Part shown: positions 1 to 64,000 of the stretch, piece by piece
Position numbering within the stretch: position 1 is the first letter of the stretch
Layout of the letters: each line of letters opens with the position of its first letter
NCBI GenBank assembly: GCA_964016885.1
Contig: OZ024741.1
Coordinates: 376,402,001-376,466,000, forward strand
Direction of reading: 5' to 3'
DNA from: Eledone cirrhosa
Lineage: Eukaryota
DNA: 64,000 nt
Notes under the pieces: generated by a model
Database searches by the model: none
The model's input: the letters and a program-made list of their open reading frames with translations, nothing else
Told to the model about the DNA's origin: nothing
Program-made: the position numbers and the translations under genes

Positions 1-2310
1 GGATGTAAAATCACGTGTTAGGCGGAGTCTTTCTCAGATGAAGGATCAGTGGTGGAGTGAGAAGGCTGGTGAGATACAAACTGCGTCAGATTCCAATAAC
101 ACAAAGCTGTTGTACAGTCTCTTGCGTGACGTTTATGGACCGTCTTCTTTGGTGACACCGCTTCGCAGCAAGGATGGCAAAGAACTTTTTCGTGACTCAC
201 AAAGAATTCTACGAAGGTGGCGAGAGCACTTTGATGATCTTTTGAATCAGCCGTCTGTCGTCAGTGAAGATTTCCTCAATCTCATTCCAGAAAGTCCTGT
301 GAAAGTTGCTCTCGCAGAACCTCCGACGCTTGTGGAGGTTGCAGTGGCTATTTCGAAGCTGAACAGTGGAAGATCTCCAGGTATGGATGGCATACATGCT
401 GAGCTCCTACAATATGGTGGTGAGAGACTCCTGCAACATCTTCACTCTTTGTTTGGCAGGATATGGGCTAATGAATCAGTACCTGAGGACTGGAGAGATG
501 CAGTAATGGTGGTCTTGTACAAGGGAAAGGGTAACAGGAATGATTGTGGGAACTACAGAGGTATATCATTGCTTTCTGTCGTGGGAAAGGTTTATGTAGG
601 GTGCTTCTGGACCGTCTGCTGACACACATTGCAGATTGTGTTCTTCCTGAAAGTCAATCTGGTTTTCGTACTGGACGCGGCACTACTGATATGATCTTCT
701 CAGCTAGACAGCTCCAGGAGAAGTGCATGGAACAAGGCTTGGATCTGTATCAGGTTTTTGTCGATCTGACAAAAGCTTTCGATACTGTTAACAGAGATGC
801 ATTATGGAAGGTTCTCCAGAAACTTGGTTGGCCTGATAAGTTCCTTGCTTTAGTTAGGTCTTTCCATGACGACATGAAGGATTGGGTTAATGTCGGAGGT
901 AACATGTCGGAGCCTGTCTCAGTAAAAAATGGAGTGAAACAGGGGGATATTCCGGCACCGACCCTGTTTGCCATATACTTTGCAATGGTTTTCTGTATTG
1001 CATTCAGGAATTGCGAGCATGGTGTTTACATCCAATATCGAACCTCAGGCAACATAATTAACATCAGGCGCTTTGCTGCGAAGACAAAAGTATTTACATC
1101 AATCATAAGAGACCTCTTGTATGCAGATGATTGCGATTTTGTATCGCACACAGAGAGTGATATGCAGCACATTTTGAATGCATTTTCTGACGCTTGCACT
1201 GCCCTAGGATTGACTGTCAGTCTCAAGAAAACTGTCGTCATGTACCAACCTGCCCCTGGTAAGCAGTACACTGAACCACACATCTATGTGTATGGCAAAC
1301 GACTTTAGTGGTTGATCAGTTTGTCTACCTGGGAAGCACTGTCAATCGATACGGCAACCTTGACAGTGAAATCTCACTTAGGATTAGGAAAGCAAGTGAT
1401 GCTTTCGAAAAGCTAGAAAGGCGACTCTGGGGTCGGCGAGACATATGCAGGAGGACAAAGGTAAAGGTGTACAGGGCATGTGTGCTCTCTTGTCTTCTTT
1501 ATGCCTGCGAGACCTGGGTCACATATCGACACCACCTTAAGCAATTGGAGCGTTTCCATCAGATGTGTCTCAGACGGATCCATGGCGTTCACTGGAGGGA
1601 CCACATCAGTGATGTCGAGATTTTGGAAAGCTCTATGTGTGACAGTATAGAAGCTCTTGTGCTTAAGCAACGACTCCGTTGGAGTTGTCACCTTGCCAGG
1701 ATGAAGGATTCTAGAATACCAAAACAACTCTTTTATGGAGAGTTGGTTAAAGGAAAACGACCGCCACATAAACCAAAAAAAGAGGTATAAGGATTCCTTG
1801 AAAGCCTCTCTGAAAGACGCTAACATCTCTGCTGATACATGGCAAAATGTTGCTGCTGATCGTAATAAATGGAGAAAGACTGTATATGAGGGAAAAGTTG
1901 CCTTTGAGGCATCTCGAATCGCATCCGAGAAAATAAAGCGGGATGTGAGGAAGGGCATTGCTGTTGCACTTCCAAACGGTGAGGGTCCTCCTATGGTGCT
2001 GACATGCAGCGTCTGTGCGAGACTCTGCATAAGCAAAGCTGGACTCGAAAGTCATCTTCGCAGTCATAAAGTAAGACCAGTGGTTGACTACCAGGCTGCG
2101 GTTGGAGATGCTACTCATCATGCTTGCCAAACATGTGGTAGAGAATGTAAATCAGCAGGAGGGCTCAAGTGACATGCAGAAGTACACGAACTCCAACCAC
2201 AGCCGACTATTCCCAGTGAATGTTTTGGTTGCCGACTCTGTGCAAGACATTTTAGATCATTGGCTGGGCTAAAAAGCCACATTCGATCGCAGCGCTGTTA
2301 GTTGCTATCG

Positions 2311-3082
<772 letters not shown>

Positions 3083-4039
3083 GTTGCCAGAGTAAATGAA
3101 AGACTCTGAATGAGATAAATATTCATAGAAAGAGAATGAATTACGGAGAATGGTTTCTAATAATTACGTATGCCGCTATAAATCTACGAACAGCGACCGG
3201 AAAGCTATAAATGAGTTGATTCAACTTACAAGTTCGCAATGGTGTTATACGCTCAAAACACAATGGAAGTTGAAACGATGCTATTCACTCGTAATCAAAA
3301 CATTGACTTTGCTCATTTACATACGTAAGTCATTGCTTCTTTCAATAGAGTTCTGCTGTAACGTTATTCATTGCCGTGATTCATGACAAAAGTGTTGTAA
3401 AAGAGGTTAAAATAGCAATTAACGGTTAATACATTCACTGTATTATGCGGACAAAACTCGCTAGTCAGTCTATACTTTGGTTACTATTGTGACATTCGTA
3501 CGTTAAATTTAATGAGTTCTAACCTAACAAAATGATCCATGCATTGATAACATTTTATCAATAGGATTTATCTTGGAATTTTTGGTGTTGGTCATAGACC
3601 CCCGTTGAGCATAGGATATCACTCATTGCATTGCATATGTATTATCATTTCTACTATCCATTTACCTTTTCATTTGGTTTAATTCTGTTATTCTCTATGT
3701 TTAACTCAGAGGAGGAAACCCAGCGCCTATGACACTTTTCCGCTCCTTCAAAGTTGAGGAGAAGAAAGGAAGAAGTAATTCACAAAACGTAGAGATAGAG
3801 AGAACGTCTATAGATGAGTGGACGACTCCGCTAATTGTAGTTGCTGATATTAAACTGGGTGACGAATTAAATTAATTACACATGAAGAGGATTTCTGCAA
3901 AATTTTCGTTTAATAAATGCCGGGTTATGTTAGCATACACATGTCAAGTGTGTGTATTCTTAGAAACCGTAAATCTGGCATCCACTCCGATTTAGAGGTA
4001 CTCTAAACATTTCTACAATCAAAAGCTATATAAACAACG

Positions 4040-4320
4040 AAGCCGCATGCCATAATGGCTAGGATGTGTTACACACAGTCATGATGTCGTCGGTTAGATT
4101 CTTGGACAAGGTGCTGTTTTGTGTTCTTGAGCAAAACGCTTTATTTCACGTTGCTTCTCTAAACACAGCAGAGACTGAGTACCAACAGTAGTTGGGGTGT
4201 TAATGCTGCGATAGTTGGGCGTCTTGTCCAGGGATAGTCTTGAACTCTCAGTCGCCTGACGCCAAGTATACCAGGGACAAGTACAAGCCTGATGAGCCTT
4301 CAACTTAGAACAGATCTTAA
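4040..4320 (+). mobile_element. tRNA-derived SINE, family 2 (diverged)
   Basis: Degenerate A/B boxes. Aligns by eye with 51201-51490 (gtgttcttgag.aaaac, gagtacca.ca, ggcgtc.tgtccag, ctcagtcgc, cctg.tgagcc). Confidence 0.7.
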
Positions 4321-4974
4321 CTCACTAAATCGATTTACCAGATTTACCAGCGAGATTATTCTGGTGAAATTCACTTTAAAACTTCCTATAAAAAATTATA
4401 TATAATTTTGTTTTGGTTCTTTTACTTTGAGATACAATTAATATCGATTCTGATGTATTGCAGGATAAGTATTTTATGTTGATACAAAATAATTCAGTGC
4501 AATAAAATTGTTTGAATATCATATCATTTATCAATAGAATTATTATTGAAATTATTCTTTTTACCGAAGATCATTACATAATTAAATTTGGGTGGGCAAA
4601 TTTGATGCAATGCTTCGAATCATCTCCTCAATTATACATAAGCATACATTTATCTTAGTCCCCAAAATGTCATTAGTGACGAGTGGATATATCACTATAT
4701 GAAGAGGTATTCTCTCTCTCCAAACCTAGAGCGCTTATAGGGGAATTGATAGTAGAATGTCCAAGAGAAAGGAAACAGCTGATATAGGCCCGGAACCTGT
4801 GACGTTAGAAGCCAATGACCGACAGACGATCATGTAAAAGTAGCTAACAGCTCCGCCAATCCATCAACCTGGACTGGTTCTATATAAAACAACATTTGCA
4901 GGATTGAAACTCTGAGCCAGCAGATCAGGAGCAAATGCCAACTGGTATTAAAACGACTCTGTCAACTCACCCAA

Positions 4975-5098
<124 letters not shown>

Positions 5099-5099
5099 A

Positions 5100-6780
5100 A
5101 AAGTAAACGGAAATGACAAAGCAAACAATGCAGTACAATGAATAAATTCAAAATCTTTCATCAGAAGATAGAATGAAATATAAAAGATGAAATAGAAAAA
5201 TAAAGAGTGAGAAAAAGTGAAAAAAATTGGATAAAAAGCACGTGCGTTTAATCAATAAGCTTTCGAAAATGAAGGTCAGTGGATATCTTTGATATTAGAG
5301 AGGCTTTGAACCCTTGTATATTTGGAGTGGATATGTTTGTGTTGTGCTTGTATGTGTTGGTTTGTTCGTTTGAATGTACAAGGCAGTGAATCGAACTTAG
5401 GCCTTAACCGAGTTACTGTTGTGAGGAAGTTATATGAGGTGAACTTCTTTCTAAACATACACACACGCACGTAGAAACAGACGCAAGGGGAGTCGCATCG
5501 CAGTTAAACATGGTAGCGAATAAGATCACAGTTTTGTTTCATATTAAGGTATGGGCGTATAAGGTACTGCTAGGCTTTTGGAAGGACGACATAGCGGCGG
5601 GACAACATCAAACGGCTGAAATATAAAGTGTGGTGTCACTCTGTGTGTGAAGCAAAATAGGGCAAGGAAGTGGTCGTGGGGAGAAGTAAATGTTGAGAAA
5701 TATTTAAAACTAGACCAGGCACTGGGTGCCACGCGAACACGAGATACAATCGCACATGCACCCTCAAGCGAGTGACATGGAGTGTTGTATGTTGGTGTTG
5801 TGTGATGCTTGAGGGCACGTATATGGGGACTCATATACTTCCCCTCATGCATCGAAATGTGTATTAGCGGGATATTGTGGGAATCGAGTAAATGGCCTTA
5901 AAATGACCGTGACTGCAGTTGAATGCGGATATGATATGACATGTAGATTGTCTTATGTAAAGCTAGATCTTGTACCTGGTGTGATCGATGAGTCCGATCG
6001 GGTGGATATGTATGTGAGTGAATAACAATTTGAGGTTTATATGTAAGCAGTGGTTTATGTGTGTTGAGTGATATATTCTGGGGTTGCAAATGTGAGTGTG
6101 TATTGTGTGGTTGCTGGAGTTATGACGGCGCGTGTATATTTGAGAGCAAGGATGAATGGATGTTATGGAACATGTGAGGACGGGGTGAGGCTATTGGGGA
6201 AAGCAGTTCCTAGGTGAACAATTAAGTCCTGCTCGGCCCTGTACAGATGTAAACACCTTACCATGGAATAGACTAATGAGTGATAAAAGGGAGTTATCTT
6301 TGGTGTGGATAACAAACAATCTTGTTTGACGTGATTAATGGCTGACAATATATAAATTCCACTATAACCAGGATTAACTCAATCACATTACTGCACTAGG
6401 GCTTGATGACCACAACCACAAGGATATGGTCCGAACGTGGAAGAGCCGAACTCCCACTGTCATCGCCTCCATCTCTCTTGCCCTCTCCATCTTTCCGTAT
6501 GGTGAGCAAATGGGATCCCACGTGCTGCCCTCTCCTTGGCCCCGGCGGACAGAATGGAGTAGGAGTTTCCCCGGAGAATTGTAAGGGAGATGCGATGGGT
6601 TAGGGAATAGTGGTGTAAAATGATACCTGAGACAAAAAGGTATTGATTGTAATGGTTAGAGGAAGGTAGTGATGGGAGGCAGGGTTGTCTTTTCCAGGTC
6701 GTATTTTCCTCAGTTGTTCCGCGACTCAATCCGCCAGACGGCGTCCTGTTTCTAAAATAAGGTGGTAGAGAGGGTGTGGT
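5100..6780 (-). pseudogene. Decayed Penelope-like element(s): GIY-YIG remnants and 3' region
   Basis: The minus strand gives ETGRRLAD*VAEQLRKI (about 6700-6752) and EQDLIVHLGTAFPNSL (ORF 6163-6348). These resemble PLE GETGRRL..RF.EH and EQ.LIF.LGT..P.GLN. Confidence 0.6.
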
Positions 6781-8087
6781 GAGTGTTGTCTATAGAGAGA
6801 GGGATGTCGAAAAATTGAAAGAAAGAATCAAAGAAGGAGGCGGAGAAGGTGAGGGATGGATGAAAAAAACTGGATGAAAGAAAGAAAGGAGTTTAGGTGT
6901 TCACCGCAGAGAGAGGTAACGCTGATAGAGTCGTCGGTATAACGACCGTATAGTCGAGCGTTCTGAGAGGACATCTTGGTGTCACATTGACAACGAACAC
7001 GCTAATGTAGTTCGAGCTCATTCTAGTTCTCATGGTTACTCAAGATGCCTACTATTAAAACTTTCCGAATAAATAGACCAATTGAGAGATCAGGAGGGGG
7101 GGGGGGGGGCGTTTTGCTTCTTATCTATGCGTCTGATAAGAAGATCGATCGACTCGATTAGGTTATTTAGCTGATCATCTGCTAACACGTCAAACGGTCC
7201 ACGATGAATAAAAATATTTTTAATTTAAACTTTGCTCAGTCTTATATAATGTAATGATTCTGTTGACTACAAAGATGTAACACATTGATACCGTGTGAAG
7301 AACACACGTTCAACTGGTATCATTCTGTTCAAGTAGAAGCAGTATTGTGTGCTTATACTTGTGTCACATACAGTAATTAATAAACGATACTAAATAACCG
7401 TTGCTATATATTTACACACACATACACACACACATACATATATATGTTATATGCATTTGAGATTCTTTAAACACAGCCTCAAAGACATTTGATTTAGTAA
7501 TTCGGCTAAAGCCACTCCTCATTGAGAACATCGATGGATGAAGAAGAATCAGTTGTAGGTTTCTCCAAACTTATGTTGGGCCATAGAATGTTGCTGTTGG
7601 TCTTCAAGAATTGTGTTAATGTATTAGTGTATGTAGTATATGGGCGTGTGTGTATCTATGTCTGTGTGTTTAATTATTCATGTGCATATTTTTCATGCGT
7701 AGCCATGTATGAAATCAATAAAGTATTTATTTACTTAGCAATTACTATGGACCTCTGCGCAATTTCCCTCCACCAAATTCCACACAGAGGGTATCGGTTA
7801 AGTGGAAGTTATTCTAGAAGTAATTATTCAGTATCTCGCAAAGTAATATGACACATGGTTTAAAGTGTTCTTAATGACGCAACAATGTCATCGCCTATAT
7901 TTTATTCTGTAAAATTCAATTGCCACACCATTTTGAAATTTGTGACATTTTATTGATAAATAAACCTTGTGGATGTGACACTCTATAGAATAAATGATTT
8001 ATCATAAAGTTCGAAAGGAAAAGAAACTAAAACAAACAAACAAATAAAAATCAGAGATCAACCGAAACATTTGGAAATACACTGAAA

Positions 8088-8155
8088 TAATTGTTTCTAC
8101 TTTTGGCACAAGGCCAGAAATTACCCAGTACATTACTGGTACGTTATTTTATCGA
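8088..8155 (-). mobile_element. SINE family 1, 3' fragment
   Basis: Reverse complement matches the 3' end of 8238-8430. Confidence 0.75.
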
Positions 8156-8237
8156 TATGTTCACATATCACATATAAATGTCTATTCAATCAAGGCGAAT
8201 GCAATATCACTACATCATTATTATTCTTTCCATATCT

Positions 8238-8430
8238 CCCATAGGGCAGTGGATTGGCAGTATCGGTAGAGGGTCGGACGCCATGCTTTGCAGCATAGAG
8301 TTACGGTCCTTTATGATCTGAGTTCAAATCCTGCCGAGGTTAACTTTGCCTTTCATCCTTACGGGGTCGATAAAATAAAGTACCAGTTATGTACTGGGTA
8401 ATTGCTGGCCTTGTGCCAAAAGTAGAAACA
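8238..8430 (+). mobile_element. tRNA-derived SINE family 1, full length, 18-bp TSD
   Basis: A box TGGCAGTATCGG, B box GAGTTCAAATCC, central GCCTTTCATCCTTACGGGGTCGATAAAATAAAGTACCAG. TSD ATTATTCTTTCCATATCT at 8220-8237 and 8431-8448. Confidence 0.92.
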
Positions 8431-8864
8431 ATTATTCTTTCCATATCTGTCAGAGGAGGAAAACCCAATCCATTGACGTTTTTCAAGTTCTTCCTAACTG
8501 ATGTAAGGAATAGATGATGTTATCTTCAGAATAGAGACCAGCACAGAATTTATGCAACAGAATGGATTATTCTAAATGTCTAAATGTACCAACATTCTAT
8601 GTATTGGTGTTAAATCGGACACGTTCTAACGTGTACCAGCCAAAAACAGAAACTGCTATACCGACGAAATTCCACTCTGTTTCCGCCACCTACATTTCAT
8701 TCATAAGGCATTTGTCAACGTAGGGTATGGTACAAGTATTTTCGCAAGATGCTGCACTATGGGATATTATTCTAATAGATGTAGTGTCAATGTAATCTTC
8801 TTAAACACCAATTTTGAGAGAGAATATATATGTTTATGTGGATATTTTACAACAGCATTATTTT

Positions 8865-8969
8865 AAATCCCGCCGAGGTTAACTTTGCCTTTCATCCTTA
8901 CGGGGTCGATAAAATAAAGTACCAGTAATGTACTGGTGAATTGCTGGCCTTGTGCCTAAAATAGAAACA
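8865..8969 (+). mobile_element. SINE family 1, 5'-truncated, 8-bp TSD
   Basis: Near-identical to the 3' half of 8238-8430. TSD ATTATTTT at 8857-8864 and 8970-8977. Confidence 0.88.
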
Positions 8970-11900
8970 ATTATTTTGTGATATGTGCAAAGAAATGTAC
9001 ACATATAGCGTTTTTTATTATCAGATTTATAACTCTCTAGTAATATACTATAACAGAATATGAGGTTGATGCAAGAAGCTGTGAGCCTCAAGCCGAAAAA
9101 TATAACGTACCAATTGCAACATTCATACGTACGGAGTCGATAACATATTACGACTGTGCCTGAATTCTAGTGTTTTATTTTAAAGTCGAAACTGTTCCTT
9201 ATATAATCCTAGGTTATTTTTCATGCTGCGCTGTATTGACATACAGCTTATTTTGTTCTTACAAAAGTTACTTGGATTTCTCGAAAGTTTCATACAAGTT
9301 CTTTTTACTTTAGAAATTTCTGACTTGTGAAGAATATAAGACATGATTGATGAAAACAATATTTTAAAAATAAATAAACAAATAAGATTTTCTCTATAAT
9401 TTCTTACTATTTCCAGCAAACAAATCCGACCGTTTCTGTGTTTTTTTAATTCTAAATCTACGTTTAGGCAATAACACATGGGAAATGATATGTAAGTTGT
9501 AATCATTTTTTTCTTTTTCTTTGAAGAGATACAGAATATTTATTGACCGATCAACAAATACTGCTGCTGCTGAAAAGAAAAGAAGAATATAACAAAAAAT
9601 TAGAAAGAAGGAGGAGTATGAGATTTAAATAGGCATTGTGTGTGAATCTAAATTCTGTCGGGTTTAAAAACTACGTATAAATTATTGCTACAATGCTATG
9701 GGAATGCTACCGCTTCTGAAAAGAGCATTGCAAACAATGATTTATGAAAATAACTACACTAGAGGCGGCGGAAAAAAGACTCTAGCATTTAGTCTAGCAT
9801 CTCAATGCTCTGATTTCAAACACCACTGGATTCGCATCTTCTTCGTCTTTCATGCCACCAGCATTTATAAAATAGTGTTTTAGCTAAGCGCAAGCCCAAT
9901 TATTTTGGTGGAGGGAAAATCGTTTAAATCGACACTACTGTATTACTGGTACTGTATTTTATCGATCCCGTAAGGCAAAGCTAGCTTCTGCGGGGTTTAA
10001 AAAGCTAACCTATCCTACTTTCATCATTACAATCGTTATCATATTGATATTTATTTCATCACTGGTTTACGTAGCTTTTAGACGATGGCAGTTTACTCTC
10101 TCACTGATTTCTAAGCAGGATCATTTTGTGATAGAAATAATTGAAATATTCACTGCCATTAAATCAATAAAACCTTTCTACATTTTATTTCATTGCATTT
10201 ATTGTTAGGGCAAATGCACCACTGCCTTACGTTTGAGAACTGTGTCTTAATTAGTTGGTAACCATCTGTCAACTGCATATTCCACTGATAATTCTTCTTC
10301 AACACGCACTTCAGAAACATATGCACCTATTAATAGTAATTCAGTTTCGAAGCAGTGCTTGATTAACTTACAAGGGTCAAATCAAAACAAAATAAGTTCG
10401 GATTATCATGGTAGTTATTTACCATAGGATAAACATTGCTGTTGTTGCTTAATTTCAAATCTAGCTTGATGGAGCAGATCTATGACAAATGTTATCCTGC
10501 TTTTCTTTGACACCAAAATCACAGAAATATGACCTTAATTAATATGATTTAGAACTGAACGGGTCCCAATACACCCGAAACAATGTGCTTCACTTCATTA
10601 TTAGATTCCATTATATAAATGCTGGCAGGGCGGTAGATTTGCAGTTTCGGTTGGACAACATGCGTTGCGGCATAGAATTCCATCCGTGGTATAGCCATCT
10701 ATTAACCCCCACCCTCGCCCAAGTGTTACATCAGACGCATGATATTCAATGTAATTTGTGTACAATTTGATTGAAATATTGCTACTACTTTTAGCAGGCC
10801 AGGCCCACAGAGGCGTCTAATAACAAACTGATGCATATTTTACTTCAGCACTGTTGAATAAATAATGACAGTTCTATACGATAATTGGTTTCAGATATAA
10901 TGCTAATTTCATCAGTCATGGAAAATGTATCGAGCTATAATAATAATTACATATGAAATATAAATAAATCGTCTACAAGTAAAATCTCTTTTTTCTCTCA
11001 TTTATATAGCTATCTTTAACCAAAACATTGCTATCTAACACCAATTATCACATCATGAATGTTTGTTCTATATCTGTTTCTAATTTACGATGAAGCAAAT
11101 AAGCATACAGAAAATTGTTTTACAAATCAAATACCGTTTCACCCTTTGATCGTTATTCAGCTATCAAAAATCGTTCAACAGCCACACTGTGAAATGCTAT
11201 TTTCGTAGCTATTAACCGTACTTAATTGAATAGCAATAGGAAAATGTTAAATGGCGAAACTGAGTGGTTAATATCAATGGCAGTGATAACAGTGATAAAA
11301 GTCGTTTCCAATTGCAGCATAAGTTCAGCCATAAGGAGAAGGGGTTGATTATTAGTTATGTACCAGTGCATAGCGAATATTCTACTTAACCGACCCTAAC
11401 GGTATGAATATTAACATTGGCATCAGTGGGATTTGAACTTGTAACCTCAAACTCCTGAATAAAAATGTTGTGGCATTTTGTCCAAATTCTGACAATCAAG
11501 CACCCTGTAAAAAACGTGATAGTAATGAAATGCAGACAATCTGTAGGTTGTCAGGAATAGTAAAACGCAAAATGAAATAGGAAGTACTATGCTGTTTTAT
11601 CAATTTGGGATTTGAGTTCAAAAGCTTTCCAGCAAGAATTTATCCGTATATAATATAGAAGGTTATTTATTTGATTAATCATAGTCTATTTAACTTAAGT
11701 CCATATCGATCGAAATGTTGAGGAATTGCCAAAGGAGGTAATATGGGTTAGAAACATACAGAACAATCAAATATCAAAATGAAGAAGAAGGGACAGATTG
11801 ATTAATTTAACACTTTACCTCCACTTGCAATGAACTCGCCATTATTTTAGATAGAACCTACAACAAACTGAATAGTCGTAAACATAACAAAATAGCCCAA

Positions 11901-12609
11901 GGTCTGACTGAATTAGGTGAGCAGTATTTATGAATATGTGGGAGCATTATTTTATCAAGTGGAAAGTAATGTAGAGTCAGTAGCTAAAGTATTAACAATA
12001 GAAAACGCAATATTTTTTTCCCACCAAGAAAATCCCGGGAGATATTTAAATCCGTAGGCCTATAGTTTAATCGCCTAAATCTACCTATCAATCTTTGATA
12101 ACTTAGATATATTTCGGCCAGTATTGGCCCACGCCAAGTCTAACTTAATAGCACCACCTGGCGAAGTATTTCAAATCAGGATTTGGATATCATGGCCTAC
12201 TCAATTAGACAGTTATTGTATCCGGGAGTAATGTGTTTTAGTATAATTTTAAAGAGAGCGTGACCTGTTGAGGTGAAATAATTGTGCCGTAAAGTTATGA
12301 GATGCAAGTTTGATTTTTGTTGTGGGCGGATAGCACGGAGCCAAAGCATTAGGTGTATTTTAAAGAAGATGCCAGCATCGTTTGTCAATGCTGATGGAAT
12401 ATTTCCCACATCATGCAGATAATATAGCGCTCACAGCGGCGTTAGAGTGAGTAAAGTTTGAGCTTTTCTAGTCGACCTCAGAAATCACGGCCAGTCATGA
12501 AGTCTATCAGTTTTATGATTGACCTTTGAGGTGCTTCAATCTTCATGATACTTTGTTTCTTGTGGAGAAACAACAGTCAACAATAATCTAGTTATATAAT
12601 CAAATATTG

Positions 12610-13005
12610 ACTGGCTACCTATATGGAAAGTAACAATGTTATACCAAAGGAAGTAAATACTTACCGGATTGGGATCTATGGCTGCAAGCAGAAATGACTG
12701 TTAAACCCTGCAATAATAAAACAGCAACACAGGGGAAACAATCTTAGCATCACATGGGTCAATGCAATGAATGCATTTGTTGGTACACTGCATTACTGGA
12801 TACTATTAAGTAAATATATAAATAAAAAGATGTACTATTCACATGGTACATCAGCTATGTAATATCAAAATACAAAATCTCAACACTACTAAAAGAAGAA
12901 CAGATAAAATATGATTAGAACCAATACTAAACACATAAGGGAAGAGATTTTTTAGTATGGTTCCTTTTCCTCTTCACTCTTCTGCGTAGCTCTCACTCTG
13001 TTATG
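12610..13005 (+). pseudogene. Ancient R4/Dong-like RT remnant
   Basis: Translates to YMESNNVIPKEVNTYRIGIYGCKQK*LL...NLSITWVNAMNAF...HYWIL and IF*YGSFSSSLFCVALT. These match HLITNDLFPIEQKGFKRGSYGCKDQLL...NLSIAWIDYKKAFD and GIFQGDSLSPLLFCIAL of the 21708 ORF. Confidence 0.65.
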
Positions 13006-13827
13006 AAATCTGCCGTATGAAACTAATAATGTTTATAAATGCTAAAATGCTACGATGAAAGAAAACATAAAACGCAAAGCCATTTTCAAGGGTCAATAGC
13101 CTGCTGGAAAACGTGCATAAAAGTTTTTCAGTAACGGAACACCGCTAATATATAAAAATCAGTTTATATCTAGATACATGAACCAAAGTTAATATAAGAA
13201 AAACAACAGAGGTAAATAAATCAAGTTAACGTACGACGAACAAGTTAAATAGAGAAGCAAAATATGAGCTGGCAACTTCTTCCGCCTGTTACTTTCAAAA
13301 ATTCCAATACATTACAATAAATAAAATTGAGGAAAAAAGGAAATATCTATAGTTATTTGCAATATGAAAATGGAGGGATTCAATAAATAGAAAAAAAAGG
13401 AAAGGAAAAATGGATATAAGTAAAAACCTATAATATCAATAAAAAGGGAGCGAGCCTTGAAGCAAAATGAAAGCTTAAACAAACATAGCAGCAGAAGAAA
13501 GCAAAGTTGCGATAAATACGATACAAGAACTTCTAGCGGGGCACTCATTAACCCCCCAACCCCCACACAAAATGAAAGAAGACAAAAATACATTAGCACT
13601 GGGAATCATACAAATACAAAAGTATATTAGGATGGAGTGAGGATCAGAATGCAAGAGAAAGGGGAAAATATGATACTGCTGCACGGTGAACCATGATGTG
13701 TCCTGTACATTAAATGGTTCTAGGAAAGTGACTGGGTTTGGCAATCTCTTCAACAAATTATATTTCTGGCTGAAGCTCCTTAAAAGAGTCCATGGCTACA
13801 CAAAAAAACTTTCAAGGAAGTTGTAAT

Positions 13828-14510
13828 TACGAGGGTAAGTAAAAAAAGACATTCGCATTTTCACCTTAACTTATCTTTAAGTTTGTCAGATTGCCTTCTG
13901 CTCATATGTCCTTATAGTTGCTAGTAGTGTGGTCACGAGATAAAAGTGTGTGCTTGGTCGCGCCAGTTTTCTTGCTGATGTGTAAACATCGCCAATCCGC
14001 TAGAAGTGTGCAGAAAGAGCAGTGATCCGATTTCTCTGGTCGTAGAGTGTGTCAGGGGCTGAAATTCATAGCAGGCTTTTAACACGATACGGTGGCAGCG
14101 CACTACCGCATAGAAATGTGTATCATTGTTTCGAGAAGTATGAAATTGATCGGACAAGCGTGACACACGAAGGAGCAGGAAACCGGTCAAACTGACACCA
14201 ATGACGAGAGGATTCAGCAAGCTCGAGAGATGGTAATGGTGAACCGGTGAGTTATCATCGATGACGTAGTGTGCAATGTGCAGATTAGGCATGTTTGACT
14301 TCCATAAAGTCTGTGTGTGATAGGTGTCAAGAGAGTTTACCACATAGCACTGGCGCGAACGTGGAGAGGCCTGCCAGCGTTTATTTGACCGCTACAACAA
14401 TGAAGTCGAAAACATTTTAAGCACAGTAGTGAAAGGACATGAAACGTGGATTCATCAGTATGAGCTAGAATCTAAAAGATAGAATATGGAGTCAAAACAT
14501 ACTGGTGCAC
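13828..14510 (+). mobile_element. Decayed mariner transposon, left end and N-terminal transposase
   Basis: Starts TA-CGAGGGT (mariner-type TIR start). Interrupted translation includes RAVIRFLWS, GAEIHSRLLTRYGGSALPHRNVY, FHKVC and KGHETWIHQYELESKR (degenerate TGDETWIH..P..K). Confidence 0.8.
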
Positions 14511-14699
14511 ACTGCTAGCGGAGCAGCCTTGTTTACAGCAAGAAAACTGGCGCGATGAAGCTCAAACCTTTATCATGTGACCACAACAGTACGAAACATA
14601 AGGACCTACGAGCAGGAGGCAGTGTGACAAATCTGAAGATATATTATGGTGAAAAAGCGGATAAATGTTCCTAGATCATAATTACCAACATATTTACTG

Positions 14700-15915
14700 T
14701 CAGAAAACATTAATTCCTAAAAACAAAAACAACAGAGTCTGTCAGGCCTATTATCTGATTGATAGTAGCATACATAATCCTTATATCCATACTCTAACAC
14801 AGGCTGGCATATGAACCTTCGATAAACAATATATTAAAGAGAAACAGAAAAGGTGTCGGAAAGGACTGCATGAATGTGAAAGCAATTACTAACAAACTGA
14901 AAGATAATAGAAGAGGACAACAAACATCAACACGGTCTTTATTAACTAATGGATGTTTATTAGGATTCTTCACTCCATGATACTGAAGACACTATATAAA
15001 TAAAGTAACCCTAATACTAATGAATAATATCACCTATATCATATCAACATAGAAAATCACAGATTAGATTTTCACCGTGAACCTATTTGCTATATTTGTC
15101 TTTCTTTTATTCAACGCCTCTATGTATGTTTTTTTTCGATGTACCAAAGTCTTCTTTAAAGAATAGAAGCAATGAACTTTGTATTTAAGGACGAATATTA
15201 AAGTTAATATTCGTTTCTGATTGAGGCACAAGGCCAACAATTTGGGAGGGAGGAGAAATCGATTAAATGGATCTCAGTGCGTTTATGGTGGCTTATTTTA
15301 TCGACCCCGTAAGGATGAAAGGAAATGCTAACCCCGGTGGGATTTGAAATCATAACAGAAAGTGCCGTAACTATATGCATAGAATATAAGAACGATTTAG
15401 ATTATACAAGTCAAAATGCAGCGGAGAAGACACAATATCAGCAAAACAAAACCACTGAAAATGCAAGAATAGAAGTTAAAGACTAAATAAATTCTACAAA
15501 CAGATACGATCAAATGGATACATAACCCTTTCATGGCCAATATCCCTCAAACATGAGAACTGCGATGGATTCAGGTTCAAACAGAAAAACTGATTTTAAT
15601 TGCGCATGAATAAATCCGAGCTACAAAACTAAAGATTATTAAAATATATCGATATGCAATCAGACCTCAAAAAGTAACCTGAAACATAATTTCTTGCAAC
15701 TCAGTTCTTCTTTAACACATGCAAAAACAACTGGTCTATTGGATGTCATGACACTTCGATACGAAATCCGAGAATACATGGCAAGATTTTCGGCATGTGA
15801 CACATGAATGTAAGTGGACACCTCTCCAGATTAATATGTATACGAAACAAAACATCATGAAAAAAGACACTAAAGAACTGACGTATTCTGTGTGGTATTT
15901 CAATCTATTCTGACT
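14700..15915 (+). pseudogene. Ancient R4/Dong-like remnants interrupted by a SINE
   Basis: LIPKN..RPII..EKQKRCRKG at about 14710-14880, and KWIHNPFHGQYP..QTEKLILIAHE at about 15510-15610, compared with KWQEKPLYGKYP..SETEGLIISAQD. Confidence 0.55.
15212..15365 (-). mobile_element. SINE family 1-related, older subfamily
   Basis: Contains ggcacaaggcca and ttattttatcgaccccgtaaggatgaaagg...gatttgaa. Confidence 0.7.
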
Positions 15916-16574
15916 GAATCATTTAATGAAAATCAGTAGAAAAATTCATTCTAAGCATGACAGTTTCACCTCAATAACACGAGAAGCCCGTTAAGCTCTT
16001 TGCACAATAGTATTGCGATAATATCATTCAATTATACGTACATTGTACATCTAAACAATATATACAGCAAAATTAAATCTGAATGTTTTAAAAGGTTTCA
16101 TAAAAATACAAACAATGCCCTACATAAACACGGGATTCAACTAAAAAAACACTTTGTAACATAATTACAATCTGACTCTTCTCAACAAGTACATCACTGC
16201 GACAATACATTTTCAGTGTTGTTAAAAATGTCATGAAAAAATAATGATTAAAAGTAACATCAAGATAGACGTTCTTGAATAAAAATAATAAATTGAGAAT
16301 AGGAAAATATTAGAATCAATGGTAAACGATAGAAGTGAGTAAAACAAAGAGATTATCAGTATATGCGAAATAATATAATACTTTAGAGATAAGCGGCTTA
16401 ACTTGTTTTAAATATTCTAGATATAAGTCTACTTAGTTTTTTGTTTTTGTCATCTAATAATCTTTTGATGACTATACTTAAAGTCATGTCTTAAGAAATG
16501 AGAAATTTATTTGTTGTCCATTTAGGTATTCTCATTTAAGCCTATTCTTGGCAGAGTTTCTCTGCTAGAGAACG

Positions 16575-19500
16575 GGTCGCAGGTGACGGATAGCGATACA
16601 ACCACCTGATACGATAGCTAGGTGTGATGTAAGCGGGTTCCTGTCAGACGAATAAGCAGCACCGGACTAACAGCGGTAAACTACTAGGAGCGATGACTTG
16701 TTAAGCTCCCATGAAAACTCTCAAAACCCCATGATGTAGCACTTGCGAGGCACGTAAAGCCCAAGTCTGAAACTGCCTAGTCTTGGTGGGTATGAAAAAA
16801 GTACTATATTGGTTGTTGGCACACTGCATCGTCATTTGTGTGGGTAAACAAAGGACGCGTTCGGGCCTTATGTAGGGAGGTCTAATTGGAAAATATATTG
16901 CAATCTCCCTTTCATGCTGTAAAAATTGGCAATGGGTGTCGACATGTTCTGTGAGCCGTGGGATCGACGCACACAGATTACATATACCGAGACCCCAAAG
17001 AAGTTTTGAAAGGGGGCAACCTATAAACATTGGAATCTGGAACATCATAACCCTTACAGGTGAGGAACTGGAACAAGTGGAGGAGGCTAGATGCTACCGG
17101 CGACTCATTGTCAGGGACTCCTCAACAAAGTTTCGTGGCATTGGTACTGCAAATCTGGGTGGATTATGGAAACTACATTATACAGGTTTGGCGCCTGAAA
17201 TGACTATACAGGCAGGAGTGGAGATATTGACAACACCCCGGTTGTCAGAATATGTTATGGATTGGATCCCTCTTGAAGTGCAGGCTGAATGATAGGTCTC
17301 TGTGGTTGGTGCAAGTTTATGCACCGAAACAAGGAGTCCGAATATGGATCGGTCCCTGATGAATCACTGCAGCGTTAGAAATAATGACTGAGACATACAT
17401 TCTAATAATAGATTACTATATACCTGTTAGCATTAACCACATGACATGGAAAGGAGTGTTTGGAAGGGACAGTGATCCCGACTTAAATACGAATGGAAAT
17501 ATCTTAGTAAAATTCTGTTGTAGTAATGGGCGCCAACACAAAGACATCCATAAATACACGGAATAAGGGGAAGCAGGGATTGAGATCAATAACTGATTTT
17601 GTTATTCTCAGATCACTTCGATTCTGTGTTGGATATTCGTGTTAAGGGAGAGGCTGAATTGTCAACTGATCACCATCTAATTATATGCAACTGGCAGGAC
17701 CAGATGGACCTCCTGGATTAAGTTGGAAGATTTGTCGGATAAGGACATTAGGACCATGTATGTGGTTACTGTTGCATTCAAATTCAGAGAACATCCTTTG
17801 CAAACTGAACACGCTGAAACGTAGTCGGGACTATTTAAAACGGCCGTTTCTGCTTCAGCTGTTAAAAGCCGTGTTGCTGCGGGAGAAAGCTACTTGTTGT
17901 GGTGCAGAGTGGTAGGAGAACCTCTTGGGTCAATCCAGAGATAAATGATGCCACCCAAGCAACAAAGAAGACCTACAAAGCTTAGTTTGGAAATATGTCC
18001 TTCTCGCATTTGCTGTACAAGCTGGAGCGGAATATCACAGGAGAGGCAGTAAAGACATCCAAAGTTAACACATGGTAGGACTTTGTGGTAAGCTGAAATC
18101 CGACTTCATATCAGCAAATATAGTGTTCTGGCAGACCATTCGCCGACATAGGAATAAGAAATCTTTCTCCACTCCCGGTATCAAGAACGTGCCTGCGAAT
18201 TTCCTCTCGTCAGAGAGGTACATCATCATGAGGTGGAGAGAAAAGGTTGCTGATCTCCTAAACCCGGTCACAACATCATCTTCTGAAGTACACGAGGTAC
18301 ATCTGGGAGGGATGACTAATCTCTCAGAGGGTGAGGTCACGACAGCAAATAAAGAGCCTAAATGTAGCAAGGCCGCTGGGGAGAATAAATTCGGTCTGAT
18401 ATGTAAAACGCCCTAAAAGGAGAAGGTATTCTCTGGCAGACTCGTGAGTGCCGCGTAGCGTGGATCTCTGGAAAAGCCTGTATACAAGGGCTATCGGGGT
18501 TGATAATGCCAATTTTTAAAGGGGAAACAAGAGGGATTGCTTAATCTATAAAGGGATATCCTTGATAAGCCTTCCAGTAATGTTTATGCCGAGTGTCTGA
18601 GAAAGATACATAAGGATAATATCGCGTTCAAGATTGCTTATGACCAGTGTCGTTTATGCACGGATGAAGTACTGCCGAGAAAGTATTCACACTGTAGTCG
18701 GTCTTTGAGTAATCGTAGGATCACTGCCAAGTGGTATATGCTTACTTCGTAGACCCCATAAAGTTATACGACCGCATTCCACAGGATCTGTCGTTGAAGG
18801 TTCTACAAATGTATGGGATCGATGGTGCTAAGTAGAAACCGTTCAATGTATGAGTAGGACTCCATCAAGAGTACGTGCGGTCACCTCTCCTGTTCATAAC
18901 TACGCATGTACTGGATTGACATGAGCAGCCAGATTGGAAGTTGTATCACGACTGGCGTCATCAGTAGGCTGGAATTTACAAACAACATGGTCTTACTTAA
19001 CTCATCAGAAAGTGATCTACGACAGGTACATGGAAGATTTGATGCCGAGTGTGCTGTACGACTGGAATGTAAATCTGTATTACGAAGATTCATACTTTTG
19101 AAACTTTGGATATCCCTGAGAAGACTGCGAAGTCAACTCTATATGTGAATGGAGTTCAATTGAGGCAGATGAAGATTTTCATGTATTTCGCAACCGTGTT
19201 CAGAGGTGAGGGCAGGAAGGAGGTTGAATTTAATGCAATAATTGCAGGAGCTGGTGCAGTAAGATGGTAGCTGTAAAAACAAAACTCGCTATCTTTAATT
19301 CAGTATTCCTGCAAACCCTTACCTATGGTCATGAATCTTGTGTAATGATCGGAAAAATAAGATCGCAAATACAAGCGACCGAAATGGGATTCTTTGGAAG
19401 GGTTTTTCGAGTAACATTACTTTATAGAGATCAGAGAGTCTCTCCAGGTAGAACAGCTACTTCTCTGAATTGAGAGATCGCAGCTCCTATACAACAAGCG

Positions 19501-19745
19501 TGAGATTAGATTGTTTCAGGAAAGCATCGCTTGAAAGATTTTACTTGCAATAGCAACGGGCAGAAGACCCAGGGATAGTTATCGAACAAGATGCTTGGAT
19601 AACATGCTTGAGCTCGGCTGGTCTCGCTTGGTAATCAAACCGGATCATTTGGAGACGGTTGATCATGAGAGAACCCACTGGAGGGAGCGTCTGAAGACTT
19701 GGCTCCGCAACCTTTCCAGCAATAAGTGTGAACCAACAATAAGTG

Positions 19746-19747
<2 letters not shown>
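16575..19747 (+). mobile_element. Decayed near-full-length RTE (Expander/Rex3-like) LINE with (AAT)n tail
   Basis: APE start IGIWNIITLTG; LSTDHHL; KLKSDFISANIVFWQTIRR; RT-like ISRLEFTNNMVLL; TKLAIFNSVFLQTLTYGHES. The 5' UTR is homologous to 60522 onward. Confidence 0.82.

Positions 19748-19807
<60 letters not shown>
19748..19807 (+). repeat. (AAT)n tract
   Basis: Directly visible. Confidence 0.97.
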
Positions 19808-19809
19808 TA

Positions 19810-20244
19810 GTGGGATTTTAGGATACAGACGGACAAAAAACTGGAACACAATAGACCTGACCTGGTGGTTGTGGACAAAGAAAAAAGATCGTGCCTGATT
19901 GTGGATGTGGCCTGCCCGTTCGACACGAGAGTGCAAGAGAAGGAGAGGGAGAAAATTAACCGATACCAGGACCTAAAGTGGGAGGTGAAAAGGATTTGGA
20001 ACTGCCATGAAGTCAAAGTGATCCCGATTGTCATAGGCGCACTGGGGACTATCTCCAAAGGTTTCCAGGGATGGTTAAAGAAAATCGGCCCCTTCACGCT
20101 TTTTGGAACGCTTCAAAAGGCATGCTTGCTTGGAACAGCAAGAACCCTCCGATACGTCCTGAATATCTGAGGCTGCAGGTAGTGGCTTGATATTCAATCC
20201 AACGGACTTTCCAGTTAACCAACATCAATGACTGAGATTCAAGG
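19810..20244 (+). mobile_element. R4/Dong-like family B, copy B1 (3' 435 bp)
   Basis: Near-identical to the 3' ends of B2 and B3. RLE motif RPDLVVVD..IVDV..EK..RYQDL. Flanked by (AAT)n on both sides. Confidence 0.93.
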
Positions 20245-20642
20245 AATAACAATAACAATAATAATAATAATAATAATAAATATATATTAAACATACGAAC
20301 ACAAACTCATAGATACTATATCAGTAACCACAACACCACCGCTGCCACCACCCCACCACATCCATCATCGCCGCCACCACTCATTCAATGCTACTGACAC
20401 TATTCCCCTGTTAACTTGAGAGAGAAAAGGGAAGGTGGCGGTAGCACTAGACAAGAGAGAGGCTAGCAAAAGATATAAATAGATTGACTTGGTGACCTTG
20501 CCACGGACAAACGTCTACATCAACAATTATGGGACTGCTGGCTCACCCCTTCCTCACCAAAAATATAAAAAGCCCCGGCACCACCACCGACATAGCCAGC
20601 AGCAATAACAGCCAACTACAACAAAAAGTATATTATATTATT

Positions 20643-20687
20643 GTAATGCACTGGGTGATTGCTGGCCTTGTGCCTGGAGTGGAGACA
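20643..20687 (+). mobile_element. SINE family 1, extreme 5' truncation
   Basis: gtaatgcactgggtgattgctggccttgtgcc...gagaca, flanked by ATTATT at 20637-20642 and 20688-20693. Confidence 0.65.
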
Positions 20688-20780
20688 ATTATTAATAATT
20701 TCATTCTTAAGCCACGCAATGCTCACATTAAGGAACCACTCATGATAATAACAATTTAAAAAAAAACAACAAAAAGAAAA

Positions 20781-23700
20781 CCCCGTGACCAAGAAATACC
20801 GGGATGGCGGCCGGCGGGGAATAGCCATGTCTCTAGGGGAGAACGACCCCTCTAGTCTTGGTTGACACTCGTTCTAGAAGTGGTAACACGAAATGATTAC
20901 CCCTTGGCGGATAAGGATAAAACGCGACAAAATAAAGTAGATGTCTAATGATGAAATCTCATACCGGATCGGCCGACACCCGGGTAAAAAAGGGCCGCGT
21001 CCCTCAGAGAGGAACCAGACTGGGGTCGAAAAATCAGCTAATGGTTCAAACCTTCCCATCACTTCGGAGCTGGAGACCTTCCATAACCGGAATACTCCTA
21101 CTGTTGGCCCTCCATGCTCACCACCAAGAAATCCAAAGAAAAAGAGAGAAAAATGGTCAAGGGAAGATAATAAAGAAGTCCTTGAGGCTTTCTACACTGC
21201 CATGTACTACCCATCAAATACATCGAATACAGAACAAACATATATCAACTGGAAAAAGAAACATCCCGAAAACAGAGGCTATATTGATAGTAACAAACTA
21301 GCCAATATACGAAGAAATATTGTAAGAAAAAAGTTACTAACTGATATAGAAATTGATCAGATCAAGCTAGTAGCACAAAGTCAGCGAAGGGAAAATGAAG
21401 CATGTGTCAGTGAAAACGAGGTAAACTGTAACACTTCGAATCCCAGGGTTGGGGCGGAATCACTGGCAACAGAACAAATTAAAGAAAGGAGCGAAAAAGT
21501 GGAGGGAGTGCATGCTCAGGATGAAACTCCAAATGAAAATAATGAGATCGTAAATGATAAAGAAATGAATGAGAATGAACTTGCCAACTTGAAGGATGAA
21601 ATTATGATCGAATGGATGAAAATGAAAGAATCTGACATGGGGGAACGAGACATCCTCCCTAAGATAACATCAATCGCCAAATAAACCTTCTCCGATCTGA
21701 CATAGAAATGTTAACAAACTATAAAGTAGGTGAACATGTTAAACAAACTAAACTTAGAAAATTGAAAAAAAAGTACAGTATAAGATCAACATGTGACATA
21801 GACATGCTGATAGAAACAATCAAGCAAAAAGTGTCGGCCAAAGCTGCTCGTATAAGGCGCTTTGAAAAACGATCTAGATTCTATACGGACAATAATATGT
21901 TCAAAAACAACCAAAGAAACTTCTACAGAAAAATTGGTAAGTCAACAATAACTGCTAAATCAATACCACCCAAGGAGGAAGTGCAAGAATTCTGGGAAAA
22001 GATCTGGGCCGAAGAAAAAGTTCATAACATACATGCCCCATGGATAGACAGACAAATGAAAGAAACAGCTCACCTTGAAGAACAAACATGGGAAAATATA
22101 ACAGTTGAACAGCTGCGCTTGGCTCTAAGAAAAACCAGCAAATGGAAATCCCCAGGAAAAGACAAAATACAAAACTTTTGGATAAATGCCTTCACAGAGT
22201 CTCATGAGCTGTTAGCCCAACTTTACAATGAAATAGTTAAGGAGCCAGAAAAGATACCATCATGGCTAGTTAACGGCATTACATTCCTGCTACCGAAGAA
22301 TGATGAGACAAACAATCCCAAAAATTACAGACCGATAACTTGCTTGACCACAATGTATAAAATTTTAACATCAGTCCTAACTGAATACACATATGACCAC
22401 CTGATAACAAATGACCTATTTCCCATTGAGCAGAAAGGGTTTAAACGAGGCTCATATGGCTGTAAGGATCAGCTTCTGGTTAGCAAAATGATACTGGAAG
22501 ATTGTCATAATATACACAAAAATCTATCGATTGCTTGGATAGATTATAAAAAAGCATTTGATAGTTTGCCACACAGTTGGATTGAAAAATGTTTAGAGAT
22601 TTTCAAAATATCCCCCGTTGTCAGGAGGTTTTTGTCATTCAGTATGAGGACATGGAAAACGACACTCCTTTTGAATAGTGAAACAAAATCACTGGAAGCT
22701 GGAGAAGTTAACATTAATTGTGGAATTTTTCAGGGTGACTCTTTATCACCGCTTTTATTCTGCATCGCACTTATACCATTAAGTAAAATGCTCAATGAAA
22801 CAAAACATGGATATAGAGTCTATGACAAAACCATTAATCACCTGTTCTACATGGATGACCTGAAACTATTTGCAAAAAATGATGAACAATTGCAAGGGCT
22901 ATTATCCACTGTGAAGCAGTTCAGTGATGACATTAAAATGGAGTTTGGACTGGATAAATGCGCCAAAGCAACGTTCACCAGAGGAAAGCTGCTGAAGAGT
23001 TCAGACATTAATCTTGATCGGGGGAACGTGATAAGAGAGCTTGATCAAGAACAAACTTACAAATATCTAGGTGTTTGTGAAGGAGACGGAATCAAGCACT
23101 CGACAATGAGGGAAAGGATAAGGAAGGAATGTTACCGCAGAGTCAGAGCAATCTTAAGAACGGAATTGAATGCAAGGAATAGGATCGATGCCATAAACAC
23201 GCTTGCCATACCAGTAGTAACCTACAGTTGCAATGTCATCAACTGGTCAAGCACAGAGATCCGTAGGCTCGATACAAAAATTCGAAAATTCTTAACCATG
23301 CACAGAATGCATCACCCTAAGGCAGACATAGATAGAATATATCTCCCTAGGAAAGAAGGAGGACGTGGGTTAATCCAGTTAGACATTGCGTTGAAAACTG
23401 CAACAATTGGATTATCCACATATCTAAGGGAATCACATGATTGGATGATGAAACTCGTTTTGAAACACGAAAGCACCCAAAGATCATATTCCATTACAAA
23501 AGATGCACAAAGATACAGTAATGGACTACAAATTTCAGAAGTCCCATTTACTGCTGAAATGGAAAACACAGAAACAGCAAAGCAGGTAAAAGTAACTGCA
23601 AAGAAAGAACTGCTACAGAAACTGGCTAAGAAATGGCAAGAAAAGCCTCTGTATGGAAAATACCCAGAGCGAGCTAACAATCCTGATGTTGACAAAACTT

Positions 23701-24510
23701 TAACCCATCAGTGGTTGGCATCCTCTGGACTGAAATCGGAGACTGAAGGACTGATTATATCCGCACAAGATCAGTGTCTGCCAACAAAAAATTACCAAGC
23801 CAACATAATAAAAAATGGGTGCAGCCCATTATGCCGTGTATGCAAAAAACAACCAGAGACCATTGACCATATAATTTCAATGTGCAGTCCTATAGCTCCA
23901 ACCGAATACCTAAACAGGCATGACAGAGCTGCACAATACATACATTGGATAATGTGCAAGCATTTTGACCTGCCCCACCTCCCATACTTGAAAAAGATCA
24001 CATCTCAATCTTGTGGAACTTTAGCATCCAAACAGACCGAAAAATAGATGCAAATAGACCTGATATAATATTGAAGGACTTTCAAAGAAGGGTATGCCTG
24101 CTAATTGATATGTCTGTTCCAATAGACAAGAATGTATCTATAAAAACATTTGAAAAATTGAGCAAGTATAAGGACCTGGAGATAGAAATTGGAAAAATGT
24201 GGAAATTGAGAACTAAAACAATACCAGTGGTTGTAGGCGCTCTGGGAATGATACCTAAGGGGTCTAACGACTACTTATCGCAAATCCCAGGAAACCCGCG
24301 TATAGGAGAAATACAAAAGATAGTACTAATGGGAACTGCCCATATACTAAGGAAGATCCTGTCAATATAAGTACATCACAAGTCTAAACACTAAGGATGC
24401 ATGTGTGAATATGTATGTTCTTTCTTGAACATGGCGGACCTTGTTGTCTCTTGAGGTCACTGGTTGTGACTTGGTGATAACTCGTATAAACATAAAGCAA
24501 GATAAATGCA
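20781..24510 (+). mobile_element. R4/Dong-like family A, near-full-length but disabled (RT, CCHC, restriction-like endonuclease)
   Basis: ORFs 20941-21684 (R4-type N-terminus KWSREDNKEVLEAFY), 21708-24047 (NYRPITCL, GIFQGDSLSP, YMDD, CRVC..ETIDHIISMC) and 24011-24370 (NRPDI..LIDMS..EKLSKYKDL). Frame breaks near 21675 and at 23977. (AAT)n tail 24511-24597. The 5' boundary is approximate. Confidence 0.93.
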
Positions 24511-24597
<87 letters not shown>

Positions 24598-24598
<1 letters not shown>

Positions 24599-26213
24599 TG
24601 TTGTTTGTCCTTGCCCTGATGCCCTTGACCATTATGCTGCGAAAAGTGAGAGCAGGATACAAGTTGGGAAGGGGAGAGCTTACCATCAATCACCTCCTCT
24701 TCATGGACGATCTTAAGCTCTTCGGGAAAAGTGAGAAGGAGTTGGATGTGCTTGTTGACACTGTCCGTATTTTCAGCAGTGATATATGTATGCAGTTTGG
24801 TATTGGTAAATGTGGAGTCATTGTGATGAGGAGGGGTAGGTTGAGCAGAAGTAACGGGATCCAGATACCAACAGGTGAGATGATAAAGGAAATTGACTCT
24901 GAGGAAGGATACAAGTATTTGGGCGTTCTGGAGGCTGATGGCATAAAGAACAAAAAAATGAAGGAATTGTTAAGAACTGAATACATTCGGAGAGTAAGGA
25001 GCGTATTGAAGTCACATCTGAACAGCAGAAATGCCATAAGCGCAGTAAATTCCCGAGCTGTGTCTATTATTAGGTACAGTGCGGGAATTCTGAGATGGAA
25101 TGTTGCTGAACAAAAAGAAATGGATAGGAAGACTAGGAAGCTATTGACTATCTACAACATGTTCCACAAGAGGAGTGATGTCGATAGACTCTACCTAAGG
25201 AGATCTGAGGGTGGAAGAGGTCTTATCAGCATAGAGGACTGTGTTCAGATGGAGAAAAACAACCTATACAAATACGTGACCTATAGTAAGGAGCCAATGC
25301 TCAGAGCTGTAGTGAAGGAGGGGACAGTAGGCCAGGGGATACCCAAGGAGGAAATAACATCAAGGAGGAAGAGCAGCCTTAAGGGAAAATCCCTTCATAG
25401 TACCTTCGTTGAGAAAACTGAATTTAGAGATCCACAGACATGGAACTGGTTGAGAAGAGGAGACCTCAAAAAGGCTACAGAAGGAATGCTAATGGCTGCG
25501 CAGGAGCAGGCCCTCAAAACGAAGTGGTTGAAGCACCATATCTACAAGGAGGAGGCTAGCCCACTGTGCAGGATCTGTGGAGAGAGAGAGGAGACTGTGG
25601 CTCACATGGTGTCCGAGTGTAAACACCTAGCCCAGACCCACTATAAGGGCTGGAGACACGATGTGATGGGCAGGGTGATCCACTGGCACCTGTGCAAAGT
25701 AAACAATCTACCACATTCTGAGAAATGGTATGAGCATAGGCCAGAGGCGGTGATGGAGAACAGTCAGGTGAAGGTGCTGTGGGATTTTAGGATACAGACG
25801 GACAAAAAACTGGAACACAATAGACCTGACCTGGTGGTTGTGGACAAAGAAAAAAGATCGTGCCTGATTGTGGATGTGGCCTGCCCGTTCGACACGAGAG
25901 TGCAAGAGAAGGAGAGGGAGAAAATTAACCGATACCAGGACCTAAAGTGGGAGGTGAAAAGGATTTGGAACTGCCATGAAGTCAAAGTGATCCCGATTGT
26001 CATAGGCGCACTGGGGACTATCTCCAAAGGTTTCCAGGGATGGTTAAAGAAAATCGGCCCCTTCACGCTTTTTGGAACGCTTCAAAGGGCATGCTTGCTT
26101 GGAACGGCAAGAACCCTCCGATACGTCCTGAATATCTGAGGCTGCAGGTAGTGGCTTGATATTCAATCCAACGGACTTTCCAGTTAACCAACATCAATGA
26201 CTGAGATTCAAGG
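24598..26213 (+). mobile_element. R4/Dong-like family B, copy B2 (5'-truncated inside RT)
   Basis: Open 513-codon frame 24598-26139 with FMDD, YKYLG, CRIC..ETVAHMVSEC, RHD and PD..D..K. (AAT)n on both sides. Confidence 0.95.
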
Positions 26214-26237
26214 AATAATAATAATAATAATAATAAT

Positions 26238-27322
26238 AAGACTAGGAAGCTATTGACTATCTACAACATGTTCCACAAGAGGAGTGATGTCGATAGACTC
26301 TACCTAAGGAGATCTGAGGGTGGAAGAGGTCTTATCAGCATAAAGGACTGTGTTCAGATGGAGAAAAACAACCTATACAAATACGTGACCTATAGTAAGG
26401 AGACAATGCTCAGAGCTGTACTGAAGGAGGGGACAGTAGGCCAGGGGATATCCAAGGAGGAAATAACATCAAGGAGGAAGAGCAGCCTTAAGGGAAAATC
26501 CCTTCATAGTACCTTATTTGAGAAAACTGAATTTAGAGATCCACAGACATGGAACTGGTTGAGAAGAGGAGACCTCAAAAAGGCTACAGAAGGAATGCTA
26601 ATGGCTGCGCAGGAGCAGGCCCTCAAAACGAAGTGGTTGAAGCACCATATCTACAAGGAGGAGGCTAGCCCACTGTGCAGGATCTGTGGAGAGAGAGAGG
26701 AGACTGTGGCTCACATTGTGTCCGAGTGTAAATACCTAGCCCAGACCCACTATAAGGGCTGGAGACACGATGTGATGGGCAGGGTGATCCACTGGCACCT
26801 GTGCAAAGTAAACAATCTACCACATTCTGAGAAATGGTATGAGCATAGGCCAGAGGCGGCGATGGAGAACAGTCAGGTGAAGGTGCTGTGGGATTTTAGG
26901 ATACAGACGGACAAAAAACTGGAACACAATAGACCTGACCTGGTGGTTGTGGACAAAGAAAAAAGATCGTGCCTGATTGTGGATGTGGCCTGCCCGTTCG
27001 ACACGAGAGTGCAAGAGAAGGAGAGGGAGAAAATTAACCGATACCAGGACCTAAAGTGGGAGGTGAAAAGGATTTGGAACTGCCATGAAGTCAAAGTGAT
27101 CCCGATTGTCATAGGCGCACTGGGGACTATCTCCAAAGGTTTCCAGGGATGGTTAAAGAAAATCGGCCCCTTCACGCTTTTTGGAACGCTTCAAAAGGCA
27201 TGCTTGCTTGGAACAGCAAGAACCCTCCGATACGTCCTGAATATCTGAGGCTGCAGGTAGTGGCTTGATATTCAATCCAACGGACTTTCCAGTTAACCAG
27301 CATCAATGACTGAGATTCAAGG
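26238..27322 (+). mobile_element. R4/Dong-like family B, copy B3 (5'-truncated)
   Basis: ORF 26253-27248 is near-identical to B2. (AAT)n upstream at 26214-26237; the tail runs AATAAC AATAAC (AAT)n then (AAG)n. Confidence 0.95.
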
Positions 27323-28569
27323 AATAACAATAACAATAATAATAATAATAATAATAATAATAAGAAGAAGAAGAAGAAGAAGAATGTGAGGCGGAGAAGA
27401 AGGTAAATCGTTAGGCAACAAAACGACTAGTCATGATCTGTAATGCTTTAAATAAATTCGAAAGCATATTGTTTGCGATATTAGTCGTTAAACAGCGGAG
27501 ACGTAGAAATCTATTAGTATATGAGCCAGAAGAGTGTTTTGGACCCCATGAAGAGTTTTGATGTTAAACGGAAAGAGTCAATGGTCCCTGTTCTCCCAAA
27601 GTTTCTTGGTGTATTGGTAAAATGTGTAGAAGGATAAGGCAAAACATGAAATGAGATAACTATCATTATGAAACAAGACAAATATTCAATTCTTTTAAGC
27701 GTTGAAGTCTTGCATAACTCAATTTGAATGTTTTCCTTATCATATTCTATTTCTCTTTTGATATTGTAAAATATTTACATTGCTTACTTATTTCTCAATG
27801 ATTTATACAGTATGAATTATCTGAAAGATGATTAACGTGTATTGTCGAGTTGATAAGATACTGGAAAGGCTGAATGTAGACAGATGCCTACAGCTAATAA
27901 ACAACCTTAGATGTAATCTAGTAGAGATACTGTATTTACAATTCCTTATTTGTAGCAGCAACCTACTGAGTGCGTTTATGTCCATGGGCTGTTATCCTGT
28001 TGGCATAAGGATCATTTTCCCGAGGAGGAAGGGAAGGAAGATATGCAAGTAATATGTAGCGTTAGTCTTGTAGGGAATCGTTGAAAAACACAAGGCATCG
28101 TAAAGTATTCAATATATGCCAGGCTGCGTGTAAAGTGCTTGAAGGTGTTTCCTAGATGAAAGAAGAACACTCTAACGATGATGATATTAAGAGTAATAAC
28201 ATGAGGTGATAACCAAATTTTAAATCAATTCGTACAACGAAGACAATAGCCAAAGGCCTGGAATATGTCATCACGTAGACATTATTCACACAAACGGGAA
28301 ATATATGCTTCCGGGCTAAAAATATTTGTGAATAAAAACATAAAATAACATCTCGGAATTTGTCGAAGTATACGTTCAATTAAGAAATTTCTGAATATAT
28401 TTAATTCTATATATCTACATGATTGATTACCTATTCAGTGTATAATCTGTGACAAAATATTTGGCAATTATTTAAGGCAATAGAAATAGTTACAATGCAA
28501 TAAGTGCTAAATAGTAAGGAATAAATATTTCAAATATTCAGATCAAACATAATACTATTTGGTATTGGT

Positions 28570-29015
28570 ATATTGAGCGTGGGTGAAGGTATCTTGGATT
28601 AAGTGAGGAGTTATCCACGCGGGATGAAGCGAGACCGGATCTCAAAATCAGAGTCATGTTCGCAGAGCCAACGAAGATGGAGGAATTGTGAGTAGAGTAT
28701 GGATTGTTAGGTGTAGATAGGATGGCTGGAGGTGAGGTTGAGTTATGAATTCTGTAGAGATGATGTGTTTAGTGTGATCGATAAATACATAAACATCCAG
28801 AAATTGGACGGAAGAGTCGGAGACGGAGATGGTGAACGTATGAGTGGGATGAATGTATTGAACGAAGGCAAGGAAAGATTCGAGCTATTAATGAAGAAGT
28901 GAGGTGACACAGGCTTAATGTCCGTATAGATTCTGGGTGGGTCCAGTGTATTGCAAGTTGATCTGAGCTTCAACGTTACCAACAAACAAGTCGGGCCCCA
29001 TTTCATTTGCTTTGG
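28570..29015 (-). pseudogene. Penelope-like RT/thumb remnant
   Basis: The minus strand gives LFVGNVEAQINLQYTGP, LESFLAFVQYIHPTHTFTISVSDSSVQFLDV, TSSHP and YSQFLHLRWLC, all PLE RT-like motifs. Confidence 0.78.
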
Positions 29016-29973
29016 CATGTCTAGAGACTTATTTTCAAAATTAAAATCTCACAGAATACAATATATAATATGTAAATATTTTCCATGGGGTCTACATTAG
29101 TCAAACAGTTCTGATACTTAGACACATGATGAGAGTACACAGTCTTGCGTGTATGCCACCGCACACTAAAAATCGTCTTCTTACTCAAATGTCCATGTTT
29201 TCTTCTTTCAATGCAGATATTCAGGTTCGGAATAGCCTCGCAGTGTTAAGGAAATGTAATTTATAACTAAATACAAACAAATAACTAAATTCGCTTAACA
29301 GTGGATGATACATTTTATTCATTGTCAAACTAGTGTTGCGTTCTTTGACATCGGTTGAATGCTTGTCATCTGCAGCAAGTATACAACCAGCTGCGTCCCT
29401 TGTTTTAGAAAAGAGAAAATCGCCAAACAGCACATGAAGATATATACAACACGACATGTAGCTAAAATATATGTAAAACTTTGAAAACTGGCGCAAAACG
29501 AAACAGGTTAGAACACAATCTAATTAAATAATCATGACTAATTGTGAAAACAGATCTGCGTTAATGAAAAATAATATATAAATATATATATGACAATCTC
29601 CTTTCTTTATGGACTGTAAATTTGCATTAATTTGTCCTTTATATATACACACACACAGATACACAGACACACACACACGCACACACAGACAAACAGATAC
29701 ACACACATATATATATATATATATCACTCGGTAAACAAATGATGCTGATCAGCCGATGTATACTTTGTATATTTTAGAAAATACTATTTACTTTCAACAG
29801 TTCAATCGAGTAGCAGAGATGTATACATTCCTGATGATGGTTAATGACTCAGATACATGTTGATTGTTCCTCGATGCTACTGTTGAAAAAACGGATGTCG
29901 TTAGCCATTAAAACACAGCAAGGCCGTTTGCTTGCAAACGAATCAAATATTATTATTATTGCTATTATTATTA

Positions 29974-32900
29974 CTGATCTGTTCGGACGTCCTTTTTGCT
30001 CGCTCCCAGTAAATCGCTTTATTTGCCAGTTAAAATTATTTGTTGTTAAATATTTCTTGTTGTGTAAGGGATATAAGCCCTTAAAATTTTCCCTTTGAAA
30101 GGGAAAGTGTAATATTTGGGCCAATTGGCCAAAATATTTGAACATTTTACTTTTAGAAATTATTTGAAAAAAAGAAACATTGCTGAGCCACGCCCCCCAG
30201 CAATATGTCCGCTGTCGTGTGACAACGGCGTAAAAGTGGAGAGAAGGGTTAGGGAAATTCATACAACAGACACCACCACAAACATCGTGAACAAAGACAA
30301 CAACACTGAGAACACTAATTTTTTTTAAATTACCACATCAATTACAACAATAACAGCGTCAACCGAAATACAAACAACAGAAAAAATGACAACAAATGCA
30401 TCAACGATATTAACACCACTAACAAGAAAATAAACAACGACAACACCAACAGCAACAATACAAATTGCACCGAAAACAACAACAACGGTGGCACAAATAC
30501 ACAACCAACTACAACAGTGATAACACCAACAACGCTAACGCCAATAAGACCGTTGTAGCAGTAGCAACAGCAACAGCACCAACAAGACCAGTAGCAGCAG
30601 CAATAATGGTGCCGCTGAAAAAGGCGTCACTTCTTTCGCAGATGTGCCCCGAAATATAGAGACACTGTTAGTCACGGAGGAGGAATGGCAGTCGCAAGAG
30701 CCCATGGTGTCGAGAAACGAAAGTTCCCTTGAAACCTCCACCCGATTTCTTCAAAGACCAGCAGCTGCGCACGGTGACTTACCGCACCGTAAGCAAAATG
30801 TCACATCGGGGGTGGAGAGTTCCACGGAGGCTCAAATCCAAAAGGCCTTGGGGTGCGTCTGGGCACACAAAACCCACATCACCCGAAGCAAAATGTACGC
30901 CACAGTAGACGTACCCCCCCCCAGAGGCTAAGTCTCACTCTTTGGAAACCCTAAAGAGTGAGGAGATAGTCTTGGTGCCCTCCTACTGCGGCAGAATATT
31001 GTGAGGGTCAAAGTCACCCACGTGTCTATACCTTGGCTGTCCGCGTCTGTACTGGTTGGAATCGAGGAGAAGACCGCCATACTGCAAATACAGAGAATGG
31101 GAAGAGAGAACTGGTCAGGAATAGACATACAGATGCTAATACAGACTGACCAGGAGTGCATCGAGGCCATCCCAGACATCATAGACCTCGAAAAAAGGCT
31201 CCAACTCCCTATAAGCGTGGAAGAAAGGCGCCCAAAGCGCTATCTCTGTGGGCAGAAGGGTGCAGAAGTGTCACCTCAGGGCCTTCTGCCCGCAGAAGAC
31301 AGCCAAGAAGAGTGCCCCCCTCCTTCCGACGCCTGATCCGCTACTACCAAGAGCAGGACAGGCAACAGAGGCAGAAGACCCTTCAATGGTGAGTAAGAGG
31401 ACAACCTTCGTGGCACCCATACCAAGGCGACGGACAACTAATTCAGCGGCAGCAATGGCGGCAACACCAATTGTCACAGTAGCTATATCGGCGGCAAAAT
31501 CGCCGGAGAGGGCTCCACTACCACCACCAACAGCATTGGAGCTCATACCCCTCCCCGACGCCACGAAATCTGACATGGAGTATGAGGCAGGAGGGAAGTG
31601 GCAAACGGTCTGTCACAAAAAAAACAAAAGAGAAAAAAACCCTTAGCTTCACCCTCCAAAAGTGAAGACAAACAAAGAGGGGTAAGGCTGCAAGGAGACA
31701 TGCAGCAACATCACCACCATCACCATCACCACTACAAGCATCACCATCAACAACAACCACACCACCACCAGCATCACCAAAAACACCAACATCTTAAACA
31801 CGACAAAACAAACACACCAAACAGCAACAACAAGAAAACAGCAACAAAATCACCCCAAAAGGTACACAGCCATAAACATGACAAATAAAGAACTCATACA
31901 ATATATAAAGCAGCACACAGACATCACAGAAAAAACTACTACACCCCACCAAGAACTCTCTCGACAAACACAAGCATCATTGATATCAAAATAGAACAGT
32001 ACAAACTTTTAAAACAAAAATTCGCCAGCGCAGTTGGAGATTTGAGAGGGTCGGTTACCAAGAGCATATACACTGATATCCTCATGGAAACACCCATGAC
32101 CAGCCAAAGGAACGGTTCTACTGCCCCTTCACCACACGATCAAGGTAAGCGATCCTTTCTCACTTGTCCCGTTTCTCATCCAACATGGACGTACTTAGAA
32201 TAGGCAGTATAAATGTACGTGGGCTGGGGTCATCAGGTCACCAAACATAGATGTGGTGGCCATCAGCGAGATAAGAGTCTCCGAAGTACGAGCCTTCGCA
32301 CCGATCTTCGGCGGCTACGATGCATACGGACCATCTACCTGGACCCAGAAGGTAAGTGGGTGGTGCTGGACGTGACCGGCAGCGAAGGCATTGCTTTCAG
32401 GCTAGTAGCCGTCTACGCCCCATTAGGGGCAGGACGGCCAGATTTCTTCAGACGTCTAGAGACCTTTCTTGGAACGTCCCGCGCTTTAGTGTTAGTGGGC
32501 GACTGGAACGGTAGCTTAGATGTACGCTGGGATTATGTGGAGCTAGTAGACAGGGCAGGAGGGTGTAAAAGCCTCAACAACCTGCTCAGACATTTTGAAC
32601 TGTCTGACTGGATTATCCGAATGTGCCAATGTGGACATGGGCAAACCGCATAGGGTCATCGAGATCGTATGTAGATAGGGTATTCTGTAGGGAAACAGAT
32701 AAGGCTGTTCTAGGTTGTCCACAATTTAAAGTAGTCGACTACACGGAACACAATTTGTGATCTGTGAAGTTGACTTAGATAGATTCCATAGGCAAGGGCC
32801 CGGCTACTGGAAGCTGAACGCGTCGTTCCCGGCGCGCAAAGCTTACAGAGACCGGATTAGCAAATTAGTTAAGATTGCGTTGACGGGTGCGATCGTCAAC

Positions 32901-33069
32901 AACAGGTGGTGGTTTACCGCGAAAAGGGCTATTAGAGTAGATTAGATTAAATATTTCTATCATGTTATAATCTATTTACACGGCCAAAACTCATTTTGTA
33001 TCGTCCTGTACGGTTCTGTGCCGTCTGTAATGTTTTATTCATGTTAGCCTTTGTGGCCAATAAAGAAAC

Positions 33070-33070
<1 letters not shown>
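29974..33070 (+). mobile_element. Older Tx1-like LINE: decayed ORF1, APE portion of ORF2, RT deleted, 3' end retained
   Basis: Homologous to 33356-36280 (EAQIQKALGCVWAHKTHI, VKVTHV, FRLVAVYAP, LVGDWNG, GPGYWKLNAS). Jumps at about 32945 to the 3' UTR. Short (ATT)n upstream at 29949-29973, and (ATT)n tail 33071-33148. Confidence 0.88.
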
Positions 33071-33133
<63 letters not shown>

Positions 33134-33355
33134 ATTATTATTATTATTGGCGACCTACGTAGTAAATCGTATCATCGTGAGCTCCGCAAAGGTTTGTTAT
33201 TTCCGTTTGTTAAAAATTGCCATTTATGGAAAATTTTATTGTTAACTGTTTATGCACACATACATTGTTTTCCGAAAAGGACACCCAAAAAGATTGCGGC
33301 CTTGTGCCCAAAATTTTAACTTTTATTATTATCAAAAAATTTCTTTGAAAAAAAA

Positions 33356-35368
33356 ATGGCTAATTCACCTCTGCAACAAGCAGCTGAAAGCCTTCCTCAC
33401 AAATTAACACCTCACACCGACACCACCATTGTAAATGTTACTACATTTGCCAACACAAAAAAAAATATAAGCAGTAGCAATATTTTAAATTTGTCTCAGG
33501 CAGACATTCATTTCCCGCCATTACCAATGACTGCAGGTGTTAAAGCCTCCACCACCACCACCACCGCGACAACCACCACCCCCACCACCACCGCGACAAC
33601 CACCACCCCCACCACCACCGCGACAACAGAAACAAAAGAAGAAAAAAATAAATTAACTCGTGATGTCGAAATGAAATCAAGCAAAATGGACTCTTCCGCA
33701 CCAAAGACGACTGACGTCACCACAACCACAACTGAAACTAAAATTAATATTAACACAAATAACGATAGCAACAACAACAACAATGACATTATAAAAACCC
33801 CCCTCAGTTTCGCCAGAGTAGCAAAACAATTCGAAGCATTCACGGTAACTCGGGAAGATTTAGAAAATGCCAAACAAATGGTAAAGAAAGATGGGTACAG
33901 GGTCACCCCCCCTAATAAAATGGAGCATCGGCGCCTATGCACCGTGTCGTATAGAACAATAAATGTAAAATCGCGCCGAGTGGAACGGGCATCCGAGTCC
34001 CAAATCCAAAAAGCTTTGGGACATGTGTGGGCAAGAAAAACCCACATCAGACGTGGGCAAAAGTATGGAACCGTGGATGTGTTCTTTGAAACACCAGAGG
34101 AGGCTAGAGAACACTCCATGGCCCCATTAAAAAGTGACGACTTCACATTCGTCCCAAGCTATTGTGGCCAGAGACTCGTAAAGATCAGGGTGACCCACGT
34201 TCCACCGGCCATCGAAATTCCCTGGCTAATAGCGGCTGTCCTCGCCGGCATTGAAGCCAACACGAAAATAATAGCAATAGCAAAAGAAAAGCAGGAAAAC
34301 TGCTCCGGATCTGGGATGGAGCTCCTGATCCAAGCGGATCAAAAAAGCATTGAGGAGATCCCAGAGGTAATAGACCTCACTGACGGCAGCCACCTCACGG
34401 TAATTGTCGAGGGCAGAAGACCTAGGTGTGTCGTTTGTGGTGAAGGAACCCACCTAAGGGCTTTCTGCCCTCAGGCTAAAAGGTTGAGGCCACCTCTCCT
34501 ACCCGCCCCAGTGACACAACCATCAACACCACCAGTAGCAGAGATGGCAGCAACAACTGTAGCAGCAACAACAGAAGCAACTATAACAGCAACAACCCCA
34601 GCAACAGTAGCAAAACCAACACCACTACCACCACCAGCAAAACCAACACCACCACCACCCAACGCTTCAGAACTAGCACCAGCGCCTACACCATCCACCA
34701 CACCACAACCAAAACTAACGGCTGTGGAGGATTTTCCACTCCCCGGCCTATCACAACTGGAGACAGATTGTGACGACGAGGAGTGGGAAACGATATCCGG
34801 AAAAAAAAAAGAAACCAAAAAAGAAAAAAATTCTCTTCCTTCCCCCTCCAAAAACAAAATACAGAGGGAAACAAATAAACTAAGAAACAAAAAAGTTAGG
34901 ACAGATATGCCACCATCCACACCAGCATCACCAACCCCATCAACCCAAACACCAACACCATCACCATCATTAACTCCAACACCACCATCACCTACACCAC
35001 AAAAGTCACCAAAATGCGAAACAGAAACAAACCCACAACAAACGCAAACAAAACAAAACAACCAAAACGATACACACTACACAGCATTAAATTTGAACAA
35101 CAAGCAATTATTACACTACATCCAACACAACACCAGCATCACAGAAAAAGACTACACAACAACCCCAAAATTCACACCACCTCCACACATACAAATCACT
35201 CGCATCACACAGAAAACGTACATGACACTAAAACAAAAATTCCCCAAAGACATCGGAGACTTCCGACAAGCACTCTCCAGGAGGATTTATAAGGACATCC
35301 TTCCTGAGGAGGCCACAAGCAGTGAAAAGGATGGAAAAGCCGTCCTTCCCCTACGAGAAGTAAGGTAA
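33356..35368 (+). CDS. Tx1-like ORF1 protein (670 aa), gag-like with CCHC knuckle and Thr/Pro-rich regions
   Basis: Open frame; CVVCGEGTHLRAFC fits CX2CX4HX4C; 27-bp TTTATTTTP repeats near 33550-33630. Confidence 0.88.
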   Translation: MANSPLQQAAESLPHKLTPHTDTTIVNVTTFANTKKNISSSNILNLSQADIHFPPLPMTAGVKASTTTTTATTTTPTTTATTTTPTTTATTETKEEKNKLTRDVEMKSSKMDSSAPKTTDVTTTTTETKININTNNDSNNNNNDIIKTPLSFARVAKQFEAFTVTREDLENAKQMVKKDGYRVTPPNKMEHRRLCTVSYRTINVKSRRVERASESQIQKALGHVWARKTHIRRGQKYGTVDVFFETPEEAREHSMAPLKSDDFTFVPSYCGQRLVKIRVTHVPPAIEIPWLIAAVLAGIEANTKIIAIAKEKQENCSGSGMELLIQADQKSIEEIPEVIDLTDGSHLTVIVEGRRPRCVVCGEGTHLRAFCPQAKRLRPPLLPAPVTQPSTPPVAEMAATTVAATTEATITATTPATVAKPTPLPPPAKPTPPPPNASELAPAPTPSTTPQPKLTAVEDFPLPGLSQLETDCDDEEWETISGKKKETKKEKNSLPSPSKNKIQRETNKLRNKKVRTDMPPSTPASPTPSTQTPTPSPSLTPTPPSPTPQKSPKCETETNPQQTQTKQNNQNDTHYTALNLNNKQLLHYIQHNTSITEKDYTTTPKFTPPPHIQITRITQKTYMTLKQKFPKDIGDFRQALSRRIYKDILPEEATSSEKDGKAVLPLREVR

Positions 35369-35402
35369 GTGGTCTTTCCCATCTTTTCCACTCCTTTTCA
35401 AC

Positions 35403-38400
35403 ATGACCTCACTCAGAATAGGCAGCATAAATGCGCGTGGATTGGGGTCGTCATGGAAGCAGGGCCACCTGCTCAACGACCTCAGGTCACTAAACATAGA
35501 TGTAGTGGCCATCAGCGAGACCAGAATCTCCGAAGCACAGGCTTTTGCACCGATCTTCGGCGGCTACGATGTGTACGCATCTCCCAGCCGTCCGGGATCG
35601 GGGGGAGGAGTTGCTGTGCTTTTTCGGAGAGGTTTGGATCTTGCCATACGGGCCATCTTCCTGGACCCAGAAGGTAAGTTGGTGGTGCTGGACGTGACCA
35701 GCGGAGACGGGCAAGCTTTCAGGTTAGTGGCCGTCTATGCCCCGACAGGAGCAGGGCGGCCTGATCTCTTCCGGCGTCTGGAGACCTTTCTTGGAACGTC
35801 CCGATCTTTAGTGTTAGTGGGCGACTGGAACGGGATCTTAGATGCACGCTGGGATTGTGTGGGATTAGTGGATAGGGAAGGAGGGTGCAAGAGTCTCACC
35901 AACCTGCTCAGACGTTTTGAACTGTCTGACAGGTACCGAATGGATTTCCCGAATGTACCAATGTGGACTTGGACAAATCGCATAGGGTCATCCAGATCAT
36001 ATCTAGATAGAGTATTTTGTAGGGAAATAGATAGGTCTAGCATAGGCTGTCCACAATTCAAGATAGTCAGCTACACGGACCACAAATTCGTGATCTGTGT
36101 GCTTGACTTAGATAGGCTTCATAGACGAGGACCCGGCTACTGGAAGTTAAATGCGTCCTTACCAGCGCGCAAGGCCTACAGAGACCGGATTAGCGAACTA
36201 GTTAAGCGGGCGTTGACGGGGGCCATCGTCAACAACAAGTGGTGGTTTGCTCTGAAAAGAGCAATTAGAATAGAGTCCATTAGGTTTAGTAAGACTTTAG
36301 CAATAGAGAAAAATAGAGCAGAGGGAGAATTAGTTAGAAAATTAGATGAGGCGCTTAGCAAAGGCATCGCGACCGACGTACTTGCGGCGAAATTGGCCCT
36401 TGACCAATTCTTCAATGCAAAGCACGAAGGCTGCGTTGTCAGAGCTAGGGTGCGTGCTCTCAGACACGAGGGGACGAAAGCCGTTCAATGGGCCCGAGTG
36501 GCGGAGGCGCGTCGTGGCAACAAAGCCACGATCCGGTCTTTGGTGGACCACGACGGGCGCATGCTACTCGATCCCGGGCAAATGTGTGAAGCTTTTCAGC
36601 GACACTTCGCTCAACTGTTCGGGGGCAGTGGCGGGCCGGATCGAGGGATGGACTTTAGTGTCTACCTCGACGGACTGCCGCGGCTTTCGGCCACTGAGGC
36701 GGAGTGTTGCGAAAAGCCGATAACAACCGCTGAAGTACGGGATGCAATGACTAGTTGCACAAGGGGTAAATCGCCTGGTTTGGATGGTCTGCCCTATGAA
36801 CTTTACGTACAAATGCCAAACTTGTTCGGAGGCCTCTTGGCGGACGTCTACTGCAACTGGCAACAGAACGGGAGAATTCCCAGCTCTGTGAGCCGAGGAG
36901 CGGTGGCGCTGCTGAGAAAGGATCCGAACAAGGGGGATAACATAGATAATTTTAGGCCCATAACTCTGCTAAACACAGAGTTCAAGATTTTGGCCAAGGT
37001 GCTAGCAAAGAGGTTGGCGTTTGTCGTTGATGGTCTGGTGGGAGAGGCACAGACATGCGCCATTCCCGACAGATCCATCCACGACAACCTCCACCTCATG
37101 CGATACATCGTAGAGAGGGTAGCTAGGAAACCTGGCACGGGTGGGTCTTTGATCAATTTAGATCAGTCGAAAGCCTTCGATAGGGTCGACCATCGTTACC
37201 TAACGGCAGTCCTGAGGGCGGCTGGCTTTGGGCCCGTCTTCAGAGGCTGGATCGCTGCCATGCATAGCGACATCTGCTCTGTAGTGAGAGTGAACGGTCA
37301 CCTTTCGGAACCGTTCAACATCATGCGCTCGGTCCGCCAAGGATGTCCCCTCTCGTCCCTATTGTACGTATTGACTCTCGAGCCATTACTGCACAAACTG
37401 GAGACGATGAGGGGGGTCCCGCGCGAACTAGGATGCGGAAGATCCGTGTCAGCATATGCCGACGATGTCACCGTAGTGGTGTCGAACGCCAAACACATCG
37501 AGGCGATCGGCACTACACTAAGAGAATACGAAGCGGTGACAGGAGCAATGGTCAACCAGGAAAAGTCAGTGGGCCTGCAGCTCGGCACCTGGAGAGGCAG
37601 GTCCATGCCGTCCAACAGCGTCGTCGGGCGCTGGACGGACGGACCGGTTAAATTGCTAGGGGTCTGGTTCGGTCCAGACCTCCAGACGGACAAAAACTGG
37701 GACGAGGTGACGAGCAGGGTGGCTTCTCTCACCCAGAAATGGGCCGAGAGGAAGCTATCCCTGAAAGGTCGAGCGGAGGTGGCGAATGCGTACATCGCAT
37801 CCGTCATATACTACCGCCTGACCGTCGTACTTTGTCCTAAGCCCCGCCTGACTGCGCTGGAGCGTTTGCTCTTTCGCTTCTTGTGGAAGGGACGCGCTCC
37901 GATGGTCAGGCGGTCCATCTGCTGTCAACACCCGCTACGTGGAGGGCTGGGCATGCCGTGGATGATGATGCGCAGACACGCGCTCAGGCTACGACATCTC
38001 CACCTCTTCCTCGACGGTGATCAGGTGTGGTCGCCGTTTGCAAGACACGTTTTTCCCCAGCTCGTCTCCTTGACGGAGCTGCAGTCCTGGGTCAAGCGAA
38101 GACCGAGAGGGAGCGCTTGGAGACTGAAATGTCTTCAGGCGCTCACAGCCGTCGACCAATCGGGCAATGTGATCGGTGGAAACTCCACCTTGGCGTTCTA
38201 TAGGGGATTAGTGGAGGGGAAGAGCGACGACGTACTTGGAGAAACTCTAGGCGTCGACGAAAATCAACTAGCCTGTCTCTTCGGAAGGACTTTCGGGCCG
38301 GGGCCTATGGACAACTTTCAGAAATCCCTAGCCTGGCAGTTCTACCGGGGAGCTTTGCTAGTTCGGGATAAACTCTACAGGCATGGAGGTGCCGTCAGCC

Positions 38401-38822
38401 GGGCATGTCCAAGATGCGCACAGGGTGACGAAAACATCCTGCACCCACTCGTCCAGTGTCCGAGCATTGCTGACTTGTGGGTTTATGTCGAACACCTGCT
38501 GTCACGTGTAGGACGGATCCAGCTATCAGCTGAGTCCATCGTGAGGATTGCCCCGCCCTCTTCCTTTAGCCGGGAAGGGCAGGCAGTTTTTATCTGTCTG
38601 GTGGCCATGGCGAAAGAGATAGTATGGTGGACACGTTTGAAAAGGCTGAAGACGAGCACTTACCTCTTCGGTGATGCCCTGATTAACTTCTTCAAATTTC
38701 ATTTGAAAAGGAAAATCAGGGTAGAGAGGGAAGTGCTCTCTTCCCAGCATTTTGTTGAAAGATGGGTGAGAGAAGCAAGTATGGCCCGAATGAATGGGCC
38801 TTCTCTGAGTATGTGTCTGTAA
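35403..38822 (+). CDS. Tx1-like ORF2 protein (1139 aa): AP endonuclease, reverse transcriptase, C-terminal Cys/His motif
   Basis: SINARGL, ISET, VYAP, GDWN, YLDR, TDH, GPGYWKLN, KSPGLDG, NFRPITLLN, DQSKAFD, VRQGCPLS, YADD, CPRC..ENILHPLVQC. Confidence 0.96.
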   Translation: MTSLRIGSINARGLGSSWKQGHLLNDLRSLNIDVVAISETRISEAQAFAPIFGGYDVYASPSRPGSGGGVAVLFRRGLDLAIRAIFLDPEGKLVVLDVTSGDGQAFRLVAVYAPTGAGRPDLFRRLETFLGTSRSLVLVGDWNGILDARWDCVGLVDREGGCKSLTNLLRRFELSDRYRMDFPNVPMWTWTNRIGSSRSYLDRVFCREIDRSSIGCPQFKIVSYTDHKFVICVLDLDRLHRRGPGYWKLNASLPARKAYRDRISELVKRALTGAIVNNKWWFALKRAIRIESIRFSKTLAIEKNRAEGELVRKLDEALSKGIATDVLAAKLALDQFFNAKHEGCVVRARVRALRHEGTKAVQWARVAEARRGNKATIRSLVDHDGRMLLDPGQMCEAFQRHFAQLFGGSGGPDRGMDFSVYLDGLPRLSATEAECCEKPITTAEVRDAMTSCTRGKSPGLDGLPYELYVQMPNLFGGLLADVYCNWQQNGRIPSSVSRGAVALLRKDPNKGDNIDNFRPITLLNTEFKILAKVLAKRLAFVVDGLVGEAQTCAIPDRSIHDNLHLMRYIVERVARKPGTGGSLINLDQSKAFDRVDHRYLTAVLRAAGFGPVFRGWIAAMHSDICSVVRVNGHLSEPFNIMRSVRQGCPLSSLLYVLTLEPLLHKLETMRGVPRELGCGRSVSAYADDVTVVVSNAKHIEAIGTTLREYEAVTGAMVNQEKSVGLQLGTWRGRSMPSNSVVGRWTDGPVKLLGVWFGPDLQTDKNWDEVTSRVASLTQKWAERKLSLKGRAEVANAYIASVIYYRLTVVLCPKPRLTALERLLFRFLWKGRAPMVRRSICCQHPLRGGLGMPWMMMRRHALRLRHLHLFLDGDQVWSPFARHVFPQLVSLTELQSWVKRRPRGSAWRLKCLQALTAVDQSGNVIGGNSTLAFYRGLVEGKSDDVLGETLGVDENQLACLFGRTFGPGPMDNFQKSLAWQFYRGALLVRDKLYRHGGAVSRACPRCAQGDENILHPLVQCPSIADLWVYVEHLLSRVGRIQLSAESIVRIAPPSSFSREGQAVFICLVAMAKEIVWWTRLKRLKTSTYLFGDALINFFKFHLKRKIRVEREVLSSQHFVERWVREASMARMNGPSLSMCL

Positions 38823-39063
38823 ATTAAAGGTGGAAAACTGGGAGAGGGCACTTGCCCTGGTGGTCAGGGCCACTGTGGTCTTTTAATGGGCTTTCTCCAC
38901 AAATGTCCCTTGGAAGTCTCCCCCCTATTGGGGAATTTTTCTTTGTTATTTTATTTCAACCTCTGTTTTTTTACACGCAGAAATGCCCATTTGTACCGTC
39001 CTGTATTGTCCTGTACTGTCCTTAATGTCTACTTTATGTGAACCCTTGTGGTTAATAAAGAAA

Positions 39064-39120
<57 letters not shown>

Positions 39121-39121
<1 letters not shown>

Positions 39122-40607
39122 AGTTGCATTTATCTTGCTTTATGTTCATACGAGTTATCACCAAGTCACAACCAGTGACCTCAAGAGACAACAAGGTCCG
39201 CCATGTTCAAGAAAGAACATACATACTCACACATGCATCTTTAGTGTTTAGATTTGTGATGTACTTATATTGACAGAATCTTCTTTAGTATATGGGCAGT
39301 TCCCATTAGTACTATCTTTTGTATTTCTCCTATACGCGGGTTTCCTGTGATTTGCGATAAGTAATCATTAGACCCCTTAGGTATCATTCCCAGAGCGCCT
39401 ACAACCACTGGTATTGTTTTAGATCTCAATTTCCACATTTTTCCAATTTCTATCTCCAGGTCCTTATACTTGCTCAATTTTTCAAATGTTTTTATAGATA
39501 CATTCTTGTCTATTGGAACAGGCATATCAATTAGCAGGCATACCCTCTTTTTAAAGTCCTTCAATATTATATCAGGTCTATTCGCATCTAATTTTCGGTC
39601 TGTTTGGATGCTAAAGTTCCAAAAGATTGAGATGTGATCTTTTTCAAGTATGGGAGGTGGTTGATGCTCCCACCAATTCTTTTGATGGGGCAGGTCAAAA
39701 TGCTTACACATTATCCAATGTATGTATTGTGCAGCTCTGTCATGCCTGTTTAGGTATTCGGTTGGAGCTATAGGACTGCGCATTGAAATTATATGGTCAA
39801 TGATCTCTGGTTGTTTTTTGCATACACGGCATAATGGGCTGCATCCATTTTTTATTATGTTGGCTTGGTAATTTTTTGTTGGCAGACACTGATCTTGTGC
39901 TGATATAATCAGTCCTTCAGTCTCCAATTTCAGTCCAGAGGATGCCAACCACTGATGGGTTAAAGTTTTGTCAACATCAGGATTGTTAGCTCGCTCTGGG
40001 TATTTTCCATACAGAGGCTTTTTCTTCCCATTTCTTAGCCAGTTTCTGTAGCAGCTCTTTATTTGCAGTTACTTTTACCTGCTTTGCTTTTTCTGTGTTT
40101 TCCATTTCAGCAGTAAATGGGACTTCTGAAATTTGTAGTCCATTACTGTATCTTTGTGCATCTTTTGTAATGGAATATGATCGTTTGATGCTTTCGTGTT
40201 TCAAAACGAGTTTCATCATCCAATCATGTGATTCCCTTAGATATGTAGATAATCCAATTGTTGCAGTTTTCAACGCAATGTCTAACTGGATTAACCCACG
40301 TCCTCCTTCTTTCCTAGGGAGATATATTATATCTATATCTGCCTTAGGGTGATGCATTCTGTGAATGGTTAAGAATTTTCGAATTTTTGTATTGAGCCTA
40401 CGGATCTCTGTGCTTGACCAGTTGATGACATTGTTACTGTAGGTTACAACTTATATGGCAAGCGTGTTTATGGCACCGATCCTATTCCCTGCATTCAATT
40501 CCGTTCTTAAGATTGCTCTTACTCTGCGGTAACATTCCTTCCTTATCCTTTCCCTCATTGTCGAGTGCTTGATTCCGTCTCCTTCACAAACACCTAGATA
40601 TTTGTAA
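39121..40607 (-). mobile_element. R4/Dong-like family A, 5'-truncated copy, tail-to-tail with the Tx1
   Basis: Reverse complement closely matches about 23056-24510. ORFs 39986-40357 and 39265-39948. (ATT)n on both sides at 39066-39120 and 40607-40708. Confidence 0.95.
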
Positions 40608-40616
40608 TTATTATTA

Positions 40617-40709
<93 letters not shown>

Positions 40710-40922
40710 GATATAACCGATACTTATATTTATGTAACTTTTTCTGCTTGAGTGAGAAATCAATTTCTAATTTATATATATATATATACATATATATATG
40801 TAGGAGGTGAGTATTATTGTAGCACAATAAAGCAATGCAAATATCGGATAAGTAGCACACAACAGTTTAAAGACTGGATTATAAATAATATAAAATCAAC
40901 AGATGGTTAAAAGAGTTCCATG

Positions 40923-40990
40923 TATTTTATTATGCGAATTTCAAAAACAAATATCATCATGGGATGATATTTGCGTTCTCATCAGATAAA
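40923..40990 (-). ncRNA. Minimal type I hammerhead ribozyme motif (left arm)
   Basis: Minus strand reads TTTAT CTGATGA [stem II] GAAA TTCGCA TA ATAAA. Confidence 0.68.
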
Positions 40991-41282
40991 GAGAGAGACA
41001 TGATATGAAGCTTAAAAAACACTTGCGAGCACTGAAGTGATAAATCAACATATGAAAAATAAAATAAGATGGATATATGAGATTGGAGAAAAGGAAATGA
41101 AAGGGGGGGGGGGTAGGTAAGGAAGAGGAAGAAAGAATATAGATAGAAGAAAAAATTTAATAATATTATTATATTTTTTTCCTTTTTTCCAATCTCATAT
41201 ATCCATCTAATTTTATTTTTCATATGTTGATTTAACACTTCACTGCTTGCAAGTGTTTTTTAAGCTTCATATCATGTATCCC

Positions 41283-41353
41283 TATTTTATCTGATGAGAA
41301 CGCAAATATCATCCCATGATGATATTTGTTTTTGAAATGCGCATAATAAAATA
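41283..41353 (+). ncRNA. Minimal type I hammerhead ribozyme motif (right arm)
   Basis: Stem I TATTTTAT/ATAAAATA, core CTGATGA (41291-41297), stem II GCAAATATCATC/GATGATATTTGT, GAAA (41334-41337), palindromic stem III ATGCGCAT, cleavage triplet AUA. Confidence 0.8.
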
Positions 41354-41726
41354 CATGGAACTCTTTTAACCATCTTTTGATTTTATATTCTATATATATA
41401 AAATATATAGATTTACATGTACATAAACTAGACAGAGCCATAGATATATATATGTGTTTTTGGCAACCATTCTCTGTGTTGCTCAGAGCAATATATAAGA
41501 AAGTAGGTCCATAGAATCATTTGATAAAATATATACAGTATTTCCTCTCCCAATCAGCATAATTAACCACATAAAAAAATCAATTAAACGAGGCTATAAG
41601 TTTACAATGTACCTATGAAGAAACAATAAATAAATAAATGATAGTTATTTTATCCGAGATCAACAGTCACAGAAGATTTACCTAGTATTTCTAATAGCCC
41701 GTAGAAATCGATTAGACCTACTTTCT

Positions 41727-41757
<31 letters not shown>

Positions 41758-41948
41758 TTAGGTTTGTTGGTTCACCACTGGAAAGAACTGGTCATTCCGT
41801 ATGGTCTACCTCGATGTAATATTATGGAGAGCACTCAACATAATGCAACTCACCCGTCTTCGTTTGTGTAGTTGGTGGTGCGAGTACGGAGTTAATTATT
41901 ATAAAATAGCAGAAGGCTAGACTGGTGTCATTCCTTAAAAGGTTTATT

Positions 41949-42006
41949 ATACTATGATCATTTAAATGACCGGGTTCAGTATGAATCCGGTGACATCATC
42001 AGGTAT
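41949..42006 (-). ncRNA. Degenerate hammerhead motif (GAAA changed to TAAA)
   Basis: Minus strand reads ATAC CTGATGA TGTC ACCGGATTCA TAC TGAACCCGGT CATT TAAA TGATCAT A GTAT, followed by AATAAA. Confidence 0.55.
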
Positions 42007-42111
42007 TCGAAATATAACAAAGGAATATAATAGACAAAATCCATGGGGCTGAAAATCAGAGACATGAGGGCTACCAAACATTTAGCAGCTTCTACCCCGG
42101 TCGGCCGCCCT

Positions 42112-42175
<64 letters not shown>

Positions 42176-42424
42176 TACATGGAATGTATGTATGTCAAAT
42201 CTTTCTTAGTTAAACTGTTGGAATTCTTAAATTTCTTTGATTGGTATCCACCTGTTTGTTCTGAATGGATACTTCCTTCCTATGAACAAATCACTATGGT
42301 GCCATCCAAAGCGAATTACCCACTCATATCGTGTTGGGGGAAACCACAATTAGAATAAGTTACTCAATACGTTGGTAGATTATAAGCAACATCATTATCA
42401 TTATTTTATATAGGAATATATGGA

Positions 42425-42463
<39 letters not shown>

Positions 42464-42635
42464 ATTAGTATATATACTAACATATGTATACAGTTGTATA
42501 CTCATGCTAGCAAATATATATGTTATGTCTTAGTACCTTTGTGGTTCTATGCAGTGGGATGCAGAACAATTATATGAAAGACGTAAAAGAAGAAAATTTT
42601 AAAAATTAAAAATTAACTTACTTACTAAACTTTTC

Positions 42636-42717
42636 ACTCCAACTTATTAGTTTCTGTAAGGGGATAAATATAGTTACGTAAGATAACTATGGAGAATTCC
42701 TTACGTCATCAGGGAGT
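42636..42717 (-). ncRNA. Type I hammerhead motif with long stem II
   Basis: Minus strand reads ACTCC CTGATGA CGTAAGG...CCTTACA GAAA CTAATAAG T T GGAGT. Confidence 0.68.
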
Positions 42718-43227
42718 CTACCCTCAGCTAAGTTCCCAGACAATGCGCGGACACTAGGAACCCATATAAAAATAATAATTTAGTGTATGGAACAAAGCTA
42801 GCGGGGACTAAATTTCAAAGCACTGAAAAAATTCACTGCCTCTCTGGTCAGTGGCAGATTCTAAAGGATCAATCACGTGACACTGAGGTTAATCAGTGAG
42901 GAGTGGGGTGGTATTATGACAATAGCCTACTACTACCATGAATCACAGCAGTAAATTTTGGCAAGTTTTACTCAACAAATAATTTGGAGATAAATATAGA
43001 GAATTAGTATATCTACCAACATATGTATACAGGTGTATACTCATGCTAGCAAATATATATGTTATGTCTTAGTACCTTTGTGGTTGTATGCAGGGGGATG
43101 CAGAACAATTATATGAAAGACGTGCTTTTGAATTTAGTCCCCGCTAGCTTTGTTCCATACACTGAACTATTATTTTTATATGGGTTCCTAGTGTCCGCGC
43201 ATTGCCTGGGAACTTAGCTGAGAATAG

Positions 43228-43309
43228 ATTCCCTGATGACGTAAGGAATTCTCTATAGTTATCTTACGTAACTATATTTATCCCCTTACAGAAACTAATT
43301 AGTTGGAGT
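43228..43309 (+). ncRNA. Type I hammerhead motif with long stem II
   Basis: ATTCC CTGATGA CGTAAGG..TATAGTTA/TAACTATA..CCTTACA GAAA CTAATTAG T T GGAGT; palindromic stem III ACTAATTAGT. Confidence 0.72.
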
Positions 43310-43517
43310 GAACATTTTAGTAAGTTAGTTAATTTTTAATTTTTAAAATTTTCTTATTTTACGTCTTTCATATATATATATATATATATATAGGAAAAAG
43401 TATGACCCCGACGGCAGAGCTCAAGCCGTTTCGACGGCTATTTCCCACTCTATTACCCTAAGTATTGAGTACTCTGGTGCGTTATGGTCCATCTGGTTCC
43501 TTACCACAATTCCTTTG

Positions 43518-43552
<35 letters not shown>

Positions 43553-46303
43553 GGGGGGGGGGTAGATAGAGATAGGGAGAGGGGCGAGAGGGAGAGGGGG
43601 GTGAGGGAGAGAGATAGAGATGTGCGAGAAATTAAAGTTGTATGGAATTCCGTAGTAAAATGAAAATTACATGGCACATGTTTAGCACCAACATTTAAAT
43701 GTTTACGCAATTGAAATTGCATTGAAACCTTATGTATGCAATTTAAAAAAACTTTCAGAAAAGTTGCATGTACAATTTGACAATGTATCGTCCGAGGGGG
43801 AAGTTTCTATTTTACATTACCTATATTGAATGTGAGATATCCAATCCTACTAAAAGGATCTAAATATTTAAATAATATAGAATATTTTGAATAACGCCTG
43901 GTAGCTTTCAATTTTTATTTCGTCGAGTGTTCTAACAGGCGGAATGACTTAAAATAAATTTAGTTCTTCGCTTTCTGTTTCACTACATAGTACTATACAT
44001 GATGTGGAATTTCTTTTATTCAGCTTCATTATGTATTCAATTTTAATTTATTAACCGATAATTCCATTCGTATATATCACGAGATTTTGATTTAATTGTA
44101 TTTAAATTACTGCTATTATGCAGTCTCCAGAAATGCTGACTTGAACGAAAGCTTATGTTTTCTATTATACTTCATCTCGGTTAACTATATTCGCAATAAA
44201 AACCGAACCAATTTTTTCTATTTCTACCACGTTCCTCAATATAACTCTCAGCTGTGTAATCTTTGTTTCCGGTGTATTACATTGCAGCATTCATGAAACT
44301 GAACAGCAATGAAGCGAATTTTATTGATAACAGAATATGCTGCCAGTTAAACAGGCACATCACATAAATGTATTTATATATGGCGTGAGCGCAATTATGC
44401 CCAATGTTTCTTATATCACGTTTATTTTTTAAATAGATTTAAACGGTCTACGTTTAGCAATATATTACTTCATTATATTAATATATACTGAATTTCGAAT
44501 TTCGTCAATTGAAAACCTCATTGAAATAATGTCGAAGCAAATAGCTACTAAATTGAATGTGCAACATAATAACGAATATATGCATAGTGAATGTACGCCA
44601 AACGTCGTGACTAAATTTAATATCATTTTCTCTGATTTCCACCGGCACATATGCTAAAGATGTTCGATAATAGCTATGAAATAATTATATATCTTATATA
44701 AACAGATATGTTCTCAGAGAAATGTTAGCACTTTTCTGTCTAAATGTGTTATTAAGATAGTAAGATTCGTACGTAAATGCAAGAGGTTTCTAGTAAGAAT
44801 ATATATCGCTCTTTAAATAAATTATGCATTCAAATTATTACCTTTTTGTTTGGCTTATTTAACATTTACTTGAATGTAGCTGAAATAAATTAATATGTCG
44901 CTTAGAGAGAATGCTTCTAATGAATTTACCGATGTTAAAATTAGTCAATTAATTTTTTCATTTAAAGTTAACCTGAAATTAGACAAATTTGAAATGGATA
45001 AAATAGGTATTGTTAGCTTTATACGAACGCCAATTATTCTGAAACGTGAAATATATTATGCTTCATGTAAAACTTCAGAATAGGTAACTAATTGTTTCAT
45101 GTCATATGATATGAGATAAATATCCTTTTGTCTGGAACTCTAAGCAATTTGTGATGATGTTAACCGAGGACTTTATTCGTTAACTATCGCTTGGTGAACC
45201 TAAACTATACCAAATACGTCTTTTTGCTCCGGAGAAATAAGGCACTCTTGCAGTAGATTTGAACCCAAATCTCACTAGGCAATAACACAATATATTATAT
45301 GTATAGTTGTTTTTGAAATTTAATTATTAAACATATAATGTGTGGAGAGCAACTTGCTTTGCTGGGGACTATTATTCTGAAGAGATTTGTTTACGACCGG
45401 AGGACTTTCATGAATGTGCACAGTTTCTGACACGATTCAGTGGAAAATAGATTCCAAATTGCAAACCCAGCATTCTGAGAGAATATAATTTTACTGGGCT
45501 TTATAAAAGTTTGCCACAACGCCACCATGTTCTCTCAATTTTCCTTTAACATTCCCCAGATACAAATTTAAGATGGATTGTTTTCCAGGTCCTTCCCTTG
45601 ATATATTCGATTAACTAAAATTGATGTATTTTGATTGGCAAAAGTTCCGTATTATGTCGAAATAAAATTGATTTTCAATTTCTGAAATGTAATAATGAAA
45701 TGTAATGTGAAATCCACTAAAATTGAATTTGAAAGAGCAAAATATCTGTGTTGTTCTAAGCAATTCAAATAAATTGAAGGCTCTAGATGAATATCTGGTA
45801 AATGTTTCAATCTTATTAGGAAGATTTTCTGCCAAAATATTTCAGCTTCAGTAAGAAATCATTTCTCAATAAAATCGAGATTATTTGTATCAGTTCAAAC
45901 TAGCACTATTGATTTTCTTATAAATGTTGTATGTATCTCAACAGTATTTATAATATATCACTTAAACATCAGCAGAAAATATAAATATTATTGATGAATA
46001 ATATATGAACGGTTGATGACCAGATCGATGCAAAACATTAATAACCAACATATATAGCAATCAAAAGCTGTGTTCAACAACATGTAAATAGAAACAACTG
46101 AAACATGAAAAGAATCCCATAGAAGTAATGATCTACATCTTGTAATAATGTTTTCTAATGTAAGTAGAAGGCCAGCAATTAATCAGGAGAAGAAAGTTGA
46201 TGCTATCGACCTAGAACTTTACTGCTATCGACCTCGGAAGGATGAAAGGCACGCTTGTACTCGGTTGGATATGCGTTCAAAAGATAAAGAACCGAGACAA
46301 ATA

Positions 46304-46450
46304 ATTGTTTCTACTTTTGGCACAAGGCCAGCAATTATCCCAGTACATTACTGGTACTTTATTTTATCGACCCCGTAAGGATGAAAGGCAAAGTAAACCT
46401 CGGCGGGAATTGAACTCAGATCGTAAAGGGACGTAACTATGCTGGAAAGC
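46304..46450 (-). mobile_element. SINE family 1 (5'-truncated), nested in an older same-orientation SINE, 12-bp TSD
   Basis: TSD CCGAGACAAATA at 46292-46303 and 46451-46462. The older copy spans about 46150-46510. Confidence 0.87.
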
Positions 46451-47075
46451 CCGAGACAAATAGTGCTAAGTTATTTTCCGACACTGTAACGACTTTGGAA
46501 GTTCTCCGCCCTTGCATGTTCATAATAATGCTGTGTGTTGTCGAGTTCTTTTTTAATTCTCAGATTTCTAGATGTTAGAATTTTTTGAGTAGTAAGTTCA
46601 AAGTAAAATAGCCGAAATCTGCATTACTAATAATTTAATCCAATTTACGATGGCGAAGTTTGTACACAAATTATCCTACATTAACATAAATGAAATAAAG
46701 TTTATGCGTGAAATAGTTAATTGGGAACTAAATTTAAGTGTGTAACCAATTAGGGCATCACATCTTTCACAATTTAATTCACATATTTGAAATATGTGGA
46801 ACCATATTATCTTCATGAACAATCCTATTATCACATTAGACTAAAAGGTTACGACGAAAATAAAGGCATTGTATTCAATGAATAAGTTAAATATGATACT
46901 AAATTTCAGATGTCGAGCTATGGAGTGAAGTTAATTAGAAATAACTTACAGGTTAATTAATATGCATAAAACGATGTTTATGAAGCCGATTTAACAACAG
47001 ACGTCCATCTGATTAGAAGGGAGATTATTTAAAATGCCATTGCTAGTCGTACTATGAATATGATGTCATTATAAG

Positions 47076-47255
47076 TGAATTGGCAGTATCGGTAGAGGGT
47101 CAGGCGCCATGCTTTGCAGCACAGTTACGTCCCTTTACGGAATGAGTTCAAATCCCGCCGAGGTTAATTTTGCCTTTCATCCTTACGGGGTCGATAACAT
47201 AAAGTACCAGTAATACACTGCTATAATTGCTGGCCTTGTGCCAAAAGTAGAAACA
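47076..47255 (+). mobile_element. SINE family 1, 8-bp TSD
   Basis: A and B boxes present. TSD ATTATAAG at 47068-47075 and 47256-47263. Confidence 0.9.
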
Positions 47256-47817
47256 ATTATAAGAAGCAGGTGAAAAAGGGCTGTATCAAAATTAAGATTG
47301 CTAATTGGCCCAGTTGAAATTCAATGGATTAAAAATCTATGACTGAGTAATTACTTTGGTATGTATTCATTTCATGATTGTATGATTTGAACAACTATGG
47401 CATTAATTATCATTGTCATAATTTATACCATTAATTTAATAGTTCTTTATATAACTTAATGATAATTATACCTGTTTGTTTCCCGTGATTATTTGTGTTA
47501 ACTAATCTAACAACATATCACGTAATCTCCTAGCACTAGAGAAGTCAGCATATAAATCTATATGAATGAATATTGGGTGTAGTAATTAAACTCCTATCCT
47601 ATTCAATGTTTCATCCGGTGCTTTATTTATTACCATAAAATAAGCTATGGTATAGTTCGTAAATCCTGATGGAATCGTAGGGGTGCCGTATCGACGTACG
47701 GCGTTTCTTGTTCATTTTACGCCTGGCTGAGTCCATCCCTCTCCAGGACCAAGTACATCAAATTTCTTCTAGATAAATATAGAAATCAAACTCGCAAATA
47801 GACTGGTATTATTTTAT

Positions 47818-47964
47818 GGAACATGGCGGATTAGTTAGAGGGTAGGACGCGATGGTTTACAGCGTAGAGCTACGGCCCTTTGCAGTCATCCTTACGGGTT
47901 CGATAAAATATAGCACCATTAGTGCACTGGGATAATTGTTCGTCTTGTTCCAAATGTAGAAACA
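47818..47964 (+). mobile_element. SINE family 1 (internally deleted), nested in an older antisense SINE, 10-bp TSD
   Basis: TSD ATTATTTTAT at 47808-47817 and 47965-47974. The host SINE resumes with gatgaaaggcaaa..gaatttgaactcag to about 48095. Confidence 0.8.
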
Positions 47965-49491
47965 ATTATTTTATTGATCTTGAAATGATGAAAGGCAAAT
48001 TTGACCACGTCGGAATTTGAACTCAGTGACAGAAAACCGAAACGAATACCGCAAAGCACTCTATCCGAAGTTCTAACGACTTTGCCATTTTGCTGCCTTA
48101 TAAGCAACTATAACACTAAATTGAGTTCGTTGTAAAGGTGCAGTTTAGTAAACGACAGATAATTAAACGAAAGCGTTTGCTTTAATAATAGAAACCATAA
48201 ATATTAGTAGAAAGACTAGTTTATATGTTTCGCATCTACAACCACCATCACCACCATCCTCATCTCCACTACCGCCAATTCTTTAATCAACGTCTCTACC
48301 GATATCGCCCCCAGTTGAGCAACAACTGCAGTTCTTAGGATATCCCGCGTGTATTTATGTGCGTGTGTTTGATGGTATGTCTTTAAATAGTATGACCTCT
48401 CCTGTTTCCTCTTGATGATTCTTCCAACCCCGTAGCATACTTTAAGTAAATGATCTTCATATACTTGTGCCACATTCCAGTACTAATTTCCTCTCCTATC
48501 AGCATTCAAGTAAATGACATTTTCCACTATCTACATTCACTCTTATTAAAAATATCCTCTCCCCGCCCCTCTCTCTCTCTCTCTCTCTCTCTTTGACGAT
48601 TCCTTTCACAGCGTAACACATGTATAGGCATAATACTATTGTAGATTACATCTAAGTTTAATCTTCAGCTCGGTGAAGCGAATAGCTGAGTATTCAGTTT
48701 TTATTCATATTAACAAGGAAACACGTACAATGACTTTCAAACTAAATATTTAACTACAACATGTTTTCAAAAAGTCACAAGAGCAGACGGTTACATCAAT
48801 TTCCATGTCATCGTATTCCCGTGTCCAGTTAAGTGTTATAATAAGACATCTTATCAACGATTCTAAACTTCAGTCATGAAATATAAGCACCGAAATGAAA
48901 TTGGTTTATATTATAAATTAATAATCAATAATATCGAACAAGATACTTTTCGCTGTAAGCACCAACTTTATTACTAAAGCTGAGCGCTGTTCAATTATTA
49001 AGATAAATAATTTCACACGATTTATTATTACTTGATATGAAATAATATATAAAGTCGTCTTCTTTTTCCAGTCCAACCATTCCTTTTCATATATTTCCCC
49101 TGTTGTATTCTGTCTTTATCGCCTGAATTTTCTTGGTGTTGCATGATTGTCGTATGACGACCTGAAGATTATAACCTTAATATGAGACAGTTATTACACT
49201 CTGTCGTGGGTTTGCCACCTTCTATCTACTACAACGCAATATTTTGGAAATAAACCAAATTAATTTATCCGATAAATTAGATTCAGCGTTTACGCACTAA
49301 TACAATTCAGAGAATATGAAAGAAAGAATTCTACTGAGAGAACGAAGCTACACTCACACACATATACGCATACATATACTTACATGAATACATGCATATA
49401 TATATTCTTACACACATACCTGCGTATATATATATATATATGCACATCCATATGCAAACACACATCTAGCTATCTATTTAATAGATACGCA

Positions 49492-49595
<104 letters not shown>

Positions 49596-50339
49596 ATATA
49601 TATATACTAATACATCGAGAGAGACTGAAAGAGAAGAAAAGTGGAGAGAGTAAAAAGGCGTGTATGTTCATTAATAGGCCTTATAGTAATTTTTCTTAAA
49701 GGAAACGTAATATGTTATAATATCATGTTATCCAATAGTTTATGTTTGCCTCTTTGGCCGATGCCGATGTTTATGGTTATGTTAACTATCTACCATACAA
49801 GCGAATTACATTGGCAACTGAAGATTTATAGGATTTACCTAATAAACGTATATCTTCATCTGATGTATATTCTATCAAGAACAATAGATCATACAAGTCT
49901 CCCAATATTATACATTTCTATATGCTACTGAAACCGAATAAGATTACTTTTCTTCCTCAGTGAGGATACAAAAATTACGTAAATAGCTTTAGAATCTCCA
50001 TTTAAATAAAATCCATTTCACATAGAGCACGAGTTAGATTGTAGAAGGCATATATTATTCACTGCATAATCAATCTCCTATAATTCCGCAGCAAGTTAAA
50101 GGAAATTATTGACAGATGAATTTTGAGGTTTCTCATTGGCACAAGGCTACATATGTGTAGGTGTGGAATACCTGTAGCTTCACTGATAATTAAGCCAGTC
50201 CTTCAAACAGGCGTCTAGATTATACACTGAAAAACATTTTTGTTGATTACATTGTATACGTTAATCACTATATACACATGCGTACATATATCTATTGCTT
50301 CCTCTCTCTCTTCTCCCTCTCTCTCCCACTCTCTCTCCT

Positions 50340-50409
<70 letters not shown>

Positions 50410-50546
50410 GTATATATAATAGTAAAAAAGAAAAAACAAACAGTAGAAAATTGTAAAGGGACTATGTGAAAATCCCTTGGCATTTTTTATTGTTTTTTTC
50501 CTTTTTTACTATTATATATATCAACTCGTGTGTCACTACACAACAT

Positions 50547-50595
<49 letters not shown>

Positions 50596-50598
50596 ATG

Positions 50599-50653
<55 letters not shown>

Positions 50654-50728
50654 TGTGTGTGTATTTATATATATATATATATGTGTGTATGTAAAAGATA
50701 AACAGAAATAACACACATACGCACACAT

Positions 50729-50778
<50 letters not shown>

Positions 50779-50844
50779 TTAAATAACCGATCTAATGGCA
50801 TTTCGCCACTAAAGGGTTAACCTCTGGTGCTCCCAGTATCTTCA

Positions 50845-51160
50845 CACTCTCCTGTCACTTGCATCCCACTGCCATTTGCATCCCCTTCATCAATCCCTGA
50901 CAGTAATTTCCTCGCCTGTAATACACATCTATATTCAATTTAATCGTACGCTTCCTCTATCTACATCAGTATTCAAATCCACAACTGCTCTCAACCAATC
51001 CCTTTCATCCTTCCTCAACCATCTCCATTTCTTGTTACAACATTCATCACTAAAACTATTGCCAACGTCGTTTTTCTTTCTTTCTCATTTGAGAATACGA
51101 CAAACTTCATTGCAGCTAATGACAATATAACTTTCAATTACTCCCAGGTCTGTTTGCTTT
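50845..51160 (-). pseudogene. Old RTE-like 3' remnant
   Basis: The minus strand gives KKWRWLRKDERDWLRAVVDL, resembling RTE RLRW..HV.RKD..DW...V.DL. Confidence 0.4.
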
Positions 51161-51200
51161 TCACCCTTTCGGAGTATATATAATGATGTAAGTGTTTCGA

Positions 51201-51490
51201 GAGAGCTATTGGCTTAATAGTAAGGGTGTTGCACTTATGATCATAATGTTGTGGGTTCGATTCATGGACGAATTTGTGTGTTGTGTTCTTGAGTAAAACA
51301 CATCATTTTGCTTTGCTCCAGTATACTCAGCTGGAGATGAGTACCAGCAATAGTGGGTGGGCTTAAACCTGCAAGTGATTGGCGTCGTGTCCAGAGGAAA
51401 TTCTTGTAATCTCAGTCGCTTCACACCACGCAAATTGGGATAAGCACCATCCTGTTGAGCCCCGGGACGTCAGACAGACTTTAGCCACCT
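51201..51490 (+). mobile_element. tRNA-derived SINE family 2
   Basis: A box TGGCTTAATAG, B box GGTTCGATTC; homologous to 4040-4320. Confidence 0.75.
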
Positions 51491-52238
51491 TTTTTTTTAA
51501 TCTCAGGTCATGCATTGGATGATTAATTATAACGTCAAATGTAACATATTTCAGTATATTGTCTTTCTCTTTGGTCTCATACTTTAAACAACTATCTTAC
51601 ATAAGTGGGTGACAAACGAAATCTACCGCAGGTTTTATCCCTTGAGCTTTGCCTTTGGATTTCTTTAATGAGACACACACTTCTGAAAGTATACGGAATC
51701 CATCATATTCTCTAGTGTCATGACTAAATCGTAAAAATAATTGAAGTATTAATATATCAAGAACACATCACATAAATAATGTACCTTTTCTACATTATAT
51801 ACAATACAGTTATATTATAATTTGCTAACAGTACGATACCATTACGAACATACATTGACATATTTCTCCCTTAGATTAACTGCAATTATAGAATGATAAA
51901 TAACCGTATCGTAACTAAATTGTAAGAATCTAATTATATATCTATACATTAATTTAGAACATAAATGTCAATGCAATGAGTTATTGTTTTTTAATGCTCA
52001 AGTCATTTCACGTTGAAAGATCTTTCTCTCATTAGGCCAAATTGAAGAGCCAACCTATGTAAAATAAATTTTCATATATTGCTCTTTAATAGTTCATACA
52101 AACGGTAATTATTTGAAAGTTTTAGCAGAGCTAGAGAAATGAGAAGAACATATATTTCCGTCGTGCTTATCGTGGGTAATTCAATTAATTTCATCATAGA
52201 GTAAACAATTAATAATTCATCTGCCTCTTACGTAGACT

Positions 52239-52494
<256 letters not shown>

Positions 52495-53355
52495 GTGAAA
52501 AATGGAACGGGAACAAAACAGAGAGGCAGTACGAACAAAGCTTTATTAGTTTCACACTCTTGAGAGTGGGGTGGTGGTGGGGAACGACGTTTCGGGCATA
52601 AGCCCTTCTTCAGGAGAAAAGTGTGTAGGAAGAGAGTTCCAAGGGTGTGTAGGGGAGTGCGGGAGAGACATTTAGAAAAAAAGGGGTGAGAGGAAAGTGT
52701 ACAAATGAAAATAAATATAAAAGCATAATAAAAATAAAAATAAACATGAAGATAAACAAGTGATGGAAGGATGTGGGGCGTGTAGGGTGTTGGCGGGTGG
52801 AATGGGGAGCGGGTGGCGGGGATGTCCGAGCGGGGAGGGCTGAAGGTGGTGTGTGTGTGTAGGTAAACGTGTATGTGTGTGTGTGTATGTGAATGTGAGA
52901 GTTGGGGGAAGAACGGGGTTCCATGTTCAGGAAAAGGTGTGTGTGGGGTGAGGTGTAGGTCGGTGTGTGTGTGTGTGGATGGGGAGGGCTGAGAGGGATG
53001 GGGGAGGTGGGGAGAGGATTCGGGAGGCTGAGTGTGTAAATATGTGGTGGTACGCATGTGTGTGTGGTGTTTATACGTATTGTGGATGTAGGTGGCGTGT
53101 GGGAAAAAACATTTTTGTGAGTGTATGTCCGTGGGTAAGTTCCTAAGGTAGTTCCGTAGAGGGTGTGGTGGGGTGCCGGATAATTTCCTTGTGATGGAGT
53201 TGATTCGTGGGAGCGATGTCCAATGTGTGTAATCCGTGGTTGGGTTGGTCGGAAGAGGGAGATGTGGAATGCGCGCGCAACAGGAAGTAGTCAGAGGGTC
53301 ATGGCAGAAGGAGGGTTGTGTGTCTGTGTGCGCGGAGAGGTGGTCAGAGGGTCAG

Positions 53356-53358
<3 letters not shown>
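52495..53358 (-). mobile_element. PLE 3' region / pseudo-LTR between (TA)n tracts
   Basis: Hammerhead core at 52585-52614 followed by AATAAA on the minus strand; C/A-rich UTR. Confidence 0.6.
52585..52614 (-). ncRNA. Minimal PLE-type hammerhead core (stem I decayed)
   Basis: Minus strand reads C CTGAAGA AGGGC TTAT GCCC GAAA CG TC G. Confidence 0.62.
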
Positions 53359-53411
<53 letters not shown>

Positions 53412-53464
53412 CATATATATATATATTTATATATATGTATTACTACATATACATATATTTATGC

Positions 53465-53495
<31 letters not shown>

Positions 53496-53975
53496 TGTGT
53501 GAGAGTGTGTGTGTGTGTGCGTATTTGTGTGGGTATGTTTGTATATAGTTAGTTTTAGGGAACTCTTTCCAATGTATATGCATCATAAATTACTATGCAT
53601 TTCCAGCTACCTGCTGGCAGCTCTGAAATGTATTGTGTCGTCTGAGTTATTCAAGCCGAAACTTACCCTTTGGTATCCGGTAATAAAATGATAACTACCA
53701 ACGCCTTTGAATAATATAATGTAATTAAGCAAATCGTATACACACTGTTTTAATGTAGATATCACTTACCCCAACATCTATCTTTTATGTACACTTTTCC
53801 TAAATGTCTCGACTCCATCTAATATCAGCAATTGTACACACATGCTGAAAAACATGGTAAGAATTGTCTGTATCGACTTGAAACACCTGATGGCCTCGAA
53901 GTGGCTTGGGCACTTTAAGACTGGCAGATTAATACCTCCAATCAAGCCGATTTCTACCAGAGAAGAAGAGTGAGT

Positions 53976-54023
<48 letters not shown>

Positions 54024-54034
54024 TATACAAAAAG

Positions 54035-54190
54035 ATAGATCACGGTATTGGACTGGTAATTTGTTCTAGACCTTGAAGGAATGAAGGGCAAAATCAACTT
54101 CGGTGTGATTTGAAACGAAAGAGCGCAGAGAGCAGGAATACATACCAAAACACATATTCTATTCGATGTTCTGAAGTCTCAGAAAATTCA
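54035..54190 (-). mobile_element. SINE family 1-related, old copy
   Basis: Contains gactggtaatttgttctagaccttgaaggaatgaagggcaaaatcaacttcgg..atttgaa. Confidence 0.55.
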
Positions 54191-56599
54191 ACGCATTCTT
54201 TTAATTATCACAGCTTAATAAATTGAAGTAAAATTTGAGCTAGCCATGCTGATTGAATTGATAACAATCCGGAAGCATTTGCATCAGGGACCTTGTTTTA
54301 ACACCGATTATAAACAAGAAACACAATTGACTTATTGAAAATATAGAAAATTGTTGTATATCATAACAGCGCTCATCACATGAATAATTCAATACTAAAA
54401 CACAGTTAAATGGGGAACATTTGGTATCTTTATGCTGAATATTCCTGGCGCCAGATTCAATCTGAAATCTAGCAAAGCAATACGATTGCTTAAAATATCA
54501 GAAATTAATAATCATAAAATCTCAACTAGCAAATGTCACGATGAGAAAATCACCCACCTCAATCTATCATTCGCAGCAACACAGTATCCGGTAAACAACG
54601 AACAAAAGACAAAAAAGCAACAAAAAAGCCCCCCCCCCCCCCCCACAGCTGCAGCCTGTAAGTTGACCCACCACATAAATTAAAGTACTACCTCTGGTTT
54701 ACTGACTATAGAGGAAAATGATCGTTCAATACTACAATTGAAGCCCATCATTCCTGCCCCAATCCTATCCAATCCAATCCAGAGCCTTCACAATCATGTT
54801 GGAAGAACCCCACGCTGCTTGACCTTCTCTACTTTCTGTTTGGTTTAGGTCATATCAAGGTTGTAGTTGTACTCACAACACATGGCAAATTGCTGGTTGG
54901 TGAAACTATTAAACCTATAGTTGACTCTGAGGAGTTCATTCGCTCTTTTAACAAATCAGAACACATAAATAAAATTCATCACCTCAGCTAGGGCTTCAGT
55001 TTCACACACCTAATTGAGATATCCGATTGGTTTGTAAATATAAAACAAATATATAAAAGATGATAAACAAAACTAGCTTACTAGTTAGACACAATATATT
55101 GATTCTTAGCTACAATTTCATGTTACATCTATTCACCTCAGGTAATAACGTTCTGGCTCACCCACCCAATCTAATTTATTCTACAAAGGGATTCACTGTT
55201 GCTAGAACTAAATATCAACCACAACAATCTCCACTCTCTTCTGCTGACTAAACTATATATATATTGACAATAATATTTGTGTTGCTTATTTTCATGAAAG
55301 TTTGCCATTAGCGACAACTCAGTGACTAAACATTTCCATGTAAAAGCTACGGCTCAGTGAGGTAATATATCAATTTAGCGCCCACAGGCATATGCTTTGT
55401 ATCCGATCTGCAGTGTTTTGCTGAGTGAAAACATTTAAACATTCTTTTTTGTAACACAGTTTGAAATAACTTAAGCATAACATGAAGTGAAATCGTTTAG
55501 TTCCACGTCAGCCACGATCATCCAGATATATAATCCCAAACATTTCAGCCGGTCTCAGTCTGTTTGCTTTTTCGGTTATTCTACGTCGACTACATTACGA
55601 AATATGTCTATCCAAGAGAGGTGTGAAAGAACGGGTTTGATGAGCTAATATTTCTATTTGCTCTAGTGATCACGGAGAATCCACTCAAAATACATCCATT
55701 TGAAATACATCCACGTGAAATATTTCTGTAGTCTATATATATTACGTAAAATCTTCAACTTCTAACCATCCTTTCAATTCGTCATAAAACATTCATTATT
55801 CACGCAATGAAACAGAGATAAACGGATAGAAAGTTATATAAACAATAATGAGCGCTGAATGTTAAAGATTTGATCGTCAAATAGTGATTATAAAAGCTGA
55901 ATTAAATTACAAAATAATTGTAATTATACATAAAATATTACGATTAAAGAACAAATGATAAATGAGCAATAAACAGATTTTTTTTCCAGGAAACGTGGTG
56001 GTAGTACAAACATTTGGTAAAAGTTATATGATCTACTTGAATTAAAAGTCTATGATATACGGTGAGTGTTATTTTAGTTCTCATTATACGGGAATTAATA
56101 TTAATTATTGAAGAATTTGTACAAGCGTTTTTCATCGTGTTCGTGATATTATTCATAGCAAGAAGTTAAAAATAAAATCATGTTAGAATAGTTAGCGGAT
56201 TGAAATTATACACAAGCATACACAAATACATTCGTGCATACATACATTCGCACATACAAACAAACCTACGTGTATGTGTATATATATATATTTATATATA
56301 TAAATATGTGTATATATATATGTATATATATATATATATATATAAATATATAGTAATAATAATAAAATTGAAGACTAAAATCCAAAGAGGGCTCGATAAG
56401 GAAAATATATATCCAATATATATGAACCGTAGAGCAAATATTTATTAAAATAACAGATTAAACTTTAAGCAAAGAATCGCTGCTTTCAACCTTAACGGGA
56501 TCTTCTGAAACTAACAAATTCAATCTGTAAACGCAGAACTGGATATTTCAAAAAACGTTGCAACCGGAGGAAGACAGGAAGACGATACTTTGGTTCGTG

Positions 56600-56873
56600 G
56601 AAACGTTCGCTGGCAAAGACCGGGAAAAAACGAATACTACGTCATTAATAGGAGCGGTGAAAAACAATTACGCGCAAAGACAGAACCACGTTTATGGTAT
56701 AAAAGAGGTCGTAGACTAATGTTCTCTTAGGTGGTGCATAGAGACGTTCTCTGGCAATGAACGAAAAAACGAAGATAATAAGACATATGTGGAGCGTGGA
56801 GAACAATAGCACGCAAAGACAAAACCACGTAAATGCTATAGCAGAAGTTGTAGACTAAAATTCTAACTAGGAG
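56600..56873. repeat. Diverged tandem duplication, period about 141 bp
   Basis: ga.acgttc.ctggcaa..., cgcaaagaca.aaccacgt and gtagactaa..ttct each occur twice, from 56600 and 56741. Confidence 0.75.
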
Positions 56874-57552
56874 ACCAAATGAATCTCCGCTACAGAGTTA
56901 AGAACAAAGTAAATAAATACAATACAGAAGTAATAGAAACAAATAAATACATACACGCAAACAGATACGTACTTACACAAGCATACGCAAAACCTTACCA
57001 TAGGTATACAAAACCACGCACATATAAATATGCGTGTGTGTGTATGCTTGTGTACAAATAAATAAATAATTATATAAACGTATATAAGTAAATAAATACG
57101 TATATAACAAACGCACACACATACCTACAAATAAATACACGAATGTTCGGAGACGTAAGTCAACTAAAACAAGAAGTACACATATACACACACCCACCAT
57201 ACGTACGAACCTGCATACTCACGCAGACGCTAAACTCCCGTATACACATAGCCAAACCCTAAATACCAGAATATGTAAAAATTATACGCCATAACAGTCA
57301 AATATACGTACGAGAAGGTATGCATACCTTCAGAAAACATACGGGTAATATATACTTACCTATGCAAATAAGTAAAGGAATAAACAAAACATATACTTAG
57401 CTGCCATATCTAGACGTAAAATATCCACGTATAGATCGTGCTATCCGTTAGGGTATAACGTGGGGCTGTAATACAGGAAAGTTTTGTGCAATTTATGTTT
57501 ACAAGCCGAAAATTCCGGCACATGTATGCGTCTGCCTGAATACACACACACA

Positions 57553-57621
<69 letters not shown>

Positions 57622-57626
<5 letters not shown>

Positions 57627-58897
57627 ATACTTTGGGAGGGTCATGTTGCCAATAAGAAACACACGCACCAGTTGCTTTCACTTCAATTTATTATATATTT
57701 ATAAATTTATAAATTTACAAATTTACAAACTTATAAATTTCTGGTTGGTTGATAGCAATAAATACCAGAGTGTAATGCTCATCAATACAACCTCAATACA
57801 ACCCCTAGAGGCGAACTAGCCTACACATTTAGAAGGGCCCTAAATAAACATAATCTCAATATTAATATAGTAGAAAGACCAGGTACCTCCGTAAACACAC
57901 TTATTAGCAAGACATACCCGTTCCAAAGACCCTCATGTATAGATAAGAAATGTATAACCTGTAAAATAAGCCCCCATATTAACTGTAAAACTAGAAATGT
58001 AGTGTACATAGGTGAGACATAAGATGTACAGAAGGACAATGTAGAAACAAAAATATAGTGTACATAGGTGAGACAGCTCGTAGTATAGGGGAACGAATAA
58101 ATGAACACTGGCGAGACCTCCAAGATAATAAAGAATCATCTGTGCTCTACCAACATGCTAAGATAGAACACAGGGGTAGATTAGAGAACATAGAAATAAA
58201 AATAGAATCCACACACAGAAAAGACGCAATGTTTAGGCAAATTACAGAGGCAGTAAGCATAAAAGAATTAAAACCAAAATTAAATAGAAAATATGAGTGG
58301 AACAGCAACATCACAACTTACAATTAAGGACAAAATGCAAACACACACAGGACAAAATGAAAACACACACACACATAGAACAAACAACTTACAATTAAGG
58401 ACAAAATGAAAACACACACAGGACAAAATGAAAACACACACACACATAGAACAAACAACCAACCAACAATAAATAAATAAAATAAATAAAAAATAGATAA
58501 ATGAACACAAACACACACAGACACCCGGATGTGGCGCATGCGCAAACTGAGCACACAACACACACACAGAAACAAAATGGCGTAGGATAGAAGAAGGGAA
58601 AGGCACAGAAACAAAGGAAAGGAATCCCCAGTCACTGAAGAGGTCACAGAGCGTGTGACGAAAGGACTATGACTATATATAAACAACTATCTGGTTGTGG
58701 AACCAACCAACCAACCAGAAATTTATAAGTTTGTAAATTTGTAAATTTATAACTTTATAAATATATAATAAATTGAAGTGAAAGCTACTGGTGCGTGTGT
58801 TTCTTATTGGCAACATCACCCTCCCAAAGTATAACAAAATCGGTTTCAACACACGATTTCAGATAAAGAATCTTGCTAAACAAATTCAGAAACGAAA
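57622..58897 (+). mobile_element. 5'-truncated Penelope-like element (Neptune-like, Cys-rich linker plus GIY-YIG) with inverted pseudo-LTR
   Basis: NIVERPGTSV..YPFQRPSCIDKKCITC..NCKTRNVVY..C..C..VYIGETARSIGERINEH..RQITEAVSI..LNRKYEW (ORF 58058-58327). 130-bp inverted repeat at 57622-57751 and 58708-58837. (TA)n on both sides. Confidence 0.9.
58630..58674 (+). ncRNA. Minimal type I hammerhead motif in the PLE pseudo-LTR
   Basis: AGTCA CTGAAGA G GTCACA GAGCG TGTGAC GAAA GGAC TA TGACT. Confidence 0.75.
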
Positions 58898-58979
58898 TAT
58901 ATATATATATATATATATATATATTCTCAGCCCCAGAGAATATATGAGAATGAATATATGAGAATATATGAGAATATAT

Positions 58980-59647
58980 GAGAATGAAGGAGACTAAAAC
59001 AAAATATCTGGTAGAGAATGTTGAGAAGCCAGAGGGGATCACTAATGTAGGCGGGAAACCGCTAGAATTGGTTGAGGGCTTCCTGTATTTGGGAGCAAAG
59101 ATTGGGAATACGGAAGATGATGTGGTTGAGAGGAAGAGCAAGGCCTGGGCGGCGTGCCACAGTTTGAGATCGGTGTGGAAGTCAGATCTTCGTAGAGACC
59201 TGAAAGTCCGCCTCTTCATAGTTGTAGCGGAGTCTGTGCTGCTGTATGCGTCTGAGACTTGGACACTGACCAAGAAACTCACTCAGATGGTGGATGGGTG
59301 CTACACGAGAATGCTGAGGATGGCTCTGAACATTAATCAGTATACACTGAGGATGAAAAAACTCAGAGCTGTATGGGAGCATCCCAAAAGTCAGCTCAAA
59401 AGTGACACAGAGGAGACTGAGGTTAGCTGGACATGCTAAACCGACATCCAGAGTTGACATTGCACTCAGTGCTCCTTTGGGAGCCCCTACATGGACACAC
59501 TAGAAGAGGAAAACCAAGGTTAACGTATGTTGATGCCCTAAGGACAGACACTAGTCTATTGGGGACGCAGGACATGGCAGCGATAATGAGGGACAGAGAC
59601 CGCTGGAGAGAACTCGTCCATGGATCTCGGGAATTTTACCCGCCTTA
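58980..59647 (+). mobile_element. 5'-truncated RTE-like LINE in (TA)n
   Basis: FLYLG, AWAACHSL..VWKS, ESVLLYASETW, DGCYTRMLR, LLWEP.HG..RRGKP..TYVD; a frameshift near 59355. Confidence 0.85.
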
Positions 59648-59687
59648 GAATATATATATATATATATATACATATATATGTATATAT

Positions 59688-59820
<133 letters not shown>

Positions 59821-60374
59821 ATTCAGGCAGACGCATACATGTGCCGGAATTGTGTAAATTGTACAATCAATTCATATTATTGGTTTATAAATGTGTTACC
59901 TTTAATTTAAGTAGAATTGGAAACCACATGCGAGTACCCAACCGCAAATACTTTTAATAACATTAAAGAATAGCACTTTTAAGAATACTGAATTATATGC
60001 GCTATCAAAATGCTTCCTCGTGGTCGATTCTTCCGCTAGAAACCGTCAGTAATTCGTTCTCTATACCCCATACGACCTTATTGATTTATGCATGCTTCAT
60101 CTCAATACACAATATATAATTCAATAATTTGTTATATAACATCACACCTCAGTTACGTATATTACTTGCCAATATATTAAATACTGATGAAACATTTCTT
60201 AAGGGCATTAGCAATGTATTTCAATAGTAGTTACAATTCTGCTTATTAAAATAATGAAAATTATAGCGAATCATCTACAAATAAGTGTTGAAGTTTATTC
60301 ATCTCTACGGGAATACACACTCAGTAATGTATATATCAATGTATATAATGTATATATCAAAATGTGAATGCGCA

Positions 60375-60512
60375 TTGTTTAGTGTTTAGGGCGTTTGGCC
60401 CATAATAGTAAAGTCATGAGTTCAATTCCTGGGAGCTCGATGTGTTCTATGGGCGAGACACTTTCTTCTACGTGGCATCAGCCGACTCAGCCGGAAAAAT
60501 GTGTTATATCTT
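60375..60512 (+). mobile_element. SINE family 2-like tRNA head and central part
   Basis: B box GAGTTCAATTCC; tgtgttct.tgggc.agacac and actcagc resemble 51280-51340. Confidence 0.55.
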
Positions 60513-60521
60513 TACTGTAAA

Positions 60522-61815
60522 GGTCGCAGGTGGCGGGTGGCGATACGGCCACCAGATATGACGGCTAGTTCCGATACAAGCGAGTAACTAGGTGATGTAT
60601 AAGCAGCCCCTGACCAACTGTGGTTAACTACTAGGGGAGATGGAGTAATGGGTGACATCTGTAGCACACAGGAAAACTCTGACAACCCAGTGGCATAGCT
60701 ACGATGAGGCGAGTAAAGACCACCTCTGAAAAAAACCCAGTTTTCCAGGTTTGTAAAAGTACAAAATTGGTCAGTGGCGCGAATAAGACCAATGAAACTG
60801 AAACTGCAATATGATGAGGAAAAAAAGAACCTTACCGCCTCGTCCTTCGCGTAGATTAACAAGGGACGGGTTCAGGCCTTAGGTAGAGCGGCTTGTTCGA
60901 AAAATACATTGCAATTTCTATTTAATGTCACGAAAACTGGCGATGGACCTACATCCTGCCCAGGGAAGCGTAAGATAGATGCACAATGATGGCGTATCCT
61001 GACAGCACATAGGGGGTTCGGAAGCGTGCAAACGTTGACAATCGGAAGCTGGAACATCACAGCACTTACAGGTAAAGAGCAGGTACTAGTGGAGGATGTT
61101 ACGGGTTTGAAAGTGTCGGGGTCTCCTCAACTAATTTCCGTGGTTCTGATACTGTAGATATGAATAGAGAATGGAAACTCTACTATTCAGGTGTGGTGCC
61201 AGAAATCACTGCATGGTCGGGAGTTGGGATACTCTCACGCCCCCCGATTTCTGAATATGCCATGGACTGTATCTTATTAGGAGGGAGGATTTGCTTCACG
61301 AAGCTTAGGCTATGTGTGTGGTGCAAGTTTATGCGATCTACAGGATAAAATAGGAAGAAATGGTGATTAAGTAAGGATCATGTATGCAGATACTATTGAG
61401 AGAACTCCCTGGCAAACTGAGGATGTTGAGACAGAGTGGCATTTGTTCAGCACAGCAGTTTCTGATTCAGCTATTAAATGCTCTCGGCAAAAGAGGCTTG
61501 GTGTGACGCCTGGTGGCAGAGGAACCTCTTGGATCAATCAAGAGGACAAAGATACCATCCGGGCAAAGAATGAGACTTACAAAGCTTGGCTTATAAATAG
61601 GTCTTTTTTCTTGCATTTGCCGTACAAACAGGTACGAAGAATCGCAGCAGAGACTGTAAAGGCGTCGAAAGTTAAGACTTGGGAAGACATTGGGGTTAAG
61701 CTGGAATCCGACTTCAGATCAGCACATAAAGTGTTCTAGCATACTAAACGCCGACTTCGTAATAAGAAGGCGTCCTTCACATCTGCTATAAAGAACACGT
61801 CTGGGGTTCTCCGCT
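60522..61815 (+). pseudogene. RTE (Expander-like) 5' UTR and APE fragment, related to 16575-19747
   Basis: ggtcgcaggtg.cgg.t.gcgatac..ccacc.gata is shared with 16575. Also IGSWNITALTGKE, WKLYYSGV and KLESDFRSAHKVF. Confidence 0.78.
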
Positions 61816-64000
61816 CTTCATGCAAAACGACGCAGCTGAAGACCCAGCAAGATGTTTGAAACTCAAAGCAAAATGTTTGAAACTTTATTATGCTGAATAT
61901 TTTAAGAAATATTTTAAGGAAATATTTGTTAGCGGAATGCGAAGCCAACTCCGCGTTAGTTTTATTCACAGCTGTTCTCCTGTTTACACAAATTAAACAA
62001 TTGTCACCGTAAATGTTATAGATCCGCCACAACCACACATATAATGTCTCAATGTGTGGTGCGTACTTCATCTGGAGAAATCAATCACACCAGGAAACCT
62101 AAATAAAAATCAGATGGAAATATTCCATACTCGCTGCTCTTCAGTTTACACTGAATGTCTTCCTCACTTCACATGAAGTTACTTATAATTAGTATTTGAA
62201 ACTAAACAATCTCTCAAAGTTATCAAATAGAATATACGTCATTAGAAGGCAAACATTTTCGGTTACTTGTAACGTTTTCCAGTTACTCGGGCCAACTCAA
62301 AAGAGTGTTACTATCCTGAGCACAAAGTATTTATAGTCAGAGAACCATGGGCAATTAAACATGAGATTTAAAATTGTATAGAACATACACTACAAAATAC
62401 GGTAGTAATATATTTGCTCTGAATCAAAATAATATACCTCGCGTATATGAGCAGACCATATCTTATATAATAAACCTCAGCAAACATATCGTTCTCTTTT
62501 GGATGTTATAGCATTGTGTCACGTATTGTATTTACTTCGAGGTAATGAAATGGAATAATAAATAATGGCAACCCTCTGTGCGTTTAACTTTTCAAACATG
62601 AATCATGCACGATGGTTCACAGTGGTGAGCTGGTGTCAGATATAACAAGGAAAAATGGTTACTGATCATACCTTGTCCGTCCTCCTTAATCACTTCTTCT
62701 ATAGATTACATCTGCAGGGAATGTATTCAATTTCAGATAACTTTCCTTAACATATGGAATATATATCCATATAAAAAATTAGAAAATTACAGTTTCGTTT
62801 CAACCGAAAATTTAGAGATTAATCCGTGAGGAAACACTTTAAATGAATATAAATGCATACTGAAAATAAATCCTAAATGTTTATCTTAGTTTTCAAGTTT
62901 GTATGGGTCGGAGTGTACTTTATGAAGGCATTCTTAAAAATCATAGTATATTCTATTTCTGGATAATTTATAAACTGAAATAATTCAGCATCACCTATAC
63001 AGTGTCGCATGTAGTAAACTTTATGAAATGCCAGGTGTAGGATATAGTTAATGTGTCAGTTATTCTACCGAGGAAAATTCAACGTTTCCCTTGTTTAAGA
63101 GTAATGCAGGATATATGGTGTATTACTCTGTTGCCACAGTTGGCACATATCCCTGGCAATATTCTACTATAAAATAAAATATTGATTTTTAGGGTCTATG
63201 AACGACGAGAATGTAAAAACTGTCATCGTTTGCAAGACTGCTAATAAAAACGGTTCTTGTATAAATTAACTATCGTAATTATTTGTACGTAATCTTACTT
63301 AAAAGATGACGTTGGAGCGTCGGTTAAAATCGGATAAACTTCGTACTATATTTATTCAGGTTGTCTGCGCTCTGGCAAAGACACATGCCGGTGAATTGCC
63401 TTTCATGATTAAGGTGCATATAAATAGACTAGCAGGTAAGTACCGGGCTGGATTTTCCTCCCTTTCTATTCTCTCCCACCCTTCCTTCCATCTCACACCC
63501 TCTTTCTTCTTATTTCTCTCACCCCCTCAGATTTTTGCTCACTTTCTCTCTTGCTATGATAACGATCCTTGCAGACCACCCGTAGACTTCAGTACTAATC
63601 TATAATTTACTTTCCATTTAGTTTATAACATATACCAGAAAACATTTATTCTTCCTATAACTATAAATTGGACAAACGTACAAAAAAAAGAAAGCAGTAT
63701 TGAAGAGGATTATGAATGCCATAAATAAGAGAAAAGGGAGGAAAAGAGAAAGGACTATTAAGCAAAGAAAAAATGTAAGGGAGGGGATATACTCTACACC
63801 AAGGCATTGCTAAAAATATTGTACATTATGCATAGATACATGCATTTTGCCCCCATGTACGATATAATCAATGGCTACAAGTTATTTTTTTATTATATAT
63901 GTGTATGGAACTGTTGTGATATTGATGTGAGTAATCAAACCGTAATTGTTTGGAAGTTGGTAAAATTATATTTATATTATAAATTGATCCTTTTCATCAC

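Follow-up and report, generated by a model that had tools for sequence, protein, structure and literature searches.

The question raised by this locus is which LINE supplies the copying enzyme for the dominant SINE of Eledone cirrhosa. The window (the whole stretch of 64,000 nt analysed here) contains elements of both kinds, and a sequence-only reading of it had proposed that a shared 3' hairpin with compensatory stems links the SINE to a Tx1 LINE as its likely mobiliser.

The young LINE of the window and its surroundings

The window contains a young, full-length L1-group (Tx1-like) LINE of family A (33149..39065, + strand), inserted in (ATT)n and recognised from a 5' end shared by 13 of 20 fetched relatives and from its close similarity to 29 genomic relatives (98% identity over the last 767 nt) in the 3.0-Gb genome. 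It encodes ORF1 (33320..35368, +; stop-to-stop frame of 682 aa), in which a CCHC knuckle can be read and for which no Pfam match was found, and ORF2 (35364..38822, +; frame of 1152 aa), to which Pfam assigns an APE endonuclease, a reverse transcriptase and a zf-RVT domain. The best PDB match of ORF2 is the human L1 ORF2p (E 3.5e-51, residues 17-868), with R2 at 1e-20, and the best named protein relative is from Argonauta hians (72%). This architecture, ORF1 plus an ORF2 with APE, RT and a C-terminal zinc domain, is that of the L1 group. Target-specific insertion, which is a trait of many Tx1 families, was also found, family A being flanked by (ATT)n 5' and 3' and families D/E by ATCT-type sequence. 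From architecture and target specificity, the label Tx1 is likely correct for the clade, the tree described below having unnamed outgroups only. The 3' signal of the young LINE (39041..39065, +) comprises the stem, a CTTGT loop, AATAAA, GAAA and two further bases, and the hairpin is part of its minimum-energy fold.

On the 5' side of the young LINE there is (ATT)5 (33134..33148, +), preceded by C, which is the 5' copy of the duplicated target, and on the 3' side there is (ATT)18 (39066..39119, +). The latter array doubles as the (TAA)n end of a 5'-truncated, antisense Dong/R4-like LINE (39120..40607, − strand; inverted match to 23057-24573), which hosts the young LINE and in which RT and PD-(D/E)xK-like motifs can be read; the name Dong is used in line with PMC3812793. 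ATT runs were found directly 3' of 30 of 30 young LINEs, and (ATT)n was also present 5' in all 10 full-length copies printed with their 5' flank.

Tandem Dong/R4-like elements of two families, with (TAA)n ends, are present in the window at 19810-27400 (+) and 39120-40607 (−), and Tx1-like LINEs often lie antisense inside the (TAA)n ends of such elements. Four young LINE copies (L122, L128, L130, L132) all start at position 2172 of the window copy, three of them being printed with one common unrelated 5' sequence upstream; the four probably represent a subfamily that acquired another 5' end by recombination. Window positions 1-2300 have a LINE fragment with an RT match, which is presumably RTE-like, judging from its motifs.

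The LINE clade and its targets

An older LINE of the same clade (about 29974..33070, +; start placed by eye) is, over 638 nt, 82% identical to the young one. It is internally deleted, retaining only residues 13-314 of ORF2, with the 5' quarter of this frame fused straight to the 3' UTR. Its 3' signal (33047..33070, +), read in the sequence, has a GCC/GGC stem and a TTTGT loop.

Genome-wide, the two forms of the LINE-type end motif had 10,791 and 3,619 matches, and ORF2 sequence was present upstream in 26 of 30 loci sampled from the former. The LINE families with a hairpin end are A, B and C, which are flanked by ATT, and D/E, which are flanked by ATCT. Flanks of (ATCT)n instead of (ATT)n were observed in 14 of 30 hairpin-end LINE loci (including L033, L035, L039, L044, L046, L056 and L059), and in one further locus (L276) the hairpin-end LINE is followed by (CAT)n. 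The occurrence of (ATT)n, (ATCT)n and (CAT)n flanks is target switching inside one LINE clade. In a tree of 32 rows, which used only copies with at least 200 aligned residues and unnamed outgroups, all the tested hairpin-ending LINE copies and the Argonauta protein formed one clade (100/100); the row L036, labelled A, corresponds to the upstream family-C copy. One copy (L364) combines a C-type spacer with a B-like ORF2. The LINE spacer contains AATAAA, a form that was found in four SINEs only. No RNA entries with the LINE end were found among the matches listed, and no relatives of the LINE were found in the metagenome scan.

The SINE and its relatives

The SINE is short (about 190 nt), non-coding, dispersed and TSD-flanked, and its end motif had 251,289 exact matches in the genome, compared to 0 for a control motif. 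The copy at 8244..8430 (+) consists of a head, in which a B-box-like GTTCAAATCC was recognised by eye, a conserved core and the 3' signal (8407-8430); ARAGORN gave 0 tRNA and Rfam 0 matches for the head. The window also has a near full-length copy with an 8-bp repeat beginning with ATTAT (47074..47255, +), another copy at 46306..46450 (−), a 5'-truncated copy with the same end (8862..8969, +), a longer-body variant with the same hairpin (15213..15378, −) and two short SINE ends (8092..8155, −; 20643..20687, +). In other loci (L167, L168, L179, L189, L334), the inserted SINE is ultra-short (about 30 nt) and extends barely beyond the 3' signal, each insertion having its own TSD from ATTAT or nearby.

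The core of the SINE may be Nin/Deu-like. A 24-nt core of the SINE is also present in SINE-like repeats from other animals, where the tails are unrelated; the SINE tail was seen by eye in none of 113 distinct core-bearing loci from these animals (0/113). The tail is therefore regarded as a swapped module. Metagenome contigs (L380-L500) have host-derived repeats of other animals in which the 24-nt core is combined with several differing heads and tails; no SINE core was found in viral contigs. Both the SINE core with its tail and the LINE end are present in contigs of relatives, with no stem variant among the matches listed, in contigs that drop rare variants.

Similarity of the 3' ends

The strings described in the sequence-only reading could all be located: AACC (39041-44), CTTGT (39045-49) and GGTT (39050-53) in the young LINE, which ends at 39065; GCC-TTTGT-GGC (33047-57) in the old LINE, which ends at 33070; and TGGC-CTTGT-GCCA (8406-18) in the SINE, which ends at 8430. 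The constant distance to ATT was confirmed as well, having 13 nt between the 3-bp stem and ATTAT in all three ends. SINE and LINE ends are in the same register, with no gaps, over the stem, the loop, a spacer of 7 nt, GAAA and two further bases, after which ATTAT follows. The spacer is 7 nt long in 211 of 218 SINE ends, with variable letters. YTTGT hairpins with AGAAA behind them were found nine times when the window was scanned, eight of these matches being SINE or LINE ends.

When anchored at the junction, the majority ends of B and D/E are identical to that of the SINE at 16 of 24 positions (binomial ~4e-5) and that of young family A at 14 of 24 (binomial 1e-3), both probabilities being post hoc and indicative only; family C, which has one extra base, is identical at 12 of 24. 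The same anchored comparison with one SINE end gave 3/24 for CR1 and 6 and 7/24 for two Dong-like ends (8-9 at best with sliding). The homology of SINE and LINE covers about 24 nt only, compared to a shared stretch of 50-100 nt in published SINE/LINE pairs, according to parts of two papers (PMC3747384, PMC3472496).

The SINE's own GGC/GCC stem was not encountered in any LINE family: the search for the SINE stem together with AATAAA gave four matches, all of them SINE bodies, and no other LINE carrying the SINE stem was present in the 49 ends examined of 948 SINE-type ends with atypical upstream sequence. These 49 (30 + 19) were deleted or ultra-short SINEs, along with one join of a LINE body and a SINE tail.

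Hairpin and covariation

In 13 hand-picked rows, pair 1 of the stem is invariant, pair 2 is C-G in the nine LINE rows and G-C in the four SINE rows, pair 3 is G-C in 11 rows, replaced by A-U in family A and disrupted in one row, and pair 4 is unpaired in eight. These include two independent double changes in the 3-bp core, and the observed covariation was reached in 0 of 500 shuffles, for rows that are related and hand-picked. The earlier claim that the stems differ but pair is thus weaker than it was worded, with two compensatory changes in the 3-bp core and pair 4 unpaired in 8 of the 13 rows. A-T/T-A at pair 2 (658 matches) was considered as additional covariation and rejected: a SINE body was present in 27 of the 30 matches inspected, and most were double transitions, which were not counted because neutral decay predicts them.

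For LINE families A, B, D and E, the hairpin has a predicted probability of 0.74-0.90 (median 0.88-0.90 in family A), and for family C one of 0.23 (n=3). For full-length SINE copies it is 0.01-0.05 (median 0.04-0.05), and for the last 30 nt alone it is 0.99. Forcing the hairpin in the full-length SINE gives a fold that is a median of 1.8 kcal/mol above the best one, with 42 of 98 copies within 1 kcal/mol, and in the window copy it costs 0.1 kcal/mol. No SINE end folded better than its shuffles (z +0.24 to -1.09). A 3-bp stem would need protein binding for stability, and its recognition is plausible.

The low hairpin probability in full-length SINE RNA, together with the small number of independent double changes (only two) and the avoidance of ATCT sites by SINEs despite the hairpin in ATCT-type LINEs, would fit recognition by primary sequence (CTTGTG and GAAA) plus AUUAU target pairing, the same clade mobilising the SINE and the hairpin being incidental in the latter. 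However, the differences between SINE and LINE in the 11-nt core are exactly both partners of pair 2 (C-G to G-C), family A alters both partners of pair 3 (G-C to A-U), and the hairpin is predicted with high probability in LINE families A, B, D and E, which makes recognition by primary sequence unlikely. That a hairpin is what the enzyme reads is slightly more probable than not.

Insertion site and target-site duplications

The ATT that follows both kinds of element, which had been described as a tail, has to be reinterpreted. In the SINE it is the start of the 3' copy (8431..8448, +) of an 18-bp TSD, whose 5' copy (8220..8237, +) begins with ATTATT and is preceded by T; in the LINE, (ATT)n flanks the element on both sides and is target. 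TSDs of at least 10 bp were found in 90 of 177 headed SINEs, with a median of 14 (mismatched-flank control: mean 11.9, maximum 21), and in 58 of these 90 the TSD starts exactly 2 nt past GAAA. The base preceding the TSD is C in 32 cases, T in 24 and A in 1, that is, a pyrimidine, which gives the cut site Y/ATTAT. In evenly spaced genome samples, 34 of 43 SINE ends are followed by ATTAT, against a background of 0.003 per position. SINE ends before (ATT)4 number 19,500 (about 8%), most SINE insertions lying outside long arrays, whereas 5/7 ends of family A, 4/9 of B and 13/30 of C precede at least four ATT units.

At 63 loci, a LINE end lies at most 70 nt behind the SINE core; 40 of these were fetched and 37 re-read, 32 having a SINE end. 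The nested LINE end has a 10-23 bp TSD from the SINE's own ATTAT in 11 of the 32, six of them in clearly non-repetitive sequence. Therefore, the LINE machinery cuts the site of the SINE, in the same orientation and also outside long arrays. The reverse nesting is also present, with SINEs directly behind LINE ends. Family C contributes 22 of the 37 short LINE ends behind SINEs, a hint that this family uses SINE-type sites readily. SINE ends before ATCT repeats number 73, about 64 of which still begin with ATTAT (by eye); the ATCT-type families D/E match the SINE end equally well, yet do not seem to carry the SINE to ATCT sites.

Joined elements were also observed. In L234:3805-7700, a place also covered by L188, a LINE whose 5' end looks intact and whose ORF2 reaches residue 553 is fused to the last 25 nt of a SINE; the joint has no ATTAT and is followed by (ATT)n and a Dong-like end, and may correspond to a template switch or a deletion. 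In L304, L310, L311 and L312, a SINE body is fused to a family-C LINE end with no ATTAT duplication between them. The chimeras L188/L234, L304 and L310-L312 were rejected as proof of template switching because insertion at the shared site plus target deletion looks alike.

Other LINEs are found at ATT repeats. A LINE ending in (ATT)n, assigned to the CR1 clade from its protein motifs, is abundant (9,850 end matches), ends in C-ATTATT and has an age similar to that of the SINE (nearest-neighbour divergence 5.6%), properties that would suit a mobiliser of the SINE. However, its hairpin is different, its anchored identity is the 3/24 given above, an ATTAT-led TSD of at least 10 bp was found in 0 of 30 copies and its 5' flanks are not ATT (5' ends being crude and six reaching the locus edge), and its ATT is an intrinsic tail, used by SINEs as a target. 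The CR1-type candidate is thus already largely refuted and very improbable. In loci L237-L266 and L203, the CR1-type LINE has the (ATT)n tail and its own 4-bp hairpin, and SINEs and Tx1-like LINEs insert into the tail. The Dong/R4-like elements are located in the same arrays and could be considered for that reason; however, their (TAA/AAT)n end is on the opposite strand, the SINE orientation relative to ATT is opposite to theirs, and their ends have 6-7 of 24 letters in common with the SINE end, making them the least probable source of all.

Ages of the families and the possibility of another partner

The nearest-neighbour divergence of the last 110 nt, with 6-39 copies kept per group, is 1.8-2.0% for families A, B and C (1.8% for A), 4.1% for D/E and 4.5-5.5% for the SINE; the best matches of family A differ by 0.45% on average. 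The age ranges of SINE and LINE overlap, and most SINE copies look older than A, B and C, in samples that are small.

This older appearance of the SINE copies, as well as the lack of an extant family with the GGC/GCC stem, would be expected if the true partner were an unsampled or extinct LINE outside the clade, having the SINE's stem, with the likeness to the Tx1-like ends being old or convergent; a rare LINE could also escape a search in which 49 of the 948 atypical ends were examined, along with 1.7 Mb of DNA that was mostly targeted. That search, including the inspected upstream clusters of the 1.7 Mb, found no LINE family matching the SINE tail better; a better match over a longer stretch in another LINE family was the outcome named beforehand as counting against the pairing. 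Furthermore, the Tx1-like ends use the exact site of the SINE, only the SINE, this clade and CR1 end at ATTAT with unrelated downstream flanks (1.7 Mb; 25 largest of 40 clusters), and there are young copies of the SINE, with 15 of 88 short ones lying within 2% of the majority. A partner from outside the clade is accordingly considered improbable.

Proposed mobilisation of the SINE

The SINE likely uses the copying enzyme of the LINE because both have the same 24-letter end pattern and the exact ATTAT cut site. The likeness of SINE and LINE is real and beyond chance, and a true partnership at the level of the clade is the most likely explanation. As in stringent pairs, a shared 3' terminal sequence (14-16/24, short) and the same insertion signature were observed. 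It is proposed that the dominant SINE is likely copied by the ORF2 protein of the ATT-targeting Tx1-like clade, which is predicted to recognise the shared 3' end (probability of about 0.8); for the part that names the ATT-targeting LINE clade as the mobiliser, the case is strong. The earlier statement that this Tx1 lineage drives the SINE is upheld for the clade, by cut site, orientation, TSD type, reciprocal nesting and the finding of no better LINE, and does not extend to the young subfamily of the window, which is not singled out (14/24 vs 16/24 for B and D/E) and looks younger than most SINE copies. Over time, the SINE was likely driven by the clade of ATT-type families (A, B, C or an ancestor of these) and not specifically by that subfamily.

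In the proposed mechanism, Pol III would transcribe the SINE from its internal boxes and read through the ATTAT of the SINE's own TSD, and the resulting RNA would end with the hairpin, the spacer, GAAA, CA and AUUAU. The ORF2p of an ATT-type family would bind GAAA and the short hairpin, which lies 13 nt before the junction, and the LINE endonuclease would nick the bottom strand at Y/ATTAT. The freed 3' end of the target could then pair with AUUAU of the RNA and prime reverse transcription, and a second nick about 14 nt downstream would produce the TSD. The AATAAA in the LINE spacer would be a likely Pol II poly(A) signal, presumably lost in the SINE with the spacer length kept. A need for RNA-target pairing would explain why the ATCT-type sisters do not take the SINE to their sites, as well as the stacking of SINE and LINE head to tail.

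A more specific proposal, for which the chances are a little under even, is that an animal Tx1-clade LINE is stringent, the signal it reads being GAAA together with an 11-nt hairpin at a constant distance of 13 nt from where priming occurs, and that a SINE of a quarter-million copies mimics this signal with a swapped base pair, the SINE TSD supplying AUUAU and hence the ATT-type families, not the ATCT-type, being followed.

Relation to known SINE/LINE pairs

A SINE has likewise been assigned to Tx1-clade LINEs in crocodilians, where, in the part of the study dealing with SINEU and Tx1-Mar, the assignment is based on target preference and overlapping age (Kojima 2015, PMC4494074). SINEU is described there as having snRNA heads, poly(A) tails and a Mariner target, with no LINE having the same 3' end, whereas the SINE described here lacks poly(A), targets ATTAT and has its 3' signal in common with the LINE. 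Comparable as well are ZmSINE2/3 with LINE1-1_ZM and SINEX-3_CR with L1-1_CR, in which an L1-clade 3' hairpin common to LINE and SINE has compensatory stems and a conserved loop and flank (Ohshima 2012, PMC3472496; PMC3747384); those pairs, however, come from plants and algae and share about 50-80 nt, and the sections that present them describe no microsatellite targeting. Parts of the same two papers count only three SINEs with an L1-type shared hairpin among 58 pairs, and L1-group LINEs are named as the exception to SINE tail-sharing, with three SINEs vs more than 800 LINE families, in the corresponding portion of PMC3747384.

In UnaL2/UnaSINE1 and ZfL2-1/-2, an ORF2p recognises a 3' stem-loop near a short repeat end, as reported in part of PMC4176376. 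These belong to the L2 clade and were established there by experiment, whereas the pair proposed here belongs to the L1 group, and its repeat is the duplicated target. Insertion of an APE-type LINE into a microsatellite in one orientation is similarly reported for Kibi in (TC)n, Koshi in (TTC)n and crocodilian Tx1 in (TTCC)n/(TTTC)n, in the relevant parts of PMC4494074 and PMC3812793; the (ATT)n target found here and the (ATCT)n of its sisters are not among the targets listed in those parts, nor is a partner SINE. Octopus genomes are described in parts of PMC8967140 and PMC13282606 as SINE-rich (tRNA-Deu/tRNA-CORE) and as having active L1-Tx1, Dong-R4, CR1 and RTE families; the same parts give family counts, with L1-Tx1 and tRNA SINEs reported without pairing. 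Named octopus SINEs are OR1, OR2 and OK, candidates for identity with the SINE described here. No animal Tx1/SINE pair with a shared tail was found in the freely accessible papers searched.

A Tx1-like clade whose hairpin is conserved, whose targets are of two types and which has a SINE as passenger makes the persistence of stringent recognition in the animal L1 group directly testable. If true, no stringent signal in the L1 group would be smaller than the one proposed, its recognition would work as a natural two-key system combining structure with target pairing, and it would be known which engine drives the dominant repeat in an octopod genome.
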